A DNA stretch of 64,000 nucleotides from Candidatus Woesebacteria bacterium (GTDB lineage: Bacteria > Patescibacteriota > Microgenomatia > UBA12405). Each line of letters begins with the position of its first letter. Positions within the stretch are counted from its first letter, which is position 1. Positions 1-64,000 of the stretch are shown here, in pieces. The notes beneath the pieces were generated by a model, which searched no databases, was not told the origin of the DNA, and worked only from the letters and a program-made list of their open reading frames with translations. Where the stretch lies: assembly GCA_035450165.1 (NCBI GenBank), contig DAOTMI010000001.1, positions 45,888 through 109,887 on the forward strand. Direction: 5' to 3'. Made by a program: the position numbers and the translations under genes.

Positions 1-921
1 TGCTTCCAGCCAAAACCTTTATCTTTCAGCCAGATATCAATAATTTTTAACGATTTTTCACCAACATTTCTAGCTCTACTTACTTCAGATCGACCAGCTT
101 TAACCAAATTATCAATCGTACTAAAACCAGCCTTTTTAAGGGCATTGATAACCCTCAAAGGTAATTCAATTTCCTCCACTGACATATCAATTCCCATCGT
201 CGCGGCGGGATTAGCTGATAAAGTTACCACTTCTTCACTAAATTCCCTTGGCTCCACAATCTGATTAAAAGCAGCAACCAAATCTTTAGCCGAATATTTC
301 AAAGCTGTCCTTGGTTCAATCGAACCGTCAGTCCAAATTTCTACCGTTAATTTATCATAATTAGTTTTTTTGCCTAATCGAGTCGGCTCAACCGTATAAT
401 TAACTTTAGTTACCGGCGTAAAGGTAGCATCTAAAATAATCTCGCCGACAATATCAGTTTTCTGCTCCCGGGCCATGGTATAACCTACTCCTGACTCTAC
501 GGTCAACTCCATTTTTAACGATGTCTTTTTATCAGTAATAGTAGCAATAAATTGATCTTTGTTGACAACACGGCACAAATCACTGTCTTCAATATCGGCG
601 GCAGTTACCGGTCCCATTCCTTTTTTATTTAAATAAAGAACTATTGGTTTCTCTGATTTATAAATAAACTTTACTTTTTTAAGATTCAAAGATATTTCTA
701 CCAAATCTTCTTTAATTCCTGGCAAACTGGTAAATAAATGGTTGGCTCCCTCTACCTTAATTCGGGTAATAGCTGCTCCCGGAATTGTTATAAACAAAAC
801 TCTTCGAAGAGAATTACCCAACGTATGGCCAAACCCCATTGGTAATGGACCCATTTCAAACTTGCCGTAATCTTTGGTTTGTTTTACGGTTTTAACATTA
901 AATTTGCTTGTATCAATCATA
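1..921 (-). CDS. rpoA: DNA-directed RNA polymerase alpha subunit, partial. The C-terminus lies beyond the window start.
   Basis: Hand translation of the minus strand from the ATG at 921 gives MIDTSKFNVKTVKQTKDYGKFEMGPLPMGFGHTLGNSLRRVLF..., the canonical RpoA N-terminal domain. It is absent from the ORF track because it runs off the window. It lies directly downstream of rpsD as in the alpha operon. Confidence 0.85.
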
Positions 922-924
922 GTT

Positions 925-1557
925 TTACCTTGAATAATATTCAATAATTAAATTAAGATCAATGTCGGTGGGTAGATCCTCTTTAGTCGGTAAAGAGGTT
1001 ACCTCGACCATTAATTTATTTTTATCTACTTTAAGCCAATTTAACGGCTTAAAATCTTTGGCAGCAACAGGGAGAGATTCACCAAATCCGTCGCTAGTCA
1101 GTTTATCTACAGCAATTATATCTCCTGGTTTAATCTGATAAGAATTAATATTAACCTTTTTGTTGTTAACTAAAATATGTCTATGACTGATAAATTGTTT
1201 TGCCTGAGAACGGGAGGAACTTAAACCAGCCCGATAAACTACATTATCTAAGCGGCGTTCTAAAAGAATCTGTAAATTATCACCAACCAAGCCTTTAAGT
1301 TTTTTAGCTTTAAGATAATAATTTTTGAATTGAGCCTCAGCGACACCATAAAGACGTTTAGCCTTTTGTTTAGCTCGCAACTGCAAACCATAGGCCGAGA
1401 TTTTTGACCTTCTTTTGACTCCATGCATCCCCGGTTGAACTGCTCCTTTCTTTTCAATTGGACATTTAGCACCATCACAACGGCTCCCTTTCAAATAAAG
1501 TTTCTGTCCCTCAGCCCGGCATAAACGACACTTTGAATTAACCGTAATCCTCGACAT
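925..1557 (-). CDS. rpsD: 30S ribosomal protein S4
   Basis: 210 aa with an N-terminal Zn-ribbon (CRLCRAEG...CDGAKC) and an S4 RNA-binding domain. Position matches rpsM-rpsK-rpsD-rpoA order. Confidence 0.92.
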   Translation of the reverse strand: MSRITVNSKCRLCRAEGQKLYLKGSRCDGAKCPIEKKGAVQPGMHGVKRRSKISAYGLQLRAKQKAKRLYGVAEAQFKNYYLKAKKLKGLVGDNLQILLERRLDNVVYRAGLSSSRSQAKQFISHRHILVNNKKVNINSYQIKPGDIIAVDKLTSDGFGESLPVAAKDFKPLNWLKVDKNKLMVEVTSLPTKEDLPTDIDLNLIIEYYSR

Positions 1558-1559
1558 AA

Positions 1560-1946
1560 TTAAATTCTCCTCCTTTTAGGCGGCCGGGGGCCATTATGAG
1601 GTAATGGGGTAACATCGGCAATTTGCTCTATTTCAAAATCTTTTTTAGCTCTCAAAAAACGAAGAGTTGCATCACGACCAACCCCTGGTCCTTTTAAATA
1701 AACCCATAATCTTTTGATCCCCATCGGCTTTACCGCCCCCAAAGCTTTTTCTAAAGCGATCGAAGCAGCAAAGGGAGTGGCCTTCTTAGCCCCCTTAAAA
1801 CCACAATGGCCGGCCGATGACCAGCTTAAAACATTGCCTTTGGGATCAGTAACCGTAACAATAGTGTTGTTAAAAGAAGAGTAAACATAGAGCCGTCCTT
1901 CGGCAAAACTTTTGATTACTTTCTTTTTAATTTTTTCTCCTGTCAT
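1560..1946 (-). CDS. rpsK: 30S ribosomal protein S11
   Basis: 128 aa with S11 motifs (SFNNTIVTVTD, GFKGAKKATPFAA). Confidence 0.92.
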   Translation of the reverse strand: MTGEKIKKKVIKSFAEGRLYVYSSFNNTIVTVTDPKGNVLSWSSAGHCGFKGAKKATPFAASIALEKALGAVKPMGIKRLWVYLKGPGVGRDATLRFLRAKKDFEIEQIADVTPLPHNGPRPPKRRRI

Positions 1947-2398
1947 TATTGTTTACTGGTTTCATCCGTTGGCGTTACGGAGGGAACCGTTTCCCCTTTT
2001 TCTTTTTGTTGGGCGGCTTCAATCTTAGCCCACGCTTCCTTAGTTAACGAACCAACCGTCTTTCGCTTGCCTTTACGAGTCCGGGCATTGGATCTGGTTC
2101 GTTGGCCACGGACCGGCAGACCTATCAAATGACGTAAACCGCGGTAACTTCTAATTGCTTTCAATCGTTCAATATTTTCTCTTATCTCCTTCCTTAAATC
2201 CCCTTCAATTTTATAATTTTCCAAAACTTTCATTAGATCAGCCACTTCTTCCCGAGTCAAATCTTTAATCCGCTTATCAACGGAAATATGGGTAAGGGCT
2301 AATAATTCTCGGGCCATAGCCGGGCCAATGCCATAAAAACTGGTTAAACCAACCTCAGCTCTTTCGTTGTCTGGTATTTCAACTCCTAAAATTCTCAT
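1946..2398 (-). CDS. rpsM: 30S ribosomal protein S13, with a C-terminal extension of about 30 aa
   Basis: MRILGVEIP...GIGPAMA...RGLRHLIGLPVRGQRTRSNARTRKG is S13. A Lys/Glu/Thr-rich tail follows. Confidence 0.9.
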   Translation of the reverse strand: MRILGVEIPDNERAEVGLTSFYGIGPAMARELLALTHISVDKRIKDLTREEVADLMKVLENYKIEGDLRKEIRENIERLKAIRSYRGLRHLIGLPVRGQRTRSNARTRKGKRKTVGSLTKEAWAKIEAAQQKEKGETVPSVTPTDETSKQ

Positions 2399-2403
2399 TA
2401 TAA

Positions 2404-2517
2404 TTACCCCTGTCTTTGGGAATGTTTTTTAATAGGACAAATAACCCGCCGCACTCCTCGGCGAATAACCACCTGACAACTGCGACATCGACGTTTAACA
2501 CTCGACTTAACTTTCAT
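2404..2517 (-). CDS. rpmJ: 50S ribosomal protein L36
   Basis: A 38-codon ORF not in the track. The minus strand translates to [37 protein letters not shown], the classic L36 Zn-ribbon. It lies between rpsM and infA as expected. Confidence 0.8.
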
Positions 2518-2573
2518 AAAATAACTTGGATATTGTAACCTAAAATCGGCTGAATATCAAAGAGTAAATTTAA

Positions 2574-2777
2574 TTAACCACGGTAGACAATTCGACCTTT
2601 TTTACCGTCGGGACTTAAAACTAGAGAAACGGTATCGCCGGCCAAACAGCGGATATGGTTCATTTTAAGTCTACCTGCTGCATAGGCAATAATCACATTG
2701 CCATTTTCGAGTCGAACTCGAAATAAGGCATCAGGTAAAACCTCAACTACTACCCCTTTTATGGTTGGTTCTTTCAT
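2574..2777 (-). CDS. infA: translation initiation factor IF-1
   Basis: 67 aa S1-like OB fold (GVVVEVLPDALFRVRLENGNVIIAYAAGRLK). Confidence 0.9.
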   Translation of the reverse strand: MKEPTIKGVVVEVLPDALFRVRLENGNVIIAYAAGRLKMNHIRCLAGDTVSLVLSPDGKKGRIVYRG

Positions 2778-3379
2778 TATTTTTCAACTAATAAATTAAG
2801 TTTGGTATTAATTAAGGAACAAATATCAGCAAAAATTGGATCAATCGGACGATTACCTTCAATTCTCCAAAGTTTGTTTTTTGACTGAAAATAATCAAGG
2901 ATGGGATTAATAGTTTCTTCGTATGATTTCTGCCTAGCAGCAATACTGGCTGGGGTTTCATCGGTGCGGCCAACATTGGAAAAGCGATGACCTGCCTCGG
3001 CTTGAATTGTTCGTCTCTTGATTATCTCTTCAAAAGTAACATCAAGGTGGATAATTGCATCTATTGCTTGCTGTTTACTAGTTAAATATTGCTCCATCAT
3101 AACTCCTTGATCAAAATGACGAGGAAAACCATCAATAATAAAGTTTTGATTATTAACGGTCTCCAATTTTGCAGTTAATATGCGGTAAATTAGAGGATTA
3201 GGTACCCATCGACCTTGATCTACATAAACCTTAGCTTCCAAACCAAGAACTGATTGCTCAGCCATTTCATCTCTTAATAATTGGCCCATGGAAAAATGGG
3301 TCAAACCATATTTTTCAGCAATCAATTTAGCCTGAGTTGACTTGCCGCAACCAGAGGGACCAATAATAAATAAATTCAT
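2777..3379 (-). CDS. adk: adenylate kinase (short form without Zn lid)
   Basis: P-loop GPSGCGKST, the NMP-binding segment GQLLR, and the LID arginine region. 200 aa. Confidence 0.85.
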   Translation of the reverse strand: MNLFIIGPSGCGKSTQAKLIAEKYGLTHFSMGQLLRDEMAEQSVLGLEAKVYVDQGRWVPNPLIYRILTAKLETVNNQNFIIDGFPRHFDQGVMMEQYLTSKQQAIDAIIHLDVTFEEIIKRRTIQAEAGHRFSNVGRTDETPASIAARQKSYEETINPILDYFQSKNKLWRIEGNRPIDPIFADICSLINTKLNLLVEK

Positions 3380-3382
3380 AAA

Positions 3383-4660
3383 TTAATAGGTTAATTTTTC
3401 ATAATTATAACTTTGGACAACATTTTCAATCTTACGGGTTAACTCAATCACCACCGAAACGATAATTAAAATACCAGTGCCACTGATAGAAAGGGTGGTG
3501 AGTCCAGTTGCTTTCTGAAGTAATGAAGGAACAATGGCGATTAAACCTAAAAAAACAGCCCCAATGGCAATAACCCTGGTAATTAAATACTGGAGCCGGG
3601 TTTGAGTAGAAACACCAGGACGAATGCCGGGAATAAAAGCTCCGGTTTTTCTCAGTTCATCGGCAATATCCTTGGGTTTAAAAATAACTGAGGTATAAAA
3701 AAAGGTAAAAGCAACTACCAAAAGAAAATAAAAAATCACATAAACAGAACTATCGGCCCGAAAAGTTCTGGCTAAAAAAGTTCCAAACTGACCGACACCA
3801 CCTGGGATCCGGCTTAAAAACTGTCCCAACAGAGACGGAATTGTGGCTAAAGAAACAGCAAAGATAATCGGCATTACTCCCGCCGTGTCAACTTTAATTG
3901 GTAAAAAAGTAGTCTGCCCTCTTCGGGCATAATGAACCGGCACCCGTAAAACCGCCTCTTCAACAAAAACTACTCCTAAAATGATTATTAATGCTAGAGC
4001 TAGATAAATAAATATATTAAAAACATTTTGAGAATTGGATAAATCAGTTAAAGAAAAAGTCTGATAGAAACTTACCGGTAAATGAGAAATAATACTACCA
4101 AAAATCATCATGGAAATACCGTTGCCAACTCCGTAAAGATTAATCATTTCTCCCAAAAACACCATAATCATGGTGCCGCTTACCATACTGATCGCCAGAG
4201 CTATTAAAGATAATGGTGACAAAGAAATAATAATTTGCTGGGAACGAAGTAAACTGTACATCCCAATTGATTGAATTAAGGCAATCGGAATAGTAGCGAC
4301 ACGAATATATTGATTAATTCGAGCCCGGCCATATTCTCCTTCCTTTTGCAACTCGGCTAATTGAGGAATCACTAAAGCCAATAATTGCATCATTACTGAA
4401 GCATTGATATATGGATTAAGACCCAGGGCAACGATAGAAAAATTAGCTAAAGTACCGCCGGAAAACATATTCACCAAAGCTAAAATTTGATTCTGATTAA
4501 AAAATTTTTGCATTAAAGCCAAATTAACTCCCGGAACGGGAATATGAGCAATTAAACGAAAGATTACCAACATTGCTAAAGTAAACAAAATCTTTTGACG
4601 TAAAACAGGGATTGTTATCGCTTCTTTATAAACTGAAAGAGAGTGGATCAGCTTATTCAT
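3383..4660 (-). CDS. secY: preprotein translocase subunit SecY
   Basis: 425 aa polytopic membrane protein with 10 predicted TM segments and SecY signature regions. Position after rplO. Confidence 0.9.
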   Translation of the reverse strand: MNKLIHSLSVYKEAITIPVLRQKILFTLAMLVIFRLIAHIPVPGVNLALMQKFFNQNQILALVNMFSGGTLANFSIVALGLNPYINASVMMQLLALVIPQLAELQKEGEYGRARINQYIRVATIPIALIQSIGMYSLLRSQQIIISLSPLSLIALAISMVSGTMIMVFLGEMINLYGVGNGISMMIFGSIISHLPVSFYQTFSLTDLSNSQNVFNIFIYLALALIIILGVVFVEEAVLRVPVHYARRGQTTFLPIKVDTAGVMPIIFAVSLATIPSLLGQFLSRIPGGVGQFGTFLARTFRADSSVYVIFYFLLVVAFTFFYTSVIFKPKDIADELRKTGAFIPGIRPGVSTQTRLQYLITRVIAIGAVFLGLIAIVPSLLQKATGLTTLSISGTGILIIVSVVIELTRKIENVVQSYNYEKLTY

Positions 4661-5045
4661 TTATTTTTTTTCTAGCCGAGGCTGACATTGGTATATCTTT
4701 TAAAACCAATTTCTTCTTAATTTTACCATTAGCTAAAATTTTTACCGGAAAATCAAATTTAACTGTTTCTCCTTCCTTAAAATGGGCTTCTAAATAGTCA
4801 AGACTAACTGCCTGAGGTTTAGTCTTGACTCCAAGACGGTGTTTACCGCGCAAAAACGGCAGTCTTTTAATATAACCCTTTTTAACTTTAGTCCCGTCAA
4901 AAATAAGGGGAACTTTTCCTCTAGATTTATCACCTTTTTGACCACGGCCACTGGTATGACCTCCCTTTTTTGAGCCATATCCCCGTCCTAAACGCCGAGC
5001 TGGTTTATTAGTAATTTTTTCTAAATGTGACAAAATTAAGTTCAT
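4653..5045 (-). CDS. rplO: 50S ribosomal protein L15
   Basis: The probable start is the internal Met (MNLILSHLEKITNKPARRLGRGYGSKKGGHTSGRGQKG...), giving a 4-bp ATGA overlap with the rpsE stop. The longer track ORF (to 5081) is an N-terminal over-extension. Confidence 0.85.
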   Translation of the reverse strand: MNLILSHLEKITNKPARRLGRGYGSKKGGHTSGRGQKGDKSRGKVPLIFDGTKVKKGYIKRLPFLRGKHRLGVKTKPQAVSLDYLEAHFKEGETVKFDFPVKILANGKIKKKLVLKDIPMSASARKKINE

Positions 5046-5488
5046 TCTTGTAAACAACCAAGGGCTTTGAAGGTAGCCCAAACATTTAACGACTTATTCT
5101 TAGAACCAATAATCTTACTTACTATATCCTTAATTCCGGCCAATTCAACCACTGTTCTCACTGATCCGCCAGCAATAATGCCGCTGCCAGCTTTTCCTGG
5201 ACGAAGCAAAACCACCGCACTTTTAAGTTTAATTTTAATTACCTGAGAAATAGTACCATTAACAATGGGAACCTTAATCAAATTTTTCTGGGCTTTCTTA
5301 GTTCCTTTAGCTACGGCATCAGCTACCGACTTAGCTTTCCCTAAACCAACTCCTACTTGACCCTTGCCATCACCTACTACCACTAAGGCCGTAAAATGGA
5401 TTTGATTACCACCTTTAGTTTTCTTGGAAACCCGTTTTATTTCTATTACCTTATTATTTAATTCGGACGTTTCTTTTTCTTCTGTCAT
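5042..5488 (-). CDS. rpsE: 30S ribosomal protein S5
   Basis: 148 aa with an S5 dsRBD and C-terminal domain (GRRFRFTALVVVGD-like: GGNQIHFTALVVVGDGKGQVGVGLGKA). Confidence 0.92.
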   Translation of the reverse strand: MTEEKETSELNNKVIEIKRVSKKTKGGNQIHFTALVVVGDGKGQVGVGLGKAKSVADAVAKGTKKAQKNLIKVPIVNGTISQVIKIKLKSAVVLLRPGKAGSGIIAGGSVRTVVELAGIKDIVSKIIGSKNKSLNVWATFKALGCLQE

Positions 5489-5829
5489 AGTTTTAAACCT
5501 CCTTGTCTAGCCCCCTCGGCAACGGCTTTAATCCGGCCATGATAACGGCTTAGACCACGATCAAATCTAACTTGGTTGATATTTTGTGCTAAGGCCAATT
5601 TAGCCAATTGTTTACCTAACTCAAACGCTTTTTCTGTTTTAGTCCCCTTAGTTTCCTTAAGGTTTTTAGTTGAAAAAGCAACTAAAGTTCGGCCATTTTG
5701 ATCGTCAACAATCTGGGCCCAAAGATGCTGATTACTTCTGAAAACACTCAAGCGGGGTATTTCCTGATTATGACTCAGTTTAGCCCGAACTCTTTTAAGA
5801 CGACGAATTTGATGATCTTTAATTATCAT
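5485..5829 (-). CDS. rplR: 50S ribosomal protein L18
   Basis: 114 aa. RLSVFRSNQHLWAQIVDD... is the L18/L5e fold. Confidence 0.9.
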   Translation of the reverse strand: MIIKDHQIRRLKRVRAKLSHNQEIPRLSVFRSNQHLWAQIVDDQNGRTLVAFSTKNLKETKGTKTEKAFELGKQLAKLALAQNINQVRFDRGLSRYHGRIKAVAEGARQGGLKL

Positions 5830-5831
5830 AG

Positions 5832-6371
5832 TTAAACTTTTGCCTTTTTACCAGCCTTTAACTTAATAAATTCACCTAAATAACGAATTCCCTTACCTTT
5901 ATAAGGCTCGACTTTTCTAATTTTTCGGATATTACTAGCTGTTTGACCAACCACTTCTTTATCAGCACCACTAATAGTAATTTTAGTATCTTCATCAACC
6001 ACGGCGGTAATCCCATCAGGTAAAACCATTTCGACCGGCTTAATATAACCAGCCCAAACTTTTAACTGATTACCATTAATCTGAGCTTTATAACCAGTAC
6101 CTCGAATCTCCAGTTTTTTCTCCCAAGGAACCACTACTCCTTTAACCATATTATTTAATCGGGCCCGAATTGTTCCATGATTAGCTCGAGACTGCCGCTC
6201 ATCGGTTTGACGACTAACCAAAAGAAGATTGTCCTCTATTTTAACTTCAATTTTAGGAGGAAGATGTAATTTTAAATCACCCTTAGGTCCTATCACCTCT
6301 ATTTCTCTCCCTTTCGTTATGATTTTTACTTCATTCGGAACAATAATAGCTTGCTTACCAATTCGACTCAT
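5832..6371 (-). CDS. rplF: 50S ribosomal protein L6
   Basis: 179 aa. MSRIGKQAIIVP...VKI and two L6 alpha/beta repeats. Confidence 0.92.
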   Translation of the reverse strand: MSRIGKQAIIVPNEVKIITKGREIEVIGPKGDLKLHLPPKIEVKIEDNLLLVSRQTDERQSRANHGTIRARLNNMVKGVVVPWEKKLEIRGTGYKAQINGNQLKVWAGYIKPVEMVLPDGITAVVDEDTKITISGADKEVVGQTASNIRKIRKVEPYKGKGIRYLGEFIKLKAGKKAKV

Positions 6372-6390
6372 TTCTTGAAATTTTTAATTT

Positions 6391-6762
6391 TTAATTAATT
6401 TCAGCAATTAATTTACCACCAAGATGAAGTTTAGCTGCCTGACGTTGAGACATAACTCCCTTGGAAGTGGAAATAATAATTAACGAAGACCGACTCTTAC
6501 CCCACGGTATACGGCTGGATTTAGTATAAAGAACTCGCCCTGGGGTAGAAAAAAATCTAACTTCACTAACCCGATTGATCTTTGCCGTCAAAGTTTTTCC
6601 TTCAACCTTATAACTTTCAATAAAACCGTGTTTTTTAAGTAATTCAGAAATGGCCACTAAATGCTTCGAAACAGGAGCAGTAACTGTTTTTTTTCCTGCC
6701 TGTGAGGCATTTTTAAGCCGAATCAGATAATCGTTGACTAAAGATAAGATCATTTTTACCAA
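6391..6762 (-). CDS. rpsH: 30S ribosomal protein S8
   Basis: 123 aa. [15 protein letters not shown] plus a C-terminal S8 domain. Confidence 0.9.
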
Positions 6763-6941
6763 CTCGCCTTTTTTACTCCTGGCAGAACCCCTTCTTGGGT
6801 TAACTTTCTAAAACAAAGACGACAAACACCAAAAAAACGAATATAACCTCGGGGCCGACCGCAAAGCTGGCACCGATTGTGATACCTCACCTTATATTTT
6901 AATTTTTTTTGTTCTCTAACTTTTTTTGCTAAAGTAGCCAT
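6756..6941 (-). CDS. rpsN: 30S ribosomal protein S14, type Z (zinc-binding)
   Basis: 61 aa with CQLCGRPRG...CRLCFR, two CxxC pairs. This is the short Zn-type S14. Confidence 0.9.
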
Positions 6942-6943
6942 AT

Positions 6944-7474
6944 TTATTTTTTCTCAAAAACGCAACCTAGGGCAGATAATAACATTTTTGCCTCTTCTTT
7001 GGAAGCAGTGGTTATATTCAGGGTAATTTGGATTGGTCTGATTTTATTAACCTTATTTAAATTAATTTCCGGAAAATAAGTCTGATCTTTAATAATTAAA
7101 CTATAATTACCTTGATCATCAAACGACGTAGTTGGCAATCCTTTGAAATCGCGTAAACGCGGTAAAACTAAATTAAATAATCTTTCAACAAAATCATACA
7201 TTCTCTTTCCCCGCAGGGTTACTTTTAAAGCCAACGGTTCATTTTTTCTCACCTTAAAGGCTGAGACTGCTTTTTTAGCTCGACAAAGTTTGGGTTTCTG
7301 ACCGGTAATAGCCATTATCTCCTCGACAGCGGCTTGGAGCATTTCCGATGACTCTCGAGCTTCCTTAACCCGGTAATTAACCACCACCTTCTCAAGCCGC
7401 GGTAAAGAAAAAACATTTCTCGTTTTTCCCAACAATTCCGACAATTGTTTATTAATTTCTTTTGGGTCAATCAT
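6944..7474 (-). CDS. rplE: 50S ribosomal protein L5
   Basis: 176 aa with L5 N- and C-domains ([29 protein letters not shown]). Confidence 0.92.
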
Positions 7475-7796
7475 GGCGGGTTTTAGTTAAACCAATAAGA
7501 GCTTGGCATTTTTTACAAAATCGGAATTTTTCCCCAGACTTATCAATTTTATAACCTATCCGAGTTGTTTTTTGACAGGAAGGACAAACCAAGGCCACTT
7601 TAGCAACTCTCAAGGGAAATTCTTTTTCGATAATACTACCCTTTTGATCTTTAGTCGCTCTAAGATGTTTCTTAAACAAATTAATTCCTTTCACTACAAC
7701 TGAATCTTTTTTAGGAAATACCTTGATTACCTCGCCTTCACGGCCCTTATCTTTACCAGACAAAATTTTTACCTTATCACCCTTTAAAATTTTCAT
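7467..7796 (-). CDS. rplX: 50S ribosomal protein L24 with a C-terminal C4 zinc-ribbon extension
   Basis: A KOW domain (MKILKGDKVKILSGKDKGREGEVIKV) is followed by CPSC...CKKC. The start is placed at the internal Met, 4 nt after the rplN stop. The track ORF (to 7910) overlaps rplN in another frame and is an over-extension. Confidence 0.85.
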   Translation of the reverse strand: MKILKGDKVKILSGKDKGREGEVIKVFPKKDSVVVKGINLFKKHLRATKDQKGSIIEKEFPLRVAKVALVCPSCQKTTRIGYKIDKSGEKFRFCKKCQALIGLTKTRHD

Positions 7797-7800
7797 TAGA

Positions 7801-8172
7801 TTAATAAACCTCCTTGGCCATTGAAACAATCTTATTAAAGCCCAAATCTTTAATTTCTCTAGCAATGGGTCCAAAAATGCGGGTACCCCGAGGGGCACCG
7901 GTGTTATCAATAATTACTCCGGCATTGTCGGAAAAGCGGATATAAGAACCATCCTTCCGTCCATATTCCTTTTTGGTTCTAACCACGACCATTTTTACCT
8001 TTTCTTTCTTTTTAACCATACTATTGGGAATAGCGTCCTTAACTACTGCCATTACCGTATCACCTATAGTAGCATTTCGGTGAAAATGACCACGATAAAC
8101 ATGGATAATCATCAAAGATCGGGCGCCACAATTGTCAGCGGCTTTAATGATTGATCTTAATTGTAAACTCAT
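7801..8172 (-). CDS. rplN: 50S ribosomal protein L14
   Basis: 123 aa. MSLQLRSIIKAADNCGARSLMIIHV is nearly invariant L14. Confidence 0.93.
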   Translation of the reverse strand: MSLQLRSIIKAADNCGARSLMIIHVYRGHFHRNATIGDTVMAVVKDAIPNSMVKKKEKVKMVVVRTKKEYGRKDGSYIRFSDNAGVIIDNTGAPRGTRIFGPIAREIKDLGFNKIVSMAKEVY

Positions 8173-8180
8173 TTGTGTTC

Positions 8181-8426
8181 TTAATTTTTAACTATAGCTA
8201 CGGTAGTAAAACGTTTTAATTTAGATAAAGGTCTAGTTTCACGAATTTTAACTCTATTTCCAATTTTAGCTTTTAAATTATTTTCTACATAAACCTTTTT
8301 ATTACTCCCTATAATTTTTTTATATAGGGGATGAGTCCGAGCTGTAGTCAGCTCTACCACTATTGTTCCTTCCATCTTATCACTGACAACTACTCCCGTA
8401 AAAAATTTCCCTTTTTTATTTTTCAT
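8181..8426 (-). CDS. rpsQ: 30S ribosomal protein S17
   Basis: 81 aa OB-fold (GVVVSDKMEGTIVVEL...YVENNLKAKIGNRVKIRETRPLSK). Confidence 0.9.
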   Translation of the reverse strand: MKNKKGKFFTGVVVSDKMEGTIVVELTTARTHPLYKKIIGSNKKVYVENNLKAKIGNRVKIRETRPLSKLKRFTTVAIVKN

Positions 8427-8619
8427 CTTTTTTTTCTTTTAATAAAGTTTTGATAAAAGCAATTTCATACCTCATTTTTTTAAAAAGAGAGGTATTTTTA
8501 AGATTACCTATCGCAAATTTCGACTTGCTTTCTAGATATTTTTTTCTGGCTTCCTGAAGCAATTGCTCCAATTCAGTTTTGGTTTTTTGCCGATAGGCAA
8601 TTTTATCAGTTTTTTTCAT
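8416..8619 (-). CDS. rpmC: 50S ribosomal protein L29
   Basis: 67 aa helical protein (KTELEQLLQEARKK...) between L16 and S17. Confidence 0.85.
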   Translation of the reverse strand: MKKTDKIAYRQKTKTELEQLLQEARKKYLESKSKFAIGNLKNTSLFKKMRYEIAFIKTLLKEKKDEK

Positions 8620-9017
8620 AAACGGTTAACAATAATTGAAGTCACTGGTAATTTAATGGCGGCTAAACGCAGGGCCTGTTTAGCTTCTTCCTGACTAACA
8701 CCAGCTACTTCAAAAATAATCCGACCAGGTTTAACCACCGCCACATAACCTTTAACATCACCCTTGCCTGCCCCCATATGACTGCCGCCTTTTTGAGTTA
8801 TTGGCTTATCTGGAAAAATACGACACCACATTCGACCATTTCGTCTGGTCGCATGAGCAATAGCCCGGCGGGCCGCCTCTAATTGATTAGCCGTTATCCA
8901 ACCACACTCAGTAACTTTTAAACCATAATCACCAAAGGCAACTAAATTTCCCCGGCTAATACCGCCCATATGACCTCGAAATTGTTTTCGATATTTAGTT
9001 CGACCTGGTTGCAGCAT
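8616..9017 (-). CDS. rplP: 50S ribosomal protein L16
   Basis: 133 aa. MLQPGRTKYRKQFRGHMGG matches the L16/L10e N-terminus. Confidence 0.93.
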   Translation of the reverse strand: MLQPGRTKYRKQFRGHMGGISRGNLVAFGDYGLKVTECGWITANQLEAARRAIAHATRRNGRMWCRIFPDKPITQKGGSHMGAGKGDVKGYVAVVKPGRIIFEVAGVSQEEAKQALRLAAIKLPVTSIIVNRL

Positions 9018-9024
9018 AAAATTA

Positions 9025-9666
9025 TTAACCTAAATTTAAATAAACTTTAACTCCAATATAACCAGAGCGGGTTAAAGAAGGACATTCAGCATAATCAATC
9101 CGACTTCTAATAGTTGACAAGGGTACTTTACCTTGGGAAAATTTTTCTCGACGGCTGATCTCAGCTCCATTAATCCGGCCGCTTAAAATAACTTTAATTC
9201 CTTTGGCGCCAGCTAACATCGCCTTTTCCATCGCTGAAAGAACCACCCGTCGGTAAGGCATTCTTTTAGCTAATTGAAAAGCAATTTTTTCTGCAATCAA
9301 TTTGGCTGATAAATCAGCATGCTTAAATTCCTCTACCTGAATTTCTAAATTTAATTTAGTGTGATCTTTAGCCATTAACTTATATAATTCCTTTTTTAAA
9401 ACCTCCAATTCTTTACCGCCCCGACCAATAACCAAACCCGGACGACTAACCACAAGAATAACTCTGATTTTTTTATTAGAACGTTCAATTCTCACGGCTA
9501 TAACACCAGCTGCATTTAGTTTCTTTTGAATAAAATCACGGATTTTTTTATCTTCCAATAAAAAGACAACGTAATTTTTACCGTCAGCATACCATGACGA
9601 TTGCCATTTAGGACTATTTTCACCCGTTTCTAATCGATAAGAAATCGGATTAACTTTTTGCCCCAT
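9025..9666 (-). CDS. rpsC: 30S ribosomal protein S3
   Basis: 213 aa. MGQKVNPISYRL plus KH and C-terminal S3 domains. Confidence 0.93.
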   Translation of the reverse strand: MGQKVNPISYRLETGENSPKWQSSWYADGKNYVVFLLEDKKIRDFIQKKLNAAGVIAVRIERSNKKIRVILVVSRPGLVIGRGGKELEVLKKELYKLMAKDHTKLNLEIQVEEFKHADLSAKLIAEKIAFQLAKRMPYRRVVLSAMEKAMLAGAKGIKVILSGRINGAEISRREKFSQGKVPLSTIRSRIDYAECPSLTRSGYIGVKVYLNLG

Positions 9667-10021
9667 AATTTGTTTCTTCGCCAGTTAAACTAATAATTAA
9701 ACGGCTATGACGTTTAATAATAATTCCCCGATTAAAACGGTAGCCATGGGAACGATCCATTCTTTTTATTTTAGTCCCCTCGTCCACTCTTATTTCTTTA
9801 AACTTTAATGAATCAGGGTTGAGATGATAATTATTTTTAGCGTCAGCAATGGCGTTATTTATTGCCAATTTTAGCATTCGGGCGGCTTTAGTATTGACGA
9901 ACTGAAGTCGTTTTACTGTTTCAAAAGGATTTAGTCTTTTTACCTCATTCACCAATAACCGCAACTTTCGCGGCGAAATCTTTAAATCTTTATCGAGATA
10001 AACAACAGTTTTAAGAGCCAT
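9650..10021 (-). CDS. rplV: 50S ribosomal protein L22
   Basis: 123 aa. ISPRKLRLLVNEVKRL...AARML and the beta-hairpin region. Confidence 0.9.
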   Translation of the reverse strand: MALKTVVYLDKDLKISPRKLRLLVNEVKRLNPFETVKRLQFVNTKAARMLKLAINNAIADAKNNYHLNPDSLKFKEIRVDEGTKIKRMDRSHGYRFNRGIIIKRHSRLIISLTGEETNYGAKS

Positions 10022-10024
10022 AGT

Positions 10025-10297
10025 TTAAGTTTTCTCAATTACTCTTTTAACTACTCGGCCATGACCTTTAAATGTCCGGGTTGGAGCAAATTCACCCAAC
10101 CGGTGACCAACCATATCTTCAGTTATATAAACGGAAATAAACTTTCGACCATTATGAACCTCGAAATGATGACCAACAAACTCCGGAGCAATTTGAGATG
10201 ACCGGCAATAAGTCCGAACAACACCTGATTGATTTTTGGCTATTTTATCAAATAATTTTTTATCAATAAATGGACCTTTTTTAGAACTTCTTGACAT
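10025..10297 (-). CDS. rpsS: 30S ribosomal protein S19
   Basis: 90 aa. [12 protein letters not shown]...[23 protein letters not shown]. Confidence 0.93.
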
Positions 10298-10301
10298 TAA
10301 A

Positions 10302-11045
10302 TTACCGCCTTCTCTTAATAATTAATTTATTGGATTGCTTTTTCTTCTTGCGAGTTTTTTTACCCATGGCTGGTTTACCCCAAGGAGTTTTAGGATTCAT
10401 TCCTACTCCCGACCTACCCTCACCACCACCGTGGGGATGAGCGGCCGGATGCTGAGCAACTCCACGAACCGTGGGCCGAATACCTCGGTGACGTTTTTGT
10501 CCTGCTTTCGTTAATTTTAAATTAATATAATCAGCATTACCTACTTGACCAATAGTCGCCCGGCTGTCAGCTTTAAAAATCCTGATTTCTCCGCTGGGCA
10601 ACTTCACTATCGCCTGATCGTTCTCAATACTTTGAATCAAAGCACTCGTTCCGGCACTTTTTACTACCTGAGCCGGTCTATCTTTTGAATAGGCCAAACC
10701 GTGAATAGGAACGCCAACAGGAATATTCTTTAGACAAAGACAATTGCCATCTTTAATGGGGGCATTGTCCGAAGAAATAATCACATCACCTACTTTTAAA
10801 TTAGTTGGAGCTAAAATATAACCCCGACGACCATTCTCGTAGTTAATCAGGGCAATGGGGGCATTTCGATTAGGGTCATAACCAATCCATTTTACTTTTG
10901 CCGTAATATCAATCATATTCCTTGCCCAATCAATTTCTCTCAAAAACCGTTTGGCCTCACCCCCATGGTGGCGAACACTTATTCGGCCAGAATTATCCCG
11001 ACCGCCTGTTTTTTTTCTAATAGTCATTAATTGTTTAATTTTCAT
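10302..11045 (-). CDS. rplB: 50S ribosomal protein L2
   Basis: 247 aa. Has the L2 C-terminal motif ([21 protein letters not shown]) and N-terminal OB domain. Confidence 0.93.
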
Positions 11046-11329
11046 TTTTTAGTTTTTATAGTCAAAATATCAATCTTTTTATCCTTAGGAAGAGTAATAA
11101 CCGCTATCTTCCTGTCGGTCTTCTTAATTAACCGACGTTGCTGCCAATTAGTTTTTACCTTACCCTTAATTCGTCGGGTATTAATCCTTAGCGGTTTAAT
11201 ACCGAACATCTGTTCAAAAGCAATAGCAATTTGAAACTTATTAGCCTTAGAAGCCACCAGAAAAGTATACCGGCCTTGCTGCTGGTTAATTAAAGCTTTT
11301 TCGGTAACAATAGGCTTATTTAAAATCAT
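11042..11329 (-). CDS. rplW: 50S ribosomal protein L23
   Basis: 95 aa. ILNKPIVTEKA...FLV...AFEQMFGIKP. Confidence 0.9.
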   Translation of the reverse strand: MILNKPIVTEKALINQQQGRYTFLVASKANKFQIAIAFEQMFGIKPLRINTRRIKGKVKTNWQQRRLIKKTDRKIAVITLPKDKKIDILTIKTKK

Positions 11330-11948
11330 TTAAAGCTTTTCGAGTAAAAATTAAAAAATTTTTATCAGCCAGATTAAAAATATTAAGGGAATGAAGATTA
11401 AGCACTTCAATTCCAGGCAAATTACCAAAAGCCCGTTTAACATTTTTTAAAGGTCTACTAGTAATTATGCCAATTCTACGGCTTTTCGATAATACTTCAT
11501 TTGTCTTAGAAAGACAAGTAATCAAGCCGTCAGCCATTTTAGTTTTGGCTTCTAATTGAGATAAACCGTCAATAACCATGATTCTTTTATCCTGGGCTAA
11601 TCTGGCTAAAACAGATAATATCGCTAACCGCCTTTGTTTTTGAGGTAATTTTAATTTAAAATTCTGATTTCCCCGAGGGCCATGAGCTCTGCCACCGCCA
11701 ACAAACTGAGGGGCTTTAGCTGTTCCATGCCGGGCTCGGCCAGTGCCTTTTTGAGCCCACATCTTTTTGGTTGTTCCCACAACTTCTCCTCGACTTTTAG
11801 TTTTTGCCCGGGAGCAACGTTGATTATTTAAAAAAACACGGACTGCCTGGGCAATTAGTTTATCATTGCCCTGTGCCAAACTAATAACCTTCGGTAAGAT
11901 CATTTCACCACTAACTTCACCTTTAATGTTATAAACTATGAGTTTCAT
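11316..11948 (-). CDS. rplD: 50S ribosomal protein L4
   Basis: 210 aa. L4 family (WAQKGTGRARHG...PQFVGGGRAHGP). Confidence 0.92.
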   Translation of the reverse strand: MKLIVYNIKGEVSGEMILPKVISLAQGNDKLIAQAVRVFLNNQRCSRAKTKSRGEVVGTTKKMWAQKGTGRARHGTAKAPQFVGGGRAHGPRGNQNFKLKLPQKQRRLAILSVLARLAQDKRIMVIDGLSQLEAKTKMADGLITCLSKTNEVLSKSRRIGIITSRPLKNVKRAFGNLPGIEVLNLHSLNIFNLADKNFLIFTRKALNDFK

Positions 11949-12493
11949 TTTTTATTTTTCCTGATTAAAATCCAGGAATTAGGCGCTCCGGGAACAGGAC
12001 CGGAAACAATAATTTGATTTTTATCTTTCAACAAAGCAACAATTTTAAGTCCCTTAATCGTTTGAGTTTTATTGCCATAATGACCAGGCATTTTTTTACC
12101 TTTAACAATTTTTCCGGGAGTTTGAGCGCCAACAGCTCCGGGGGCCCGAGTCCGATCGGATTGACCACCAGTTACCGGCTGACGATGAAAACCATGGCGT
12201 TTTAAAACCCCGGCAAAACCCCGCCCTTTAGAAATCCCGGTTACCATAACCCGATCACCCTCTTGAAAAACTAAATCGGGAGTAATAATATCCCCAACTT
12301 TAGGACATTGATCACCGGTAACTTCAAATTCCTTATGGTGATTTTTCCCATACGCCACCTGGACTTTGGTGTTACTAATAATTCTTGTCACAGTTACAGG
12401 AATAACTTTTAAGGTAGTTACTCCCTTTTGTTTTGCTTCTTGATCAAAAATTCTTGTCATTGGGCCTTTTTGGGCCATATAGCCACTAATCAT
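11945..12493 (-). CDS. rplC: 50S ribosomal protein L3
   Basis: 182 aa. GMTRIFDQEAK...GFAGVLKRHGF. Confidence 0.92.
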   Translation of the reverse strand: MISGYMAQKGPMTRIFDQEAKQKGVTTLKVIPVTVTRIISNTKVQVAYGKNHHKEFEVTGDQCPKVGDIITPDLVFQEGDRVMVTGISKGRGFAGVLKRHGFHRQPVTGGQSDRTRAPGAVGAQTPGKIVKGKKMPGHYGNKTQTIKGLKIVALLKDKNQIIVSGPVPGAPNSWILIRKNKK

Positions 12494-12494
12494 T

Positions 12495-12806
12495 TTACAT
12501 TTTCACCTCAACTTCAACGCCAGAAGGGAGATCGAGATGTTGAAGACTGTCAACCGTTCGCAGACTGGTATTGCTGATGTCAATCAAACGTTTATGCGTT
12601 CTGATCTCAAAATGCTCCCGGGCATCCTTATCAGTATGGGGGCTTGTTAAAACAGTAATGATTTTCCTGGAAGTCGGCAGAGGAATTGGACCTTGAACTA
12701 CGGCTCCAGCAGTTACCGCCGCCTCAACAATTTTCAACGCCGCTTCATCAACAAGACGGTGATCAAACGATTTTAGCTTAATGCGGATGCGACTACCTTT
12801 AACCAT
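12495..12806 (-). CDS. rpsJ: 30S ribosomal protein S10
   Basis: 103 aa. [14 protein letters not shown]...GPIPLPT. First gene of the S10 operon, immediately after tuf. Confidence 0.93.
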
Positions 12807-12833
12807 AGTTTTTCAAGGTGCAAAATAATTTTT

Positions 12834-14006
12834 TTATTTAATCACTTCGGTGATAGCTCCGGCACCGACGGTTAAACCGCCTTCCCGGATAGCAAAGCGC
12901 TGACCTACCTCCATGGCGACCGGTTTGATCAGGGTAATCTCCACGTTAGTATTGTCCCCCGGCATAATCATCTCTGTTCCTTCAGGAAGTTTAACATCAC
13001 CGGTAACATCGGTCGTTCCGATAAAGACTTGTGGTCGATAACCGGTAAAAACCGGGGTATGACGCCCACCTTCTTCTTTTTTTAACAAATAAATTTCAGC
13101 CTTAAACTGGGTATGGGGCGTAATTGTCCCCGACTTAGCCACTACCTGGCCTCGTTCAATATCGTCTTTTTCTACTCCCCGCAGAAGTAAACCAACATTG
13201 TCGCCAGCCTGACCTTCCTCTAACTGTTTGTGAAACATTTCGACCCCGGTTACTACTACCTTTTTAGTTGGCCTCAGGCCGACAATTTCAACCTCATCGT
13301 TAATTTTCACCTTACCTCTTCCAATCCGGCCGGTCGCCACCGTTCCTCGACCTTTAATAGAAAAGACATCTTCAATCGGCATCAAAAACGGCTTATCCAA
13401 TTCTCTCTTGGGTTCAGGAATATAAGTATCGAGAGCTTCAACTAATTTTTTAATAGACTCTACTGCCTCTGGATCACCCTCTAACGCTTTCAGGGCTGAA
13501 CCACGAATAATTGGCACTTCATCACCTGGAAAACCATATTTTTTCAATAAATCCCTGATTTCTATCTCAACAAGATCTAAAAACTCCGGGTCATCAACTA
13601 AATCAACTTTATTTAAATAAACAACCATTGCCGGAACGTTAACTTGTTTCGCTAGAAGAACGTGTTCTCTTGTTTGAGGCATTGGACCATCGGGTGCCGA
13701 GACGACCAAGATAGCTCCATCCATTTGAGCCGCACCGGTAATCATGTTTTTGACATAATCATGATGGCCGGGGCAATCAATATGGGCATAATGCCTTTTG
13801 TCCGATTCATATTCCAAATGGGAAATAGCAATCGTCACAATTTTAGAGGCATCACGTACTGTTCCTCCCTTAGCTATTTCAGCATAAGACTTTGGATTAC
13901 CTTGAATTTTGGAAATAGCCGCTGATAAGGTAGTTTTCCCATGGTCAACATGACCGATAGTACCAACATTAACGTGGGGTTTAGTTCTTTGATAAGTTGC
14001 CGCCAT
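12834..14006 (-). CDS. tuf: elongation factor Tu
   Basis: 390 aa. [26 protein letters not shown]-motifs and EF-Tu domains 2 and 3. Confidence 0.95.
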
Positions 14007-14142
14007 AATTTTTTATAAAAACAAAAATATAATAATTAGTCTATTTTAGCTTAAAAGACTTTAGAATTGTAGCAGGAGATAAAAAACAATGCAAGCGTGA
14101 AATTATACCGTGTTATACCTACTCCTGCCTATTCTTATCTAT

Positions 14143-15153
14143 CTACCAAAATCTTCCAAAGGGATTAAGAATTTCAATCTTGCCAGCCTGGGTATCGCTT
14201 AAACCGCAATAAAGTTGAACCTTTTCAAGATAATGTGGCTCATTCTCAATCTTTTGCAAACCGCCGGGCATAATAATATCTTCTAATTCCGGCCTTTTCG
14301 CCGGTCCGGGCGGAAAATCTTTTCTAAGGGCAACAATTCTCATATTTGAGAATTGGAAATCCTTCGGATTAAATTCAAAAACCATCGCCGCGTAATGTTT
14401 AGAACCGTCTAACTCCATTGAAGCGATATGACCTAAAACGCCGATTCGCCCGTCTTTTAATAAATAAGCATTATCAACTCCACCCCATTCTAATTCTTTG
14501 AATTGATTTTCAATAATCCTTGCTTTAGAAATGACATCCTGATTCAAATCTTCCAAAGAATTAATAACTGTAAAACCGATTTTCCCTCGGCCTGCTTTTT
14601 CCCCCTGTGGTCGGGTAAAAACACCAATTTTTTTATCAGCTAATTCAACTAGGCGAATATTCTTCATCATCCTCGGTCCTTCGGTAAATTTTCTAAAGTC
14701 TTTAAAGTTACTGCCCTGAAAGAAAACTGTTTTATATTCAAGCTCGCCTTCTTTGAATCGAGAAGGGGTAACTATTACTCCGTTTAGAACATACCTATTT
14801 TTTATGGTCGTTAAAAAGGGGTCCTGCATCGACCAATAAAAAAGATCTTTAGCTAGCCACCAGCTGTTATCTTTTGGTTCGTAAATAAAGAAGCAGGAAA
14901 TACTGTTTTTTTCCGATCCGCGCGGCTCAACCCGACCTAATAAATAAAGGTTACCATCCTTCTTAATAGGAGCGCTTATATTATAAACATCTTTTTGACC
15001 AACCCCCTTTACTTCTAAAATTTCTCCCCGGACAAAATTCGGTTCGGTTTCTTCATATTTACTCAAAAGCTCCCGGTAGCTTTGGGGTTGGGATTTTGAT
15101 CCCTGCAATTCCGATTCTCTTAAATTTTTTGGACAGGCATCTGGGATCATCAT
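14143..15153 (-). CDS. hypothetical protein, possibly a GH130/DUF1861-like beta-propeller fold. It is inserted between fusA and tuf.
   Basis: 336 aa. Segments such as VYNISAPIKKDGNLYLLGRVE and GPRMMKNIRLVELADKKIGVFTRP resemble the repeated blade motifs of GH130-type glycoside phosphorylases. The fold assignment is by eye only. It is unusual cargo inside the str operon. Confidence 0.35.
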   Translation of the reverse strand: MMIPDACPKNLRESELQGSKSQPQSYRELLSKYEETEPNFVRGEILEVKGVGQKDVYNISAPIKKDGNLYLLGRVEPRGSEKNSISCFFIYEPKDNSWWLAKDLFYWSMQDPFLTTIKNRYVLNGVIVTPSRFKEGELEYKTVFFQGSNFKDFRKFTEGPRMMKNIRLVELADKKIGVFTRPQGEKAGRGKIGFTVINSLEDLNQDVISKARIIENQFKELEWGGVDNAYLLKDGRIGVLGHIASMELDGSKHYAAMVFEFNPKDFQFSNMRIVALRKDFPPGPAKRPELEDIIMPGGLQKIENEPHYLEKVQLYCGLSDTQAGKIEILNPFGRFW

Positions 15154-15159
15154 GGACTG

Positions 15160-17265
15160 TTAAGACTTCTTGACTCCGGGTTTAGTCAATTCTGCCTGAA
15201 TTTCGCAGGGAACGGGATCATAGCGCGATAATTCCATATAAAATAAACCCCGACCTTGAGTTAGAGAACGAATAGTAGTCGCATAACCACGGACAGCTTC
15301 CAGAGGAATAAAACAATCAATAGTCGTAATACCATAAAGCTCTTTAGTATTACTAATTTGGCCCCTCCTTGACGATAAATCACCGATAACTGCCCCCAAA
15401 AACTCTGATGGTGTTTCTACCTCCATTTTCATAATCGGCTCCAAAATCAGCGGTTTAGCCTGTTCGAAAGCTTCTTTGACAGCAAAAGAACCGGCCAATT
15501 TAAAGGCCATTTCGCTGGAATCAACTTCATGGTAAGTACCATCAAAAACAGTAACTTTTAAATCAGTACAGGGATAGCCGGCAATAATCCCTTTAGATAG
15601 GGTTTCCCGAACCCCTTTTTCAATCGCCGGAATGAAATTAGCCGGAATAGCACCGCCTTTGACGGCGTTAATAAACTCTACTCCCTGACCTCTTTCCTTA
15701 GGTTCAACCCGCAGCCAGCAATGACCATATTGGCCATGACCGCCGGATTGATGAATATATTTTCCCTCAGCTTCGGCCTTTTCTGAAATAGTCTCCCGAT
15801 AGGCCACCTGAGGAGCTCCGGTTTTAACATTAACTCCAAATTCCCGTCTCAACCGATCAATAATAATTTCCAAATACAGTTCACCCATACCGGAAATAAT
15901 GGTTTGGCCGGTTTCATGGTCATAAAAAACTTTAAAAGTCGGGTCTTCGATTGCCAATTTATTTAAAGCCTGACCCATTTTTTCCTGATCATCGGCTGTT
16001 TGGGGTTCAATAGCCAGAGAAATAACTGGTTCGGCAAAACGAATCGGCAGAAGAGAAATGGGCTGATTGCGATCACAGAGAGTGTCACCGGTGGCCGATT
16101 CTTTTAAACCAATACAAGCGACAATTTCTCCAGCAAAACCTTCCTCAATCCCTTCCCGTTTATCGGCGTGCATCAAAAGCAGCCGGCCAATTCGTTCGGT
16201 AGTTTTTCGGGTGGCATTATAAACTTCAGAACCAGCCTTTAAAACACCGGAATATATCCTAACATAGGATAAAGTTCCCACATGAGAATCAGCCTGAACT
16301 TTAAATAAAAGGGCTGATAACGGCTCTTCCCGTAAAGGCTTGCGGGTAATTTTCGCCTCAGTTTCCACATCATAACCTTCAACCGGGGGCAGATCTAACG
16401 GTGACGGTAAATAATCGACGATACCGTCCAAAACTGGTTGGATGCCTTTATTTCGCCAAGCCGAACCACAATAAACCGGAAAAAGTTTTCTTTCAATAGT
16501 TGCCTTTCTTAAAACTCTTTTTAAATCTTCAACTTTAATTTCCTCATCGTTTAAAAATTTCTCCATTAAAACTTCGTCCTGGCCAGCGATTGCTTCGACC
16601 ATTTTAGTTCGAACTTCTTCAATTTTATCCTTATCTTCAGGATTTAATTCCTTAGTGGTAAAATTAATCCCCTGTTCATCTTGATCCCAAACCAGCATTT
16701 TCCGGGTCATTAAATCAACCACTCCCATAAATTCATGCTCTTTACCAATTGGGTAAACTACCGGAACTGCAGTTACCCTTAATTTTTCCCTGATACTCTT
16801 AAGAACTAAATTAATATCGGAGCCGATTTTATCCATTTTATTGATAAAAACGATTCGGGGCACTCCATACCGATCAGCCTGACGCCAAACTGTTTCTGAC
16901 TGAGCTTGAACACCGGCATTGCCATCAAAAACCATTACCGCTCCATCCAAAACTCGGAGGGATCGCTCCACTTCAGCGGTGAAATCGACATGGCCGGGAG
17001 TATCAATAATATTAAAACGGTGATTTTTCCAAAAAGTCGTAATACAAGCGGATTGAATAGTAATTCCCCGTTCTTTTTCTTGAATCATAAAATCAGTGGT
17101 CGTTGTCCCTTCATCAACTATACCTATTTTATGGATTTTTCCAGTATAAAACAAAATCCGTTCGGTAGTTGTCGTCTTGCCGGCGTCAATATGGGCAATA
17201 ATACCAATATTACGGACTTTTTCTATCGCGACGTCGCGGTTTTTAGTTATTTTAATCGCTTCCAT
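15160..17265 (-). CDS. fusA: elongation factor G
   Basis: 701 aa. NIGIIAHIDAGKTTTTERILFYTG, DTPGHVDF, NKMD, and domains II-V. Confidence 0.95.
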   Translation of the reverse strand: MEAIKITKNRDVAIEKVRNIGIIAHIDAGKTTTTERILFYTGKIHKIGIVDEGTTTTDFMIQEKERGITIQSACITTFWKNHRFNIIDTPGHVDFTAEVERSLRVLDGAVMVFDGNAGVQAQSETVWRQADRYGVPRIVFINKMDKIGSDINLVLKSIREKLRVTAVPVVYPIGKEHEFMGVVDLMTRKMLVWDQDEQGINFTTKELNPEDKDKIEEVRTKMVEAIAGQDEVLMEKFLNDEEIKVEDLKRVLRKATIERKLFPVYCGSAWRNKGIQPVLDGIVDYLPSPLDLPPVEGYDVETEAKITRKPLREEPLSALLFKVQADSHVGTLSYVRIYSGVLKAGSEVYNATRKTTERIGRLLLMHADKREGIEEGFAGEIVACIGLKESATGDTLCDRNQPISLLPIRFAEPVISLAIEPQTADDQEKMGQALNKLAIEDPTFKVFYDHETGQTIISGMGELYLEIIIDRLRREFGVNVKTGAPQVAYRETISEKAEAEGKYIHQSGGHGQYGHCWLRVEPKERGQGVEFINAVKGGAIPANFIPAIEKGVRETLSKGIIAGYPCTDLKVTVFDGTYHEVDSSEMAFKLAGSFAVKEAFEQAKPLILEPIMKMEVETPSEFLGAVIGDLSSRRGQISNTKELYGITTIDCFIPLEAVRGYATTIRSLTQGRGLFYMELSRYDPVPCEIQAELTKPGVKKS

Positions 17266-17297
17266 AGTTAGTAATTAGTAATTAGTAATTAGTAATT
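17266..17297. repeat. tandem 7-bp repeat (AGTAATT)x4.5 in the divergent fusA / flavoprotein intergenic region
   Basis: agtt-agtaatt-agtaatt-agtaatt-agtaatt read directly. It lies immediately upstream of the fusA start codon at 17265. Confidence 0.8.
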
Positions 17298-17332
17298 GAA
17301 ACATAGTATCATATCATAGATTATACAGAAAC

Positions 17333-18475
17333 ATGAAAAAGAAAATTGCTATAATCGGCGGAGGAATCGGCGGACTAACTGTTGGATATTTTTTAAAGAA
17401 AAAAAATTATGAGGTGACGGTATATGAAAAGGAGAAAGACTTAGGTGGTTTAATGGGGAGTTTTGAAATTAACGGGAAAAAAATTGAAAAAACATATCAT
17501 CATATTTTTGCCAGTGATACGGAAATTATTAATCTAATTAAAGAATTGGGGTTAGATAAACAACTGATTTGGCGGAATGAAAATATGGCCGTGATTTACC
17601 AAAACAAGGTCTACGCTTTTAATTCACCAATCGATTTATTAAGGTTTTCGCCGTTGGATTTAATTGACAAAGTTCGGCTAGGTTTGGTGTCAATTTATTT
17701 ACAAAAAGAAAATAATTACCAAAAATTTGAAAAAATTAAAGCTTACCAATGGATTAAAAAATATTTTGGCAAAAATGTTTATCGAGTTTTATGGCAGCCA
17801 CTTCTAAAGGGAAAGTTCGGCAAGGATTATAAAGAAATAAATATGACCTGGTTTTGGGCCAGAATACATTACCGAGGCCATTCAAAATTGGGATATATGA
17901 AAGGTGGTTTCGGACAAATCATTAACAAATTGTCCAAAAATCTAAATATAATTTATAAAAATGTAAAGGCAGAAAATTTAAAAGGTTATGATCTGATAAT
18001 CGATACATCGCCGATAAAATCGGTAAAATATTTAGGAGCAGTAGATGTAATATTTACCAGTAAACAAAACTTATCAAAGTATTATTGGCATAATATTAAT
18101 GACGAAAAAGCACCATTTGTTGCTTTTATTCAACAGACAAATATGATTGATGATTATGGTAGTCACGTTTACTATATGGGTGGTTATTACCCACAAGATC
18201 ACAAATATTTTAAAGTAAAAGATGAAATAATTTACCAAGAATTCTTTGAATATCTGAAGAAAATATTTAAAGAATTTGAGGCAAAAGAAATTGAAAAAAG
18301 GTGGATATTTAAATTTCCGTACGCTCAACACATGCCCCGCTTCGCGGGAAGTTCCAATAACCAAATTCCAAGAAGCAAATATATTATTCACATGAATTTT
18401 GCGCAAATTTACCCGCAGGATCGGGGAATTAATTACGCAGTCAAACAGTCAAGAGAGTTGGCATCACTACTGTAA
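17333..18475 (+). CDS. FAD/NAD(P)-binding oxidoreductase (amine-oxidase / UDP-galactopyranose-mutase-like)
   Basis: 380 aa. N-terminal Rossmann dinucleotide motif IAIIGGGIGGL...VYEKEKDLGG. HHIF...and MKGGFGQIINKL segments parallel Glf/protoporphyrinogen-oxidase-family landmarks. AT-rich codon usage. Confidence 0.6.
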   Translation: MKKKIAIIGGGIGGLTVGYFLKKKNYEVTVYEKEKDLGGLMGSFEINGKKIEKTYHHIFASDTEIINLIKELGLDKQLIWRNENMAVIYQNKVYAFNSPIDLLRFSPLDLIDKVRLGLVSIYLQKENNYQKFEKIKAYQWIKKYFGKNVYRVLWQPLLKGKFGKDYKEINMTWFWARIHYRGHSKLGYMKGGFGQIINKLSKNLNIIYKNVKAENLKGYDLIIDTSPIKSVKYLGAVDVIFTSKQNLSKYYWHNINDEKAPFVAFIQQTNMIDDYGSHVYYMGGYYPQDHKYFKVKDEIIYQEFFEYLKKIFKEFEAKEIEKRWIFKFPYAQHMPRFAGSSNNQIPRSKYIIHMNFAQIYPQDRGINYAVKQSRELASLL

Positions 18476-18537
18476 AAACACAGCAAACTACGTTTATCCA
18501 GCGAAATTCCGAAATGTATTAAAAATCAAATAGTAAA

Positions 18538-18574
18538 GGCGAGGCCAGCCTGCCGGCAGGTAGGTTTCCTCGCC
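18538..18574. terminator. GC-rich nested hairpin between convergent genes (flavoprotein + / rmlD -). Probable bidirectional terminator.
   Basis: ggcgagg-ccagcctgccggcagg-taggttt-cctcgcc. The outer 7-bp stem encloses a CCTGCC/GGCAGG palindrome. On the minus strand a T-rich tract follows. The same core recurs at 42340-42364. Confidence 0.4.
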
Positions 18575-18621
18575 TTGAGTTGAACAACACTGTCTTAAAT
18601 CGGACAAAAGCGGTCTAGGAC

Positions 18622-19500
18622 TTACATTTGTTCCTTCATTGCCCTCAACCCTTCCTCCAAAGTCTTCATCGCAATTTTCAAAGCCCTGACTTTATCATTG
18701 CTGATAGCTAAATTTTTCTGCCAGGGACGGGAGTTAGCTGGCAGAGTTTCTCGATATGCCTTAAGACTAGTTTGGGGAATAAGCTGGGGATCAAATCCCC
18801 AAATTTTAGCAATTAATTGGCCCATATCGTAGGGTGATTGACTGGAAGAACCGACTAAATGGAAAATACCAGTAGGTTTATTTTCAAAAAAATATTTAAG
18901 GCCCAAGGCGATATCATCAACAAAAGTCGGAGTGATAATTTGATCGGTAAACATCGGCGGCAGACTGTTGGTTTTGAGGCCGTCGATGGCTTTTCGGACC
19001 AAATCTTTTTTGTCGCCAAAATTGGCGCGATAAGGAAAGGAAATACGGACAATACTACTAGGAATACCGGAATTTAAAACTTCCTGCTCGGCAAGATATT
19101 TGGTTTGGCCGTACCATTCGATGGGATTGGGGGCATCGTCTTCGGTATAGGCACCGTCTTTTTTACCATCAAAAACAAAATCGGTGGAAATATTGATCAA
19201 ATATTTATTGTACTTTTTGCATAAATTGACAATATTGCGGGTGCCGATAACATTTAGCTGATAACAAAGGCCATTTTCGTCACCGTTTTGAGCCCAGGCC
19301 TGATTAGTATCAGTAAAAGCGGCCAAATGGAGAAAACAGTCAAAGTCGGAATTTTTAGCAATAGCTTCTTCCAACTGCCGGGGTTCCAAAATAGAAATTC
19401 CCGAAGCCAAGGAAAAATCAACAAAAGTAAAGCTGTTTTTAAATAACTCGACTACCCGCGAACCGACCAAGCCGGACAAACCACTACCGAGAATTTTCAT
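18622..19500 (-). CDS. rmlD: dTDP-4-dehydrorhamnose reductase
   Basis: 292 aa. N-terminal GxxGxxG (ILGSGLSGLVG), the RmlD signature ISTDFVFDG, and catalytic YGQTK. Confidence 0.85.
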   Translation of the reverse strand: MKILGSGLSGLVGSRVVELFKNSFTFVDFSLASGISILEPRQLEEAIAKNSDFDCFLHLAAFTDTNQAWAQNGDENGLCYQLNVIGTRNIVNLCKKYNKYLINISTDFVFDGKKDGAYTEDDAPNPIEWYGQTKYLAEQEVLNSGIPSSIVRISFPYRANFGDKKDLVRKAIDGLKTNSLPPMFTDQIITPTFVDDIALGLKYFFENKPTGIFHLVGSSSQSPYDMGQLIAKIWGFDPQLIPQTSLKAYRETLPANSRPWQKNLAISNDKVRALKIAMKTLEEGLRAMKEQM

Positions 19501-19599
19501 AAAGAATTATAACAAAAATTAGCTATTCTCTAGCTATTTGTTGGCTAAAGATGTTTTGAGTTTATAATTAATTGACAGGAAGATTATTTCATACTATCA

Positions 19600-19812
19600 T
19601 TGGTTAATATTTTAACCGATTCTTTAAAAAATATTTGGGAAAATAGGGTTAATAATAAGGTTTTAGTAAAAATAATAAAGAGAGATTTTGATGGTAAATG
19701 CGGAAAGTGTGTCGATCGATATGTTTGTGGTGGCTGTAGAGCTAGAGCTATGGTATTAAATAATAATATTCTAGGAGCTGACCCATATTGTTTATTATGT
19801 TTATTATGTTGA
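19600..19812 (+). pseudogene. Cys-rich ORF fragment resembling the C-terminal SPASM/twitch region of a radical SAM enzyme. It has no ATG start (TTG only) and an in-frame stop 24 nt upstream.
   Basis: ...DGKCGKCVDRYVCGGCRARAMVL...PYCLLCLLC carries a Cx2Cx5Cx2C cluster, like the auxiliary Fe-S cluster motif of SPASM domains. The stop-to-stop frame begins at 19576 with no Met. It is likely a gene remnant or a small Cys-rich peptide. Confidence 0.3.
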
Positions 19813-20222
19813 TTATTAAAAAAGCATTAAAAAAAGATACCGATTTTATTTTACAGATAACTCGGGAAAACATGTCTAGTTTGTTGGTTTGGAATGATGA
19901 AAAATTCCTTAATAATTTGAAAATAAAAAATATTTATATTGTCTTTAAAGATAGTAAAAAAATAGGTCTGGTGGATTGCGAGAAAATCAAAGGGAATTTG
20001 TATATCCATAACCTTCAAGTGAATAAAGAATTTTGGGGTCAGGGTATTGGTAAAACAATTATGGAGTATGTTGATAATTTAGCCAAAATAATGAAATGTA
20101 AAAAAATTGTGTTTAGGGTGTCGCAAAATAATAAAAGGGCAATTACTTTTTATGCAAATTTGGGGTTTCACTATTTAAAAAATGACGATAATTCAAATGG
20201 ATTTTGGGAAAAATTAGTTTAG
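19788..20222 (+). CDS. GNAT family N-acetyltransferase
   Basis: 144 aa. Acetyl-CoA binding motif A (FWGQGIGKTIMEYV) and RAITFYANLGF. Three in-frame ATGs at 19788, 19797 and 19806, so the true start is uncertain. Confidence 0.75.
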   Translation: MFIMFIMLIIKKALKKDTDFILQITRENMSSLLVWNDEKFLNNLKIKNIYIVFKDSKKIGLVDCEKIKGNLYIHNLQVNKEFWGQGIGKTIMEYVDNLAKIMKCKKIVFRVSQNNKRAITFYANLGFHYLKNDDNSNGFWEKLV

Positions 20223-20512
20223 TGGTAAAGCATAAGACATTGCAGATATGTTGGAATGTGCGTACCTCAACTAATGCTTTGTATAGTCCAAATTATATTG
20301 ATCCCAAAAACCCAGCAAAATCTATGTATTCATATTATTTGAAACTAAAGGATAATATGATTTGGGGAACTGATGAGCCGTGGACTAAAAATATTAATTA
20401 TAAAAAAACTTATTCAGATGAGGTGAAGGTTATCGCTGATCTTTTTAAACTTTCGCCCGAAGCTATGATTCGAATTACTATCAAAAATTCTGAAAGATTT
20501 CTTTTTGGATAA
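20204..20512 (+). CDS. hypothetical protein
   Basis: 102-aa ORF overlapping the GNAT 3' end by 19 nt. It has no recognisable motifs. It may be real or noise. Confidence 0.3.
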   Translation: MGKISLVVKHKTLQICWNVRTSTNALYSPNYIDPKNPAKSMYSYYLKLKDNMIWGTDEPWTKNINYKKTYSDEVKVIADLFKLSPEAMIRITIKNSERFLFG

Positions 20513-20520
20513 TAATGAAC

Positions 20521-21066
20521 TTAAAATATACCTCTGACGGTGTCGAGGTCGCCGAGAGTTTGGTCTTTGTCGGAGACGATGTAGTCCATTTTGGGCCAAG
20601 TAATGGCAAGTTTTGGATCGTTGTAGATAATGCCGGATTCGGAAGTCTGATTGTAAAAATTGTCACACTTGTATTGAAAATCAGCAGTGTCGGAAAGGGC
20701 GACAAAACCATGGGCAAAACCCTGGGGAATAAAAAGCATTTGGTGATTTTCAGCGGATAATTCAAACATTTCAAATTGACCGAAAGTAGGGGAATTCTGA
20801 CGAATATCAACAGCGACATCAAGGACATTGCCGGCGGTGCAGCGAACTAATTTGGCTTGGGCAAAAGGCGGTTTTTGAAAGTGTAAACCACGAAGAACAC
20901 CTTTAACCGAATGGGAGTAATTGTCTTGGACAAATTTAGTGTCAATCCCGTTGGCGGCAAAAACTTTTTCATTGTAGGTTTCAAGAAAAAACCCACGGTC
21001 GTCACTGAAAACATCGGGAATCACCTTTATCAAATCGGGAATTTTATTAGAACGAATAAATTGCAT
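20521..21066 (-). CDS. rmlC: dTDP-4-dehydrorhamnose 3,5-epimerase
   Basis: The cupin fold reads DDRGFFLETYNE...VLRGLHFQ...KLVRCTAGNVLDVAVDIR (RmlC His-Asp catalytic dyad context). The start is set at the internal Met (MQFIRSN...). The track ORF is extended 22 aa into rmlB. Confidence 0.85.
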   Translation of the reverse strand: MQFIRSNKIPDLIKVIPDVFSDDRGFFLETYNEKVFAANGIDTKFVQDNYSHSVKGVLRGLHFQKPPFAQAKLVRCTAGNVLDVAVDIRQNSPTFGQFEMFELSAENHQMLFIPQGFAHGFVALSDTADFQYKCDNFYNQTSESGIIYNDPKLAITWPKMDYIVSDKDQTLGDLDTVRGIF

Positions 21067-21070
21067 AAAA

Positions 21071-22072
21071 TTATCTCCCGATTTTTTGATAAAATTTTTC
21101 CGCTTCCTCTTTAGCAGTCCGCCACCAAGCAAGATTATTTTGATACCAAGCTACCGTTAATTTAAGCGCTTCTTTAAAATCATATTGAGGTTCCCAATTT
21201 AACTCTCTTTTAATTTTTCCCCAATCTACGGCATATCTTCGATCATGGCCGGGTCGATCAGCCACAAATTCGATCTGATTCTCATCTTTTCCCATAATTT
21301 CCAAAATAGTTTTAGTCAAGGTTAAATTATTGATATTTTCGGTCATGCCGCCGACGCAATAAGTTTCACCAATCCTACCATTCATTAAAATTAATTCGAT
21401 CGCCCGGCAATGATCTTCGACATAAAGCCAGTCACGGACATACAAACCATCGCCGTAAACCGGCACTTTTTGGCCGGTTAATAAATTGGTAATTATTCGG
21501 GGAATAAATTTCTCCGGTGATTGATAAGGACCATAATTGTTGGAACAATTGGAAATAGTAATTGGTAATCCAAAAGAATGGTAAAAGGCTCGAACTAAAT
21601 GATCGGAAGCGGCCTTGCTGGCAGAATAAGGCGATCGAGGATCATAAACAGTCAATTCATTAAATCTTTGGGATGAATCTAAAGGCAAGGCTCCGAAAAC
21701 TTCATCGGTAGAAATATGATGAAACCGAATTTTTTTCTCAGCGGCGACATTCAACAGTGTAAATGTTCCTAAAACATTGGTCTGTAAAAATAATTCCGGA
21801 TCGGCCAGCGACCGGTCAACATGGGATTCAGCGGCAAAATGGACAATAGCCTCAACTCCTTCCATCGCTTGCCGGCAGACAGCCGAATCACCAATATCCC
21901 CCTTAATAAACTGATAATGAGAATTACCTTCCCAATCCTTTAAATTAGCCGGATTGGCGGCATAGGTAATTTTATCCAAATTAACGATAAAATCGTCGGG
22001 GTGGCGCCGCAACCAATAATGAATGAAATTCGAGCCGATAAAGCCCAGTCCACCGGTAACCAAAAGCTTCAT
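21071..22072 (-). CDS. rmlB: dTDP-glucose 4,6-dehydratase
   Basis: 333 aa. MKLLVTGGLGFIGSNF (NAD-binding), an SDR YxxxK (YSASKAASD), and extended-SDR family length. Confidence 0.88.
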   Translation of the reverse strand: MKLLVTGGLGFIGSNFIHYWLRRHPDDFIVNLDKITYAANPANLKDWEGNSHYQFIKGDIGDSAVCRQAMEGVEAIVHFAAESHVDRSLADPELFLQTNVLGTFTLLNVAAEKKIRFHHISTDEVFGALPLDSSQRFNELTVYDPRSPYSASKAASDHLVRAFYHSFGLPITISNCSNNYGPYQSPEKFIPRIITNLLTGQKVPVYGDGLYVRDWLYVEDHCRAIELILMNGRIGETYCVGGMTENINNLTLTKTILEIMGKDENQIEFVADRPGHDRRYAVDWGKIKRELNWEPQYDFKEALKLTVAWYQNNLAWWRTAKEEAEKFYQKIGR

Positions 22073-22199
22073 ATGGAATTAGTATAACACCTGCTGTTCT
22101 CTAAGTTTAGGATATATTATTATTATACCATAATATTATAGGCTTGTCAAGAGCTAAATATTCACAGGATTAAATGTGTCTATTATGTTATAATGCGGC

Positions 22200-22760
22200 A
22201 TGGTTGAAAGAAAAAATTTTTTACTCACCAAATTTAAATTTTTAACGGAACGACAAAAAGGTAGGGAAAAGCCGTTTTCGCCCCAATTCAACGAAGAAAA
22301 CCTGAAGTCAGATTTAGAAGAAGCAACAAAAAAGCTTCAAGCTAAAGTCTTAGTTCAAGGGGAACCAGTGGAAATTATAACTATTGTCAGTGGCGAAAAA
22401 TATCAACGGGATGATAGAGGTTTATCCCTAAAATGCCTTATCCACAAAAAGAATAAGGAAGATAAGACTATTCTTTTAAATCTGGTAACCTATAACGAAT
22501 ATAATAACGGCCCAAGCGAGCGACAGTTTTTAGAAATGATTTCTTTAGTTGAAGGAACTAAAAAAGGCTATCGTTTTGCCATTGACTTAAATGATTATCA
22601 CCAAATATATAATGAAACTATTGGAATTACCGTAGTTGAAAATTATGGCAAAATAGAACAAATACGGGAAACAAACATCGGTCGGGGTAAACCCATTCCT
22701 AACGAACACCCCTATTCTACTTTTATCAATACGGCTCGTTTAGTGCTTAAAAGTCGTTAG
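22200..22760 (+). CDS. hypothetical protein
   Basis: 186 aa, hydrophilic, with no recognisable motif. A -10-like TATAAT lies 7 nt upstream of the ATG. Confidence 0.45.
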   Translation: MVERKNFLLTKFKFLTERQKGREKPFSPQFNEENLKSDLEEATKKLQAKVLVQGEPVEIITIVSGEKYQRDDRGLSLKCLIHKKNKEDKTILLNLVTYNEYNNGPSERQFLEMISLVEGTKKGYRFAIDLNDYHQIYNETIGITVVENYGKIEQIRETNIGRGKPIPNEHPYSTFINTARLVLKSR

Positions 22761-22770
22761 TTAATTTTTC

Positions 22771-24195
22771 CTAAGGGATAGGTGTTGGAGAAATTGTCAC
22801 CCGCGGGGTAGGAGTTGCTTCTGGGGCAGCTTTAGCCGTCGGAGTAGCTGTCGATTGAGGAGTTACTATCGCTCCTGTTTTTAAATCAACCCCTATAAGA
22901 AAAACAGCATCGTAAGATGAGGTTGCTGGTAACTCTTCAAATTCAGCCTGAAAATCGGGTAATTTAGCTTTAAAATAAGAGGAAGCAGTGGCGATTTTTT
23001 CCTTAAGTCTAATAATATTGCCCTTGACATTTTCCTTACTGTTGCCGATAGCTACCGAAGTAAAACCCAATTTAGTTAACATCTCTTTTACCGCCGCCGC
23101 TTGACCGTTGATATCGGTGGCATTTAAAACCTGGATTTTAATATCTTTAGCTATTTCTGTTACTGATGGTGTCGGTGTCGTTGTTAGCTCTACTTCTTCT
23201 CTCTGTTCTTTAACTGCTGTTGGTCCTACTGGTGAACTTACCTCTGGAGTTCGATTACGGTTGAGAATAAACCAAATAACAATCGAGGCAATTGCCGCTG
23301 TTACAATAAAAACGGCGATAATAGGAAGATAATTTTTTCGATTTTCCATAGCTGGTCTAATTATAACACGGGGTAGAGAACCAAATAAACCCAGAACTGG
23401 TAAGGGAATATTGCCGGCTTTCCTCCATTCCCGAGCAATTTGAACTTCATCATAAGGAGTTTTGTCTAAAACCGAAGTAGCATTAAGTTCCAGTTCAAAC
23501 TGGCTTGGCACGAAAATTTTAGAAATAGGATGGGAAAAATATAAGCCAGCATAATTAATAATTTTTTGGATATCTAAACTTGTCCCTTTTAATCCGGCGG
23601 TTAAATAAACTTTCTCCTTGTCTGCCAAAAAGAGGGTATATTCATTTTTAGCTATAGGGTAAATTAAAAAATATTCGCCAGCAAAAAATCCAGAGATTAC
23701 TCGAGAAACAGCTGTAGAAACCGTTTCAAATGATAAGGGATTGAAGGCTAATTGAGTCAAATTAGCTTTAAGAACTTCCATTTTGATCTTGTTACCAATA
23801 GAAGCTCGAATAAGAGTCTTATCTGTTCCTGGAAATAATTCATAATTAAGATATTGAGGATCAATTTTAAAAGGAATAAAACTTTCGGCTAGACTAATGA
23901 CTTCTTTCTTCTCGATGGTTTTAATAACCGAATCGTAAATAAACGATTTGGTAATAATCACATCATCATCAACTAAAACCACTCCTTCTTTTAAACCCTG
24001 CTGGTTAACAAAAGCAGTTAAGGGAGCTAAATCTTCAACCGAGTGGGGCTCAAATAGATTTAAATCCCAGTTAAAAACATTATTTTCCTTCCGGTCGAAA
24101 TAAAGATTAACGCTTTTTCTCTTGACCCAAAGAACCACTTTAGGCTTAGCAAATAATGACATCTCTCTTATAGTATGATGAAAAAATCCTACCAA
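22771..24195 (-). CDS. membrane-anchored protein with a C-terminal LytR_C (LytR/CpsA/Psr C-terminal) domain
   Basis: 474 aa. A cytoplasmic N-domain of about 280 aa, a single TM (IIAVFIVTAAIASIVIWFIL), a Pro/Thr/Glu-rich linker, then IKIQVLNATDINGQAAAVKEMLTKLGFTSVAIGNSKE... typical of LytR_C. Its 3' end overlaps the rpsG start by 7 nt, so it is co-transcribed with the str operon. Confidence 0.55.
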   Translation of the reverse strand: MVGFFHHTIREMSLFAKPKVVLWVKRKSVNLYFDRKENNVFNWDLNLFEPHSVEDLAPLTAFVNQQGLKEGVVLVDDDVIITKSFIYDSVIKTIEKKEVISLAESFIPFKIDPQYLNYELFPGTDKTLIRASIGNKIKMEVLKANLTQLAFNPLSFETVSTAVSRVISGFFAGEYFLIYPIAKNEYTLFLADKEKVYLTAGLKGTSLDIQKIINYAGLYFSHPISKIFVPSQFELELNATSVLDKTPYDEVQIAREWRKAGNIPLPVLGLFGSLPRVIIRPAMENRKNYLPIIAVFIVTAAIASIVIWFILNRNRTPEVSSPVGPTAVKEQREEVELTTTPTPSVTEIAKDIKIQVLNATDINGQAAAVKEMLTKLGFTSVAIGNSKENVKGNIIRLKEKIATASSYFKAKLPDFQAEFEELPATSSYDAVFLIGVDLKTGAIVTPQSTATPTAKAAPEATPTPRVTISPTPIP

Positions 24196-24668
24196 CGCAA
24201 GTGGGCAAAAGCTTTGTTGGCTTCTGCCATTCTTTCGACCTCTACCCGTTTAGCCACTGCTGTTCCTTCACCCTTTAGCGCCAACTTAATCTCATCAGCC
24301 AATTTTTCTGAAAAGGTATGGAATTGCTTATTAGCTTTAGCTCGAGCGGACTGAATTAACCACCGAATCGCCAAAGAATTTTGGCGATTGCTTTTTACCG
24401 GTGTCGGTACTTGATAAACTGCTCCACCAATACGACGCGGTCGAACTTCCACTTTTGGTCGAATATTATCCAAGGCCTGTTCTAATAACATTAGCGCTTC
24501 ATCACCCATTTCTTTTTCCACCATAGCCAAGGCTTGATAGACCTGTTTCATGGCAACTTTTTTCTTACCGTCAAACATAGCTCCATGAATTATTTTACTG
24601 ACTGTCACCGAATTATAAATCGCCTCCGGCTCTATTTTCCTTACTTTAGCTCGACCTTTACGTGACAT
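24189..24668 (-). CDS. rpsG: 30S ribosomal protein S7
   Basis: 159 aa. MSRKGRAKVRKIEPEAIYNS...QALDNIRPKVEVRPRRIGGAVYQVP. Confidence 0.93.
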   Translation of the reverse strand: MSRKGRAKVRKIEPEAIYNSVTVSKIIHGAMFDGKKKVAMKQVYQALAMVEKEMGDEALMLLEQALDNIRPKVEVRPRRIGGAVYQVPTPVKSNRQNSLAIRWLIQSARAKANKQFHTFSEKLADEIKLALKGEGTAVAKRVEVERMAEANKAFAHLRW

Positions 24669-24736
24669 AAGCTTAATTTAAAATTTAAAATTTAAAATAA
24701 TTAAAATTCTCGAGATTTTTAATTTTTAATTCGTAA

Positions 24737-25156
24737 TTAATTACCGGCTCCCGGGCGTTTAGTCCCGTAGCGGGAACGGCTTTGTTTCCGACCAACCACT
24801 CCAGCGGCATCAAAACGACCTCGGATAATATGGTAACGAATACCGGGCAAATCACGAACCCGGCCACCGCGAACGGTAACAATACCGTGTTCAGCCAAAT
24901 TATGACCAACGCCGGGAATATAAGCTGTTACTGAAGCCCGATTACTTAACTTTACTTTACAAACTTTACGTAAGGCTGAATTAGGTTTTTTAGGCGTCAT
25001 AGTTTTAACTACCGTAATTACCCCTTTTTTAATCGGATTAAAGCTGGAAACCCGCTTGTTTTCTCGGCTATTAAAAGTACCCCGAAGAGCCGATGCCTTA
25101 ACCCGCTTAGGTTTTTGTTTTCGTCCTTTTCTAATTAATTGATTAAATGTAGGCAC
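24737..25156 (-). CDS. rpsL: 30S ribosomal protein S12
   Basis: 139 aa. [13 protein letters not shown]...[18 protein letters not shown]...GHNLAEH. Confidence 0.93.
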
Positions 25157-25169
25157 TCTAAACTAATTT

Positions 25170-28100
25170 CTAATTTTTAATTTCTACTGGAATTAATCTG
25201 CCGATAATAACATTTTCCTTCAAACCAATCAAGTGATCCACTTCGGCTAATAATGAAGCTTCGGTTAAAACAGAGGTAGTTTGTTGGAATGAAGCCGCCG
25301 ACAACCAAGAACCAGTGGTAAGGGCCGCTTGAATCAAACCCAAAAGAACTTTTCGACCTTTAGCTGGTTCACCGCCCTTTTCTTTCAATTTATCATTGGC
25401 TTCGGTATAAATCGCCCGGGTAACAATCTGACCGTAAATAAAATTAGTATCACCCGGATCTTCAATTTTTATTTTGTCACTCATTTCTTTAATAATCACC
25501 TCGATATGTTTATCGTGAATAACAATCCCCTGGGATTCGTAAACAAACTGAATATTATTAATCAGATACCGCTGGGCTGCTTCCAAACCTTTAATATTTA
25601 AGACCTCCCGCACATCCAAGGAACCCGAACATAACTGAGTACCGGCAATAACTAAATCGCCGTCGGCCACCATAAGATTAGTATTAATGGGAACTGCATA
25701 GGTAATAATCTTCTTATGGCCATTATCATCTTTGCCTGTCAATTTTATCTCGTAATTATCAAGATTTTCTTTAATTGAAATCCGGCCATCAATCTCCGCA
25801 ATTGGCGAAGGCAATTTCGGAGTTCTTATCTCGAATAATTCTTGAACCCTAGGTAAATCTTGAGTAACATCGACTCCGATTACTCCCCCGCTATGCTTAG
25901 TTCTTAAAGTTAACTGGGTTCCCGGTTCACCAATAGATTGGGCTCCGATAACTCCTACTGGAACTCCGATTTTTACCATTTTACGGGTTGACATATCCCA
26001 ACCATAACATTTTTGACAAAGACCATTTAAAGATCGACAAGTTAAAGGTGAATAAACATTAACTGCTGAAACATTGCTACTTTCAATCAAGGCTCCTAAT
26101 CGAGAATCGATTATGTCACCAACTTTAGCTATAACCTTGTTCGTCTTTGGATCAACTACTTCTGACGCTAAAACTCGGCCCAAAATTCGCCGGGCAAAAG
26201 ACCGCTCTCGACCTTTATCATTTTTTTCAATGGTTAAAAACTTGGTGGTTCCGCAATCTTTTTCCCTAATAATTGCAGCATGGGCGGCGTCAACCAACCG
26301 GCGAGTTAAATAACCGGCGTCAGCCGTTTTTAAGGCCGTATCGGCCAAACCTTTTCTTGCTCCCCGTGCCCCAGTTACATACTCAAAAACCGATAAACCT
26401 TCACGAAAATTAGATTTAGTTGGCAGTTGAACAATTTCACCCATTGGATCAACCACTAATCCCCGTATACCTGAAAGTTGCTTAATTTGATCCTTCGAAG
26501 CCCGCTTAATTCCTGCGGCTGAGATAATCCGAATAGGTGAATCGGTAGCTAAAGTCGCCCATGTTTTTTCGGCAATTTCCTCAGTTACACTCATCCATAA
26601 AGTCTGACACAAACGCTTTTTCTCCCCATTCGTAATTAAGCCCATCTTATAATTTCCCTCAATTTCGGCAATTTTTTTATTAGTTTCAGCAATAATTTGA
26701 TCCTTTTCCTTTAAATACCCACAATCTTCCATCGCCAACGACAGCCCAGAAAGGGTAAAACCCTTGAAACCTATATCTTTTAAATCGTCAATCAGATGAA
26801 CTGTCCGCAGGCGGCCACATTTCTCCATTGTTTTAAAAATCAAATCATTCATTGATTTGCTTCCAGCTACCGGTTCGTTAATATATTCAAAATTTTCCGG
26901 TAAAATAGAATTAAACCAAATCCGACCGTAAGTAGTTCTTAAAAGTTGACCATTAATTCGTACCATAATTAATTCCCTCAAACCGATTTTACCTGCTTCG
27001 TAGGCTAACTGAGCTTCTGTTTTATCACTTAAAACCGGTAAATCTTTAAACTCTTCGTCCTTTTCTTTTTCTAAATCTTCCGATCTAACCGAAGTAAAAT
27101 AGTAACAACCCACCGCCATTTCTTGCGAGGGAACAGAAATAGGCGAACCATCAGCTGGCTTTAAGAGATTACGAGAAGGTACCATCAACTCTTTAGCTTC
27201 CTTTTGGGATGATTCTGAGAGGGGTAAATAAACTCCCATTTGATCGCCGTCAAAATCGGCATTAAAACCTCGACAAACACAGGGGTGAAGACGAATAGCT
27301 AAACCATCTACCAAAATCGGTCTAAAGGCTTGAATGGAAAGTTTATGGAGTGTTGGCGCCCGATTTAACAAAACATAACTTTTCTTTGTAACTTTCTCCA
27401 AAATATCATAAACCTCATTGACTCGATGATCAACTAAATTTTTAGCACTTTTAATATTGGGGGCAATTCCGCTGGTAATTAATTCTCTAAGAACAAAAGG
27501 CCGATACATTTCCAAGGCAATCTCCTTAGGTAAACCAACTTGATTGAGTTTTAAATCCGGACCGACAACAATGACCGAACGGCCGGAATAATCAACCCGT
27601 TTACCTAAAAGATTTCTTCTGAAACGTCCTTTCTTTCCCCGCAACATATCAGACAATGACCGAGGTAAACGTTTACTGCCCTTGCGTTTATTCCTAGCAC
27701 TCTTTTGAGCATCAATTAAAATATCGACCGATTCTTGAAGCATTCTTTTCTCATTTTTAAGAATTATTTCCGGTGCTCCTAATTTCAATAATTTTTTGAG
27801 ACGATTATTCCGATTAATTAAACGGCGATACAAATCGTTTAAATCAGAAGTCGCAAAACGACCGCCAGTTAGCTGCACCATTGGCCGCAGATCAGGCGGT
27901 ATCACTGGAATATTTCGCAATACCATCCACCCTGGCTCAATACCGTTCTCAATCATCCCGTTTAAAATGCGAATTTTATACATAATTTTCTTTTTCTTCA
28001 AACGGGAAGAGGTTTTGCCCAATTCCTTCTTTAGATTTACAACTATTGCCGATAATTCTAATGTTTCCAAAACTTCCAAAATAGCTTCAGCTCCCATTTT

Positions 28101-28895
28101 CGCCTGATAAAAAAGATCGGCTTTAAACTGTCCCAAATAAAAATTTTCTTCCTCGGTTAAAGTAGTTAGAGTGGTAATACTATTAATTCTTTCCTTGAGA
28201 TATTTGGTTAAATTGTCCAACCGGCTTTTCTCTGTCAAGGCTTTATTTTCTAAACGCTGAATCTCCTGCTTAAGGCGAACCTCTTGTTCTTCCTGAGCAA
28301 TATTTAACTGATCTTTATTTTTAATCTGTTCCTTTAATTCCTTCTTTTCTTCAATTATCGACTTGGTAGTAGCTTCAATGGCTTCTTTGGTCTTTTTCTC
28401 AATCATTTGGTATTCCTTACCTAAATTTGTTTCTAAATTAACCAAAGCTTCTTTTCTTTTATCGTTATCAACCGCCGTAACCAAATATTTAGTAAAATAA
28501 ACAACCGCTTCAATCTCTTTTTGGGGAATATCTAAAATAATACTTAAAGGTGAAGGAGTACTTCTTAGATACCATAAATGAACTACTGGAGCAGCTAACG
28601 CAATATGTCCCATTCGCTCCCGACGAACTTTGGAAGTGGTTACTTCAACACCACAACGGTCACAAACAACTCCCTTAAATCGAATCTTTTTATACTTGCC
28701 GCAATAACATTCATAATCTCGGGATGGTCCAAAAATTTTTTCACAAAATAGTCCGTCTTTTTCCGGCCGCCAAGAGCGATAATTAATTGTTTCAGGTTTA
28801 ATTACCTCCCCGTGGGACCATTCTTTTACCGCTTCCGGTGAAGCTAATTTAATCTGTAAACCAGAAAAATCAATAATATTTTTAAAATTAAACAT
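25170..28895 (-). CDS. rpoC: DNA-directed RNA polymerase subunit beta-prime
   Basis: 1241 aa. Zn finger CYCGKYKKIRFKGVVCDRCGVEV, the catalytic NADFDGDQM motif, a trigger loop and a bridge helix. Contains a lineage-specific coiled-coil insertion (about aa 150-260). Confidence 0.95.
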   Translation of the reverse strand: MFNFKNIIDFSGLQIKLASPEAVKEWSHGEVIKPETINYRSWRPEKDGLFCEKIFGPSRDYECYCGKYKKIRFKGVVCDRCGVEVTTSKVRRERMGHIALAAPVVHLWYLRSTPSPLSIILDIPQKEIEAVVYFTKYLVTAVDNDKRKEALVNLETNLGKEYQMIEKKTKEAIEATTKSIIEEKKELKEQIKNKDQLNIAQEEQEVRLKQEIQRLENKALTEKSRLDNLTKYLKERINSITTLTTLTEEENFYLGQFKADLFYQAKMGAEAILEVLETLELSAIVVNLKKELGKTSSRLKKKKIMYKIRILNGMIENGIEPGWMVLRNIPVIPPDLRPMVQLTGGRFATSDLNDLYRRLINRNNRLKKLLKLGAPEIILKNEKRMLQESVDILIDAQKSARNKRKGSKRLPRSLSDMLRGKKGRFRRNLLGKRVDYSGRSVIVVGPDLKLNQVGLPKEIALEMYRPFVLRELITSGIAPNIKSAKNLVDHRVNEVYDILEKVTKKSYVLLNRAPTLHKLSIQAFRPILVDGLAIRLHPCVCRGFNADFDGDQMGVYLPLSESSQKEAKELMVPSRNLLKPADGSPISVPSQEMAVGCYYFTSVRSEDLEKEKDEEFKDLPVLSDKTEAQLAYEAGKIGLRELIMVRINGQLLRTTYGRIWFNSILPENFEYINEPVAGSKSMNDLIFKTMEKCGRLRTVHLIDDLKDIGFKGFTLSGLSLAMEDCGYLKEKDQIIAETNKKIAEIEGNYKMGLITNGEKKRLCQTLWMSVTEEIAEKTWATLATDSPIRIISAAGIKRASKDQIKQLSGIRGLVVDPMGEIVQLPTKSNFREGLSVFEYVTGARGARKGLADTALKTADAGYLTRRLVDAAHAAIIREKDCGTTKFLTIEKNDKGRERSFARRILGRVLASEVVDPKTNKVIAKVGDIIDSRLGALIESSNVSAVNVYSPLTCRSLNGLCQKCYGWDMSTRKMVKIGVPVGVIGAQSIGEPGTQLTLRTKHSGGVIGVDVTQDLPRVQELFEIRTPKLPSPIAEIDGRISIKENLDNYEIKLTGKDDNGHKKIITYAVPINTNLMVADGDLVIAGTQLCSGSLDVREVLNIKGLEAAQRYLINNIQFVYESQGIVIHDKHIEVIIKEMSDKIKIEDPGDTNFIYGQIVTRAIYTEANDKLKEKGGEPAKGRKVLLGLIQAALTTGSWLSAASFQQTTSVLTEASLLAEVDHLIGLKENVIIGRLIPVEIKN

Positions 28896-31800
28896 GTTTT
28901 TCCTCCTCTAAAACTGTCGGTGTAACCTCTTCGGGTTCTTGGGTCTCTTTAACTCCGATGGGATTGACATCCAAGGCTAAACCAGCTAATTCCCGCGTTA
29001 ATACTTTAAACGATTCAGGCACCGCTGGCTCGGGAATAGGTAGTCCTTTAATGATAGCTTGGAAAGCTTTAGTTCGGCCTTCCAAATCATCAGATTTAAT
29101 GGTTAACATTTCCTGAAGAATGTGGGCCGCTCGATGGGATTCTAAAGCCCAAACTTCCATTTCTCCCAATCGCTGTCCCCCCATTCTTGCCCGGCCACCT
29201 AGAGGCTGTTGAGTTACCAAAGAATAAGGACCTGTAGAACGAGCGTGCACCTTATCGTCCACCATGTGAACTAATTTTAAAATATATCCGATACCTACCA
29301 CCGATTTATAATCATATGGCTGACCAGTTCGACCATCATAAAGTTGCATTTTTCCGTTGGTTGGCAGTCCTGCCTGTTCCAGTTCTGCCTCAATAACTTT
29401 TTCCTCATATTTTCCAAAGACAGGAACAGCATATTTTTTATTCAAATGAAGACCGGCATGAGCCAAAGTAGTTTCTAAAACCTGACCTAAATTCATTCTG
29501 GCAATAACTGACAAGGGTGACATTACTAAGTCAATCGGAGTACCATCGGCTAAATAAGGCATATCATATTCTGGTAAAATGCGGCAAATAACACCTTTGT
29601 TTCCATGACGACCAGCAATTTTATCACCTTCTTGAATTCGGCGGATTTGGGCTACATAAACTTTGATTACCTTATTGACCCCCGGATCTAACTCATCGCC
29701 TCGGTCCTTATCTAAAATATCAACTTTAATTACCACCCCTCCTTCACCATTAGGAACTCGAAGAGAAGTATCTTTAACCTCCCTAGCTTTCTCTCCAAAA
29801 ATCGCCCGTAATAATCTTTCTTCGGCTGATAACTCTTTTTCTCCTCGCGGCTCCACCTTACCTACCAGAATATCATTGGGGCCAACAGTAGCTCCGATCA
29901 TTACTAAACCATCATCTGTTAACTTAGATAATTCTGCTTCAGACACATTGGGAATATCTTTGGTTAATTCTTCAGAACCAAGTTTGGTTTCTACCACCTC
30001 AGCTACATATTCATAAATTTGAATGTTGGTTAAAATATCTTCCTTTACTAATCGGTCAGAAATTAAGAAAGAATCTTCAAAACCTAAACCGTCAATGGAA
30101 GCATAAGCAACTAACAAATTTCGACCAATCGATAATTCTCCTTGCGAAGTCGCCGGACCATCAATTAAAAGATCACCCTTTTTAACCCGATCGCCCACAT
30201 TAACTACTGCCTGTTGGTTATAACAGGTTCCATAAGGTGAAGTTCGTTCAAACTTAGTAATCGGATACGTTTCTGTTTTACCGTTATGGCTAATAAAACT
30301 GTGCTCTGTCCCATCTTCAACTTTGGCCTTTTTATCCAAAGTGACTACTATTTTTTCGCCATCAACATAAGTTACTTTTCCTGAATTAACTGCCTTAACT
30401 GTTCGTCCTAAAGCAGTAGCAATAGGTTTTTCCATGCCCGTTCCGACAATTGGAACTTCAGTTTTAATCAAAGGAACTGCCTGGGTCTGCATATGAGAAC
30501 CCATTAAAGCCCGAGTGGCATCGTCATGATCAACAAAGGGAATTAAGGAAGCAGAAACTCCCACAATTTGGTTAGGGACTAAATCAATATAATCTACCCG
30601 ATCAATTGGACCTTCAATAAACTCGCCCCGATAACGGATTGGCACCCATTTTTGCCGAATTATACCTTTTTCATCAATTTTAATTCCCAAGTGAGTAATC
30701 TGATGATTAAATTCATCATTAGCATCAAGGTAGACAAAATCATCGGTCACCTTATAATCATTACCCATTTTTTGAATTTTTCTAAAGGGAGCTTCAATAA
30801 AACCATAGTCATTCACCCGAGCATAAAGGGCCAAATAAGTTACTAAACCAATATTAGGACCCTCAGGTGAACGAACGGTGCAAATTCGACCATATTGGCT
30901 TGAATGAACATCTCTAATACTAAAAGCGGCTCTTTCTCGTGAAAGACCACCCTGGCCGATAACTGTTACCCGACGAAGTAAATCCAATTCTGATAAAGGA
31001 TTAGTTTGATCCAAAATAGCCGATAATTGATTGGAACGAAAAAAGGTATTCAGGGCTGAAATAAGTGGTTGAGGATTAATTATTTGACTGGGAATACATT
31101 TCTCTTTAGTTGAAATTAAGGACATTCTTTCCTTAACCATTCTTTCAAAACGAACCAGTGCCGGCCGGAGAGCAATTTGAGCCACTACCTCTCCACAACA
31201 GCGGAGACGGCGATTGGCTAAACTATCGATATCATCTAATTGTGTCATCTCTCCTTTCTGCAACTTAATCAAATAACGAACCGTTTCAATTAAATCTTCT
31301 TCTCTTAAAACCCAATTTTCTTTATTATTATCATCAAAATTAAAACCAAATTTTTTGTTAATTTTAAACCGACCAACCCGTCCTAACTCATAACTTCGCA
31401 AGTTAAAAAACCTTTCGTTAAAAAATCTCTGAGCATTTTCCATCACTACCGGCTCACCAGGATGTGACTTTTTATAGAACTCAATCAGAGCTTCCTCAGC
31501 CGATTTAGACGGATCGGCTGCCAATGTACTTTCAATAAAATTACCAAACTCCGCTATTAATTGTTTGTCATCTAAACCACAGGCAGCCCTTAAAATAACG
31601 GTAGCCGGAAATTTTTTTCTCTTGTCAATTCTGGCAAAAATAACGTCTTTCTTGCCAACAAAAAACTCCAGCCATGAACCATGAATCGGTCTAATTTCAG
31701 CATTATAAAGGACTTTACCAGTAGTCGGATCAGTTTCTCCAGTGAAATAAACCCCGGGAGAACGGACTAATTGATTAATAATGCCCCTTCTAATTCCACT

Positions 31801-32160
31801 GATAATAAAGGTTCCCTCTTCCGTCATGGTGGGTAGATTTAAAAGAAAAACATTCTCACTTGTCTCAACTCCTGTTCTTTTATTAAGAAGTTTGGCTTCT
31901 ATTCTTACCGGAAGAGCATAATTAATACCTTTATGTCGAGCTGTTTGGGGAGCAATTAGAATTGGATCATAACTTAATTTACCCAAAGTTAATTCCCAAT
32001 TATTACCAGTATAATCAGTAATAGGTGAAATTGACTGGAGTATTTCCTCAAAATCACAATTGAGGAAGCGCCGCCAAGACTGTTTCTGCACTGCCACTAA
32101 ATCAAGCTCCGGAAGATTTGGATACTGTCTACCCCAATTAAGCCTTTTAGCCACGCTCAT
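28888..32160 (-). CDS. rpoB: DNA-directed RNA polymerase subunit beta
   Basis: 1090 aa. Rifampicin-cluster-region homology and C-terminal GGQRLGEMEVWALE. Overlaps the rpoC start by 8 nt. Confidence 0.95.
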   Translation of the reverse strand: MSVAKRLNWGRQYPNLPELDLVAVQKQSWRRFLNCDFEEILQSISPITDYTGNNWELTLGKLSYDPILIAPQTARHKGINYALPVRIEAKLLNKRTGVETSENVFLLNLPTMTEEGTFIISGIRRGIINQLVRSPGVYFTGETDPTTGKVLYNAEIRPIHGSWLEFFVGKKDVIFARIDKRKKFPATVILRAACGLDDKQLIAEFGNFIESTLAADPSKSAEEALIEFYKKSHPGEPVVMENAQRFFNERFFNLRSYELGRVGRFKINKKFGFNFDDNNKENWVLREEDLIETVRYLIKLQKGEMTQLDDIDSLANRRLRCCGEVVAQIALRPALVRFERMVKERMSLISTKEKCIPSQIINPQPLISALNTFFRSNQLSAILDQTNPLSELDLLRRVTVIGQGGLSRERAAFSIRDVHSSQYGRICTVRSPEGPNIGLVTYLALYARVNDYGFIEAPFRKIQKMGNDYKVTDDFVYLDANDEFNHQITHLGIKIDEKGIIRQKWVPIRYRGEFIEGPIDRVDYIDLVPNQIVGVSASLIPFVDHDDATRALMGSHMQTQAVPLIKTEVPIVGTGMEKPIATALGRTVKAVNSGKVTYVDGEKIVVTLDKKAKVEDGTEHSFISHNGKTETYPITKFERTSPYGTCYNQQAVVNVGDRVKKGDLLIDGPATSQGELSIGRNLLVAYASIDGLGFEDSFLISDRLVKEDILTNIQIYEYVAEVVETKLGSEELTKDIPNVSEAELSKLTDDGLVMIGATVGPNDILVGKVEPRGEKELSAEERLLRAIFGEKAREVKDTSLRVPNGEGGVVIKVDILDKDRGDELDPGVNKVIKVYVAQIRRIQEGDKIAGRHGNKGVICRILPEYDMPYLADGTPIDLVMSPLSVIARMNLGQVLETTLAHAGLHLNKKYAVPVFGKYEEKVIEAELEQAGLPTNGKMQLYDGRTGQPYDYKSVVGIGYILKLVHMVDDKVHARSTGPYSLVTQQPLGGRARMGGQRLGEMEVWALESHRAAHILQEMLTIKSDDLEGRTKAFQAIIKGLPIPEPAVPESFKVLTRELAGLALDVNPIGVKETQEPEEVTPTVLEEEKHV

Positions 32161-32322
32161 TAAAATTTAATTTTGAAGTTTTATTAAAAGAGAAAGGCTC
32201 TTTTCAGCCTTCCAAATGCCTTGTATTATAACGCCCATGTCAAGTCAAAGCAACAACTAAATCATAGATTGTCAGAAACCCAATTAAAACCCTTCTGCTA
32301 GCCGGCTGGCAGACGGCTCTCC

Positions 32323-32350
32323 TTGACAGAGGAGCAAGGCAAAGTATATA
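32323..32350 (+). promoter_or_regulatory. sigma70-like promoter for the 32359 gene. The transcript would be near-leaderless.
   Basis: TTGACA (32323-32328), a 16-nt spacer, TATATA (32345-32350), then 8 nt to the ATG at 32359. A 20-nt near-palindrome tctgcTagccggctGgcaga (32294-32313) sits just upstream in the rpoB-divergent region. Confidence 0.4.
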
Positions 32351-32358
32351 TTTAAATC

Positions 32359-32850
32359 ATGAAAATTACCAAAAAAGTTTTAGGGATTTTGTTTCTCTTG
32401 TTAATTTCTCCTAAATTGACTTTGGCCGGCGGTTTTACCGTCAGTTCTATTGGCGGCGTCAGCACCAATAATATTCAGGTAAGTAAATTTTGGCATACTT
32501 CTCTCCAACCGACTTTTAGAGGAACGGCTTTGCCTTCGAGTAATGTTACTATCGATATTGATGGAACGGCGATTCAGGTCGCAGCCGATTCCAGTGGTGA
32601 TTGGGTTTATACACCGGCAGCAAGTTTAACCACGGGTGCCCACCAGGTAACCTTTACCAACAATGGCTCAACCCAAAAAATAACCCTAACTTTAGGAGAT
32701 TTAAGTGGAATGGATGTAGGAGGAATCAGTAGTTCTACCAGCGCCACGCCGGCGGCGGGAGTTACCTGGCCAACAGTCTTAATCCTTTCTCTGGGTGGAT
32801 TCAGTATCGTTCTGGGATTAAAATATCGGCATGCCCAAGTTCTATCTTAA
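32359..32850 (+). CDS. secreted/cell-surface protein. It has a signal peptide, an Ig-like beta domain, and a C-terminal hydrophobic segment with a basic tail.
   Basis: 163 aa. MKITKKVLGILFLLLISPKLTLA signal. VTIDIDGTAIQVAADSSGDWVYTP resembles a bacterial Ig-like repeat. The C-terminus is ...TWPTVLILSLGGFSIVLGLKYRHAQVLS (TM plus positive tail, sorting-signal-like but without LPXTG). Confidence 0.55.
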   Translation: MKITKKVLGILFLLLISPKLTLAGGFTVSSIGGVSTNNIQVSKFWHTSLQPTFRGTALPSSNVTIDIDGTAIQVAADSSGDWVYTPAASLTTGAHQVTFTNNGSTQKITLTLGDLSGMDVGGISSSTSATPAAGVTWPTVLILSLGGFSIVLGLKYRHAQVLS

Positions 32851-33820
32851 AACATTTGGTTGTGCCCAAAATACGGCCGATTCAGAGCGGATAAAAGCAT
32901 TTTACCAACACAAGGGGTGGCAGGAGGTGGTTGATTGGAAAAAGGCGGACGAAATCATCATCAATAGCTGTATTGTTAGAGAATCGGCTGAAAACAGGGT
33001 CTATGGTTTAATTAATAACATAAGAAAAAATTCAGTCGCAAGAAAACCTAAAATTATCCTCACCGGCTGTTTGGCCGCTGTAGCTAAACAAATAAAAGGA
33101 GTCGATGAAATCTTACCGATAAATCAAATTGCCACCACCGCTGAACCCCTTAGGTGCAGACAGAAAACAGCTCTCATTTCGATTACCAGTGGCTGTAATC
33201 ACTTTTGTTCCTACTGTATTGTCCCCTATACCAGGGGAAGAGAAGTTTCTCGACCTTCAAAAGAAATCTTGAAAGAAATTGACCAGGCAATTAAGGATGG
33301 TTTTAAAGAAATCCTATTGATCGGCCAGAACGTTAACTCGTGGAATAATAACAAATTTCCCCAACTTCTAGAAACTATTGCCAACCGACCGCTTAACAAA
33401 ATTTCGTTCGTTTCAAGCAATCCCTGGAAATTTTCCGATGAACTTATTAAGGTAATTGCCAGACACAACAATATCGACCGCCTTATTCATTTACCATTGC
33501 AATCAGGTGATGATAAAATCTTAAAAAAAATGAACCGAGGTTACACCGCCGCCGACTATTTAAATTTAATTGAGAAAATAAAAAGCAAGGTAAAAAATTC
33601 CAAATTCTCCACTGATATTATCGTTGGCTTTCCGGGTGAAGATGAAAAAGCTTTTCAAAACACAGTCAAACTCTGCCGTCGTGTCGGTTTCGAAATTGCC
33701 TATATCAACAAATATTCTCCCCGGCCGGGAACAATTAGTGCCAAAATATACCCTGATAATGTCCCTCAAACAGAGAAAAAAAGAAGGTGGAAAATATTAA
33801 ATGAATTGATTAATAAATAA
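32831..33820 (+). CDS. MiaB/RimO-family radical SAM methylthiotransferase, short form lacking the TRAM domain
   Basis: 329 aa. The MTTase N-domain (YLKTFGCAQNTADSE...INSCIVRE) and a radical SAM CNHFCSYC cluster. It ends after the radical SAM core. Confidence 0.7.
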   Translation: MPKFYLKTFGCAQNTADSERIKAFYQHKGWQEVVDWKKADEIIINSCIVRESAENRVYGLINNIRKNSVARKPKIILTGCLAAVAKQIKGVDEILPINQIATTAEPLRCRQKTALISITSGCNHFCSYCIVPYTRGREVSRPSKEILKEIDQAIKDGFKEILLIGQNVNSWNNNKFPQLLETIANRPLNKISFVSSNPWKFSDELIKVIARHNNIDRLIHLPLQSGDDKILKKMNRGYTAADYLNLIEKIKSKVKNSKFSTDIIVGFPGEDEKAFQNTVKLCRRVGFEIAYINKYSPRPGTISAKIYPDNVPQTEKKRRWKILNELINK

Positions 33821-33830
33821 AAATTGGAAT

Positions 33831-34742
33831 TTACTTTAAATAATTCTCAATATTTTCCAAATGTTCTTGGTAGGTTTTAGCGTAATGCATCTGGCCGTCT
33901 TTGCCGGTGACATAAAAAAGATAATCACTCGCTGTAGGATGAAAGGCGGCATAAAGAGAATCATAACCCGGGTTACAAATTGGACCTGGTGGTAATCCTT
34001 TATTTTTATAGGTATTATAAGGAGAAACAAGATTAATATCGTCAGCTTGAAGTGGTTGCCAATAAACCTTTGGATTTCTGAATGTATCCCGGGCATATTG
34101 AACCGTAGCATCAATCTGAAGAGCTAAATTAGCTTTTAAACGGTTAAGTAAAATACCGGCAATCATCTGTTTAGTTTCTAATTGCCGTCCCTCCCGTTCT
34201 AATAACGAAGCTAAAATAACAATTTCTTGATCACTCATCAAGTTAGTTGCTCCCACTTTGGCCTGAGCTAACTTTTTGTCAAAATTATCCTTAATTACCT
34301 GTAAAATATCATTTGGAGTAAAATATTCCGGAATTAAATAACTATCCGGAAATAAATAACCTTCCCACTCCTTAGAAAAACGAGGAGTAATTTCCTCTAC
34401 CCGAGAGCCGTCGATAATCCTTAACCAATAATCAGTTGAACCGCCATGGGAAAGCCGCTGCACTATAGCTGCTGTTGACAAATTTGGCGCCAGTCGAAAC
34501 TTACCGGATTGAATTTTTTGTTTCAAACCTAATCTGAAGGTATAAAAAAGAAAAACATATTTATTCCTAATCAAGCGGCTTTTTTCTAATCTGGCGGCAA
34601 TACTGGTTAATTTCTCCCCTTGATTAATAACAAAATCTTTGGGTTGATTCTCAGAAGATACCGGCAAATTACCCCAAAGAAAAAACCCACCCACCACTCC
34701 TAAACACAAAATTAATCCCAAGAAAAGAACCCATTTTTTCAT
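33831..34742 (-). CDS. mltG: endolytic murein transglycosylase MltG (YceG family)
   Basis: 303 aa. N-terminal TM anchor, then YceG motifs (LQIDATVQYA, SPYNTYKNKGLPPGPICNPG). Confidence 0.8.
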   Translation of the reverse strand: MKKWVLFLGLILCLGVVGGFFLWGNLPVSSENQPKDFVINQGEKLTSIAARLEKSRLIRNKYVFLFYTFRLGLKQKIQSGKFRLAPNLSTAAIVQRLSHGGSTDYWLRIIDGSRVEEITPRFSKEWEGYLFPDSYLIPEYFTPNDILQVIKDNFDKKLAQAKVGATNLMSDQEIVILASLLEREGRQLETKQMIAGILLNRLKANLALQIDATVQYARDTFRNPKVYWQPLQADDINLVSPYNTYKNKGLPPGPICNPGYDSLYAAFHPTASDYLFYVTGKDGQMHYAKTYQEHLENIENYLK

Positions 34743-34933
34743 TAGATTTCCGAAAATAAAGCCCGACGATAATTCTTTTGATTTCTAATATAAATCCGGC
34801 CGCAACGACAAGTAACCGTTATTTGACCACGGACTTTTTTTTCCACCCCTTTTTTGAGGGAAGCACCGCAGCCAACACACCGGCCTTGAGATAATAAATA
34901 GGCCTGAATCGGAGCAATTAAATTTTTTATCAT
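34742..34933 (-). CDS. small zinc-ribbon protein
   Basis: 63 aa with CVGCG...CRCGRIY. Translationally coupled between ruvX and mltG, with 1-4 nt overlaps. Confidence 0.5.
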   Translation of the reverse strand: MIKNLIAPIQAYLLSQGRCVGCGASLKKGVEKKVRGQITVTCRCGRIYIRNQKNYRRALFSEI

Positions 34934-35298
34934 ATCGCCCTCCTTAAAATAACAGCGGCCGCAATTGAATCAATCCAAGACTTATATTCTTTCTTTGGCC
35001 TTTTATTATTAATATAAATCTGGTCAGCTTCAATTGTCGAAACTGCTTCTTCAATAAACTCGACCTTTAATTTTAACATAGTCGCCAGTTTGTCACCAAA
35101 TTTTCTGGTCTGGGCAGCTACTTCACCCTCACTTAAACCAAGGTATATTTGATCAATTTCATAGTCCCGAACCAACCGGCGGAGATTATTGAAAAGATTT
35201 TTGTCGTTTTTAAGCGGTAATATTGGTGAAATAATTCCCTTAATTGCTACTGCCAATCCAATTCGTTTTGAACCATAATCAATAGCCAAATAATTCAT
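34930..35298 (-). CDS. ruvX: Holliday-junction resolvase-like nuclease YqgF/RuvX
   Basis: 122 aa. MNYLAIDYGSKRIGLAVA matches the YqgF N-terminus, with RNase H-like fold acidic residues. Confidence 0.8.
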   Translation of the reverse strand: MNYLAIDYGSKRIGLAVAIKGIISPILPLKNDKNLFNNLRRLVRDYEIDQIYLGLSEGEVAAQTRKFGDKLATMLKLKVEFIEEAVSTIEADQIYINNKRPKKEYKSWIDSIAAAVILRRAI

Positions 35299-35315
35299 TT
35301 AGTAAATAAGGCAAA

Positions 35316-36035
35316 TCATTCGACGATTCTCGCCCTAACTACCAGCCGGCGAAGATAAGTCCCCGGCGGTGAACAAGTAACTAAGGAAAGATAACGACCA
35401 TCATAGCGCTGTTCTAAAATAGAAAAGTCGGTAGCTTTCACTTCAAAAACATCTTCTACTAGATAAGTATAGTGGACTCGGTCAAAATAAACGATGATCT
35501 GATCGCCTGGAATTAATTTAAATAAAGTTGAAAACACTGTCAAATAAGATTTGGGATTGAAAAACTGCGGTAAAACCGAATGGCCAAAAATAACTGCATT
35601 ACCTCTTTGACCTGGTAGAGCTGTTTGGGGATAATGGATAATGCTTTTCTTTAAATCCTTACCACCGATAGTTACTTCGACATCTTTTATCCCTAATTTA
35701 GGAATAGATAAAAGATAACTTCGATGATCAGTTTCGCTTAAAAGCTCCTGTGAATAGGCCGCTGTTTGACCATTGTTTTGAACAAACCAATTGGAAAGCT
35801 GAGTAAAATCAACTGCTTCAGCCATAATACCTTCTTCATTGTTATAAAATTTGACGGAAAGTGGACTTAAAATAGGTTGGAAGCGACGGCTGTAACCCCA
35901 CTGAAAATACGTTAACGGGTAAAGAACGAAAAGAAAAGATAAAATACCAATGACTAAAAAAATAAAAGACAAATAATTTTTAGCCGCTGGTTTAGATTTT
36001 TTGGCAGGTTTTTTTTTCAAATAAACGTAAGCCAT
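35316..36035 (-). CDS. sortase (transpeptidase)
   Basis: 239 aa. N-terminal TM anchor. The catalytic triad context reads FGHSV (His), LSLVTCSP (TLxTC Cys) and a downstream Arg (RRLVVRAR). Confidence 0.8.
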   Translation of the reverse strand: MAYVYLKKKPAKKSKPAAKNYLSFIFLVIGILSFLFVLYPLTYFQWGYSRRFQPILSPLSVKFYNNEEGIMAEAVDFTQLSNWFVQNNGQTAAYSQELLSETDHRSYLLSIPKLGIKDVEVTIGGKDLKKSIIHYPQTALPGQRGNAVIFGHSVLPQFFNPKSYLTVFSTLFKLIPGDQIIVYFDRVHYTYLVEDVFEVKATDFSILEQRYDGRYLSLVTCSPPGTYLRRLVVRARIVE

Positions 36036-38152
36036 TAATTTATTCTAGAAACAAGATTAATCCGACTCTTAATAATTGGCAAAGGAAACACCTTACCAAT
36101 CATTGGTAAATTAGACCGAATTTTCCAACTATAAAAATAATCGCAATTATTTTTAAAATAGTTTAGGGCGGAACTCCAGGTTCGACCAACAATTTTTGAT
36201 TTTATGCTCTCTAGATCTAATTTAGGGGCAACTGAACCGGTAATAGTTAACTGACCAATCGCTCTCTGTTCATCGCTTTTTTCTTCCGTAAATTTCAATT
36301 GGTAAACCATCTGCTGGTAGTCAGCTTGATCATCTTTGGTTTCAATTAAAGAATAAATAATTTCATCCTTTTTGGCCGAAGGAATAACAAAAACAGTCAT
36401 TGTTAATTCCTGAACTGCCGATAATTCATCAATTACTTCACCAACATTGCGATTAAATTCAATTTTCTTGGATTGAGTTCTAACAGTCTCTGGCAAGGCC
36501 CCGGCCAAATTATTAATATCTTTTTCAATTTTTTCTTTAATAGTTGTTTCGACTGCTCTCTTTAGGCGCGATTCTAGTTCTATCTTATCTTGACGGTCAA
36601 CAACTTGGACTTCCTGCCGACTACCACCGGTAAAATCTGCTTCGGTTCTGGCTATTAAAACACTCTCGGGATAATCTTTAAAAACCAATTTTGCTCCCTG
36701 GGAAAGATTAAACTCCGGCCCAATATCGACCGCCCCAACCACTGTTTTAGTCTGACCCAGTTTAAGTACTGCCGGCTCTTGATTAAAATCTAAATTGCCG
36801 CCGGCAACTTGAACCGGAGTTAATAACTCAAACTGTTTATTGTCAGCAGTCATCAAAATTGTTCCAACTGGCAAATTTAGCACTTTTTCCTCCTTATTAA
36901 AAATAACAACACTCCCCTTGGCTTTTTCCCCAACAGTTTTTTTACCGGTTGTAGGAACCTTGTCGCTAACTTTGAGATTAAAAGATTGAATTACTGCCGG
37001 AATTACCCTCGATCCGGGACTGAAAGTGGCTGTTTGGGAATCTAAAGTAACTGGTATAGTTGTTTCCAAAGGCAGGGGTTTTAATAAAAGGACAATTTCT
37101 ACCCGATTTAACAACCATAAGCCAAGGAATAATAGAGGGATAAAAGATAAAAACCAAAGAAAAGCATTTAGTTTTAATTTTAATCTCAATTTAATTTTGG
37201 GTAATTTGGGCCTTATTTTAGGTTTTAAGTCTAGTTGAGCCATCGGCACTTCGACTGGAGGGGAGGTTGTCTCGGGAACTACTGCCGTCGGTGGTTCTAC
37301 TTCGGCCGGCGGTTCCATTGATAAGGCTGTTTCAGACTCGACTGGCGGCAATGATTCGACTGCTGCTGGTTCAACTTCAGCTGGAGAGACTGCCTCTTCT
37401 GTCGGTCCTAAAGATCCCGACTCTACCGGACCAATAATCTGTTTATTAATAAAACTAGCCCAAATTCGGGTAATTTCCTCCAAACTTAAAAACTTTAAAT
37501 CGGGTAAATGAAAGAAAATATCACCAATCTTTTTACCTATCCAAGGGTAATTCTTGATATCATCTATCGGCAGATTGGGAGTATCACCAAAAAAAATCAA
37601 TAGAGGTGGTAGGGTCGATTGGGACGAGAGATTAGCTAAAACATTTTCAATCGCTTTGGGAGAAAAACCGTCGCTAAAAGTTTCATGAAATCGTTCTTTT
37701 ACTTTGCCAAAATAAACCAAAGAAAGATTAAATTGACGTCGGCCTAGATTAATTAAAATAAAACTATTACTAAATGACTCGTCATTTTCAACTGATTCGA
37801 CTAGGGCTTCATCATTACCGATAAAACCCAACGGTTTAAATTTAAGTTTCTTACAAATCTCTTCGATTAGTTTAAATTTGGCTGCCGTAATTTGACCATC
37901 GATATCAATCCAAAAAGGAGAAAGAATAAAAGCGGCTAACTCCGGCTCAGCTGCTTCCTCAATAGCCGCCATTTGGGCTGTTTCACTTAAGGAGGCATCT
38001 ACCGCCAAAATCAGCGACTCTTCTGAATCTGGCTCATATATCTTTGGTTTACCGGTAACAATACGTTCAAATTGATTTCCGGCAAACAAAACCAAAGAAA
38101 CATTAACCTCTTCCTCATCGATAGCAATCAGCCAATAGTTATTAGTTGCCAT
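36035..38152 (-). CDS. large membrane protein. It has a cytoplasmic N-domain, a Pro/Glu-rich linker, one TM and an extracytoplasmic beta-rich domain. It is co-operonic with the sortase.
   Basis: 705 aa. No signal peptide. The repeat-like linker reads AEVEPAAVESLPPVESETALSMEPPAEVEPPTAVVPETTSPPVEVP. A TM follows at about aa 320-345 (AFLWFLSFIPLLFLGLWLL). Its stop overlaps the sortase start by 1 nt. Confidence 0.5.
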   Translation of the reverse strand: MATNNYWLIAIDEEEVNVSLVLFAGNQFERIVTGKPKIYEPDSEESLILAVDASLSETAQMAAIEEAAEPELAAFILSPFWIDIDGQITAAKFKLIEEICKKLKFKPLGFIGNDEALVESVENDESFSNSFILINLGRRQFNLSLVYFGKVKERFHETFSDGFSPKAIENVLANLSSQSTLPPLLIFFGDTPNLPIDDIKNYPWIGKKIGDIFFHLPDLKFLSLEEITRIWASFINKQIIGPVESGSLGPTEEAVSPAEVEPAAVESLPPVESETALSMEPPAEVEPPTAVVPETTSPPVEVPMAQLDLKPKIRPKLPKIKLRLKLKLNAFLWFLSFIPLLFLGLWLLNRVEIVLLLKPLPLETTIPVTLDSQTATFSPGSRVIPAVIQSFNLKVSDKVPTTGKKTVGEKAKGSVVIFNKEEKVLNLPVGTILMTADNKQFELLTPVQVAGGNLDFNQEPAVLKLGQTKTVVGAVDIGPEFNLSQGAKLVFKDYPESVLIARTEADFTGGSRQEVQVVDRQDKIELESRLKRAVETTIKEKIEKDINNLAGALPETVRTQSKKIEFNRNVGEVIDELSAVQELTMTVFVIPSAKKDEIIYSLIETKDDQADYQQMVYQLKFTEEKSDEQRAIGQLTITGSVAPKLDLESIKSKIVGRTWSSALNYFKNNCDYFYSWKIRSNLPMIGKVFPLPIIKSRINLVSRIN

Positions 38153-39858
38153 TATTTAAGGATAGCATAGAGACGGCGTTTTGAACTGCCGGCTGACTCT
38201 TCCTTAATAATTTTGAATCGACCCAAAACACCAGTTCTTTTAACATGAGGGCCAGTGCAAACTTCTCGGCTGAAATTACCAATAGTGTAAACAGAAACTA
38301 CGGCTGGATATTTATCACCAAAAACAGCCAAAGCACCCGATTTTTTCGCTTTGATTAGGGTCATATTTTTACTGACAACTGGTAAATCAGCCTGAATCAT
38401 TTGGTTAACCAAATTTTCCACTGCCAATATCTGTGCCGAAGTTAACTTTGAGGGATAAGTAAAATCAAAACGCAGTCGTTCAGGGGTAATATTGGAACCA
38501 GCTTGATGAACCTGATTACCCAAGAGCTGTCTTAAACCCGCTTGAAGTAAATGGGTGGCTGTGTGATATTTTGTTGTCATCTCGGAATTATCCTTTAAAC
38601 CACTTTTAAACGCCCCCCGATCAATGGTTTTCGATTTTCGCTGATGTTCCTTTCCAGCTTGATCAAATTCATCTTTATCAATAACTATACCCAATTCTTC
38701 TTCGATTAACTCTAAAGGAAAGCCATAACTTTCATAAATTTTAAAGGCTTCCTTGCCCGTCAAAGTCTGGTAATGTTTTAATTCTTTCAAACCTAATTCT
38801 AAGGTCCTTTTAAATCTCTTTTCTTCATCCTGGACTACGTTGATAATATCGGGATTATTTAATTCATCGTAGTTATCTGCATAATTATCACGATTATCAA
38901 TAACAGCCTGGACGATTGGCGTTAAACTTTCAATAGCCAAACTTTTGGCTAATCGGACTGATTTTCGAATTAAACGGCGAAGGACATAACCGCCTTCTTT
39001 ATTACTTGGTTCAATGCCATCGGCAATGAGAAATACTACCGCTTTTAAATAATCAGCTATGATTTGAACCGAATTTAACGACTGATTTTCCCCTTTCCTT
39101 AAGACTTCGATTGTCTTAATAATCGGTTGCCAAACAGAAGTTAAATAATCATTATTTTTCCCATCTAAAGCGGCTAAAATCCGTTCGACCCCCATGCCGG
39201 TATCAACATTTTTCAGACCAAGATCTCGATAATGACCTTGGCCATCAGTATAATGATCCATAAAAACATCGTTCCAAATTTCAAGGTAGCGGCCAGATTT
39301 TTCCCCGATCACAAAGGGAACCTCAGGCTGATTTGACTGAAGATCAATAAACATCTCGGTATCGGGGCCGCCTGGACCGGCTACACCTTCCCGCTCCCAC
39401 CAATTAGTTTTTTTTCCCAGAGTTACTAAATGATTTTCGGGTATTCCTAATTTTTTCCAAATTTTTGGTGTTTCTTTATCAGATTGATAAACCGTTACCC
39501 AAATAAAGCGAGGATTAAACTTTAAAATTTGGGTTAAAAATTCAAAACTCCAACTGATAGCCTCTTCTTTAAAATAATCGTTTAAAGACCAATTGCCTAA
39601 CATTTCAAAAAAGATATGGTGTCGACCGTCACCGACGCTATTAATATCGCTTGTCCGTAAACACCGCTGGAGACCCACTAAACGCTTGCCTAAAGGATGG
39701 GGTTGACCCATTAAATAAGGCACCAGAGGATGCATGCCGGCGGAAATAAAAAGAGTAGAAGAATCGTTCTCGGGGATAAGGGAAACATTGGGAATTTCCT
39801 GATGACCTTTGGCTTTAAAAAAATCAAAATACTTCTCTTTTAACTGCCGAGCTTTCAT
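38152..39858 (-). CDS. alaS: alanyl-tRNA synthetase, short form (catalytic and editing core, no C-Ala domain)
   Basis: 568 aa. AlaRS class II N-terminus (FISAGMHPLVPYL...RCLRTSDI...GDGRHHIFFEMLGNWS) and the editing-site HTATHLL. It ends about 300 aa short of canonical bacterial AlaRS. Confidence 0.8.
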   Translation of the reverse strand: MKARQLKEKYFDFFKAKGHQEIPNVSLIPENDSSTLFISAGMHPLVPYLMGQPHPLGKRLVGLQRCLRTSDINSVGDGRHHIFFEMLGNWSLNDYFKEEAISWSFEFLTQILKFNPRFIWVTVYQSDKETPKIWKKLGIPENHLVTLGKKTNWWEREGVAGPGGPDTEMFIDLQSNQPEVPFVIGEKSGRYLEIWNDVFMDHYTDGQGHYRDLGLKNVDTGMGVERILAALDGKNNDYLTSVWQPIIKTIEVLRKGENQSLNSVQIIADYLKAVVFLIADGIEPSNKEGGYVLRRLIRKSVRLAKSLAIESLTPIVQAVIDNRDNYADNYDELNNPDIINVVQDEEKRFKRTLELGLKELKHYQTLTGKEAFKIYESYGFPLELIEEELGIVIDKDEFDQAGKEHQRKSKTIDRGAFKSGLKDNSEMTTKYHTATHLLQAGLRQLLGNQVHQAGSNITPERLRFDFTYPSKLTSAQILAVENLVNQMIQADLPVVSKNMTLIKAKKSGALAVFGDKYPAVVSVYTIGNFSREVCTGPHVKRTGVLGRFKIIKEESAGSSKRRLYAILK

Positions 39859-39908
39859 GAGGGCATTATACCGTATTTTTCCTCTTTAATAAAAGCAATT
39901 AGTTAAAC

Positions 39909-40136
39909 TTACTTCTTAATTTTCTTAGGTTGAGAGTTAAATTTAACCGAGGGTAAAGATTCCAAAAACTTGGTTAAAAATTTGCCGCCGACGCTGAATA
40001 AATTGGAAGCTACTGTTACTAAGCTGGTTACCTCTTTGACATCCTTCAAAATCCCAATCAGATAAATACCAGCCACCACAATCACCACCGTGACGGCAAT
40101 CAAGCTAATAATTAAAATAATCGAAGCGGCATCCAT
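39909..40136 (-). CDS. small membrane protein
   Basis: 75 aa with one long TM (IILIISLIAVTVVIVVAGIYLIGIL) and a basic C-terminus. Confidence 0.4.
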   Translation of the reverse strand: MDAASIILIISLIAVTVVIVVAGIYLIGILKDVKEVTSLVTVASNLFSVGGKFLTKFLESLPSVKFNSQPKKIKK

Positions 40137-40156
40137 CTTGCGTTAGTATAAACTAA

Positions 40157-41575
40157 TTAAAGAGATTCGACAAGTTGATCAAGAGACGTCGGATAACGGC
40201 CGGTTAAACAGGCTGTACATAACTGATTTTCTTTTAAACCAATCGCCTTAGTTAAACCGGCTAAGGTCATATAAGTAATACTGTCGGCCCCAATATACGC
40301 TTCAATTTCGGTTATTTTCCGTTTATAAGCTACTAATTCGGCTGGATCTGGAAAATCGACTCCATAAAAACAAGGATAAATCAACGGGGGACAAGTTGAT
40401 AATAAATGAACTTCTTTAGCCCCTCGGCTCCTGATTCTCTGAACAATACCCCGGCTGGTTGTTCCCCGAACAATCGAATCATCTATCAGCAAAACAATCT
40501 TATCTTTAACCACACCTTCAATAATTCTCATATTACCGGCAATTTCTTGGCGACGAATAGCTTCATTAGGCTTAAGAAAAACCCGACCGATAAAACGATT
40601 TTTCTCCAAAATATCTTTATATTGATACTTCAGCCGCTGAGCAAAAGCTAAACTAGCCGGGCGGGCAGTTTCCGGCACTGGCGCCACAATAACCTGCCGT
40701 TTTCCCCGTGATAATCTCTCATATAGAGGACTTTGACTGTAAATTTCCGCCAGTACTTTCCCTAAATTCCACCTTACTCGATTGACGCTAATATTTTCAA
40801 TAATTGAGGTTGATCGGGAAAAATAAACCCATTCAAAAAAACAATGGGCCCGTTTTTTCCGGTTTAAAATTTTTCTCTGGCAATCTAAATTTTTGCTGAT
40901 AAAAATAGCTTCGCCGGGTCTGACGTTGCTAACCGAATCAACCAAACTCTCGATAGCCACCGATTCTGAAGCAAAGGCATAAGCTTTAACCCGTCCATTC
41001 CAGGTTTTCTTCCCCCAAACGAAAGGGCGAATTGCATGGGGATCACGAAAAGCAAAAAAACCGGCATTGCGGATAACCGCCACCACCGAATAAGAACCAT
41101 CCAGTTTTTGCATGGTTTTTTTAGCAGCGGCAAAACAGCGTTGGGCTATTGGCCCAGTTTTACGATTGAAATAGTAGGCAAAAACCTTCAAAATTGTTTC
41201 GGCATCACAATCAGAATCGCAATAAATCCGGCTGTTTTCAAGCCGCTGCCGCAGTGATTTCTCATTATAAATATTGCCATTGTGAGCTAAGGCAATTCCT
41301 CCCTGATCGAGATAAAAAGGCTGAGAATCCAGCTTGCCGGCAGTGGTCGGATAACGCACTTGACCGATACCCATTGACCCCTTTAAACCTTCAACTTTTT
41401 TCCAATTAAAAACTTCTGCTACTAGTCCTCGACCTTTGACTAAATAGACTTGGTTTTCATCAGTAGTAAAAATACCAGCGTTATCCTGACCCCGGTGCTG
41501 AAGATTTAGTAAGCCGTTATACAGGTCAAAACTGACCTGCCGACCCGGAGCGATGAGACCAATAATGCCACACAT
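40157..41575 (-). CDS. purF: amidophosphoribosyltransferase (glutamine-PRPP amidotransferase)
   Basis: 472 aa. An Ntn-hydrolase start (MCGIIG) and the PRTase motif VLLIDDSIVRGTTS. No SIS domains, so it is not GlmS. Confidence 0.8.
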   Translation of the reverse strand: MCGIIGLIAPGRQVSFDLYNGLLNLQHRGQDNAGIFTTDENQVYLVKGRGLVAEVFNWKKVEGLKGSMGIGQVRYPTTAGKLDSQPFYLDQGGIALAHNGNIYNEKSLRQRLENSRIYCDSDCDAETILKVFAYYFNRKTGPIAQRCFAAAKKTMQKLDGSYSVVAVIRNAGFFAFRDPHAIRPFVWGKKTWNGRVKAYAFASESVAIESLVDSVSNVRPGEAIFISKNLDCQRKILNRKKRAHCFFEWVYFSRSTSIIENISVNRVRWNLGKVLAEIYSQSPLYERLSRGKRQVIVAPVPETARPASLAFAQRLKYQYKDILEKNRFIGRVFLKPNEAIRRQEIAGNMRIIEGVVKDKIVLLIDDSIVRGTTSRGIVQRIRSRGAKEVHLLSTCPPLIYPCFYGVDFPDPAELVAYKRKITEIEAYIGADSITYMTLAGLTKAIGLKENQLCTACLTGRYPTSLDQLVESL

Positions 41576-41701
41576 GAGTCAATTATAACCCCTCCCCTTT
41601 CACCAATCTCAATTGAATTTATTTTCCTTTCTTTACCCATAAATTATTTATTTTCTCAATTACTAACATAGAATAGTTGGGGCAAAATAATAATATACCG
41701 G

Positions 41702-42301
41702 TTATTTAAAAACAAACTCATCCCGGGAGACTTTCCCGGAAACAGATTGGGCCTCAACCACAATTTTATTGTCTTTTGGTGGATAATTTAAACTCTTACC
41801 AAAATGACCTTTTTCATCAACAACTACCAAGTCACCATTAATCTTGACCGTAGCATCATCAGCCGTTTCTCCCGATATTTCAACCGTTTCACTAGCAACC
41901 GGCAAAGACGGCCAATTGATCTTTAAAGGCGGCGGCGAATTATAGCGATAATATTCAAAAATTAAATAAGCGGCAAAAAGGAAAATGCCGATATAAATAA
42001 CACAAATAAAAGTGAATTGGGGTGTAAAGCTGAACTTCTCCCGGCGCCATGAGGCCGGCTTGGTTTTAACGTCAAAATCGCGGTGGAAAAGGGACAAAAT
42101 ATAGTCACCGTTCAGACCTAAATACTGGGCATAATCTTTCACCATCAACGAGCAGTAGGGTTCGGCTGGAAAATTTTTTTTATCTTCAGTTTCAAAAGCC
42201 TGAAGGTATTTGACTGGAATTTTCGTTTTCCGGGCAATTTCCTCCAGAGTTAATTCCTTCTCCAAGCGGGTAGTAGTCAAAATGCCAGCAGCTCGATACA
42301 T
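41702..42301 (-). CDS. rodZ: RodZ-like protein with an N-terminal HTH and a single TM
   Basis: 199 aa. HTH (LTLEEIARKTKIPVKYLQAFETEDKKNFPAEPYCSLMVKDYAQYLGL) closely parallels the RodZ N-domain. A TM follows (FICVIYIGIFLFAAYLIFEYY), then a small C-terminal domain. Confidence 0.6.
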   Translation of the reverse strand: MYRAAGILTTTRLEKELTLEEIARKTKIPVKYLQAFETEDKKNFPAEPYCSLMVKDYAQYLGLNGDYILSLFHRDFDVKTKPASWRREKFSFTPQFTFICVIYIGIFLFAAYLIFEYYRYNSPPPLKINWPSLPVASETVEISGETADDATVKINGDLVVVDEKGHFGKSLNYPPKDNKIVVEAQSVSGKVSRDEFVFK

Positions 42302-42339
42302 ACAATTTTAATTCAAAATTTAAAATTTTTAATATCTAT

Positions 42340-42364
42340 GACCAGCCTGCCGGACGGGCAGGTC
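42340..42364 (-). terminator. GC-rich hairpin at the ftsK stop. Second copy of the CCAGCCTGCCGG...GGCAGG palindromic element.
   Basis: gaccagcctgccggacgggcaggtc has a 6-bp CCTGCC/GGCAGG stem inside an outer GACC/GGTC. It overlaps the ftsK TAG stop and is followed by an AT-rich tract on the minus strand. Confidence 0.4.
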
Positions 42365-44445
42365 TATGATCTAATTTGGCGATGGGGAATCAAAATATCC
42401 CGAGGTTTGGCTCCTTTCGACGGGCCAACAATACCTGCTTTTTCCAGTTGATCAATAACCCGAGCCGCCCGGGCATAACCCAAGTTAAGTCGGCGCTGTA
42501 AAAATGATGAGGAAGCTTGACCACTCTCAGCAATCAATTTAACGGCTTGATCAAAAAGAGCATCCCTCTCCTCACCATCAACCGAAACAATATTTTTGCC
42601 GGCCGTACCCTTACCGGTAACTGGTTGGCTGACAATCTCATTGTTATAATTCGGTTGTTGTTGAGATTTGACAAACTCAATTAATTTATCCCGTTCTTTA
42701 TCAGAAACAAAGCAACCCTGAACCCGAATTGGTTTAGCCAATTCAGGGGGAATATACAACATATCACCCCGGCCAAGTAACTTTTCCGCCCCGGGTAAAT
42801 CAAGAATTACCCGAGAATCCATCATTGAAGTTACCGCAAAAGCAATTCGGGTAGGAATATTAGCCTTAATTAGACCCGTAATCACATTAACCGACGGATG
42901 TTGGGTAGAAAGAATCAAATGAATTCCAACCGCTCGGGCCATCTGGGCAATTCGACAAAGAGCCTCTTCGACTTCTGTCGGTGAAGCCATCATAATATCA
43001 TTTAACTCATCAATGATGATAAGAATATAAGGCATAGAAACAAAACCGGCTTTTTCATTTAAAGTCTCAATATTACGAACACCAGCCTCGGTAAGTTGAC
43101 GATAACGGTTTTCCATTTCTTTAATTGTCCATTTTAGGGCTGAAATAATTTTTTCCGGCTCAACAATTACCGGTTGAAGCAAATGGGGAATATCATTATA
43201 AGGTGTTAACTCAACTCTCTTGGGATCAACTAAAATCAGCTTTACCTCCTCTGGACTGGCTCGAAAAAGAAGGGTGCAAATCCAAGAATTAATACAAACT
43301 GATTTACCTGAATTAGTTTGACCGGCAATCAAAACGTGGGGCATTTTGGCAATATCAGCCACCTTTGGTCTACCAGCCACGTCTAAACCTAACGGAACCA
43401 TAATTTTAGATTTACTTTGCTTCATTACCTCCGACTCCAAAATAGCCCGCAAAGGTACGACTTGAAGGCTATGATTAGGCACTTCAATTCCTACTAAAGA
43501 TCGGCCGGGAATAGGAGCTTCAATCCTAACCTGACCGCCCGGAGCTGACAAAGCCATGGCCAAATCATTACTTAAGGAAACAATTTTAGCCAATTTTGTC
43601 CCCAAAGCTACCTCTAAGGCATACTGAGTAACTGAGGGGCTGTCGTTAATTTCAACTACTTTAGCGGTAATACCGAAAGAATCTAGAGTCTCTTCAATAG
43701 TCTTGGCATTCTTGCCAACATTACCCCGATCGGCTGGCGCCCCCAAACTGTTATCAAATAAAGTTATCGGCGGATATTGCCAAATTTGATTACTACCTAC
43801 CGGCACCGGTGATTTAAAGGGGGCATTAATAACATAATCTTCTATCTTTACCTGCTTTTCATCCTTTGTTTCGTCTTTAGGCGGTAAGGAAGAACCCAAC
43901 CGAGGCACTATTTTTTCCCTTCTTACCGTTGATTTAACTCCACTACCAACGGTATATTTTTTAATGGCTTTAAAAATCTTCACGCAAAATTTTACCAGCT
44001 GGGCAACATTAGTATCGAAAAGAATAACAAAACCGGCAATTAAACAGATAAAATAAACTATCGAACTAATTAGTTCGCCAAAGGAATTGATTAATAAGTC
44101 ACGGCAATAATTACCAACGATACCGGCTCGAAAAAGAGAAATCAAAGCAATAAACATGATTACAAACCCTAAAAAAATATTTGGTTCTTTCAGAGGAAAT
44201 TTAACTTTAACAAAAAGAAAGGCGGTAAGTAGAAATAAAAATGGAATAAAAACAGCTAAAAATCCGAAATAATTCTGTAATGTTAAACTAATTTTAGTCG
44301 GTATTGGTCCGATTTCTAAGAAAGAAAAAACCGTGATTATTGCCGCCATGAAAAAAAACAAAAACAAAATAGTCTGGAAAGTTTCTCTTTTTATTTTAAA
44401 AAGAGAAAAAAAACGGCGTTTTCTTTTTCTACCTCGTTTGGCCAT
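42364..44445 (-). CDS. ftsK: DNA translocase FtsK/SpoIIIE
   Basis: 693 aa. Four N-terminal TMs, a linker, a motor domain with Walker A GQTNSGKS and Walker B, and a C-terminal gamma winged-helix (SSFLQRRLNLGYARAARVIDQLEKAGIVG). Confidence 0.9.
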   Translation of the reverse strand: MAKRGRKRKRRFFSLFKIKRETFQTILFLFFFMAAIITVFSFLEIGPIPTKISLTLQNYFGFLAVFIPFLFLLTAFLFVKVKFPLKEPNIFLGFVIMFIALISLFRAGIVGNYCRDLLINSFGELISSIVYFICLIAGFVILFDTNVAQLVKFCVKIFKAIKKYTVGSGVKSTVRREKIVPRLGSSLPPKDETKDEKQVKIEDYVINAPFKSPVPVGSNQIWQYPPITLFDNSLGAPADRGNVGKNAKTIEETLDSFGITAKVVEINDSPSVTQYALEVALGTKLAKIVSLSNDLAMALSAPGGQVRIEAPIPGRSLVGIEVPNHSLQVVPLRAILESEVMKQSKSKIMVPLGLDVAGRPKVADIAKMPHVLIAGQTNSGKSVCINSWICTLLFRASPEEVKLILVDPKRVELTPYNDIPHLLQPVIVEPEKIISALKWTIKEMENRYRQLTEAGVRNIETLNEKAGFVSMPYILIIIDELNDIMMASPTEVEEALCRIAQMARAVGIHLILSTQHPSVNVITGLIKANIPTRIAFAVTSMMDSRVILDLPGAEKLLGRGDMLYIPPELAKPIRVQGCFVSDKERDKLIEFVKSQQQPNYNNEIVSQPVTGKGTAGKNIVSVDGEERDALFDQAVKLIAESGQASSSFLQRRLNLGYARAARVIDQLEKAGIVGPSKGAKPRDILIPHRQIRS

Positions 44446-45637
44446 ATTTCAGTATAGCATCATCAACCGGAATTATCTTGATTTTATTGCTATTTCGACG
44501 TTTTATTTCTATTCCGCCGGCTTGAAGACTTTTGGATGAAACAAGCCAGCGCCAGGGCAAACCGATTAAATCCGCATCGGTCAACTTAACTCCCGGAGTA
44601 ACTTCCTTCCGATCATCAAAAAGAACATTGTTCTCACCCAATTTATGGTAAATTTCTTCGGCTTTGGGATCAAGACCGACTAAATGAATCGGATAAGGCG
44701 CTGCTACTTCCGGCCAAATAATCCCCCGGTCATCATGAAAAACTTCCACCAAGGTCCCCATTAGACGGCTTGGTCCCAAACCATAACAACCCATTAAAAC
44801 CGGTCTTAACTCTCCCTGTTCATTGGTATAATTAAAACCGAAGGCAGCACTGAATTTAGTTCCCAGCTTAAAAATATTGGCGACTTCGATCGCCTTTTTC
44901 TCAACTAAATTGGCCGAATTACATTTAGGGCAGGTTTTTTGCTCTTCAATCAATTCCTTATTTACCGCCACTTGGCATTGATCACAAAGATAAATTAAAT
45001 CTTCACCGGTTGGGCAAATAGTCTGAAATTCATGAGAATATTTAGAAAAACTACCGCCGGAGGCATAAGTTAAAAAAGTAATTTCGCCTAAATTAAGGCG
45101 ATTAAAAATTCTTCGGTATGTCTCAATCACCTGATTATAAAACTTGTCCAAGTCTTTTTCGTCGGCATGAAAAGAGTAGAGATCTTTCATATTAAATTCC
45201 AAATTCCGTAATAAACCGGATTTAGCCCGAGGTTCATGCCTAAATTTTTCTTGAATTTGGTAAACAGCCAAAGGTAAATCCCGATAGGAAAAAACGTATT
45301 GCTGAACCAAAGGGGTAACAACTTCCTCATGGGTTGGATTTAAAACCAGCTGACCCAGCCGATAAAGAACAGTCAATTTATCGCGGCCGGTTTTCTGCCA
45401 CTTCTGACAAGAGGATAAAACCGGCAGTAAAATCTCCTGAGCCCCCAATTGATTCATTTCCTCCCGGACAATATTTTGAATTTTAGTCAATACCTGAAGG
45501 CCAAGAGGCAAATAGCTGTAAACACCGGCTAATTCCTTATTAATAAACCCGGCTTGAGTCAAAAGCTTGGCATTAATCGAATCGGCATCAGCGGCGATAT
45601 TTTTCGTTGTCCGGCCAAAAAGTTGAGAATAACGCAT
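44429..45637 (-). CDS. proS: prolyl-tRNA synthetase, compact form without an editing insertion and with a Zn-ribbon insertion
   Basis: 402 aa. MRYSQLFGRT...VYSYLPLGLQVLTKIQNIVREEMN is the ProRS motif 1 region. The anticodon-binding domain is present. CDQC...CPKC insertion. Confidence 0.8.
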   Translation of the reverse strand: MRYSQLFGRTTKNIAADADSINAKLLTQAGFINKELAGVYSYLPLGLQVLTKIQNIVREEMNQLGAQEILLPVLSSCQKWQKTGRDKLTVLYRLGQLVLNPTHEEVVTPLVQQYVFSYRDLPLAVYQIQEKFRHEPRAKSGLLRNLEFNMKDLYSFHADEKDLDKFYNQVIETYRRIFNRLNLGEITFLTYASGGSFSKYSHEFQTICPTGEDLIYLCDQCQVAVNKELIEEQKTCPKCNSANLVEKKAIEVANIFKLGTKFSAAFGFNYTNEQGELRPVLMGCYGLGPSRLMGTLVEVFHDDRGIIWPEVAAPYPIHLVGLDPKAEEIYHKLGENNVLFDDRKEVTPGVKLTDADLIGLPWRWLVSSKSLQAGGIEIKRRNSNKIKIIPVDDAILKYGQTR

Positions 45638-45821
45638 AAACTATTATAGCCCAATCAAATTACTTTTCTGACCCGGAACAGATCACTCTTTTTTCCTTGG
45701 CCAAAATTTTTCATTTTTATTCGCCCTTCTTGACGGAACGATTGAATTAGATTTTGAAGATTTTTATCAGGCATAATCTAAATTATACCCGTCGGGGTAA
45801 AATTACAACTCTTTTCTCAAT

Positions 45822-46565
45822 TTAGAACCGCAATTTATACAATCGGTTTAATACATCTAGATTTTTCCTTCTCATAATCAAAGTTGCTTCTTTATCACCA
45901 GTGGTGTCTCCCGACCTATTTTCAATAGAGTTCAATAAAATTTTATAAGCTCTAGAAGCCAGCTTACTTCGCATTGGATTGTTTTCTTCTATTAATCTCA
46001 GTATACCGACTATGGTTTCCCAGTTTTCCCAGGTTTTCCAGGTTTCCCAGACTTCCCAGTTACACGGTCGACTTTCCTCCTCCAATTTCCCGCTTACCTT
46101 TTTCTCTATCTCAGCCATATCAAGAAAGTCTTCGGCTGCCCAGCAACGAGCCCAATCAGGATCAGAAAATTCTTTTTGATCTCTGCTACCTAAAAAACTT
46201 AAATTTTCATCGACTAAAATAGCATACTCCCTTTTAATGCCTGCCTCATTAGTCGATTTTATTCCCTCAATCATCCTATCGTTTAAAACAAACAATAAAT
46301 TATTTCTCGATTCAAACGGCTCTATTTTTCTAACCATTTTGAGTAAAACTCTCAACTCTTCAGGATTCTTTTCTCCTGCCGCTATTGGACCCTTTTCATT
46401 CTCCTCTACAATATCGCTCCAAACATCGTCAACTTTCTCACTGTATTCTTTACGACCAATCCAACAACATTCTTCTTCACTCCCCCTGAAAACAAAATTC
46501 TTTTCAAACAAAGTAGAAGCGGTTTCATTTTCTCTTTTTTCAGTCATGTGACGTCTATATATCAT
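45822..46565 (-). CDS. hypothetical acidic protein with a tryptophan-periodic repeat (WEVWETWKTWENWET)
   Basis: 247 aa, very acidic, with no TM. The W-x-x repeat is encoded by the 9-bp tandem DNA repeat at 46014-46058. Confidence 0.5.
   Translation of the reverse strand: MIYRRHMTEKRENETASTLFEKNFVFRGSEEECCWIGRKEYSEKVDDVWSDIVEENEKGPIAAGEKNPEELRVLLKMVRKIEPFESRNNLLFVLNDRMIEGIKSTNEAGIKREYAILVDENLSFLGSRDQKEFSDPDWARCWAAEDFLDMAEIEKKVSGKLEEESRPCNWEVWETWKTWENWETIVGILRLIEENNPMRSKLASRAYKILLNSIENRSGDTTGDKEATLIMRRKNLDVLNRLYKLRF
46014..46058. repeat. 9-bp tandem repeat x5 (ggtttccca variants) within the CDS 45822-46565
   Basis: ggtttccca / gttttccca / ggttttcca / ggtttccca / gacttccca read directly. In-frame (3n) on the minus strand, encoding WE(V/T/N), WKT units. 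Confidence 0.8.
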
Positions 46566-46638
46566 AATAGAACAAAAAAGTCAACACAAGGTTTTCCATG
46601 TAGAGACGTCCGCCTAGGCGGATGGGGGGATTTCTAAT

Positions 46639-48351
46639 TTAGACTTCAATCACCAGCGGCAGAACCATCGGCTGGCGGCCGGTCTTATCAAAAATAATCT
46701 TTTCTAAATGGGCCTGAATTTCGGTCCGAATAAACTCAAAATTAGCTGGCTTACTGGTAGTCTGTTTAAATTTATTGGCAGCCTCAATTTTAAGATATTT
46801 CATTAAATCAGGATTGTCTTTAACAAAAACGAAGCCGCGGGAAAGAATTACCGGTTCTTTAAATAATTCACCGGTTTCTTTATTGACCAATAAAACTACT
46901 GAAAACATCCCATCTTCAGCCAAAGTTTTCCGATCCCGCAAAACCGTCAAACCAACATCGCCGATACCCAAACCGTCAATCAAAACTTTCTTTAACGGCA
47001 CCCGATAGGTTAAACTGACACCGCCGGATTGACTAAAAGTAATAGCCTGATCAAATTCCGGAGTAATAATCTGTTCATCCCGATAACCCAATTTTTTAGC
47101 CATTAATTGATAACTTCTTATATGACGAAAATTACCGCCAATAGGCAGCAAATATTTTGGTTTAAGCAAATTAATTAAAATCGCTTGTTCATGCTGATAA
47201 CCATGGCCGGTGACATGAAGCTCCTCTTTTTCACTGTAGGCTACTTCGGCGCCTAATCGGGAAAGGGTATCAATTAAATTATAAATATCGGTAGTCGTCC
47301 CTGGAATATAATCAGGGGAACTAAAAATCACCCGATCAGTGTTTTTAATTTTAATCTTGTGCTTGCCCATAACTATCTTGGATAAAGCTGAATCTGGTTG
47401 AGCTGAAAAGCCGGCGACTAAAAAAAGTAATTTGTTGTCCGGGAAATTTTTATGACTTTCTAGAGGAATAATATCGCTGGGTTGTAGTTTAAGATAACCC
47501 AAATCACGGGCGATATTAATCGCCTTTTCCACCGACATTCCCACTAAAACAATTTTTCGGCCGCAACTTTTGGCAGATTCAATGGCCTGTCCCCAGCGGA
47601 CAATATTACTGGAAATAGAAGTTACCAGCACCCGGCCTTTGGCCGAGACAATCTCCCGTTTAAAATTATCCGCAATTGAACTTTCGGATGGACTGTAACC
47701 CTCATGATCAGCTCCCAAACAATCAGACAGCAAACACAAAACCTGTTGATGGCTGTTAAGACGGGCGATATGGGCTAAATCAGTTACCTGGCCATCGAGG
47801 GGAAAAAGGTCAAATTTAAAGTCAGATCCATGATAACAAATACCTAATGGTGAGTGAATAGCGAGATGAAAAGTATCGGGAATAGAATGAGTGACCCGAA
47901 CCGGCTCAATGGTAAATGGACCACAATTAATTAATTGGCCCTCGTTGTAAAGATTTAATCGGCAATGAAGATTAAACTCAGCCAGCCGGGATTCAATGAA
48001 AGCCGCCGCCAATTTAGGCGCATAAATAGGAAATTTATTGCCTAATAAATTTAAGACAAAACGAATTGCTCCAATATGATCTTCGTGACCATGGGTAATA
48101 AACATACCTAAAATACGGTCTTTTTTATCTTGGAGATAAGTCGTATCAGGAATTTGAAGATCAACCCCGAAAGTGTCCTCTTCCGGAAAACCAGTACCGC
48201 AGTCAACAATAATAATCTGACTTCGGCTAAAATCGCCTTGAGGTGCTAATTCATAGACAAACATGTTTTGGGTCACATCGCCAAAACCACCGAGGGAAAT
48301 AATTCTCAATAAATCATTTCCTTGAGAAAAAGTTTTTTGAAATTTTTTCAT
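46639..48351 (-). CDS. rnj: ribonuclease J (metallo-beta-lactamase / beta-CASP)
   Basis: 570 aa. HxHxDH motif (ITHGHEDHIGA), beta-CASP and C-terminal domains. Confidence 0.85.
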   Translation of the reverse strand: MKKFQKTFSQGNDLLRIISLGGFGDVTQNMFVYELAPQGDFSRSQIIIVDCGTGFPEEDTFGVDLQIPDTTYLQDKKDRILGMFITHGHEDHIGAIRFVLNLLGNKFPIYAPKLAAAFIESRLAEFNLHCRLNLYNEGQLINCGPFTIEPVRVTHSIPDTFHLAIHSPLGICYHGSDFKFDLFPLDGQVTDLAHIARLNSHQQVLCLLSDCLGADHEGYSPSESSIADNFKREIVSAKGRVLVTSISSNIVRWGQAIESAKSCGRKIVLVGMSVEKAINIARDLGYLKLQPSDIIPLESHKNFPDNKLLFLVAGFSAQPDSALSKIVMGKHKIKIKNTDRVIFSSPDYIPGTTTDIYNLIDTLSRLGAEVAYSEKEELHVTGHGYQHEQAILINLLKPKYLLPIGGNFRHIRSYQLMAKKLGYRDEQIITPEFDQAITFSQSGGVSLTYRVPLKKVLIDGLGIGDVGLTVLRDRKTLAEDGMFSVVLLVNKETGELFKEPVILSRGFVFVKDNPDLMKYLKIEAANKFKQTTSKPANFEFIRTEIQAHLEKIIFDKTGRQPMVLPLVIEV

Positions 48352-48354
48352 AAA

Positions 48355-48930
48355 TTAATTAAAAATTAAAAAATTACCAATAGTTTGAAAATCTTCTTCT
48401 AAAGTTAATAACATGGCCCCATTTCGGAGGGCAGCTGCCGGGTGATAAACCGGAATAATTGTTAAATTCATTCCCTCCCAGGTTATTTCTTTAATTTGCC
48501 CTCTAATTCGGGAAATTAATTCGCCAGGGAAAAAATAATTCATCGCCACTCCGCCGAGAGCCACGATCAGCTTGGGTTGTAAAACTTTAAGCTGGGCTTT
48601 TAAAAAAGGCGTACAAGCTTGAATTTCTTCCGGCAAAGGATCCCGATTTAGCGGCGGCCGGTGTTTAAGAATATTACAAATAAACACATCTTTTCTTGAA
48701 ATGTCAATAGAGGCCAAAAGTTTATCAAGTAATTTACCGGCATTACCAACAAAAGGCAGGCCGCTTTTGTCTTCAAAAAAGCCGGGGGCTTCACCGACAA
48801 AAACAATTTTAGCTTCAGGATTACCCGAACCAGGAACTGGATGAGTAGCGTCCTGATAAAGATGGCATTTACGGCATTGATTTATTAGAGAAGAAATATA
48901 GGTTAATTGTTGAGATTTAGAAGCGGTCAT
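48355..48930 (-). CDS. uracil-DNA glycosylase, family 4
   Basis: 191 aa. N-terminal Cys ligands for a 4Fe-4S cluster (CRKCHL), the family-4 motif GEAPGFFED, GLPFVGNAGKLL, and the C-terminal HPAA. Confidence 0.8.
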   Translation of the reverse strand: MTASKSQQLTYISSLINQCRKCHLYQDATHPVPGSGNPEAKIVFVGEAPGFFEDKSGLPFVGNAGKLLDKLLASIDISRKDVFICNILKHRPPLNRDPLPEEIQACTPFLKAQLKVLQPKLIVALGGVAMNYFFPGELISRIRGQIKEITWEGMNLTIIPVYHPAAALRNGAMLLTLEEDFQTIGNFLIFN

Positions 48931-49955
48931 TGGCTAAGAAATTGCTTAATATTGGTTTCGTCGATAGTAATCGGACTGGCAGTTTGACGGGAAAAAATTA
49001 ACAAAGCCGCCCGGCGGGCAATCGCTTCCAGATTTCTCTTCAAAGTCCTAACCCCGGCGTCAAAACCCAAAGGTCGGATAATCAGCGGCCAAACAGATGG
49101 ACTAATCACCAAATCTTGACTGGTCAAACCACTTCCTGATAAAACTTTAGGTAACAAATAATCCCGGCCAATTACGGTTTTTTCTTCATCAGTATAAGCT
49201 GGCATCATTAACGGCTCCAGCCGATCTAAAACAGCTGTTGCCAACCGATTGGTGTTATTACAGGTGGCACAAAAAATCACTTGGGATAAATCAAAAGGAT
49301 AATCAAGATAACTATCGGTAAAATGATCATTTTGTTCAGGATCGAGTAATTCAACTAAAGTTCCCATAATTGAACTGAAAGCCGGATCGGCTATTCGATC
49401 AATTTCATCCAGTAAAATAACCGGATTATTAGTTTGAACTGTTTTTAAGGCTTTAATAATAGCTCCGGGTTCAGCTTCGGAATCAAAGCGGGAATGGCCT
49501 CGGAGGTAAAAAGGATCGCCTAAGCCGCCAAATGGGATCCGGACATAGTTCCGACCAAGAGCGGCGGCAATACTCTCGGCTAAAGTTGTCTTGCCGGTTC
49601 CAACTAAACCGACGAAAAGAAAAATCGGCGCCCGGGAAAAAGTTAAATTACCCCGCTGTTTCTGCAGGGCCAGCACCGAAATATATTCTAAAATGCGCTG
49701 TTTAATTTCCGTCAAGCCATAATGGTATTTATCTAATTGCTCCTTAGCATAGGTTAAATCTAAAATATCCTGACTTGATTTATGCCAAGGAAGAGTCAAA
49801 AACCAATTAACATAGCGGCTAGTTAAGGGGAAATTATGAAGATCCAATTCCGCTTCAGTTAAAACCTCTTTTAACTTTTCTTCCCCTCCAACCGGTAAAT
49901 GAGCTGCTGCCACTTTTTCCGTTAGCTGACGAACCAATTCCTTAATCTTGTCCAT
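48927..49955 (-). CDS. Lon-derived AAA+ ATPase module, free-standing. It lacks the LON N-domain and the S16 protease domain.
   Basis: 342 aa. VNWFLTLPWHKSS matches Lon LDWLLSLPWGK. Walker A (GLVGTGKTT). RIPFGGLGDPFYLRGHSRF matches Lon R(V)SLGGVRDEAEIRGHRRT. Walker B ILLDEID. LLDPEQN. Sensor 2 GVRTLKR. The ORF ends after the AAA+ alpha-subdomain. The next gene (UDG) overlaps it by 4 nt. Confidence 0.7.
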   Translation of the reverse strand: MDKIKELVRQLTEKVAAAHLPVGGEEKLKEVLTEAELDLHNFPLTSRYVNWFLTLPWHKSSQDILDLTYAKEQLDKYHYGLTEIKQRILEYISVLALQKQRGNLTFSRAPIFLFVGLVGTGKTTLAESIAAALGRNYVRIPFGGLGDPFYLRGHSRFDSEAEPGAIIKALKTVQTNNPVILLDEIDRIADPAFSSIMGTLVELLDPEQNDHFTDSYLDYPFDLSQVIFCATCNNTNRLATAVLDRLEPLMMPAYTDEEKTVIGRDYLLPKVLSGSGLTSQDLVISPSVWPLIIRPLGFDAGVRTLKRNLEAIARRAALLIFSRQTASPITIDETNIKQFLSQ

Positions 49956-50006
49956 TATAATCAGTATACCCTACTATCCCCGCTCAGGTGATAAATTAAA
50001 TCCTGC

Positions 50007-52208
50007 TTATGGCCGCCGATTCCGTTGTGGGCGGAGGTTGGGATGAAAATGGCTAAAAGACTGGGCCTGCCTGCCAGTAGGCATAGCCTGCCTGCGATTA
50101 GGCATAGCCTCACCCTGATGGGCCGCCTTAAATTCTGGAGCTGCCAAACGAATCTGATGATTTTCATTAAAACCAGCCACTTTAACATGCAACTTATCGC
50201 CTATTTTGATAATTTTCCGCGGGTCGGAAATAAAACCCTGACTCATTTCGGAAATATGCAGTAAAGCCTCACGCCCAGGTAAAAACTCAACAAAAACTCC
50301 ATAATCCTCAACTCGGGTAACCTGGCCGTTAAATTCCTCCCCGGTTCGAATTTCCCTAACCATCGAACTTATTTCAAAAGCAGCCGCCTTCACCTTAACC
50401 TCATCAGGGCCGGCGATATAGGCTTGACCATTATCTTCAATATCGATTTGCACTCCATATTTCTCCATTAAAGCCCGGATAGTCTTACCGCCAGAACCAA
50501 TAACATCACCAATTTTATCTTCAGGAATAACTACAACTTCGATTTTAGGAGCATAGGGTGATAATTCCTGTCTCGGGGCGGGCATAGTTTTATCGATTAA
50601 ATCAAGAATCTGCAATCTGGCTTGTAAACTTCTGGTAAAAGTTTCCTTAATCATCGGCAATGTCAAACCCCGGCATTTAACATCCAATTGAATCGCGGTA
50701 ATTCCTCCGCGGGTACCGGCAATCTTAAAATCCATGTCACCATAATGATCTTCAATCCCGGCAATATCAGTCAAAAGTAAATAGTTATTTTCACTTTCGG
50801 CTACCATACCGATCGAAATACCAGCAACTTTATCTTTAATCGGCACGCCGGCGTCTAAAAGCGATAAGGTTGAACCACAGGTAGAAGCCATCGAGGAAGA
50901 CCCGTTTTGAGACAAAATCTCAGAAGTCAGCATAATCAAATAAGGGAATTCTTCTTCAGAGGGAATAACCGGCATTAAGGCCTTTTCAGCCAAAGCTCCA
51001 TGACCGATTTCCCGACGACCTGGGCGGCCAACCCGACCTGTTTCACCAGTTGAAAAAGGCATCGCCGAATAATAGTGAATATAACGCTTAGTTGTTTCAC
51101 CACTGCTATCCTGTAGATACTGTCTATCAGCCAAAGTCGACAAAGTAGTGACGGTTAAAGCCTGGGTTAAACCTCGTTGAAATAAAGCCGAACCATGGGT
51201 ACAAGGAAGAACCCCAACCGTCATTGATAACGGCCGGATTTCCTCTATGCCTCGACCGTCAAAACGCCGGCCAGCTAAAGCTCTCTGGCGAAAATACTTT
51301 TTCACAATTTGAGCCAAAGCTTCCTTTAAAATATTGGGGTTGACTTCTTCGGCTTTTATTTGGTCATCATAAAGGGCTAGAATCTTCTCTACTAATTTTT
51401 TTTCACCTTCAATATGCTTACCATCAGCACCATGATCTAAAAATTCTTCGACTTCATCTTTAATTTGACCTTCCAATTGATCAACTAATTCTTTTGTTGG
51501 CAGATATGGCTCAAAAGCTATTTTTGATTTCTGAAATGAAGCCGTAAAGTGTTTAATCTGGTCATTAATTTCTTCGCCATTATTTTTAGCCAGTTCTATT
51601 GCCTGATAAGCTAACTCATTATCAACCATTTGGGCGCCGGCTTCAATCATATTGACTCCAGCCGGGCCGGTACACACTAATAAATCTAACTCTGATTGAT
51701 TTAATTCGCTAACTGATGGAAATAATTTTAATTCATGATTAATCAGACCTACCCGAACAATTGCTACGGGTCCATCAAAAGGAATATCGGAGGCAGTCAA
51801 AGCCGCCGCCGCCGCTAAAAAGGCAGGTACTACCGGATCATGTTCCTTATCATTACTTAAAACAGTAGTAATTATCTGAACTTCATGGTGAAAACCATTG
51901 GGAAATAAAGGTCGCAAAGAACGATCAATAATCCGGCCAAAAAGAATCGCCGCATCCGAGGGTGCTCCTTCCCGTTTCATCCATTTACCGCCTTTAATAA
52001 GACCGCCGGCATATAATCTATCAGCATATTCTACCGACAAAGGAAAATAATCCTTAGTTTCGTCTAATTCTCCTAAGACTACCGTGGCTAAGACCACCGT
52101 TCCTCCCCAACGAGCTATTATTGATCCGTTAGTTTGAGGTGCTAAAATCCCGGCCTCTAGGGTAAAGTCCGCTCCCCCTAGGGAAAGCTTCATGATTTTT
52201 TTCTCCAT
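50007..52208 (-). CDS. pnp: polyribonucleotide nucleotidyltransferase (PNPase) with a basic low-complexity C-terminal tail
   Basis: 733 aa. Two RNase PH domains plus KH and S1. A tail (AMPNRRQAMPTGRQAQ...RPQRNRRP) follows S1. It is encoded by a GC-rich 21-bp imperfect direct repeat at 50065-50109. Confidence 0.92.
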   Translation of the reverse strand: MEKKIMKLSLGGADFTLEAGILAPQTNGSIIARWGGTVVLATVVLGELDETKDYFPLSVEYADRLYAGGLIKGGKWMKREGAPSDAAILFGRIIDRSLRPLFPNGFHHEVQIITTVLSNDKEHDPVVPAFLAAAAALTASDIPFDGPVAIVRVGLINHELKLFPSVSELNQSELDLLVCTGPAGVNMIEAGAQMVDNELAYQAIELAKNNGEEINDQIKHFTASFQKSKIAFEPYLPTKELVDQLEGQIKDEVEEFLDHGADGKHIEGEKKLVEKILALYDDQIKAEEVNPNILKEALAQIVKKYFRQRALAGRRFDGRGIEEIRPLSMTVGVLPCTHGSALFQRGLTQALTVTTLSTLADRQYLQDSSGETTKRYIHYYSAMPFSTGETGRVGRPGRREIGHGALAEKALMPVIPSEEEFPYLIMLTSEILSQNGSSSMASTCGSTLSLLDAGVPIKDKVAGISIGMVAESENNYLLLTDIAGIEDHYGDMDFKIAGTRGGITAIQLDVKCRGLTLPMIKETFTRSLQARLQILDLIDKTMPAPRQELSPYAPKIEVVVIPEDKIGDVIGSGGKTIRALMEKYGVQIDIEDNGQAYIAGPDEVKVKAAAFEISSMVREIRTGEEFNGQVTRVEDYGVFVEFLPGREALLHISEMSQGFISDPRKIIKIGDKLHVKVAGFNENHQIRLAAPEFKAAHQGEAMPNRRQAMPTGRQAQSFSHFHPNLRPQRNRRP

Positions 52209-52212
52209 ATTT

Positions 52213-52482
52213 TTATTTTTTCAAATCAAGTTCTTTGATTAGTTTACCGTAACGTTCGGCGGCATGAGAGGAAAGATAACGCAATAACCGGCGGCGCTTG
52301 GCTATTTTAGTTAATAAACCACGCTTAGCCGGAGTATCATGTTTATTCTCAGTCAAATGAAATTGCAGTTTTTCGATCTCTTTAGTTAAAATCGCTACTT
52401 GAATTTCAGGCGAACCGGTATCCCCTTTATTCTGGGCAAATTTTCTAATAATATCCGCTTTTTCTTCTTTGGACAAAGCCAT
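52213..52482 (-). CDS. rpsO: 30S ribosomal protein S15
   Basis: 89 aa. MALSKEEKADIIRKF...TGSPEIQVAILT...HLTENKHDTPAKRGLL. Confidence 0.93.
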   Translation of the reverse strand: MALSKEEKADIIRKFAQNKGDTGSPEIQVAILTKEIEKLQFHLTENKHDTPAKRGLLTKIAKRRRLLRYLSSHAAERYGKLIKELDLKK

Positions 52483-52548
52483 AAGATAGGGCTATCTTCG
52501 GTAAATCACTAATAAAATATCTTACCGACATGATAGTTACAGAGGCTA

Positions 52549-52815
52549 TTATAACACACTTTTTTTTATACAGGGCCGATTGGCCCCAGTAGGAGCGAGA
52601 TAGGAATCACACTCAGCTTCGCCGTAAACCGGTTTAGTCTGACAATTGCCGCAGGACTCCAAAACAACTCTAATTTTAACTTCGGCTGGCACGGCTGGAT
52701 TCCGAAGCAATCTTAAAAAGGTTTCCTTATCCTCTTGATATTGACTAGGATGATCAAAACTCAGCCATGGCGTGAATTTTGAACATTGGCCGCAACGCAA
52801 AATTTTTTCTTTCAT
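52549..52815 (-). CDS. small cysteine-rich protein (putative C4 zinc-binding)
   Basis: 88 aa with CGQC...CGNC plus two more Cys. Translationally coupled to the upstream DHH-like gene by a 4-nt overlap. Confidence 0.45.
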   Translation of the reverse strand: MKEKILRCGQCSKFTPWLSFDHPSQYQEDKETFLRLLRNPAVPAEVKIRVVLESCGNCQTKPVYGEAECDSYLAPTGANRPCIKKSVL

Positions 52816-53621
52816 ACAGTTGAAACGGAACTTGGCTGGAGGTTCCCAAATAAATCGCCTTTAGACTCAATTTTTTCTAAGGGAGTTACATTATCGAAAG
52901 GATTCAACTCACCCGCCGACGGATTTTCCACTTGAGTCGCCCGTAAGCAGGCAGCCCCAGCTTCAAAGGTTTCCGGAGAAACATTTACTGAAAAAGATTG
53001 GGTGGCTACCCGTAGACCAATTAACAGGTTTTTGGCCGCTTCAAATTTGAAGGGCAGAGCTAGCATCGGAATTAAAAACGCCATAATTTCAGCAAAAGGA
53101 GCATCGGGATCAATAATACTCGCCTGCGCCCATGATTTTTCCATTGGCATAGAACTAATTAAAACCCATTGGCCACGATTAACAATATCAGCCGCCTTAC
53201 CCAACTTGGTTTCATCACCCAGCATAAAATTAATATCCGCCAAAGATGATTGATTATTAATTATAATCTGATCACGCTCAATTTTAGGGGAGTTAGCTTT
53301 AGTTTTGACAACTAAATTCAGCCGGCCGCCATCCTCGTTATAAGCCACTGTTTCAATGCTTTCCTGAGGATAATCTAAGGTAATCACTAAACCGTTGGCA
53401 CTATAAACATTACTTAACAACTCCAAACCACTTAATTTGGAATAATTAGCATCAGGTTTTTGAGGACAAAAAACCTGAACAGACAAGCCAGTATCTTTTA
53501 ACGATAACGCCAAAGCTAGGGCAGAACTAACACTGTCCAAACTCAATTCCGGCACGGCGATAAAAGCACTTTTGGCACCGTCAAGTAAAACCTTAATTGA
53601 TGAAATATTATAAGTTTTCAT
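52812..53621 (-). CDS. hypothetical protein, possibly a degenerate DHH-phosphoesterase (NrnA-like) fold lacking the catalytic DHH motifs
   Basis: 269 aa. The N-terminal pattern AFIAVPELSLDSVSSALALALSLKDTGLSVQVF parallels the NrnA hxHxxPDGDAxGSxxAL...G..V region, but with Asp/His replaced. The assignment is weak. Confidence 0.35.
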   Translation of the reverse strand: MKTYNISSIKVLLDGAKSAFIAVPELSLDSVSSALALALSLKDTGLSVQVFCPQKPDANYSKLSGLELLSNVYSANGLVITLDYPQESIETVAYNEDGGRLNLVVKTKANSPKIERDQIIINNQSSLADINFMLGDETKLGKAADIVNRGQWVLISSMPMEKSWAQASIIDPDAPFAEIMAFLIPMLALPFKFEAAKNLLIGLRVATQSFSVNVSPETFEAGAACLRATQVENPSAGELNPFDNVTPLEKIESKGDLFGNLQPSSVSTV

Positions 53622-55003
53622 CGAGTGAACGCTAGTATACCATCTTTTACTTTGAAATCAACATAAGGTTTAAAAGTTAAACCGCATTCGTTACCGGCCT
53701 TAACTTTATCTACGGCTATTTTTCCCTGTCGAAGACTATCTATTTTGGTGTCTTTAGTAATACCGTCGGCTCTTTTAACATGAACCAAATCACCTTTAGT
53801 TAGCTCACCTTTAGTTACTTTCACCCCGGCGATCCGAGTCTTTTCAATTTTAAATTCAGCAATAATTTCACCTTCTCCCAAAACTGTCTCGTCAATCGTT
53901 GGTTCAAGCAAATGAAGAATTTTATTTTGGATATCGTCAATAATTTCATAAATAATCTTTGACTGAATCACTTTTACTTGCTCATTTTCGGCTAATTTTT
54001 GGATAAATAAGGGAAAATCAACATTGAAAGCATAAATAGCGGCCTTACCGGCACCAGCCAAAAAAACATCATTATCGTTTACGGCACCGACTCCGGCTTC
54101 CAAAATCAAGACGTCGTCAGTTAAACAGTTTCTAATTGCCTCTAGGGTTCCCTGAGTGTCAGCCTTAAGAATAATTTTTAATTTATTGGAAGCGGTAGAA
54201 TCAGCAGTCAATTTGGCCGCAGGGACAGTCGCAACCTGTTGGGGTTGTTTGGTAATTACCGAACCTACCGGCGGCACTGCTTCACAGCCCAGAATCACTA
54301 CTGGTGTTGATGGCCCTGCCGAATCAATCTTTTTCCCGTTATCATCAATTAAAGCTCGAACTTTGCCGCTAATAGAACCGGCATAAATAATATCGCCTGT
54401 CTTGACTGTTCCTTTCTCAACCACCGCTGTGGCTATCGGCCCTCGATTTTTATCCAAACAGGATTCAATCACGGCCGCCAATAAAGGAGCTTCTGGTTCT
54501 GCCTTAAGATCAAGTAAATCAGCCAGTAATTTAATAGTTTCCAGTAATTTATCGATACCCTCACCGGTTTTGGCAGAAATAGCCAGACAGGGAACATCAC
54601 CACCATATTCCTCGGGAGTAAAACCGGCTTCAATCAATTGACCTTTAACTTTATCAGGGGCAAAACCGGCCAAATCTTTCTTATTAAGAGCGACTATCAA
54701 GGGCAATTTAAATTCTTTAACCAACTTCAGGCACTCTTTGGTTTGAGCCATCACTCCCTCAGTACCGGCAATAACCAAAACAACTATATCGGTAATTTTC
54801 GCTCCTCTTGCCCGCATATTGATAAAAGCGGCATGGCCGGGAGTATCAATAAAGGTAATTCCCTTGGCTTGGTAAGCATTGATATGCTGAGTAATACCGC
54901 CAGTTTCCTTAGCACAAACATTGGTCGATCTGATCTTATCCAGCAAAGTAGTTTTGCCGTGGTCGATATGACCCATAATAGTAACAATTGGTGGACGAAA
55001 CAT
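53618..55003 (-). CDS. infB: translation initiation factor IF-2, short form (G domain plus C-terminal domains only)
   Basis: 461 aa. It starts at the G domain ([30 protein letters not shown]) with beta-barrel domains after. Confidence 0.9.
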
Positions 55004-55025
55004 AAAATAAATTTATAATTTCTAA

Positions 55026-56024
55026 TTAACTTTGGGTCTCTTTTCTAGCGGCGATTTTGATTTCCAAACCGGTCAAAACGCCGGCTAAACGGACATTTTC
55101 GCCGCCGCCGCCAATAGCTAGAGCTAACTGATCCTCCGGCACCGTAACCTGAGCTATGCCGTTCTCAATAGCTTCAACCCGAACACCATTGGCAGGAGAA
55201 AGGGCAGCAATAATAAATTGATTTAAATTTTTAGAGAAAAGAATTACATCAACTTTTTCTTCTGCCGGCAGTTCATTTAAAACCGATTGAATCCGGCTGC
55301 CTTTTTGACCGATGCAAGAGCCAACCGGATCAACACCGGGTTGACTGGAAGCCACCGCTACTTTAGTCCGCTCTCCGGGTGTCCGAGCAATCTTTTCAAC
55401 CCTAACGACCCGGTTACTTACTTCCGGCACTTCTCGGGCAAATAGTTCCTTAATGAAATTGTTATCTCGGCGGGAAAGGATCACCTCACTCTGACCAGTG
55501 ATTTCATCCCGAAAAATTTCTTTGATCAAAAATAATTTCTTAGCTCCTAAGGGAAGATTTTCCCCTTTAATTTGTTCGTCTTTAGGACAAATTGCTTCTG
55601 TCTTCCCAACGCCAATTACCAGTTTACTGGGATCAGATCGGAAAACCACCCCTGTTACCAAACTCCCTACTTTTTTCTGAAACTCAGCAATAATTACCTC
55701 TTTTTCCGCCTCATAAATTTTTTGGTCAATAACCTGTTTAGCAGTTTGGGCGGCAATTCGGCCAAAATCAGGCGGTGTTACCTCAAGTCTTTTGTCTCCT
55801 TCAATTTTAAAAACTTTAAATAAACCCGATTCCGGCGATAAATCAACCTCAAACTGATCCTCGTCGGGAATAACGATACCATGCTCCCTCTGATTTCGTT
55901 TGTAGGCAGAAATCAAACCGGCTTCAATTGAGTCTAAAATCAACTGGGGATCAATATTCCGCTCCCCGGCAATTTGAGCCACCGCTTGGGCAAATTCGGT
56001 TTTAGGTAACCTTTTAAGATCCAT
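55026..56024 (-). CDS. nusA: transcription termination/antitermination factor NusA (no AR1/AR2)
   Basis: 332 aa. N-terminal domain, S1, and two KH domains (GSCIGQKGSRIQSV..., ALAIGGGGENVRLAGVLTG). Confidence 0.9.
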   Translation of the reverse strand: MDLKRLPKTEFAQAVAQIAGERNIDPQLILDSIEAGLISAYKRNQREHGIVIPDEDQFEVDLSPESGLFKVFKIEGDKRLEVTPPDFGRIAAQTAKQVIDQKIYEAEKEVIIAEFQKKVGSLVTGVVFRSDPSKLVIGVGKTEAICPKDEQIKGENLPLGAKKLFLIKEIFRDEITGQSEVILSRRDNNFIKELFAREVPEVSNRVVRVEKIARTPGERTKVAVASSQPGVDPVGSCIGQKGSRIQSVLNELPAEEKVDVILFSKNLNQFIIAALSPANGVRVEAIENGIAQVTVPEDQLALAIGGGGENVRLAGVLTGLEIKIAARKETQS

Positions 56025-56160
56025 AATTTTTTCTAAAAAAAATGGGGACCCACTATCCCCATCTCTTTGAGCTTAATTTAAACTAAACTTAACTTTGGGT
56101 AATTATAGCATGAAAAAGCCTTGGGGAAAAATCACAATTCAAATTAAATCCCCCTCTAAT

Positions 56161-56180
56161 CCCCCTTTGACAAAAGGGGG
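56161..56180. promoter_or_regulatory. strong GC hairpin (8-bp stem, 4-nt loop) in the nusA-upstream intergenic region
   Basis: cccccttt-gaca-aaaggggg. There is no clean U-tract on either strand, so terminator versus leader structure is unresolved. Confidence 0.3.
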
Positions 56181-56244
56181 GATATTAAGCAGTGGTGTTA
56201 ATCCGCCTTTGGCGGACAGAGAGATTCCAATTGACATTGGAAAT

Positions 56245-57540
56245 TTACTTACACTTAAATCGATACACCCGCCAACTGACTTTCTCAAAACACTTAGAGT
56301 CGTTAACAAAAGGCAGATCGGGCTGACGATCAGAATGGTAAAGATACAAAGGCTGGGGCAAAGTCCGTAATAAATTGATTTCATCCTCCAAACTACCGAA
56401 CCAAAATCGCTGCCATTCGGCTTCGGTCCAATAATTATCAGCCGGATTAAGACCGGTGGTAATCACCTGCTTAACCGTACTATAGCCCATTAGCCACGGG
56501 GCATTCATTTCATCAGTGGCCAGCAAATAACCGTCTAAATTAATTGTCTGAATTTCCCGGAATTCATCATGATTAATCTGTGGATAAGCCGTCCTTTTGA
56601 CAAAAAAGGCCAAATAAATCAAATTAAGAATTACAAAAATAATTAAAAACAATCTATTTTTAATCTTAGACAGAGCCAAAGCGGCAAACAGCAATAAAAA
56701 AATGTCTAAATAAATTATCAGCCGGCGGTAAAAAAACATCCTCAAAATAGTCGTTAATAATAGCCCAAAGATAGGCAAAATTAAAAATGGTATTTTTCGA
56801 TAATTTTTCAAAAAAGTCAACAAACCCAATGGTAAATAAAGAATACTTAAAACCAACCAAGCCGCCGGCTCATAAAAAGTTCCCGAAGCTTCGCCAAAAC
56901 TAGTTAAAATTGACTTGACCAGCGGCTGATAACTGGACAGGCGAGGTAGACAAAATAAACAGGTTAAAACCAGAGTCAACAAATAGTAGGGCCGGTGATT
57001 TTTGGCAAATAACAAACCGGAAAATAAGGCGGCATACAAAATAAAGTCGGTTGGTGAATGGAAATAAACAGTCAAAACCCCCCAAAAGATGGCCCAATAA
57101 GATTTTGATAATAAACAATAAAAAGTTAGAAATAAAAAGGCTAAAGCGGCAATATTTTTCAGATAATACCAGTAAAAAACCCGGTATTGTACCAAAGAAC
57201 TGGCTAGTAAAAATATAGCCCAAAATGCGGCTTTTTTACCCCATAAACGATTGGCCAGTAAAAAAACAGCCCAAAATAATAAAGCGGAAAAAAACAAGAC
57301 TAAGGGAATAAGAAGATAGGTTGGATTGAACGGAATTAAATGAACCAAAGCAAATAATCCCGGAGGATACATCGATTTCAACCAATCATTTGGGAATGGA
57401 AAATTTTTAAAACCATATAAATATAAACCTGGATCGTAACCCAAAGGAACATTATTATCCAGATACGGATAAAGCCGCCAGCCGATGAAAACCAAAAAAC
57501 AGGCAATAATAATCAGCCAATCTGTCAATTTTAATTTCAT
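56245..57540 (-). CDS. polytopic integral membrane protein (about 12 TM), possibly a GT-C-type glycosyltransferase
   Basis: 431 aa, almost entirely hydrophobic helices, aromatic-rich, with no soluble domain. Confidence 0.45.
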   Translation of the reverse strand: MKLKLTDWLIIIACFLVFIGWRLYPYLDNNVPLGYDPGLYLYGFKNFPFPNDWLKSMYPPGLFALVHLIPFNPTYLLIPLVLFFSALLFWAVFLLANRLWGKKAAFWAIFLLASSLVQYRVFYWYYLKNIAALAFLFLTFYCLLSKSYWAIFWGVLTVYFHSPTDFILYAALFSGLLFAKNHRPYYLLTLVLTCLFCLPRLSSYQPLVKSILTSFGEASGTFYEPAAWLVLSILYLPLGLLTFLKNYRKIPFLILPIFGLLLTTILRMFFYRRLIIYLDIFLLLFAALALSKIKNRLFLIIFVILNLIYLAFFVKRTAYPQINHDEFREIQTINLDGYLLATDEMNAPWLMGYSTVKQVITTGLNPADNYWTEAEWQRFWFGSLEDEINLLRTLPQPLYLYHSDRQPDLPFVNDSKCFEKVSWRVYRFKCK

Positions 57541-57599
57541 CGGCTAGTCAATTTTAACAAAAACTTCTAAATTAACTCCAAGGGGCCATTTCAACCTTT

Positions 57600-58532
57600 T
57601 TAATTAAAGAAAAAATCAAAACTTTCGTTAGGGTTAAAAAACTCGTCTTCCGCCGGCTGGGGTTGAGCCCCCAAATAAACATTGATTTGGGCGGAATCAG
57701 TCGCTAACGGCGTGCGGTTGACAATCAAATATTCCCCTTTCAAAACATCCTCCACCAAATCAGCCTGATCAGATTCAGCCTCCCGAAATTCAATCAAGGC
57801 ATTTTCAATCTTTTTTTCGCTATCTTTAGCTTCGATTTCTTTATAGCCAACGGTTTTAAAAAGATTGCCGACGCGTTTGGCTTCACCGGCTTCGGTGCCA
57901 GCATTGTAAACCATAATTTTGACACTGGGATCGGCAAGAGGAAGCGGTTTTTCGGTAATTTCGGGGGTAACTATAGGAATAACTTCAGCTACTTTTTCGA
58001 CAACTTTCGGCTGGGGCCGATTGCTAATAAAAAAACCGGTTAAAAGAACAAAAACGACGACAAAGCTAGCGGGAATTTGAATTTTACTGGCAATAAATCT
58101 TTTGATATTTAGGGTGGTTTGCTGGATGGGCGGCAAATTTTCTATTTCTTCTTCAGTGGCAACTTCATCGGGAAAGATCAAGATAATCGCCCCCATGAAA
58201 GTGATCAAAAGTCCGGACAAAATGCTGATAGCCAAATGCAAAATTTTGTTGTCCAATTGGACTTTCCATAAAATGATTAAGGCGCCGATTATGCCTAAGG
58301 CAACGGTAAAAATGTAATCAAATGGAGTTGGTTTTTTTGTTTCTATCGGTTCTTCATCTTGCGGTAAAAGCGCGGTAATTATCCCTAAAATCAGAACCCC
58401 ACCCAAAACCCAGTTTAGGGAAAAGACATCGGAAACAAATCCGGGAAATAAAGTTTCCAATAAAAATAGGATTAGATAAAAAATCAAGGAATAACTGAAA
58501 AGCTCTTTAATAATCAGGGCAATCGTTTTCAT
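57600..58532 (-). CDS. multi-TM membrane protein with a C-terminal LytR_C domain
   Basis: 310 aa. About 5 TMs, a Pro/Glu linker, then IMVYNAGTEAGEAKRVGNLFKTVGYKEIEAKDS...VYLGA (LytR_C-like). Confidence 0.5.
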   Translation of the reverse strand: MKTIALIIKELFSYSLIFYLILFLLETLFPGFVSDVFSLNWVLGGVLILGIITALLPQDEEPIETKKPTPFDYIFTVALGIIGALIILWKVQLDNKILHLAISILSGLLITFMGAIILIFPDEVATEEEIENLPPIQQTTLNIKRFIASKIQIPASFVVVFVLLTGFFISNRPQPKVVEKVAEVIPIVTPEITEKPLPLADPSVKIMVYNAGTEAGEAKRVGNLFKTVGYKEIEAKDSEKKIENALIEFREAESDQADLVEDVLKGEYLIVNRTPLATDSAQINVYLGAQPQPAEDEFFNPNESFDFFFN

Positions 58533-58535
58533 AAA

Positions 58536-60329
58536 CTAAGGTGCCGTCGCGCCAATCTTGATGATGATAGTCTCGTCTTGAGAATTGATTGAGCGGCTGG
58601 TCAATTTATATTCAGTCTTAACGATATCTTCAATGGCTTTTAAATCATTTTGATATTTCTCCGGATAGCTGATAGCGGCATTTTTAAACTTGTCAGTTGC
58701 ATTTTCCGCCTTAGCATTGGCATAACCGGCAGTTTGCAATTTAGCCGCCAACCGAGTGCCAGTGCCGCTGGGGGCGCCGCCGTTAAGAATTTTAATCGGC
58801 ATAGTCTTACTGGAAATAGCTGTCGGCGTGGCCACCTTGACCTGGGTTAAAGTGGGAACGGCGGTCGGGATTTCTGTTGGTTTTTTGACAAATTTCTCCA
58901 AAGCGCCCTGATAGTCAATATTAACCTCAAAACCGCCGATTTCCAATTCACCACCGTAGTCAGCCAACTTGGGGCTTTCAAGAGAAAAATAAAGTTTGTC
59001 GCCGGTAATATCCAGATCCTTCGGGTCAAAACTAATCTCACTTACCAGCCATTCTCCTTCCTGCCGGGCCGGGGTTAAAACAGTCAGAAGATAATCGATT
59101 TTATCCAGATTATCAATCGTATTAAGATCAGTGTATTTAACCAGGTCGGGATTAAAAAACTGATCCTTGGAAAAGGCAAAATAGCCGTCGCCGGAATAAA
59201 TAACATCATTTTTATCGGAAGAAAGTTTAAAAAGATCCTTGCCGTTAAATTTAGTTTTGGTTAAGGCCTCCAAATCAGTGGTTACTTTAGTACCGGCTTG
59301 AAGGACGGTAATCTCAAATTTATCATTGACTTTAATTGGGGCTAAATACTCTTTATGGGCAATTTGGGTAGTTAAATTCAGGGTATCAGTATAAACGATG
59401 CTAGGTTTGTCATCTAAGATAAAAAGCGATTTAGCGATAATTTTTTCCTGATTAACTTCCAGTCTGGTAATCACCGAATCACTACTCTTACCGTCATAAA
59501 TCAGGTCAAGCCGATAAATACCCGGGGCAATATCGTTAATTTCCAATTTTTCAGTTTGGGCTTCCTTTTTCAGTAAGGTTTTGGTTGTCATGCCATCGTC
59601 AGGAATAACTGCTTCAGCCATTTTTTTATTATTGCTCCCATAAACAGCCAGATTTAATTTGTCCTCACCTTCGTACATATTAATATCCTGTTTGCTGACT
59701 TTAACTACCAAAGGCGCCGTCTCTACCCAAACATAAAAAGTATGAGAACCGCGGAGAAAAGTGTTAATCACTGCGTTGGGACGGCCTTGTGAGGATGTAT
59801 TTTTAACCAAAGTTTCCTGATTAACAAAATAGCCCCCAATTTTATCTTTCGCCGGCGGGTTATCAATCAAATCGGCAATGGAATGGTAATGTTTCACCCG
59901 CTGATACAGAATATTACTGATACCCTTGATCTTTTCCCAGCCGGCCGCCTCCTGAACCAGTGAGTGATAAAAAGACTGATATAAATATTTATCTTTTTCA
60001 TTACCTCTAACCCCCAATTTAATTTCTCTCGGCCCGGGTTTAAACTTAATTACGGCCCGAATATTGTCAACATTAGGGGCTTTTAAGTCGACCGGAAACC
60101 GGGCCGCTTGGGTGGTAATCACCTGACTGGGAAGTTTAAAACCGCCGGTAGGACTGGTGGTATCGATATTAGCTACCTCTTTAGCTCCGGGAATTTTTAG
60201 AGTGGTGCTGACTTTCTTTCCCAACGGTGCCCAATATTTCCAGCCTAAAAATCCGATCAAACCCAAAAAAACAATACCTCCACCAATAATCGAAATTAGC
60301 TTGATTTGTTTGGGTTTAAGTTTTTTCAT
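58536..60329 (-). CDS. single-TM surface protein with a large beta-rich ectodomain and a C-terminal LytR_C domain
   Basis: 597 aa. N-terminal TM (LISIIGGGIVFLGLIGFLGW), a 450-aa extracytoplasmic region, a PT linker (PTEIPTAVPTLTQVKVATPT), then IKILNGGAPSGTGTRLAAKLQTAGYANAK... (LytR_C). Confidence 0.5.
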   Translation of the reverse strand: MKKLKPKQIKLISIIGGGIVFLGLIGFLGWKYWAPLGKKVSTTLKIPGAKEVANIDTTSPTGGFKLPSQVITTQAARFPVDLKAPNVDNIRAVIKFKPGPREIKLGVRGNEKDKYLYQSFYHSLVQEAAGWEKIKGISNILYQRVKHYHSIADLIDNPPAKDKIGGYFVNQETLVKNTSSQGRPNAVINTFLRGSHTFYVWVETAPLVVKVSKQDINMYEGEDKLNLAVYGSNNKKMAEAVIPDDGMTTKTLLKKEAQTEKLEINDIAPGIYRLDLIYDGKSSDSVITRLEVNQEKIIAKSLFILDDKPSIVYTDTLNLTTQIAHKEYLAPIKVNDKFEITVLQAGTKVTTDLEALTKTKFNGKDLFKLSSDKNDVIYSGDGYFAFSKDQFFNPDLVKYTDLNTIDNLDKIDYLLTVLTPARQEGEWLVSEISFDPKDLDITGDKLYFSLESPKLADYGGELEIGGFEVNIDYQGALEKFVKKPTEIPTAVPTLTQVKVATPTAISSKTMPIKILNGGAPSGTGTRLAAKLQTAGYANAKAENATDKFKNAAISYPEKYQNDLKAIEDIVKTEYKLTSRSINSQDETIIIKIGATAP

Positions 60330-60397
60330 TGGTAATTGATTATAATACAGATTAGAGTTCTTGAAACATGTGGTAATTTTTATATTTATTCTCTTTT

Positions 60398-61951
60398 TTA
60401 TTTAGTTTCAATTTTTAATAAATTATCAGTGATTTTTTTATATTTTAGCCCATAATCATTCATCTGAATATTATACAAAATTGATTCAGAATCTTTTTCC
60501 TTCATTATGTATACTGGTATGTTGTCTTTAAGAAGCTCATTTATCAGTGTAATTGATGTTTGTGTCCTCGTCGTTTCTGGTATTGAGACATATATTGCTG
60601 TTTGACGAACTGGATATATATATTTATCATACATATTTGTAAAAATAATTGCATTATTCTCCGTTTTTTTTAATATTTGAGTTTGAAAAGTGTTTGTCCA
60701 CTTAGAGGTATCTAAAAAATATTTTATTGACATATCACTCAAAAATGCTTGATAAATATTAGTCACCAATAATATGAATATTGATATATAAAAAATAATT
60801 TTGGTCTTTAGTATATTGTGAAGATAATAAACTCCAATAACAACTATAATAATCCAACTAATCAATAAGTATCTAGAAAAACTTGTACCGACACTCCCTA
60901 CAAATCCTGATCCGGACCAATTTTTACCCACAAAAAATAAACACTGTAAAATTACGATATAAAATAAATATTTTAAAATAATATCAACACTTTTATTTAA
61001 TTTTTTCAAAAATATTTTTAATATTGAAATAATTGAAAGACTAACTAATATTGGATTTACAAAAAACACTTGATTAATAATATTTGTAATAAAATTTTTT
61101 ATATTTATTTTAAAAATAAACGACAGAATTCCATTACTACTTGAGGATAATTGATAGTGATTAAGATTGTATATTGGATTATTAAAATTAAGAAAACCAT
61201 TATATGTTTTGGTTTGAAAAAAATATAAAAGAATAAAAAGAAAACTAAAAGGTATTGATGCAATTATAATATTTTTTATCTTTATCTTTTTTAAACAACC
61301 TTTTTGGGGATCCCAAAGTAATAATAATATAAAAGGTAAATAGAATAAAACTGATGGATAATTGAACCACATGGATATTCCCGCAAATAAGCCAAATAAA
61401 AAATATGGTATTTTCTTGTCTTTATAAATTGCCTCTAAAAGAAAGAACAATCCTATTATAAAAAAGGTGGTTGATGGTAAATCTTTAAATGGAGTATTGC
61501 TAACATACAAAAAGGGACCTGATAGATAAATAATGACTATACACAAAGTGGAAATTATATGATCGCTAAATACGTATTTATTAATTATTTTATGTACGTA
61601 TATAAGACATAGAACTGAAAAAAGAGGGTTTAGTAAAAATAATAATTTAGGTGATACTAATTTAAACAACGCAACTAGAAAAATCATCCCTGGTAGTGAT
61701 GAAGGAACAAAACCATCTTTAAAAAAGAGTAATCCTCGGATACCGAAAATCGGAGGTGAATATTTTAAATTTAAGTTATTGATGTATTTATATGATTTAT
61801 TACTAATTAAAAGATTGGAAAATAGGTCATTTTGATTTGTATCAGTGTTGGGAAAATTGTTTTTTTGAATAGAATAATTTACTAAAATACTAATGATAAA
61901 AATTAACAATAGTGTTAGGTTCAAAATTATATTTTTTTTCATTGATTGCAT
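60398..61951 (-). CDS. polytopic membrane protein, GT-C-like (ArnT/PMT-type) glycosyltransferase candidate. Very AT-rich.
   Basis: 517 aa with at least 12 TM helices. Lys/Ile/Asn/Phe-rich codon usage distinct from the rest of the window. Confidence 0.45.
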   Translation of the reverse strand: MQSMKKNIILNLTLLLIFIISILVNYSIQKNNFPNTDTNQNDLFSNLLISNKSYKYINNLNLKYSPPIFGIRGLLFFKDGFVPSSLPGMIFLVALFKLVSPKLLFLLNPLFSVLCLIYVHKIINKYVFSDHIISTLCIVIIYLSGPFLYVSNTPFKDLPSTTFFIIGLFFLLEAIYKDKKIPYFLFGLFAGISMWFNYPSVLFYLPFILLLLWDPQKGCLKKIKIKNIIIASIPFSFLFILLYFFQTKTYNGFLNFNNPIYNLNHYQLSSSSNGILSFIFKINIKNFITNIINQVFFVNPILVSLSIISILKIFLKKLNKSVDIILKYLFYIVILQCLFFVGKNWSGSGFVGSVGTSFSRYLLISWIIIVVIGVYYLHNILKTKIIFYISIFILLVTNIYQAFLSDMSIKYFLDTSKWTNTFQTQILKKTENNAIIFTNMYDKYIYPVRQTAIYVSIPETTRTQTSITLINELLKDNIPVYIMKEKDSESILYNIQMNDYGLKYKKITDNLLKIETK

Positions 61952-61977
61952 GATTAGTCTAAATTATTATCGTTTAT

Positions 61978-62958
61978 CTAAAATTTATCAATAATTTTTA
62001 ATGCTAATCCTCTGTAAATTCCTAATATAAAACTAAAACCTAAAATAATTAATAATTTAGATATTATAAAAAAATCTGATATTGAATTAGAAAAAAATAT
62101 AGAAATATTTACAAAAAATATGATAAGTAAAAGTAAATAGTATGGTATAAGAAAAATATAATTTAAAAAAATAAAAATGGTTATTAAAATTGTTAATGAT
62201 GGCAAAAAAATGAATATCCAAAAATTTTTTTTCTTAATATTTAAATAATAATCAGTGAATTTTATTCCCCTATTGTAAGTATGGATAATTTCATCTTTCA
62301 AGGATGATCTGACCTCAGACTTGACGATAACTCCTGGATGTTTAAGTATATTTCTTTTTTGAACTATGGTAAATAATAATTTTGTGTCATCGGAGGAATT
62401 TTTAGATTGATTTTGGGGTTGTGATGACAGAAATAAGTCTTTATCACAAAAAAATACACCTGTTCCTTTACTTATTTTGTCAAAATTATCTTTTGTAATA
62501 TATGTTGGTATAAATTTATTGCCAAATGAATTAGGATATAGTTTTAACTTTATTAAATATTTAAACCGATGAATATCGCTTTGTGTATGATCAATAATTG
62601 CATTTCCAACTAAAGGTTGATAATTAATTTTTTTTAAATTTATTAATATTGATTTATCTGCGATTGTTCGAGAATCAATAAATAATAGATTATTATATTT
62701 TGATTTTTTTGCCCCAATATTCCTTGCTTTTGATCTTCCCTCATTTGTTTTTAGATTTACTATTTTAATCTTTAAATTTTTCTTTCTAGCAATAATTATT
62801 TTTTCCCTTATTGATTTTAGTGTACGATCTGTCGATCCATCATTTACAACTATTATTTCATAATCATCTTTAGGATATATTAAATTAGTCAATGCGCTTA
62901 GAGATTTTTTAATATAATATTCTTCGTTGTATACCGGAATAATAATAGATATTTTCAT
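61978..62958 (-). CDS. family 2 glycosyltransferase with a C-terminal membrane anchor
   Basis: 326 aa. MKISIIIPVYNEEYYIKKSL...EIIVVNDGSTDRT (GT-A DxD context), then 2-3 C-terminal TMs. Confidence 0.75.
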   Translation of the reverse strand: MKISIIIPVYNEEYYIKKSLSALTNLIYPKDDYEIIVVNDGSTDRTLKSIREKIIIARKKNLKIKIVNLKTNEGRSKARNIGAKKSKYNNLLFIDSRTIADKSILINLKKINYQPLVGNAIIDHTQSDIHRFKYLIKLKLYPNSFGNKFIPTYITKDNFDKISKGTGVFFCDKDLFLSSQPQNQSKNSSDDTKLLFTIVQKRNILKHPGVIVKSEVRSSLKDEIIHTYNRGIKFTDYYLNIKKKNFWIFIFLPSLTILITIFIFLNYIFLIPYYLLLLIIFFVNISIFFSNSISDFFIISKLLIILGFSFILGIYRGLALKIIDKF

Positions 62959-62959
62959 A

Positions 62960-64000
62960 CTAATTCTTTTTTTGATAATATCTATATTTTGTATAAAACA
63001 ATAAGGTTGTTAAATACTGTAACAAATTTGCTCTTGGTAAAGCATGGTTAAATATTGGAATTTTATATCCACAGATTTTTAAGATTAATAATCTTGGATG
63101 TAAATTTATTTTTTTAAAAATTGATTGTTTTTTTAACATTTTTATTTTTGTGTCATCAAATTTAGTTAAAATCAATTTTTTAATCCCTTGAATAATTTCT
63201 AAAGCTTTTTGGTTTCTTACTATTACTACTGATGATTGCGATTCCCAATCGTCACCAAAAGATATATCGCAAAAATCATTGAGTCTATCTGGACACATAA
63301 GACAACGTACAGGAATATTGAATTTAAAGTCAGTGTTCCAATACTCTTTATATTTTAGTTTGTATTTAGATTTGTCCTTTAAATAAATTAACATATTATA
63401 TTTTTCTCTGTATTTAATTTTTTGGACTTTTTCGAGGTTGATATTTAATTTATTGAGTAATTTCTCTGTGGCTTTAAAGGATGGACATCTTGAACAAAAA
63501 AGACCTAATGATATATATATTTTTTCCTTTAATTGTGGATATAGTTTTTCCATATTTTTGAGGCCATGAATATGACAAGGAAGGCCTACAAAAGCATATT
63601 TGTGTTTTTTTTTTGATTTCAATATATCTTTAAGCATAATGTTCTGAGGAGTAGGGCAATATTTTGACCCTATAGCGTTGATTAGTTCTTTTTTGGTTGT
63701 TGCAATTATTGGCTTGGAAACTAAACCGTTCATTATAGTAACTATCGCACCATCAATTTTTTTTTCCTTCATAAGAGAAATCAATATTTGAGTTAATGCT
63801 CCTCCTGAACTACTCATCTCTCTAATTTTTTTAACACAAGATTGTCCGTTGTAAATTTTTGTGTAATTTCCTAATAATTTTTGGTTTATTGGAGTCTTCC
63901 ATCCTGGACATACCTTGATGCAAAGGTTGCAATTTGTACATAATTCTTTGTTAACATATGGTTTATATATTCCTGTTTGTTTATCTATAACAAGAGATAT
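62960..64000 (-). CDS. FrhB/FdhB-like Fe-S flavoprotein (coenzyme F420 hydrogenase beta-subunit family, polysaccharide-modification type). Partial; the N-terminus lies beyond the window end.
   Basis: The track ORF (to 63817) continues upstream in frame with no stop through YVNKELCTNCNLCIKVCPGW (a 4Fe-4S ferredoxin CxxCxxCxxxCP motif) to the window edge. The C-terminal region has CLMCPDRLNDFCDISFGDDWE, typical of the FrhB_FdhB_C domain. Confidence 0.6.
   Translation of the reverse strand: MSLVIDKQTGIYKPYVNKELCTNCNLCIKVCPGWKTPINQKLLGNYTKIYNGQSCVKKIREMSSSGGALTQILISLMKEKKIDGAIVTIMNGLVSKPIIATTKKELINAIGSKYCPTPQNIMLKDILKSKKKHKYAFVGLPCHIHGLKNMEKLYPQLKEKIYISLGLFCSRCPSFKATEKLLNKLNINLEKVQKIKYREKYNMLIYLKDKSKYKLKYKEYWNTDFKFNIPVRCLMCPDRLNDFCDISFGDDWESQSSVVIVRNQKALEIIQGIKKLILTKFDDTKIKMLKKQSIFKKINLHPRLLILKICGYKIPIFNHALPRANLLQYLTTLLFYTKYRYYQKKN

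What the first reader, a model, noticed from the sequence alone, without database searches (positions are those of the whole stretch)
17266..24195. The str operon (rpsL-rpsG ... fusA-tuf) is split by a 7-kb mixed-strand insertion carrying dTDP-rhamnose genes and accessory genes
The order rpsL-rpsG-fusA-tuf is among the most conserved gene orders in bacteria. Here rpsG is followed on the same strand, with a 7-nt overlap, by a LytR_C membrane protein. Between it and fusA lie a 186-aa hypothetical (+ strand), rmlB and rmlC, a 102-aa hypothetical, a GNAT, a SPASM-like Cys-rich fragment, rmlD, and a Glf/amine-oxidase-like flavoprotein. rmlA is missing, and strands and GC content are patchy. This looks like a cell-surface glycan (rhamnose) modification cassette that has invaded a core operon. 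fusA must then be expressed from its own promoter in the 17266-17332 region that holds a 7-bp tandem repeat.
Basis: partly seen in the sequence, partly recalled or inferred. Interest (0 to 1): 0.6.

Follow-up and report, generated by a model that had tools for sequence, protein, structure and literature searches.

The report
Ancient envelope-gene island splitting str operon
In this Candidatus Shapirobacteria genome the normally contiguous rpsL-rpsG-fusA-tuf operon really is interrupted by about 7 kb of cell-envelope genes, but the interruption is an old arrangement shared by the whole lineage, not a recent invasion or an assembly error.

Summary
On the minus strand, 6,923 bp separate rpsG (24189-24668) from fusA (15160-17265). 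They carry a LytR_C membrane protein, rmlB, rmlC, rmlD, an opposite-strand flavoprotein and small opposite-strand ORFs.

It is not a chimera. Independent assemblies from other samples are collinear at 99.7-100% identity.

It is not a recent invasion. Of 64 related loci with upstream DNA, 63 have rpsG directly before the LytR_C gene. All 24 loci that span rpsG to fusA start with that gene and end with the divergent flavoprotein, and 17 carry rmlBCD. More distant Microgenomates keep rpsG next to fusA or carry unrelated inserts there.

Lineage-specific additions in the window:
- hyp186
- a low-GC block (SPASM remnant, GNAT, orphan ORF)
- a DUF1861 gene between fusA and tuf

- The 7-nt overlap rests on an unsupported TTG start. 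Homologs support the ATG at 24162, which leaves a 26-nt spacer.
- The flavoprotein belongs to the PRK07233 family, with a phytoene-desaturase/protoporphyrinogen-oxidase fold. It is not Glf.
- The LytR_C protein has a cytoplasmic domain with a PilM/GspL/FtsA-like fold.

A conserved extended -10-like motif upstream of fusA supports an independent fusA promoter. Interest is moderate.

The parts
24737..25156 (-). rpsL (S12), first gene of the str operon
   Evidence: Translation; Pfam Ribosom_S12_S23 on the identical gene.
24189..24668 (-). rpsG (S7), the last canonical gene before the island
   Evidence: Ribosomal_S7. It lies directly upstream of the LytR_C gene in 63 of 64 related loci.
22771..24162 (-). 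Bitopic envelope protein of 463 aa. It has a cytoplasmic actin-like domain (about residues 1-260), a TM helix (279-302), a Pro/Thr-rich linker, an extracytoplasmic LytR_C domain (about 340-425) and a Pro/Thr-rich tail. It is the conserved first gene of the island.
22200..22760 (+). hyp186, an orphan ORF convergent with the LytR_C gene (10-bp gap). It is a secondary insertion shared only with the nearest relatives.
   Evidence: No Pfam, NCBIfam or PHROGs hit. An exhaustive HMMER search found one real homolog at 50% identity. Homologs occupy the same slot and orientation in L094, L145 and L162.
22186..22194 (+). Extended -10 (TGTTATAAT) ending 5 nt before the hyp186 ATG
22122..22150 (-). Consensus promoter-like site TTGACA-17-TATAAT with an upstream TG (12/12), upstream of rmlB
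   Evidence: TGNTATAAT occurs 9 times in the window against 3.9 expected; no shuffle out of 100 reached 9.
21071..22072 (-). rmlB, dTDP-glucose 4,6-dehydratase
   Evidence: TIGR01181, 465.5 bits against a cutoff of 365. Present in 20 of 24 related loci that span the island.
20521..21066 (-). rmlC, dTDP-4-dehydrorhamnose 3,5-epimerase (181 aa from the ATG at 21066)
   Evidence: TIGR01221, 231 bits against a cutoff of 156. Gene call. A GGGAG Shine-Dalgarno sequence lies upstream.
19600..20512 (+). Low-GC secondary block: SPASM-domain C-terminal remnant (19600-19812), intact GNAT acetyltransferase (19797-20222) and an orphan 84-aa ORF (20258-20512)
   Evidence: hyp70 matches only the last ~60 residues of radical SAM/SPASM models. 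GNAT: Pfam 9.6e-14. The orphan ORF has only self-matches. GC is 0.26-0.31. The block is absent from all related species. L093 has different ORFs in the rmlC-rmlD slot.
19506..19514 (-). Extended -10 (TGTTATAAT) ending about 6 nt before the rmlD ATG
18622..19500 (-). rmlD-like dTDP-4-dehydrorhamnose reductase
   Evidence: Pfam RmlD_sub_bind, 4.1e-43, full length. TIGR01214 scores 142.8 bits, below its cutoff of 224.
18536..18576 (.). Strong GC-rich hairpin between the convergent rmlD and flavoprotein genes; a candidate bidirectional terminator
   Evidence: RNAfold gives -25.5 kcal/mol (z -3.5) on the minus strand and -30.8 kcal/mol (z -4.5) on the plus strand for 76-nt segments containing the hairpin. 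The minus-strand tail is UUUACUAUUUGAUUUUU.
17333..18475 (+). FAD-dependent oxidoreductase of the PRK07233 family, divergent from fusA. It is the conserved last gene of the island.
   Evidence: NF005560, 359 bits against a cutoff of 252. Pfam Amino_oxidase and NAD_binding_8, no GLF domain. AlphaFold2 model, pLDDT 87. Foldseek best matches are phytoene desaturase 5mog (TM 0.81) and PPOX 2ive (0.79); UDP-galactopyranose mutases score lower at 0.63-0.73. Present and opposite to fusA in 24 of 24 spanning loci.
17307..17318 (-). Conserved TATGATATGATA motif containing the extended -10-like TGATATGAT (17308-17316); the candidate fusA promoter
   Evidence: It is the only match in the window (0.06 expected). 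An equivalent RTGnTAT(C/G/T)AT motif lies 53-134 nt upstream of the fusA ATG in 27 of 27 distinct related leaders.
17268..17297 (.). Tandem repeat TTAGTAA x4.3, which reads (AUUACUA)n in the putative fusA 5' leader
   Evidence: TRF score 60, 100% matches. Copy number is identical in nine independent assemblies. Relatives carry different short tandem repeats at the same position.
15160..17265 (-). fusA (EF-G)
   Evidence: It is 74-79% identical to Ca. Shapirobacteria EF-G.
14143..15153 (-). DUF1861 protein inserted between fusA and tuf. Its start lies 6 nt after the fusA stop. This insertion is species-specific.
   Evidence: Pfam DUF1861, 1.2e-99. No homolog occupies this slot in any related locus.
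12834..14006 (-). tuf (EF-Tu), followed by rpsJ and the S10 cluster

Best explanation
This is a lineage-wide rearrangement of the str operon, fixed in an ancestor of a Candidatus Shapirobacteria clade. It is not a recent cassette.

Backbone. The conserved order is rpsL-rpsG, then a bitopic envelope protein (cytoplasmic PilM/GspL-fold domain, TM helix, extracytoplasmic LytR_C domain), usually rmlB-rmlC-rmlD, then a PDS/PPOX-fold flavoprotein on the opposite strand, then fusA. Variable slots lie between the backbone genes. Different lineages, including this one, have dropped small accessory or decaying genes into them: hyp186, the SPASM-remnant/GNAT/orphan block, and DUF1861 between fusA and tuf.

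Inferred mechanism. The LytR_C gene has taken fusA's place as the gene after rpsG, with a 26-nt spacer and no terminator, so it is probably co-transcribed with rpsL-rpsG. rmlBC, rmlD, hyp186 and the GNAT block each have their own TGnTATAAT-type promoter. A strong hairpin after rmlD blocks read-through. fusA, and with it DUF1861, tuf and the S10 cluster, is transcribed from its own extended -10 promoter in the 67-bp divergent region shared with the flavoprotein gene. The 7-bp repeat is part of an AT-rich leader without a Shine-Dalgarno sequence.

Functional inference. The island contributes to cell-wall glycopolymer (rhamnose) supply and envelope organisation. rmlA must be encoded elsewhere in the genome.
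For: Not an artefact:
- 13 contigs carry the identical flavoprotein.
- Collinear assemblies from NCBI, JGI, ENA and Logan samples are 99.7-100% identical across 14143-25156.

Ancestral arrangement:
- GTDB species representatives with 74-79% EF-G identity show rpsG-LytR_C-(rmlBCD)-flavoprotein(opposite strand)-fusA.
- Three distant LytR_C homologs on long contigs show the same.
- In 83 LytR_C-anchored loci (80 from the metagenome scan, 3 from those contig look-ups), rpsG is directly upstream in 63 of 64 testable cases.
- All 24 loci spanning rpsG to fusA have the LytR_C gene first and the flavoprotein last. Seventeen carry rmlBCD, four carry no rml genes, and three carry rmlB with or without rmlA. 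The span is 2.8-10.6 kb.

Outgroups:
- Other Microgenomates have rpsG adjacent to fusA (L021, L023-L026, L030) or carry unrelated inserts (L022, L031).

No mobility signatures:
-.

Transcription units:
- TGNTATAAT occurs 9 times against 3.9 expected. Three copies sit directly upstream of rmlB, rmlD and hyp186.
- A hairpin lies at 18536-18576.
- The conserved fusA-linked motif stays with fusA even when other genes separate it from the flavoprotein.

Protein identities:
-.

Literature:
- LytR_C solo-domain proteins act in cell-wall homeostasis and bind LCP ligases through their LytR_C domains (PMC11832169).
Against: - No expression data exist. All promoters, the terminator and the co-transcription of the LytR_C gene with rpsG are inferred from sequence.
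- The overall promoter-like and terminator-like counts in the region are not above shuffled expectation (42 against 39; 18 against 15).
- In most relatives a terminator-like hairpin lies between the -10-like motif and fusA. This complicates the simple reading that the motif is the fusA promoter.
- Four lineages lack all rml genes, so functional coupling between the backbone genes is not obligatory.
- Unrelated inserts at the same junction in other Patescibacteria suggest the site may simply tolerate insertions.
- rmlA could not be located, and RmlD scores below the NCBIfam equivalog cutoff.
Confidence: 0.8

Rival explanations
1. Recent horizontal invasion of the str operon by a mobile cell-surface glycan cassette.
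For: - Strands are mixed and GC is patchy.
- rmlA is missing.
- Pseudogene remnants (SPASM fragment) and orphan ORFs are present.
- Some pieces really are lineage-specific: the GNAT block, hyp186 and DUF1861.
Against: - The backbone (LytR_C gene, rmlBCD, flavoprotein) is conserved in position and orientation across relatives whose LytR_C proteins are only 41-64% identical.
- The rml genes have typical GC.
- There is no integrase, transposase, tRNA gene or flanking repeat.
Confidence: 0.05
2. Assembly or binning artefact: a chimeric join at 17.3 kb or 24.2 kb.
For: The source is a metagenome-assembled genome, and composition changes at the junctions.
Against: - Both junctions are reproduced in independent assemblies from different samples and pipelines. 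These show a few SNPs and full collinearity: L002 (JGI), L004 (ENA), L003 (Logan) and L005 (JGI).
- The same junction types occur in dozens of other species.
Confidence: 0.01
3. Neutral erosion of operon order. In Patescibacteria the rpsG-fusA and fusA-tuf junctions are simply permissive sites. The conserved content reflects shared ancestry, not functional coupling to translation genes.
For: - Unrelated genes occupy the same junctions in other Microgenomates and Patescibacteria. L022 has HhH-GPD, flavodoxin, DUF2130, an aldo/keto reductase and CvpA-CAP. L031 has an unknown ORF. L028 has DUF3105 and a 23S-IVP-like ORF between fusA and tuf.
- The slots inside the island are highly variable, with gaps from 0 to 3.6 kb.
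- Each unit seems to have its own promoter.
Against: - The rpsG to LytR_C spacing is tight (median about 50 bp, 63 of 64 loci), and the divergent flavoprotein-fusA pairing is universal across deep divergence. Both point to selection on these two adjacencies.
- This rival overlaps with the best explanation on history and differs only on function.
Confidence: 0.3

Closest known systems
Canonical bacterial str operon (rpsL-rpsG-fusA-tuf), as in E. coli and B. subtilis
   Same: The same four genes appear in the same order and orientation. They are preceded by rpoB-rpoC and followed by the S10 cluster.
   Different: About 6.9 kb (9 ORFs) lie between rpsG and fusA, and 1 kb (DUF1861) lies between fusA and tuf. 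fusA appears to have its own promoter. Insertions between concatenated translation operons are documented in Gammaproteobacteria (PMC6735719). Here the break is inside the operon.
dTDP-L-rhamnose biosynthesis cluster rmlABCD
   Same: rmlB and rmlC pass the NCBIfam equivalog cutoffs. An RmlD-like reductase is present. The order B-C-D on one strand matches that in relatives.
   Different: rmlA is absent from the island and from the 64-kb window. It lies within the island in only 6 of 83 related loci. In this genome rmlC and rmlD are separated by an opposite-strand low-GC block. No glycosyltransferase is adjacent.
Mycobacterial LytR_C solo-domain envelope proteins Cei (Rv2700) and VirR
   Different: The window protein scores 38 bits against the Cei cutoff of 150. 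It has an extra ~260-residue cytoplasmic actin-like domain that Cei and VirR lack, plus Pro/Thr-rich linkers.
GspL / PilM-PilN assembly-platform proteins of type II secretion and type IV pili
   Different: There is no sequence-level similarity. The outer domain is LytR_C, not the GspL/PilN ferredoxin-like domain. No pilus or secretion genes lie at the locus.
PRK07233 / NF005560 family of uncharacterised FAD oxidoreductases (phytoene desaturase / protoporphyrinogen oxidase superfamily)
   Same: The flavoprotein scores 359 bits against a cutoff of 252. The fold matches PDS at TM 0.81 and PPOX at 0.79.
   Different: No substrate is known. It is below the cutoff for PPOX (TIGR00562: 72 bits against 98) and has no GLF domain, so it is neither HemY nor Glf. 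Its fixed position divergent from fusA is specific to this clade.

Membership tests
Canonical str operon | rpsL, rpsG, fusA and tuf are contiguous | tested here: not met
   There is a 6,923-bp gap between rpsG and fusA, and a DUF1861 gene lies between fusA and tuf.
Canonical str operon | Same order and strand, flanked by rpoBC and the S10 operon | tested here: met
Canonical str operon | A single transcript from a promoter upstream of rpsL | not testable with these tools
   Sequence suggests separate units: extended -10 sites, the hairpin at 18536-18576 and a conserved fusA-linked motif. No RNA data are available.
dTDP-L-rhamnose pathway (RmlABCD) | RmlB, dTDP-glucose 4,6-dehydratase | tested here: met
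   TIGR01181, 465.5 bits, above the cutoff of 365.1.
dTDP-L-rhamnose pathway (RmlABCD) | RmlC, 3,5-epimerase | tested here: met
   TIGR01221, 231.1 bits, above the cutoff of 155.75.
dTDP-L-rhamnose pathway (RmlABCD) | RmlD, 4-reductase | tested here: inconclusive
   Pfam RmlD_sub_bind, 4.1e-43 over the full length. TIGR01214 scores 142.8 bits, below its cutoff of 224.
dTDP-L-rhamnose pathway (RmlABCD) | RmlA, glucose-1-phosphate thymidylyltransferase | tested here: not met
The same query found rmlA in L066 and L026, which serves as a positive control. The rest of the genome could not be searched.
Mobile genomic island / cassette | Integrase or transposase, flanking direct repeats, or a tRNA target | tested here: not met
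   There are no such genes among the ORFs, no significant flanking repeats and no tRNA genes in the window.
Mobile genomic island / cassette | Patchy presence among close relatives | tested here: not met
   The backbone is present in all 24 loci that span the island. Only hyp186, the GNAT block and DUF1861 are patchy.
Cei/VirR LytR_C solo-domain proteins | LytR_C domain outside the membrane after an N-terminal TM helix, with no other domain | tested here: not met
   The LytR_C domain is present. It is preceded by a 260-residue actin-like cytoplasmic domain. NF035953 scores 38 bits against a cutoff of 150.
PilM / GspL | Actin-like cytoplasmic fold | tested here: met
PilM / GspL | Sequence-family membership and neighbouring pilus or secretion genes | tested here: not met
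   There is no Pfam or NCBIfam hit to PilM or GspL. A profile search against PDB sequences finds only LytR_C proteins. No pil or gsp genes lie at the locus.
UDP-galactopyranose mutase (Glf) | GLF domain and Glf as the best structural match | tested here: not met
   There is no PF03275 hit. Foldseek ranks PDS and PPOX first; Glf structures come at rank 28 or lower with TM 0.63-0.73.
NF005560 (PRK07233) FAD oxidoreductase | Score above the curated cutoff | tested here: met
   359.1 bits against a cutoff of 252.

The most novel reading that the evidence does not exclude
The split is a functional rewiring, not a passive insertion. Three parts would have to hold. First, a previously undescribed bitopic protein (PilM/GspL-fold cytoplasmic domain, TM helix, LytR_C ectodomain) is expressed from the rpsL-rpsG transcript in every member of the clade, which ties envelope or cell-wall glycopolymer assembly to ribosome synthesis. 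Second, it works together with the rhamnose genes and a PDS/PPOX-fold flavoenzyme. Third, fusA-tuf-S10 has come under a new conserved leader (extended -10 motif, terminator-like hairpin, tandem repeats) that acts as an attenuator for the elongation-factor and ribosomal-protein genes.
Probability: 0.15. Interest if true: 0.6.

Novelty: new variant of a known kind. Interest (0 to 1): 0.35.

Why it matters
The rpsL-rpsG-fusA-tuf order is used as a near-universal synteny anchor. This work shows that it is stably broken in a whole candidate-phyla-radiation lineage, and that the same junctions carry other inserts elsewhere in Patescibacteria.

For annotators, this is a lineage marker, not a sign of mis-assembly.

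For biology, it picks out three uncharacterised but strongly conserved elements in an uncultivated group:
- a LytR_C protein with a PilM/GspL-fold domain that always follows rpsG
- a PRK07233 flavoprotein that is always divergent from fusA
- a conserved fusA leader

None of the component genes is a new kind of enzyme, and the overall phenomenon, operon disruption by insertion, is known.

Tried and rejected
- **Assembly chimera:** rejected.
- **Mobile element:** rejected. No repeats, tRNA genes, integrase or phage-family hits except a generic GNAT.
- **Phase-variable 7-bp repeat:** rejected. Copy number is identical in nine assemblies, and similar AT-rich heptamer repeats precede rpsG and rpsL and lie at the start of the ORF at 10302-11045.
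- **Known RNA element in the region:** none in Rfam.
- **Flavoprotein as Glf:** rejected.
- **The 102-aa ORF as a TatD remnant:** only a sub-threshold Pfam hit (E = 0.0098) and no homologs, so it is left as an orphan.
- **hyp186:** an exhaustive search gave one homolog and no function.
- **rmlA elsewhere in the window:** not found. ORFs at 32-44 kb are housekeeping genes. The rest of the 184-kb contig and genome could not be read.
- **Sequence-level link of the LytR_C protein's N-domain to PilM or GspL:** none. The link rests on fold alone.
- **Literature:** searches found no description of this arrangement.

Full report
**1. Observation**

ORF listing and translation with Pfam and NCBIfam scans confirm the gene order on the minus strand:
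- rpoB, rpoC
- rpsL (24737-25156)
- rpsG (24189-24668)
- a LytR_C-domain membrane protein (22771-24162)
- rmlB (21071-22072; TIGR01181, 465 bits)
- rmlC (20521-21066; TIGR01221, 231 bits)
- an RmlD-like reductase (18622-19500; Pfam 4e-43, but below the TIGR01214 cutoff)
- fusA (15160-17265)
- a DUF1861 protein (14143-15153)
- tuf (12834-14006), then rpsJ and onwards

On the plus strand lie:
- hyp186 (22200-22760)
- a block at 19600-20512, made of a SPASM-domain C-terminal remnant, an intact GNAT and an orphan 84-aa ORF
- a flavoprotein (17333-18475)

The rpsG to fusA distance is 6,923 bp. The TTAGTAA x4.3 repeat is at 17268-17297. No rmlA is detectable in the window. GC is low only in the GNAT block (0.26-0.31) and the flavoprotein (0.32). 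The rml genes (about 0.41) match the background of 0.376 +/- 0.051.

Three details need correction:
- The 7-nt overlap with rpsG depends on a TTG start. Gene callers and 44 aligned homologs begin at the ATG at 24162, which gives a 26-nt spacer.
- The flavoprotein has no GLF domain.
- The operon is interrupted a second time, by DUF1861 between fusA and tuf.

**2. Not an artefact**

The window is identical to contig CAZBAE010000001.1 of MAG GCA_964490225.1. Thirteen contigs carry the identical flavoprotein. Independent assemblies from JGI, ENA and Logan samples are collinear across 14143-25156 at 99.7-99.98% identity with a handful of SNPs. Both junctions are therefore reproduced independently.

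**3. Comparative context**

*Species representatives.* A fusA-anchored scan of GTDB species representatives, annotated by tblastn, places the organism in Candidatus Shapirobacteria (EF-G 74-79% identity to the nearest species). Wherever enough DNA is available, these relatives show rpsL-rpsG-LytR_C-(rmlB-rmlC-rmlD)-flavoprotein(opposite strand)-fusA. This holds in L010, L011, L013, L015, L017 and L018.

*Outgroups.* More distant Microgenomates (EF-G about 60%) have rpsG directly next to fusA (L021, L023-L026, L030). Others carry unrelated genes at the junction. L022 has HhH-GPD, flavodoxin, DUF2130, an aldo/keto reductase and CvpA-CAP. L031 has an unknown ORF.

*LytR_C family.* The family has at least 298 members. 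Those that carry a source name are mostly Ca. Shapirobacteria, with a few labelled Woesebacteria or Microgenomates. Three distant members on long contigs have the same context.

*Metagenome scan.* A profile-anchored metagenome scan returned 80 more loci. Across the 83 loci:
- rpsG lies directly upstream of the LytR_C gene in 63 of 64 testable cases, with a median spacer of about 50 bp.
- All 24 loci that span rpsG to fusA begin with the LytR_C gene and end with the divergent flavoprotein.
- Of these 24, 17 carry rmlBCD (one also with rmlA), three carry rmlB with or without rmlA, and four carry no rml genes.
- The span ranges from 2.8 to 10.6 kb, with variable slots after the LytR_C gene (0-3.6 kb), after rmlD and before fusA.
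- rmlA is inside the island in 6 of 83 loci.

*Secondary inserts.* hyp186 homologs occur in the same slot and orientation only in the nearest relatives (L094, L145, L162). The GNAT block and DUF1861 occur in no other species. The closest other species (L093) has two different unknown ORFs between rmlC and rmlD.

*Mobility.* There are no integrase, tRNA or flanking-repeat signatures.

The idea of invasion survives only for the small secondary inserts.

**4. The parts**

No sequence-level link to PilM or GspL exists. The topology resembles GspL or a PilM-PilN fusion, but the ectodomain is LytR_C. LytR_C solo-domain proteins of M. tuberculosis maintain cell-wall homeostasis and bind LCP glycopolymer ligases through the LytR_C domain (PMC11832169). 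This fits with the neighbouring rhamnose genes, but the link is an inference.

*Flavoprotein.* It passes the NF005560/PRK07233 cutoff (359 bits against 252). Its model (pLDDT 87) is closest to phytoene desaturase and protoporphyrinogen oxidase (TM 0.79-0.81). UDP-galactopyranose mutases score lower. Its substrate is unknown. Because it persists where the rml genes are absent, it is not tied to rhamnose.

*Small ORFs.* hyp186 and the 84/102-aa ORF are orphans. hyp70 is a decayed SPASM C-terminus.

**5. Expression model (inferred from sequence only)**

TGNTATAAT occurs nine times in the window against 3.9 expected, and no shuffle out of 100 reached nine. Three copies sit immediately upstream of rmlB (with a perfect TTGACA -35), rmlD and hyp186. 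For rmlD and hyp186 the -10 ends 5-6 nt before the ATG, which suggests leaderless mRNAs.

A strong hairpin at 18536-18576 separates the convergent rmlD and flavoprotein genes. It would stop rmlD transcripts from running antisense through the flavoprotein gene into fusA.

In the 67-bp flavoprotein-fusA spacer, the motif TATGATATGATA (17307-17318, minus strand) contains TGATATGAT. It is unique in the window. An equivalent RTGnTAT(C/G/T)AT motif is present upstream of fusA in all 27 distinct related leaders. The motif stays with fusA when other genes separate fusA from the flavoprotein, and canonical Microgenomates have no room for it.

The 7-bp repeat would lie in the resulting leader of about 36 nt, which has no Shine-Dalgarno sequence. 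Relatives carry different short tandem repeats at the same position. Similar AT-rich heptamer repeats precede rpsG and rpsL. Copy number is invariant among nine assemblies. The repeat is therefore an ordinary leader feature and not a switch.

The LytR_C gene follows rpsG closely with no predicted terminator, so it is probably co-transcribed with rpsL-rpsG.

Caveat: overall counts of promoter-like and terminator-like sites in the region are not above shuffled expectation. Only the specific conserved sites carry weight.

**6. Comparison with known systems, and novelty**

The component enzymes are ordinary. The arrangement is a lineage-specific variant of the str operon. I found no description of it in the literature. 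Multigene insertions between concatenated translation operons are known (PMC6735719).

That lowers the surprise.

The elements worth following up are the protein with a PilM/GspL-fold domain, a TM helix and a LytR_C domain; the conserved divergent flavoprotein-fusA pairing; and the fusA leader module seen in relatives.

**7. Verdict**

This is an ancient island fixed across the clade, not a recent invasion. Novelty: a new variant of a known kind. Interest: 0.35.

Noticed in passing
L011, L012, L013, L014, L018, L090-L092, L095-L172 (region 50-135 nt upstream of fusA); absent from window 17266-17332: In most Shapirobacteria relatives the fusA leader has a conserved layout. An extended -10-like motif comes first, then 8-14 nt, then a GC-rich hairpin with a T-run that resembles an intrinsic terminator. 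AT-rich short tandem repeats follow, then an ATG with no Shine-Dalgarno sequence. The hairpin sequence differs between lineages (RNAfold -9 to -14 kcal/mol, z -2.7 to -4.3). It could be an attenuator, a 5' stabiliser or an insulator. The window and its nearest kin (L010, L093, L123) keep the motif but lack the hairpin.
   Followed up: partly
window 14143-15153 (-): A DUF1861 gene starts 6 nt after the fusA stop codon and sits between fusA and tuf. None of the ~110 related loci has a homolog in that slot. This is a species-specific insertion inside the operon. Other relatives hold different genes in the fusA-tuf gap: L011 and L012 (172-aa unknown), L014 (318 aa), L028 (DUF3105 plus a 23S-IVP-like ORF) and L154 (a 3.5-kb gap).
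   Followed up: partly
window 24675-24708, 25163-25186, 11027-11058, 42310-42328: AT-rich 7-bp tandem repeats (3-4.6 copies) lie around the start codons of rpsG and rpsL and of the ORFs at 10302-11045 and 41702-42301. They look like a general feature of translation-initiation regions in this genome.
   Followed up: no
window 19506-19514 (-), 22186-22194 (+): Perfect TGTTATAAT elements end only 5-6 nt before the ATG of rmlD and of hyp186. This suggests leaderless mRNAs. The first genes of putative transcription units lack a Shine-Dalgarno sequence, while internal genes (rpoC, rmlC, rplC) have one.
   Followed up: partly
L090 11412-12140; also L108, L120, L135, L136, L157: An RmlA-like NTP_transferase sits inside the rpsG-fusA island in a minority of relatives, either directly after the LytR_C gene or after rmlB. 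L136 and L157 carry only rmlB and rmlA, which hints at a different 6-deoxysugar product.
   Followed up: partly
L014 1-9140: In this Shapirobacteria species the flavoprotein-fusA pair is kept. No rpsG or LytR_C gene lies within 10 kb upstream. A family-2 glycosyltransferase and large unknown ORFs lie there instead, which suggests a further rearrangement.
   Followed up: no
window 32831-33820 (+), 41702-42301 (-), 35316-36035 (-): Neighbouring genes upstream of rpoB include a short (329-aa) UPF0004/radical-SAM protein (MiaB-like), a small HTH_25 protein with a Glucodextran_B-like domain, and a sortase. All look like housekeeping or envelope genes with no link to the island.
   Followed up: no

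What the first reader, a model, noticed from the sequence alone, without database searches (positions are those of the whole stretch)
32359..38152. Sortase locus with candidate non-canonical substrates
A clear sortase (35316-36035, His/Cys/Arg triad with LVTCSP) is translationally coupled to a 705-aa membrane protein with a Pro/Glu-rich linker. That protein has no C-terminal sorting signal. Three kb away, the 163-aa Ig-like secreted protein (32359-32850) ends in a sorting-signal-like tripartite tail (PAAGVTWPT, a hydrophobic helix, then KYRH) but lacks LPXTG. Patescibacteria sortases and their recognition motifs are essentially uncharacterised, so this pair could define one. The locus also includes mltG, ruvX and a Zn-ribbon micro-protein in one tightly overlapping operon.
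Basis: inference. Interest (0 to 1): 0.5.

Follow-up and report, generated by a model that had tools for sequence, protein, structure and literature searches.

The report
CPR sortase, its scaffold and LPxAG substrate
In this Woesebacteria (candidate phyla radiation) genome, a sortase is always encoded together with a large membrane protein of new design, and nearby lies a small secreted Ig-like protein whose conserved tail is a one-residue variant (LPxAG) of the classic LPXTG wall-anchoring signal, so it is the likely sortase substrate.

Summary

The 163-aa Ig-like protein is a credible sortase substrate. Across 29 distinct homologous tails the motif is [L>M,I,T]-P-x-[A/V/S]-G-x-x-W-P-[T/G], then 14-15 hydrophobic residues, then K/R. 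P, G and P are invariant. Thr at position 4 never occurs. The window copy (TPAAG) is the only one without a hydrophobic first residue. One in-silico A->T change at position 4 lifts such a tail above the curated LPXTG-anchor cutoff.

The 705-aa protein is not a substrate. It has an FtsA/PilM-like cytoplasmic domain without conserved nucleotide loops, a Pro/Glu linker, one TM helix and a baseplate-J-like ectodomain. It sits directly upstream of the sortase in all 11 distinct loci examined. One of these loci has a different context, next to a class A PBP.

Limits: only one substrate family was found. It is missing near the sortase in 5 of 11 loci. No genome-wide motif enrichment could be run, and nothing is biochemically tested.

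Verdict: a new variant of a known kind, of moderate interest.

The parts
32323..32352 (+). Promoter-like site TTGACA-18-TATATT (11 of 12 matches), ending 7 nt before the ATG of the Ig-like gene
   Evidence: This is a consensus match only.
32359..32850 (+). Precursor of a 163-aa secreted Ig-like protein, the candidate sortase substrate. Signal peptide aa 1-23 (A23 invariant), Ig sandwich aa 27-112, disordered linker, C-terminal sorting signal.
   Evidence: Big_13 1e-7; AF2 pLDDT 80; generic Ig/FN3 folds only
32746..32775 (+). Motif T130-P-A-A-G134-V-T-W-P-T139. Family consensus is L-P-x-[A/V/S]-G-x-x-W-P-[T/G].
   Evidence: 29 distinct tails: P, G and P in 29/29; Thr at position 4 in 0/29; an A->T swap reaches the TIGR01167 cutoff
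32776..32847 (+). Hydrophobic stretch of 15 aa (V140-L154) followed by the basic tail KYRHAQVLS
   Evidence: (helix 136-162)
32831..33820 (+). MiaB-family radical-SAM methylthiotransferase (329 aa). Its start overlaps the Ig-like gene by 20 nt. Context gene.
33831..34742 (-). MltG/YceG endolytic transglycosylase, last gene of the operon
   Evidence: (1e-68)
34742..34933 (-). 63-aa CxxC...CxC zinc-ribbon-like protein, conserved between ruvX and mltG in most related loci
34930..35298 (-). RuvX/YqgF
35316..36035 (-). Sortase of 239 aa. N-in TM anchor near aa 21-41. H152, C221 and R230. Invariant cytoplasmic N-terminus M-x-Y-x-Y-x-K and an extracellular juxtamembrane segment ending in the conserved motif D-[YF]-TQLSNWF (D, T, Q, W and F invariant).
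37433..38152 (-). Partner protein aa 1-240: cytoplasmic actin-like (FtsA/PilM-like) domain without conserved phosphate-binding loops
37175..37423 (-). Partner protein aa 244-326: disordered Pro/Glu-rich linker ending in a Lys/Arg-rich stretch on the cytoplasmic face
   Evidence: (pLDDT below 50)
37109..37174 (-). Partner protein: single transmembrane helix (about aa 327-348)
36035..37105 (-). Partner protein aa 350-705 plus stop codon: extracellular beta-rich domain with a baseplate J/gp47-like fold
38152..39858 (-). Short-form alanine--tRNA ligase, first gene of the overlapping operon. Context gene.

Best explanation
This is a cell-wall protein-sorting module of a Microgenomates (Ca. Woesebacteria) bacterium with three parts.

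(1) A membrane-anchored sortase with a His152/Cys221/Arg230 active site. It fits none of the curated classes A-F.

(2) A 705-aa bitopic protein, translationally coupled to the sortase. It has a nucleotide-loop-less FtsA/PilM-like cytoplasmic domain, a Pro/Glu linker, one TM helix and a baseplate-J-like ectodomain. It most likely acts as a scaffold that holds or positions the sortase at sites of peptidoglycan synthesis. It may do this by binding the sortase's invariant cytoplasmic N-terminal peptide, as PilM binds PilN.

(3) A 163-aa Sec-exported single-Ig-domain protein. Its short hydrophobic segment and basic tail hold it in the membrane. The sortase would then cleave it between position 4 (Ala/Val/Ser) and Gly of an LPx[A/V/S]G motif and transfer it to the lipid II / peptidoglycan stem peptide.

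Shown here: the genes, folds, motif conservation and gene linkage. Inferred: cleavage, wall attachment, the scaffold role and the peptide-docking step.
For: Sortase identity and triad.

Tail motif: it is conserved in 29 distinct homologues with P/G/P invariant while the flanking linker varies, followed by 14-15 hydrophobic residues and then K/R. The motif lies in a disordered segment just outside the predicted helix.

Link to LPXTG: native tails miss the LPXTG models. A single A->T change at position 4 gives TIGR01167 16.9 bits (cutoff 15.9) and PF00746 14.5 bits. LPxAG is an accepted SrtA signal in two S. aureus proteins (PMC3436756).

Substrate linkage: the Ig-like gene lies within 10 kb of the sortase in 6 of 11 distinct sortase loci. 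These include homologues only 45% identical.

Partner linkage: a 645-752-aa homologue lies immediately upstream of the sortase in all 11 distinct loci. In L016 the alaS-ruvX-mltG context is replaced by a class A PBP, with LCP and VanW genes nearby, so the pair travels as a unit.

Against: No biochemical data exist for any CPR sortase.

Only one substrate family was found. A tail-profile search of 1.84e9 proteins gave 10 hits, all from this family. In contrast, sortase homologues number more than 1,700 clusters.

The Ig-like gene is absent within 10 kb of the sortase in L008, L009, L013, L015 and L016. In L005/L006 it sits in an unrelated neighbourhood. The proximity could therefore be inherited synteny of the rpoB-alaS region and not functional linkage.

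The window copy has Thr instead of Leu at position 1, with unknown effect on recognition.

The scaffold role and the sortase-peptide docking are analogies. No complex model could be run.
Confidence: 0.6

Rival explanations
1. The C-terminus of the 163-aa protein is a plain, unprocessed membrane anchor. The conserved P..G...P residues would be a structural hinge at the membrane surface, and the protein stays membrane-tethered without sortase involvement.
For: Native tails do not reach any curated sorting-signal model. AF2 predicts an ordinary helix at 136-162. The gene is missing from 5 of 11 sortase loci and occurs away from any sortase gene in L005/L006.
Against: The conserved residues reproduce LPXTG position by position (L 25/29, P 29/29, G 29/29), with the canonical spacing to a short 14-15-residue hydrophobic stretch and a K/R stop. 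One A->T change crosses the TIGR01167 cutoff. The hydrophobic stretch is shorter than a typical stable TM helix.
Confidence: 0.2
2. The sortase's main substrates lie elsewhere in the genome and use another motif. The Ig-like gene sits nearby only because the whole rpoB-miaB-mltG-ruvX-alaS neighbourhood is conserved in Microgenomates.
For: The sortase family is far broader than the Ig-like family: more than 1,700 versus about 26 clusters. The gene order of the whole region is conserved. The Ig-like gene is coupled to miaB, not to the sortase operon, and lies on the opposite strand.
Against: No other ORF with a sorting-signal-like tail was seen in the 64-kb window or in about 250 kb of related loci. 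The Ig-like tail is the only LPXTG-like signal found. This rival is compatible with the Ig-like protein being one substrate among several.
Confidence: 0.15
3. The sortase polymerises the Ig-like protein. The mature N-terminus (Gly-Gly-Phe or Ser-Gly-Phe after cleavage at invariant Ala23) would attack the LPxAG thioacyl intermediate. This would build a head-to-tail covalent fibre on the baseplate-J-like platform instead of simple wall anchoring.
For: A23 is invariant and G25/F26 are nearly invariant directly after the predicted signal-peptidase site. There is no invariant Lys that could serve as a classical pilin-motif nucleophile. The partner's ectodomain has a fold used in phage baseplates as an assembly platform.
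Against: The first mature residue is Ser in about 8 of 20 sequences. The conserved GF may simply start the first beta-strand. No natural head-to-tail sortase polymer is known (from my own knowledge). No data bear on this directly.
Confidence: 0.05

Closest known systems
Staphylococcus aureus sortase A with its LPxAG substrates (two proteins with a C-terminal LPxAG motif; PMC3436756)
   Same: A Cys transpeptidase with a His/Cys/Arg active site and an N-terminal membrane anchor. The substrate has a Sec signal peptide, then an L-P-x-A-G pentapeptide, a short hydrophobic stretch and a basic tail.
   Different: Here Thr at position 4 is absent in 29 of 29 tails, so it is not a minority variant. An extra conserved W-P-[T/G] sits at the membrane boundary. 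The enzyme meets no class cutoff: its best score is class E at 55.7 bits against a cutoff of 160. The organism is a CPR bacterium.
Class C and class E sortases (PDB 4d7w, 4d70, 5go5/5go6, 5cuw)
   Same: These are the best sequence matches (E about 1e-9). They share the TLVTC-type motif and a catalytic Arg nine residues after Cys.
   Different: Only about 40 bits of similarity. The long conserved juxtamembrane segment that ends in D-[YF]-TQLSNWF and the invariant cytoplasmic M-x-Y-x-Y-x-K are specific to the Microgenomates family. Whether the juxtamembrane segment acts like a class C lid is unknown.
PilM-PilN (type IV pilus) and GspL (type II secretion): an actin-like cytoplasmic domain coupled to a bitopic membrane protein
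   Different: No Pfam PilM, FtsA or GspL hit. The phosphate loops are not conserved. The outer domain is baseplate-J-like, not PilN- or GspL-like. The gene partner is a sortase, not a pilus or secretion ATPase system.
[quoted passage not shown]
   Same: A conserved membrane protein encoded next to a housekeeping sortase. It is thought to act on the enzyme itself, not as a substrate.
   Different: SafA is described as a small transmembrane protein with an FPW motif that protects SrtA from signal peptidase. The protein here is about 700 aa, with two large folded domains and no sequence relationship to SafA.
Baseplate J / gp47 wedge proteins of contractile injection systems (PF04865; PDB 8v3w_E, 9ki1_H)
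   Different: There is no phage or tailocin context. The domain is membrane-tethered and extracellular in a housekeeping operon. The window protein itself has no Pfam hit.

Membership tests
Sortase superfamily (PF04203 / TIGR01076) | HMM match above the curated cutoff | tested here: met
   PF04203 84.4 bits (cutoff 26.6). TIGR01076 48.3 bits (cutoff 39.35).
Sortase superfamily (PF04203 / TIGR01076) | Catalytic His, the Cys of the TLxTC motif, and Arg | tested here: met
   H152, C221 (SLVTC) and R230 are invariant in 32 homologues. They align with those of PDB sortases.
Sortase superfamily (PF04203 / TIGR01076) | Transpeptidase activity on a sorting signal | not testable with these tools
   Needs an enzyme assay.
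Sortase classes A-F (NCBIfam class models) | Score above the class-specific cutoff | tested here: not met
   Class E 55.7/160, SrtD 52.9/140, class C 49.1/160, class D 46.9/165, class F 27.5/166, class GN 14.1/158.
LPXTG cell-wall sorting signal (TIGR01167 / PF00746) | LPXTG pentapeptide | tested here: not met
   The window has TPAAG. The family has LPx[A/V/S]G, with Thr at position 4 in 0 of 29 tails.
LPXTG cell-wall sorting signal (TIGR01167 / PF00746) | Hydrophobic stretch followed by positively charged residues at the extreme C-terminus, plus an N-terminal signal peptide | tested here: met
   14-15 hydrophobic residues then K/R in 28 of 29 tails. There is an N-terminal hydrophobic leader with invariant A23.
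LPXTG cell-wall sorting signal (TIGR01167 / PF00746) | HMM match above the curated cutoff | tested here: not met
   Native tails give no hit at E<=10. After one in-silico A->T change the tail of P0016 scores 16.9 bits against a cutoff of 15.9, so the architecture fits and only the Thr is missing.
LPXTG cell-wall sorting signal (TIGR01167 / PF00746) | Cleavage within the motif and amide linkage to peptidoglycan | not testable with these tools
   Needs mass spectrometry or biochemistry.
FtsA / PilM actin-like ATPases | Actin-like (ASKHA) fold | tested here: met
FtsA / PilM actin-like ATPases | Conserved phosphate-1 (DxG) and phosphate-2 (DxGG) nucleotide-binding loops, and a family HMM match | tested here: not met
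   The loop columns are variable in 47 homologues. There is no FtsA, PilM or GspL Pfam hit in any member.
Baseplate J (PF04865) | HMM match or fold | tested here: inconclusive
Baseplate J (PF04865) | Part of a contractile-tail or tailocin baseplate gene cluster | tested here: not met
   Neighbours are alaS, sortase, ruvX and mltG, or a class A PBP. There are no tail genes.

The most novel reading that the evidence does not exclude
The sortase and its FtsA/PilM-like, baseplate-J-like transmembrane partner form a previously undescribed two-component sortase machine specific to Microgenomates-type CPR bacteria. The cytoplasmic actin-like domain would tie surface-protein sorting to the division or wall-synthesis apparatus. 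The ectodomain would serve as an assembly platform on which the small LPxAG Ig protein, with its mature N-terminus Gly/Ser-Gly-Phe, is ligated head-to-tail into a covalent surface fibre instead of merely being wall-anchored.
Probability: 0.08. Interest if true: 0.85.

Novelty: new variant of a known kind. Interest (0 to 1): 0.5.

Why it matters
Sortases are near-ubiquitous in Microgenomates (PMC6744442). In the papers I could search, no substrate, recognition motif or accessory factor has been described for any CPR sortase.

This locus offers three concrete, testable items:
- A candidate substrate family with a defined motif, LPx[A/V/S]G-xx-WP. Current LPXTG models miss it only because Thr is replaced.
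- A simple fix for annotation pipelines.
- A conserved partner protein that could explain how wall-protein sorting is organised in ultra-small cells with a Gram-positive-like envelope.

A sortase that naturally prefers Ala, Val or Ser at position 4 would also interest protein-ligation engineering.

Tried and rejected
(1) The 705-aa protein as a substrate. A regex flagged 'LPMIGKVFP' near its C-terminus. That string is found only in the closest relatives, no hydrophobic segment follows it, and it lies in a folded region. Rejected.

(2) Other sorting systems. NCBIfam and Pfam scans of the tails found no PEP-CTERM, PGF-CTERM or other CTERM model. None of 10 further membrane or unknown proteins of the window matched an exosortase-type family.

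(4) Other families with the same tail. A 40-column tail profile searched against 1.84e9 representative proteins returned 10 hits, all from the same family.

(5) Wider locus sampling. The genome-contig scan was made with a single sequence and found only one close relative, L011.

(6) Literature. Searches for a described CPR sortase motif or partner found only gene-family-level mentions.
Full report
**Origin and gene content**

Exact-match database entries name the proteins of this window as Candidatus Woesebacteria, in the Microgenomates group of the CPR/Patescibacteria.

- A 163-aa protein (32359-32850, +) with a Big_13 Ig-like domain, E=1e-7.
- A MiaB-family radical-SAM enzyme (32831-33820, +).
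- On the minus strand: AlaRS (38152-39858), a 705-aa protein with no Pfam or NCBIfam hit (36035-38152), a sortase (35316-36035; PF04203 E=7e-24), RuvX, a 63-aa CxxC...CxC protein and MltG.

The junctions are TAATG (alaS/705-aa, 705-aa/sortase, Zn-ribbon/mltG) and ATGA (ruvX/Zn-ribbon). The six minus-strand genes therefore form one tightly packed operon. A strong promoter-like site, TTGACA-18-TATATT, ends 7 nt before the ATG of the Ig-like gene.

**The sortase**

His152 (FGHS), Cys221 (SLVTCSPPGT) and Arg230 are invariant in an alignment of 32 homologues that are 52-63% identical.

The best solved-structure matches are class C, D and E enzymes at only E about 1e-9. Every class-specific NCBIfam model scores far below its cutoff. 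The best is class E at 55.7 bits against 160. It is a bona fide sortase that falls outside the curated classes.

Two features are specific to this family:
- An invariant cytoplasmic N-terminus, M-x-Y-x-Y-x-K.
- A long conserved extracellular juxtamembrane segment ending in D-[YF]-TQLSNWF.

More than 1,700 homologous clusters were found. [quoted passage not shown]

**The 163-aa protein**

AlphaFold2 (pLDDT 80) gives this layout:
- Signal-peptide helix, aa 2-16.
- One Ig-like sandwich, aa 27-112.
- Disordered segment, aa 121-133.
- C-terminal helix, aa 136-162.

The decisive result comes from homologues. Sixteen were found by word-seeded search. Ten more came from a full HMMER scan of 1.84 billion proteins with a tail-only profile. 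Three were read from related loci.

In 29 distinct tails the pattern is as follows:

| Position | Residues |
|---|---|
| 1 | L 25, M 2, I 1, T 1 |
| 2 | P 29/29 |
| 3 | A, T, S, V or N |
| 4 | A 18, V 7, S 4; never T |
| 5 | G 29/29 |
| 6-7 | variable |
| 8 | W 24 |
| 9 | P 29/29 |
| 10 | T 23, G 5, S 1 |

After position 10 come 14-15 hydrophobic residues and then K/R. The eight residues upstream of the motif are variable and carry indels.

So the family carries an LPXTG-type signal in which Thr is replaced. The window copy (TPAAG) is the single member with Thr instead of a hydrophobic first residue.

Native tails do not reach the curated LPXTG models. Changing only position 4 to Thr in silico lifts one tail to 16.9 bits on TIGR01167 (cutoff 15.9) and 14.5 bits on PF00746. 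Spacing, hydrophobic length and charge are therefore those of a canonical sorting signal.

LPxAG is a documented natural variant in two S. aureus sortase A substrates (PMC3436756).

**Gene linkage of the substrate**

The Ig-like gene, always followed by miaB, lies within 10 kb of the sortase in:
- the window;
- L001-L003/L011;
- L007 and ERZ1426769;
- L010;
- L012;
- L014.

These include homologues only about 45% identical. L004 shows the same arrangement up to the contig end.

It is absent near the sortase in L008, L009, L013, L015 and L016. In L005/L006 it lies next to proS and RNase J.

No other ORF with a sorting-signal-like tail was seen in the 64-kb window or in the related loci. The tail profile found no second family.

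The Ig-like protein is therefore a good candidate substrate. It cannot be the only reason the sortase is conserved, and part of the proximity may be inherited synteny.

**The 705-aa protein**

It is not a substrate. It has no C-terminal hydrophobic tail. A 'LPMIG' string near its end is neither conserved nor followed by a membrane segment.

AlphaFold2 on 47 homologues (pLDDT 85) shows four parts:
- A folded N-terminal domain, aa 1-240.
- A disordered Pro/Glu linker (16 P and 13 E in 83 residues) ending in a Lys/Arg cluster.
- One TM helix, aa 330-348.
- A beta-rich C-terminal domain, aa 350-705.

Nineteen of 47 homologues give weak PF04865 hits, and none hits an FtsA, PilM or GspL model. The two loops that bind nucleotide phosphates in actin-fold ATPases are not conserved. 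The cytoplasmic domain is therefore probably a non-catalytic binding module.

The basic cluster before the TM helix implies N-in, C-out. That places the baseplate-J-like domain outside the membrane, next to the sortase catalytic domain.

**Linkage of partner and sortase**

A 645-752-aa homologue sits immediately upstream of the sortase, usually overlapping it, in all 11 distinct loci examined.

Most loci share the alaS...ruvX-mltG frame, which on its own could be inherited gene order. L016 breaks this frame. Its partner homologue is only about 23% identical. The pair is followed by a class A PBP and surrounded by LCP, VanW and MurL genes, with no alaS, ruvX or mltG.

The two genes therefore move as a unit, and both contexts are peptidoglycan-related.

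**Mechanism proposed**

1. Sec export, with signal-peptidase cleavage after invariant Ala23.
2. The short hydrophobic segment and basic tail hold the protein in the membrane.
3. Cys221 attacks the peptide bond between position 4 (A/V/S) and Gly.
4. The acyl-enzyme is resolved by the peptidoglycan precursor amine, giving a wall-linked Ig domain.

The 705-aa protein would act as a scaffold. It could retain or position the sortase at sites of wall synthesis, possibly by binding the sortase's invariant cytoplasmic peptide as PilM binds PilN's N-terminus. All catalytic and interaction steps are inferred.

A precedent for a sortase-linked membrane accessory protein exists in Actinobacteria (SafA, PMC9282373), but that protein is unrelated.

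**Novelty**

The enzyme family and the general sorting logic are known, and LPxAG is a known minor variant. Three things appear undescribed in the literature I could search:
- A substrate family in which Thr is systematically absent and a WP[T/G] boundary motif is conserved.
- A first candidate substrate and motif for a CPR sortase.
- The obligate FtsA/PilM-like plus baseplate-J-like partner.

I rate it a new variant of a known kind, with moderate interest.

Noticed in passing
window 60001-64000: GC drops to about 25%, against about 38-40% elsewhere. The genes here are a PMT_2-type glycosyltransferase (60398-61951), a family-2 glycosyltransferase (61978-62958) and an FrhB/FdhB-like protein (62960-63817). 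This looks like an acquired surface-glycan island.
   Followed up: partly
window 14143-15153 (-): A 336-aa DUF1861 protein (E=1e-99) sits between the genes I read as EF-Tu (12834-14006) and EF-G (15160-17265), inside the otherwise canonical ribosomal-protein/str region. The EF-Tu and EF-G assignments rest only on the N-terminal sequences printed.
   Followed up: no
window 32831-33820 (+): The MiaB-family enzyme is only 329 aa. It aligns to the MiaB/RimO models only up to about position 360 of 429, so the C-terminal TRAM region seems to be missing. Its start overlaps the Ig-like gene by 20 nt. The Ig-like-then-miaB pairing is conserved in every locus that has the Ig-like gene except L005/L006.
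   Followed up: partly
window 34742-34933 (-): A 63-aa CxxC...CxC protein with no family hit is conserved (63-66 aa) between ruvX and mltG in most related loci. It is not called in L009, L012 or L007.
   Followed up: partly
window 22771-24195, 57600-58532, 58536-60329 (all -): Three proteins with N-terminal hydrophobic segments each carry a LytR_C domain, with no LCP catalytic domain detected.
   Followed up: no
L016 10001-15534: A distant copy of the partner-plus-sortase pair is followed directly by a class A PBP. It lies among LCP, VanW/PG_binding_4 and MurL genes, in a genome that also encodes prephenate dehydratase and dehydroquinase. The organism is not identified; GC is 37%.
   Followed up: partly
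P0219: One database protein joins the Ig-like tail, including LPTAG and the hydrophobic segment, to the N-terminus of the MiaB-like enzyme. This is probably a gene-calling or frameshift artefact at the overlapping junction.
   Followed up: no
L004, L008, L010, L012-L015, next to the Ig-like/miaB genes: A 288-431-aa protein is recurrently encoded divergently from the Ig-like/miaB pair. It has weak to faint VWC2L_2nd or Pacifastin_I hits. In L008 it has a P/E-rich N-terminus and one TM helix. No counterpart is present at this position in the window, where rpoB abuts the Ig-like gene.
   Followed up: no
L009 12109-12996: The sortase paired with the most divergent alaS-context partner is 295 aa. 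It has a long basic N-terminal extension and lacks the M-x-Y-x-Y-x-K peptide.
   Followed up: no

What the first reader, a model, noticed from the sequence alone, without database searches (positions are those of the whole stretch)
45822..46565. Acidic orphan protein whose Trp-periodic repeat (WEVWETWKTWENWET) is encoded by a 9-bp tandem DNA repeat
Five consecutive 9-bp units (46014-46058) give a protein segment with Trp at every third position, flanked by Glu/Lys. This is an unusual amphipathic W-ladder inside an otherwise highly acidic, cytoplasmic 247-aa protein with no recognisable family. Because the unit is 9 bp, replication slippage would change copy number without frameshifting, giving a length-variable repeat. 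The gene is preceded by a perfect 14-nt palindrome TCCGCCTAGGCGGA (46609-46622).
Basis: seen in the sequence. Interest (0 to 1): 0.5.

Follow-up and report, generated by a model that had tools for sequence, protein, structure and literature searches.

The report
Orphan Trp-repeat gene in a hot spot
A real gene found only in one Woesebacteria population encodes a helical protein with five tryptophans spaced three residues apart; it fills a genome slot that holds toxin-antitoxin genes in the closest relatives, its function is unknown, and its repeat shows no sign of varying in length.

Summary
The minus-strand ORF 45822-46565, five 9-bp units at 46014-46058 coding WEVWETWKTWENWET, and the palindrome TCCGCCTAGGCGGA at 46609-46622 are all present. 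The start is more likely ATG 46547, giving 241 aa.

The protein has no detectable relative. Pfam, NCBIfam, PADLOC, PHROGs, PDB, phage, plasmid and viral collections, a 5.8-billion-protein index and an exhaustive phmmer scan of 1.84 billion representatives found only its own 98-100% identical cluster from Candidatus Woesebacteria. The only other "hits" are tectonin propellers, and these are an artefact of summing repeats.

Strain variants give pN/pS of about 0.28, so it is a real coding gene.

Synteny explains the context. The RNase J / ProRS junction is a variable slot. It is empty in a Shapirobacteria genome. It holds RelB-YafQ (with or without tRNA-Pro) in the closest relatives, and a RAYT-like transposase or other ORFs elsewhere.

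The proposed length variation is not supported: every contig and cluster member has five units, and the units are imperfect.

My best reading is a young, species-restricted accessory gene for a non-catalytic helical binding protein, whose Trp run arose by in-frame duplication. Interest is modest.

The parts
45822..46547 (-). Orphan CDS, 241 aa plus stop (MTEKRENE...YKLRF).
   Evidence: ORF list and sequence. Public gene calls give 241 aa, HRS22667.1, Candidatus Woesebacteria. Strain variants have 6 synonymous and 7 nonsynonymous sites, pN/pS about 0.28, binomial p = 0.025. No family or homologue found.
46014..46058 (-). Five in-frame 9-bp units (consensus TGGGAAACC) coding WEV-WET-WKT-WEN-WET, residues 164-178
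   Evidence: TRF period 9, 5.1 copies, 83% matches. Repeat family D1. Unit coordinates. Unique in the window. Copy number is the same in all variants.
46556..46584 (-). Promoter-like element: TTGACT (46579-46584), 17-nt spacer with TG at 46563-46564, TATATA (46556-46561), then 8 nt to ATG 46547. No Shine-Dalgarno sequence, so probably a leaderless or near-leaderless mRNA.
   Evidence: Read from the sequence. The automatic scan did not report it because the last base of the -10 hexamer is A. Many other genes in the window have TATAAT or TATACT 5-9 nt before their ATG. Conserved in strain variants except TTGACT>TTGATT in three of them. Inferred, not shown.
46609..46622 (.). Perfect 14-nt palindrome TCCGCCTAGGCGGA, starting 16 nt after the RNase J stop codon and about 25 nt upstream of the -35-like hexamer
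   Evidence: Invariant in 6 strain variants. Not enriched over chance. Weak hairpin only. Role unknown: possibly an operator or an RNase J 3'-end hairpin.
45789..46638 (.). The swapped cassette: the segment with no DNA similarity to the nearest relatives. It is bounded by the RNase J stop codon (46639-46641) and by the GTATAAT box (45782-45788) of the conserved 39-aa ORF upstream of ProRS.
   Evidence: In blastn of the window slot against L013, L014 and L015, similarity ends at the RNase J stop and resumes near 45788. In those loci the interval holds RelB + YafQ, plus tRNA-Pro in L015.

Best explanation
Shown: this is a real protein-coding gene restricted to one species-level population, with no detectable relatives. 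It sits as a one-gene cassette in a hypervariable slot between RNase J and ProRS. The same slot holds a RelB-YafQ toxin-antitoxin pair in the closest relatives, mobile-element or unknown genes in others, and nothing in a Shapirobacteria genome. The Trp run has the same copy number in every sampled strain, so it is a fixed structural feature, not a switch.

Inferred: the gene has its own promoter-like element. The Trp run arose by in-frame tandem duplication of a 9-bp unit (TGG GAA ACC) followed by a few point changes. The product is a soluble, charged, all-alpha helical-repeat-like protein with no His and no catalytic signature, so it most likely acts by binding rather than catalysis. The W-(E/K)-x strip, lying between an N-terminal helical region (about residues 55-125) and a C-terminal one (about 176-241), would give an aromatic surface flanked by charges for self-association or for holding a partner. 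This is how the NANOG tryptophan repeat and WxxWxxW ladders work. Given the slot's other contents, an accessory role of the immunity, antitoxin or anti-defence type is the most plausible biological role.
For: Real gene:
- The 241-codon ORF is intact in all variants.
- There are 6 synonymous and 7 nonsynonymous polymorphic sites, pN/pS about 0.28, p = 0.025 against neutrality. RNase J next door is at about 0.04.

Orphan:
- No hit in Pfam, NCBIfam, PADLOC or PHROGs (E at least 0.2), or PDB (E at least 0.1).
- Only its own cluster among 5.8 billion clusters.
- The exhaustive phmmer scan of 1.84 billion representatives gave itself plus three repeat proteins. The best single aligned stretch scores 18.3 bits, with an independent E-value of 120 at library size.
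- Nothing in viral, phage or plasmid collections.

Slot contents:
- L013 and L014 (RNase J 78% identical): RelB + YafQ.
- L015 (75%): RelB + YafQ + tRNA-Pro.
- L138: RAYT-like protein plus two small ORFs.
- L140: ORFs of 74 and 344 aa.
- L139: empty, RNase J followed by ProRS after 7 nt.
- Distant Patescibacteria L010 and L011: nothing, or a HigBA-like pair, before FtsK.
- DNA similarity to relatives stops exactly at the cassette borders.

Young or foreign:
- The codon-usage index is 0.639 against 0.691 +/- 0.020 for 21 neighbouring genes.
- The coding strand has a much stronger purine skew than its neighbours.

Fixed repeat: five units in every sequence.

Helical: both AlphaFold2 runs give all-helix models, and Foldseek's best (non-significant) matches are TPR, 14-3-3 and designed helical repeats.

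Binding analogy: the NANOG tryptophan repeat mediates dimerisation (PMC5446312). WxxWxxW loops in BAD-1 and thrombospondin repeats mediate binding (PMC3708853).
Against: - The functional part is inference only. There is no homologue, no partner gene and no expression data.
- The structure models are low-confidence (mean pLDDT 47.7 and 50.5, and below 45 over the Trp run), so even "helical" is weak.
- If the run is an alpha-helix, Trp at period 3 does not form a single face, so how the "strip" is presented is unknown.
- pN/pS rests on 13 sites.
- The promoter is read by eye, and the automatic scan did not call it.
- The four differences among repeat units all fall outside TGG, but that has a probability of about 0.2 by chance, so selection for Trp is not demonstrated.
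Confidence: 0.55

Rival explanations
1. Length-variable (contingency) repeat. Replication slippage of the 9-bp unit changes the number of W-x-x units without a frameshift, giving a population of proteins with different ladder lengths.
For: The unit length is a multiple of three and the array is head to tail. In-frame 9-bp repeats are known to vary in other bacteria, for example collagen-like GXX regions (my own knowledge, not tested here).
Against: No length variant exists among the 7 cluster members (a 90%-identity cluster would include variants of plus or minus 3 aa) or among contigs from at least 9 samples, which do differ by point mutations. There are only five units at 83% identity, and only two units are identical, which disfavours slippage.
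Confidence: 0.07
2. A recently born or recently acquired ORF that is effectively neutral or already decaying. It may be transcribed, but it has no selected function, and the Trp run is just a slippage scar.
For: No homologue anywhere. Lowest-tier codon-usage index in the window. pN/pS of 0.28 is about seven times that of RNase J. It lies in a slot with high turnover.
Against: The ORF is intact in all variants. An open frame of 241 codons is very unlikely by chance in DNA of 38% GC. Nonsynonymous changes are significantly depleted (p = 0.025). The upstream promoter-like region and palindrome are conserved.
Confidence: 0.17
3. A chimera that keeps a degenerate C-terminal remnant of the YafQ/RelE-type toxin occupying the same position in relatives, fused to new N-terminal sequence. 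It would be a decayed or repurposed toxin.
For: Orphan residues 176-218 align with residues 27-67 of the positional YafQ of L013 (IEENNPMRSKL against ILQNNPFDSKL). BLASTP gives E = 0.006 for the single comparison and shuffling gives p = 0.0095. Both proteins end next to the same downstream boundary.
Against: About ten proteins were compared, so the p-value does not survive correction. The YafQ of L015 gives p = 0.07. Pfam YafQ_toxin, ParE, RelE and the PDB do not match the orphan or its C-terminal 66 residues even at E = 10. There is no DNA similarity. The region is predicted helical, whereas RelE-fold toxins have a beta-sheet core.
Confidence: 0.05
4. The 9-bp array is mainly a DNA-level element: iteron-like binding sites inside a gene, with one more copy in the promoter. 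The Trp ladder would be a by-product.
For: An exact copy of unit 3 (TGGAAAACC) lies at 46590-46598 on the same strand, between the palindrome and the -35-like hexamer. About 0.007 would be expected in a 91-nt interval at the window's background rate.
Against: This is a post-hoc observation. Apart from the four units in the array itself, the motif is not enriched in the window (6 other copies against about 5 expected). A 9-bp period does not match the DNA helical repeat. No DNA-binding protein is encoded in the cassette.
Confidence: 0.03
5. A single tectonin-like beta-propeller blade (lectin-like). This is what the only database hits with E below 1e-6 would suggest.
For: phmmer E = 1e-12 and 5e-7 to two tectonin-repeat proteins, aligned to residues 131-194.
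Against: The score is the sum of 7 near-identical repeats. The best single stretch scores 18.3 bits, with an independent E-value of 120. A junk repeat protein (P0009) scores in the same way. Pfam Tectonin does not hit the orphan. One blade cannot form a propeller, and the models are helical.
Confidence: 0.01

Closest known systems
WxxWxxW tryptophan ladder of thrombospondin type-1 repeats and the Blastomyces BAD-1 adhesin (PMC3708853, PMC6954052)
   Same: Trp at every third residue. In those proteins the Trp side chains line up on one face and stack with partner side chains to form a binding and stabilising ladder.
   Different: Those have three Trp, not five. They are secreted, cysteine-knotted eukaryotic modules with an Arg partner strand and often C-mannosylation. 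The orphan is a cytoplasmic bacterial protein with no Pfam TSP_1 match, no signal peptide and no disulphide framework. This is an analogy only.
NANOG tryptophan repeat (PMC5446312, PMC9106587)
   Same: A simple repeat whose periodic Trp residues drive self-association and partner binding inside an otherwise unrelated protein, encoded by a short tandem DNA repeat.
   Different: The period is 5 rather than 3. It lies in a disordered, prion-like eukaryotic transcription-factor tail. There is no sequence relation.
RelB-YafQ type II toxin-antitoxin cassette (Pfam PF04221 and PF15738)
   Same: Occupies exactly the same interval (after the RNase J stop, before the 39-aa ORF and ProRS) in the nearest relatives L013, L014 and L015. 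Both are small, self-contained accessory cassettes.
   Different: The orphan is one gene of 241 aa rather than two of about 99 aa, with no significant similarity to either partner.
In-frame short tandem repeats in bacterial genes (contingency-type loci, e.g. collagen-like GXX arrays; my own knowledge)
   Same: A repeat unit that is a multiple of 3 bp and could in principle change copy number without a frameshift.
   Different: No copy-number polymorphism is seen here. The array is short and imperfect.
Tectonin beta-propeller repeat (PF19193)
   Same: Trp-rich local pattern (W..(G/C)W...D(Y/F)LDM...G(R/K)LE...W.TW.T) that produced the only database hits.
   Different: Not significant per repeat and no Pfam match. 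It is an artefact of summing repeats.

Membership tests
Tectonin / PLL-like beta-propeller (PF19193) | Significant match of the protein to the family profile or to a single blade | tested here: not met
   Pfam: no hit at E up to 10. Best single-stretch phmmer score 18.3 bits, independent E-value 120 at library size.
Tectonin / PLL-like beta-propeller (PF19193) | Several tandem blades of about 50 aa closing into a propeller | tested here: not met
   Only one stretch (residues 131-194) aligns. The rest of the protein is predicted helical.
YafQ / RelE-type toxin (PF15738) | Profile match to the toxin family | tested here: not met
   No Pfam hit for the full protein or its C-terminal 66 aa. The YafQ of L013 itself matches PF15738 at E = 5.6e-6 but scores 27 bits, just under the 30-bit curated cut-off.
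YafQ / RelE-type toxin (PF15738) | Adjacent cognate antitoxin gene in a two-gene operon | tested here: not met
   The cassette holds a single gene. The downstream 39-aa ORF is also present in relatives that lack the orphan.
Thrombospondin type-1 repeat (WxxWxxW ladder) | WxxWxxW motif | tested here: met
   W at residues 164, 167, 170, 173 and 176.
Thrombospondin type-1 repeat (WxxWxxW ladder) | Six-cysteine framework, Arg partner strand, secretion signal, profile match | tested here: not met
   Four Cys in total (27, 28, 135, 162), no signal-like N-terminus, no Pfam match.
Slippage-driven length-variable (contingency) repeat | Copy-number polymorphism among strains or samples | tested here: not met
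   Five units in all 7 cluster members and all fetched contigs.
Slippage-driven length-variable (contingency) repeat | Copy-number heterogeneity among reads within a sample | not testable with these tools
   No read data are available.
Known anti-phage defence or phage protein families | Match to a PADLOC or PHROGs model, or a relative in phage, viral or plasmid records | tested here: not met
   PADLOC: none. PHROGs: E at least 0.22. IMG/VR: none. Phage tblastn: E = 0.3. Plasmids: none.

The most novel reading that the evidence does not exclude
The five-rung period-3 Trp ladder is a previously undescribed bacterial structural or binding motif, for example an aromatic zipper that oligomerises the protein or clamps a partner or nucleic acid. 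On this reading the gene is the founding member of a new one-gene accessory system (immunity, anti-defence or toxin-like) that competes with RelB-YafQ for the same integration slot next to RNase J in Woesebacteria.
Probability: 0.1. Interest if true: 0.55.

Novelty: new variant of a known kind. Interest (0 to 1): 0.28.

Why it matters
If the gene is functional, it would be an example of how ultra-small Patescibacteria (CPR bacteria) gain new genes. A homologue-less protein has replaced a toxin-antitoxin pair at a defined hot spot beside an essential RNase. Its Trp ladder would be a compact natural model for repeat-born aromatic binding surfaces.

As the evidence stands it is one of very many CPR ORFans. 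The more reusable result is the map of the RNase J / ProRS junction as a variable slot, together with the sign that leaderless promoters may be common in this genome.

Tried and rejected
1. Family and remote-homology searches all came back empty or insignificant: Pfam, NCBIfam, PADLOC, PHROGs, PDB sequence search, and the C-terminal fragment searched alone.
2. The tectonin hits from the exhaustive search were dissected per stretch and rejected as an artefact of summing repeats.
3. AlphaFold2 on the full protein and on residues 125-241 gave low confidence (pLDDT 47.7 and 50.5). Foldseek against the PDB gave no match below E = 0.2 and TM-scores of 0.31 or less.
4. A metagenome-wide DNA pattern scan for (W[EK]x)4W returned at least 120 loci. 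Nearly all are perfect microsatellites in short frames or in wrong-frame GC-rich DNA. Only one sits in a credible long ORF (L053), and none resembles the orphan outside the repeat.
5. The genome-contig scan with RNase J returned only distant genomes at 40-46% identity. Closer relatives had to be reached through the protein index.
6. Descent from the positional YafQ or RelB: there is weak pairwise similarity to YafQ only, which does not survive multiple-test correction or profile searches.
7. Rfam search and RNA folding of the flanks found nothing.
8. The palindrome as a significant element was rejected statistically.
9. A T-box upstream of ProRS in L138 and L140 was suspected from a GGTACCACG string, but Rfam gave no match at gathering threshold.

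Full report
**1. The observation**

The minus strand carries an ORF at 45822..46565 of 247 aa. Tandem Repeats Finder reports a period-9 array at 46014-46059 with 5.1 copies, 83% matches and score 64, the second-highest score in the window. On the coding strand the units are TGGGAAGTC, TGGGAAACC, TGGAAAACC, TGGGAAAAC and TGGGAAACC. They translate to WEV-WET-WKT-WEN-WET.

Five TGG codons at 9-nt spacing occur once in the window. About 3.5e-5 would be expected from base composition, so the repeat is not a chance pattern. It has the form of an in-frame tandem duplication. The four differences between units all fall outside TGG. That alone has a probability of about 0.2, so it is not evidence that Trp is under selection.

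The palindrome TCCGCCTAGGCGGA is at 46609-46622. Perfect 14-nt palindromes are as common in the window (9) as in random sequence (7.4 +/- 2.5). A GC-rich one appears in 19% of random windows. As RNA it gives only a 5-bp stem with a 4-nt loop and no U tract, and the intergenic region folds no better than shuffles (z = -0.97). It is nevertheless invariant in six strain variants.

**2. Gene model**

Public annotations start the protein at ATG 46547, giving 241 aa, HRS22667.1 and HRT39837.1, Candidatus Woesebacteria.

Upstream I read three elements: TTGACT at 46579-46584, a 17-nt spacer with a TG, and TATATA at 46556-46561. The ATG follows after 8 nt, with no Shine-Dalgarno sequence. The automatic scan did not call this promoter, so it is an inference. 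However, many genes in the window have TATAAT or TATACT 5-9 nt before their ATG and no Shine-Dalgarno sequence. Examples are the starts at 39858, 41575, 45637, 45774, 49955 and 60329. A leaderless start at 46547 therefore fits local usage.

The protein has pI 4.96, with 49 acidic and 39 basic residues, 9 Trp, 4 Cys, no His and one Gln. It has no hydrophobic segment longer than about 8 residues. It is soluble and highly charged, and moderately rather than extremely acidic.

**3. Is it a real gene?**

Contigs from at least nine independent samples carry it, always between RNase J and ProRS. Across the variants there are 6 synonymous and 7 nonsynonymous polymorphic codons, over 139 synonymous and 584 nonsynonymous sites. 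This gives pN/pS of about 0.28 and a binomial p of 0.025 against neutrality. RNase J next door is at about 0.04.

The gene is therefore under purifying selection, but weakly. Its codon-usage index (0.639) is 2.6 SD below the mean of 21 neighbouring genes (0.691 +/- 0.020), while GC3 is ordinary. The coding strand is unusually purine-rich. This profile fits a young or acquired gene.

**4. Homology**

Nothing was found in:
- Pfam, NCBIfam or PADLOC
- PHROGs (E at least 0.22)
- PDB (E at least 0.1)
- IMG/VR, GenBank phages (E = 0.3) or plasmids

The 5.8-billion-cluster index returns only the protein's own cluster of 7 members at 98-100% identity. The exhaustive phmmer scan of 1.84 billion representatives returns the protein itself plus three repeat proteins. 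Two of these are tectonin propellers and one is a junk tandem repeat. Taken stretch by stretch, the best single alignment scores 18.3 bits with an independent E-value of 120 at library size. The apparent E = 1e-12 is thus the sum of seven near-identical weak matches. The protein is a true ORFan at present sensitivity.

**5. Context**

I collected RNase J homologues and read their neighbourhoods. The order S15 - PNPase - Lon-like AAA - UDG - RNase J - [slot] - ProRS - FtsK is conserved. The slot varies:

| Locus | RNase J identity | Slot contents |
|---|---|---|
| L013, L014 | 78% | RelB + YafQ |
| L015 | 75% | RelB + YafQ + tRNA-Pro(UGG) |
| L138 (Woesebacteria) | 71% | RAYT/Y1-transposase-like protein + two small reverse ORFs |
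| L140 | 72% | 74-aa ORF + 344-aa repeat protein |
| L139 (Shapirobacteria) | 71% | empty; RNase J followed by ProRS after 7 nt |

In distant Patescibacteria, RNase J is followed directly by FtsK or by a HigBA-like pair.

DNA similarity between the window and L013-L015 stops at the RNase J stop codon. It resumes near 45788, at the GTATAAT box of a conserved 39-aa ORF. The orphan, its promoter-like region and the palindrome (about 45789-46638) therefore form a cassette. It replaces the toxin-antitoxin pair of the nearest relatives. None of the other slot proteins resembles the orphan.

**6. The length-variation hypothesis**

A 90%-identity cluster would include alleles differing by one unit (3 aa). 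The cluster has only 241-aa members, one 247-aa alternative-start call and one truncated partial. All fetched contigs have five units while differing at up to 9 other positions. The array is short and imperfect. Heterogeneity at read level cannot be tested here. On the available data the repeat is fixed.

**7. Structure and likely mode of action**

AlphaFold2 without an alignment gives all-helical models of low confidence. Mean pLDDT is 47.7 for the full protein, reaching 64-75 only for residues about 60-120, and 50.5 for residues 125-241. Foldseek finds nothing significant. The best non-significant matches are TPR, 14-3-3 and designed helical repeats.

The protein has no His, no catalytic motif and a helical-repeat-like prediction. 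I therefore infer a non-catalytic binding or scaffold protein. The W-(E/K)-x strip between two helical regions would serve as an aromatic contact surface flanked by charges. This is analogous to the NANOG tryptophan repeat (PMC5446312) and to WxxWxxW ladders (PMC3708853, PMC6954052). The slot's other tenants are toxin-antitoxin modules and mobile-element genes, so an accessory, conflict-related role is most plausible. All of this is inference and none of it is shown.

**8. How unusual is the Trp ladder?**

A metagenome-wide scan for the DNA pattern coding (W[EK]x)4W returned at least 120 loci. Almost all are perfect microsatellites lying in short or wrong-frame ORFs. Only one (L053) sits in a credible long protein, and none resembles the orphan outside the repeat. 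A period-3 Trp run inside a real, selected bacterial gene is therefore rare, but it does not define a family.

**9. Rivals**

- A neutral or decaying young ORF (0.17) is the main rival.
- A contingency repeat (0.07) is disfavoured by the invariant copy number.
- A YafQ-derived chimera (0.05) rests on one gapped alignment: BLASTP E = 0.006, shuffle p = 0.0095 for L013 and 0.07 for L015. It fails profile tests.
- A DNA-level iteron reading (0.03) rests on a single extra TGGAAAACC at 46590-46598.
- A tectonin-like blade is rejected.

**10. Verdict**

The feature is real and correctly described. It is a homologue-less accessory gene carrying a repeat-born Trp ladder, in a newly mapped variable slot. 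Its function is unknown, and the proposed length variability is not supported. Interest is modest at 0.28.

Noticed in passing
window 45655-45774 (-); L013 7375-7491; L015 7502-7618: A 39-aa ORF (MPDKNLQNLIQSFRQEGRIKMKNFGQGKKSDLFRVRKVI) lies between the orphan and ProRS. It is conserved at 51-54% amino-acid identity in the three nearest relatives (tblastn E about 1e-10) and has GTATAAT 7 nt before its ATG. It is absent from L138, L139 and L140. It may be an unannotated small protein or a leader for ProRS.
   Followed up: partly
window starts 39858, 41575, 44445, 45637, 45774, 49955, 60329 (all -); L139 about 5755-5770: Many genes have TATAAT or TATACT 5-9 nt upstream of the ATG and no Shine-Dalgarno sequence, which suggests leaderless mRNAs are common in this Woesebacteria genome. 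In L139 the RNase J stop codon lies inside a GTATAAT box 6 nt before the ProRS ATG.
   Followed up: partly
window 17268-17297: A perfect 7-bp tandem repeat (TTAGTAA, 4.3 copies) directly abuts the ATG at 17265 of a 701-aa minus-strand ORF. It lies in the divergent intergenic region shared with the plus-strand gene starting at 17333. It is a candidate slippage-sensitive promoter or 5' region.
   Followed up: no
window 50065-50110: A 21-bp tandem repeat (2.2 copies, 92% matches) encodes AMPxxRQ heptad-like repeats in the C-terminal tail of the PNPase ORF (50007-52208, -).
   Followed up: partly
window 46590-46598 (-): An exact copy of repeat unit 3 (TGGAAAACC) sits between the palindrome and the -35-like hexamer of the same gene. 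Six other TGGRAAAMC sites occur elsewhere in the window, against about 5 expected.
   Followed up: partly
window 46550-46555 and 46605-46610; L007, L008, L009: Two GACGTC hexamers bracket the promoter-like region, as part of a 13-nt imperfect inverted repeat. In three strain variants the downstream one is AACGTT. That is two changes which keep the hexamer palindromic, and they occur together with TTGACT>TTGATT.
   Followed up: no
L015 7405-7479: A tRNA-Pro(UGG) gene lies in the variable slot immediately upstream of the small ORF and ProRS in one relative. No tRNA gene is found anywhere in the 64-kb window.
   Followed up: yes
L138 about 6930-6960; L140 about 7380-7410: The sequence upstream of the longer (472-478 aa) ProRS in these relatives contains a T-box-like GGTACCACG string, but Rfam gave no match at gathering threshold. 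The window's clade has a shorter ProRS (402 aa) without the ProRS-C_1 domain, preceded by the small ORF.
   Followed up: partly
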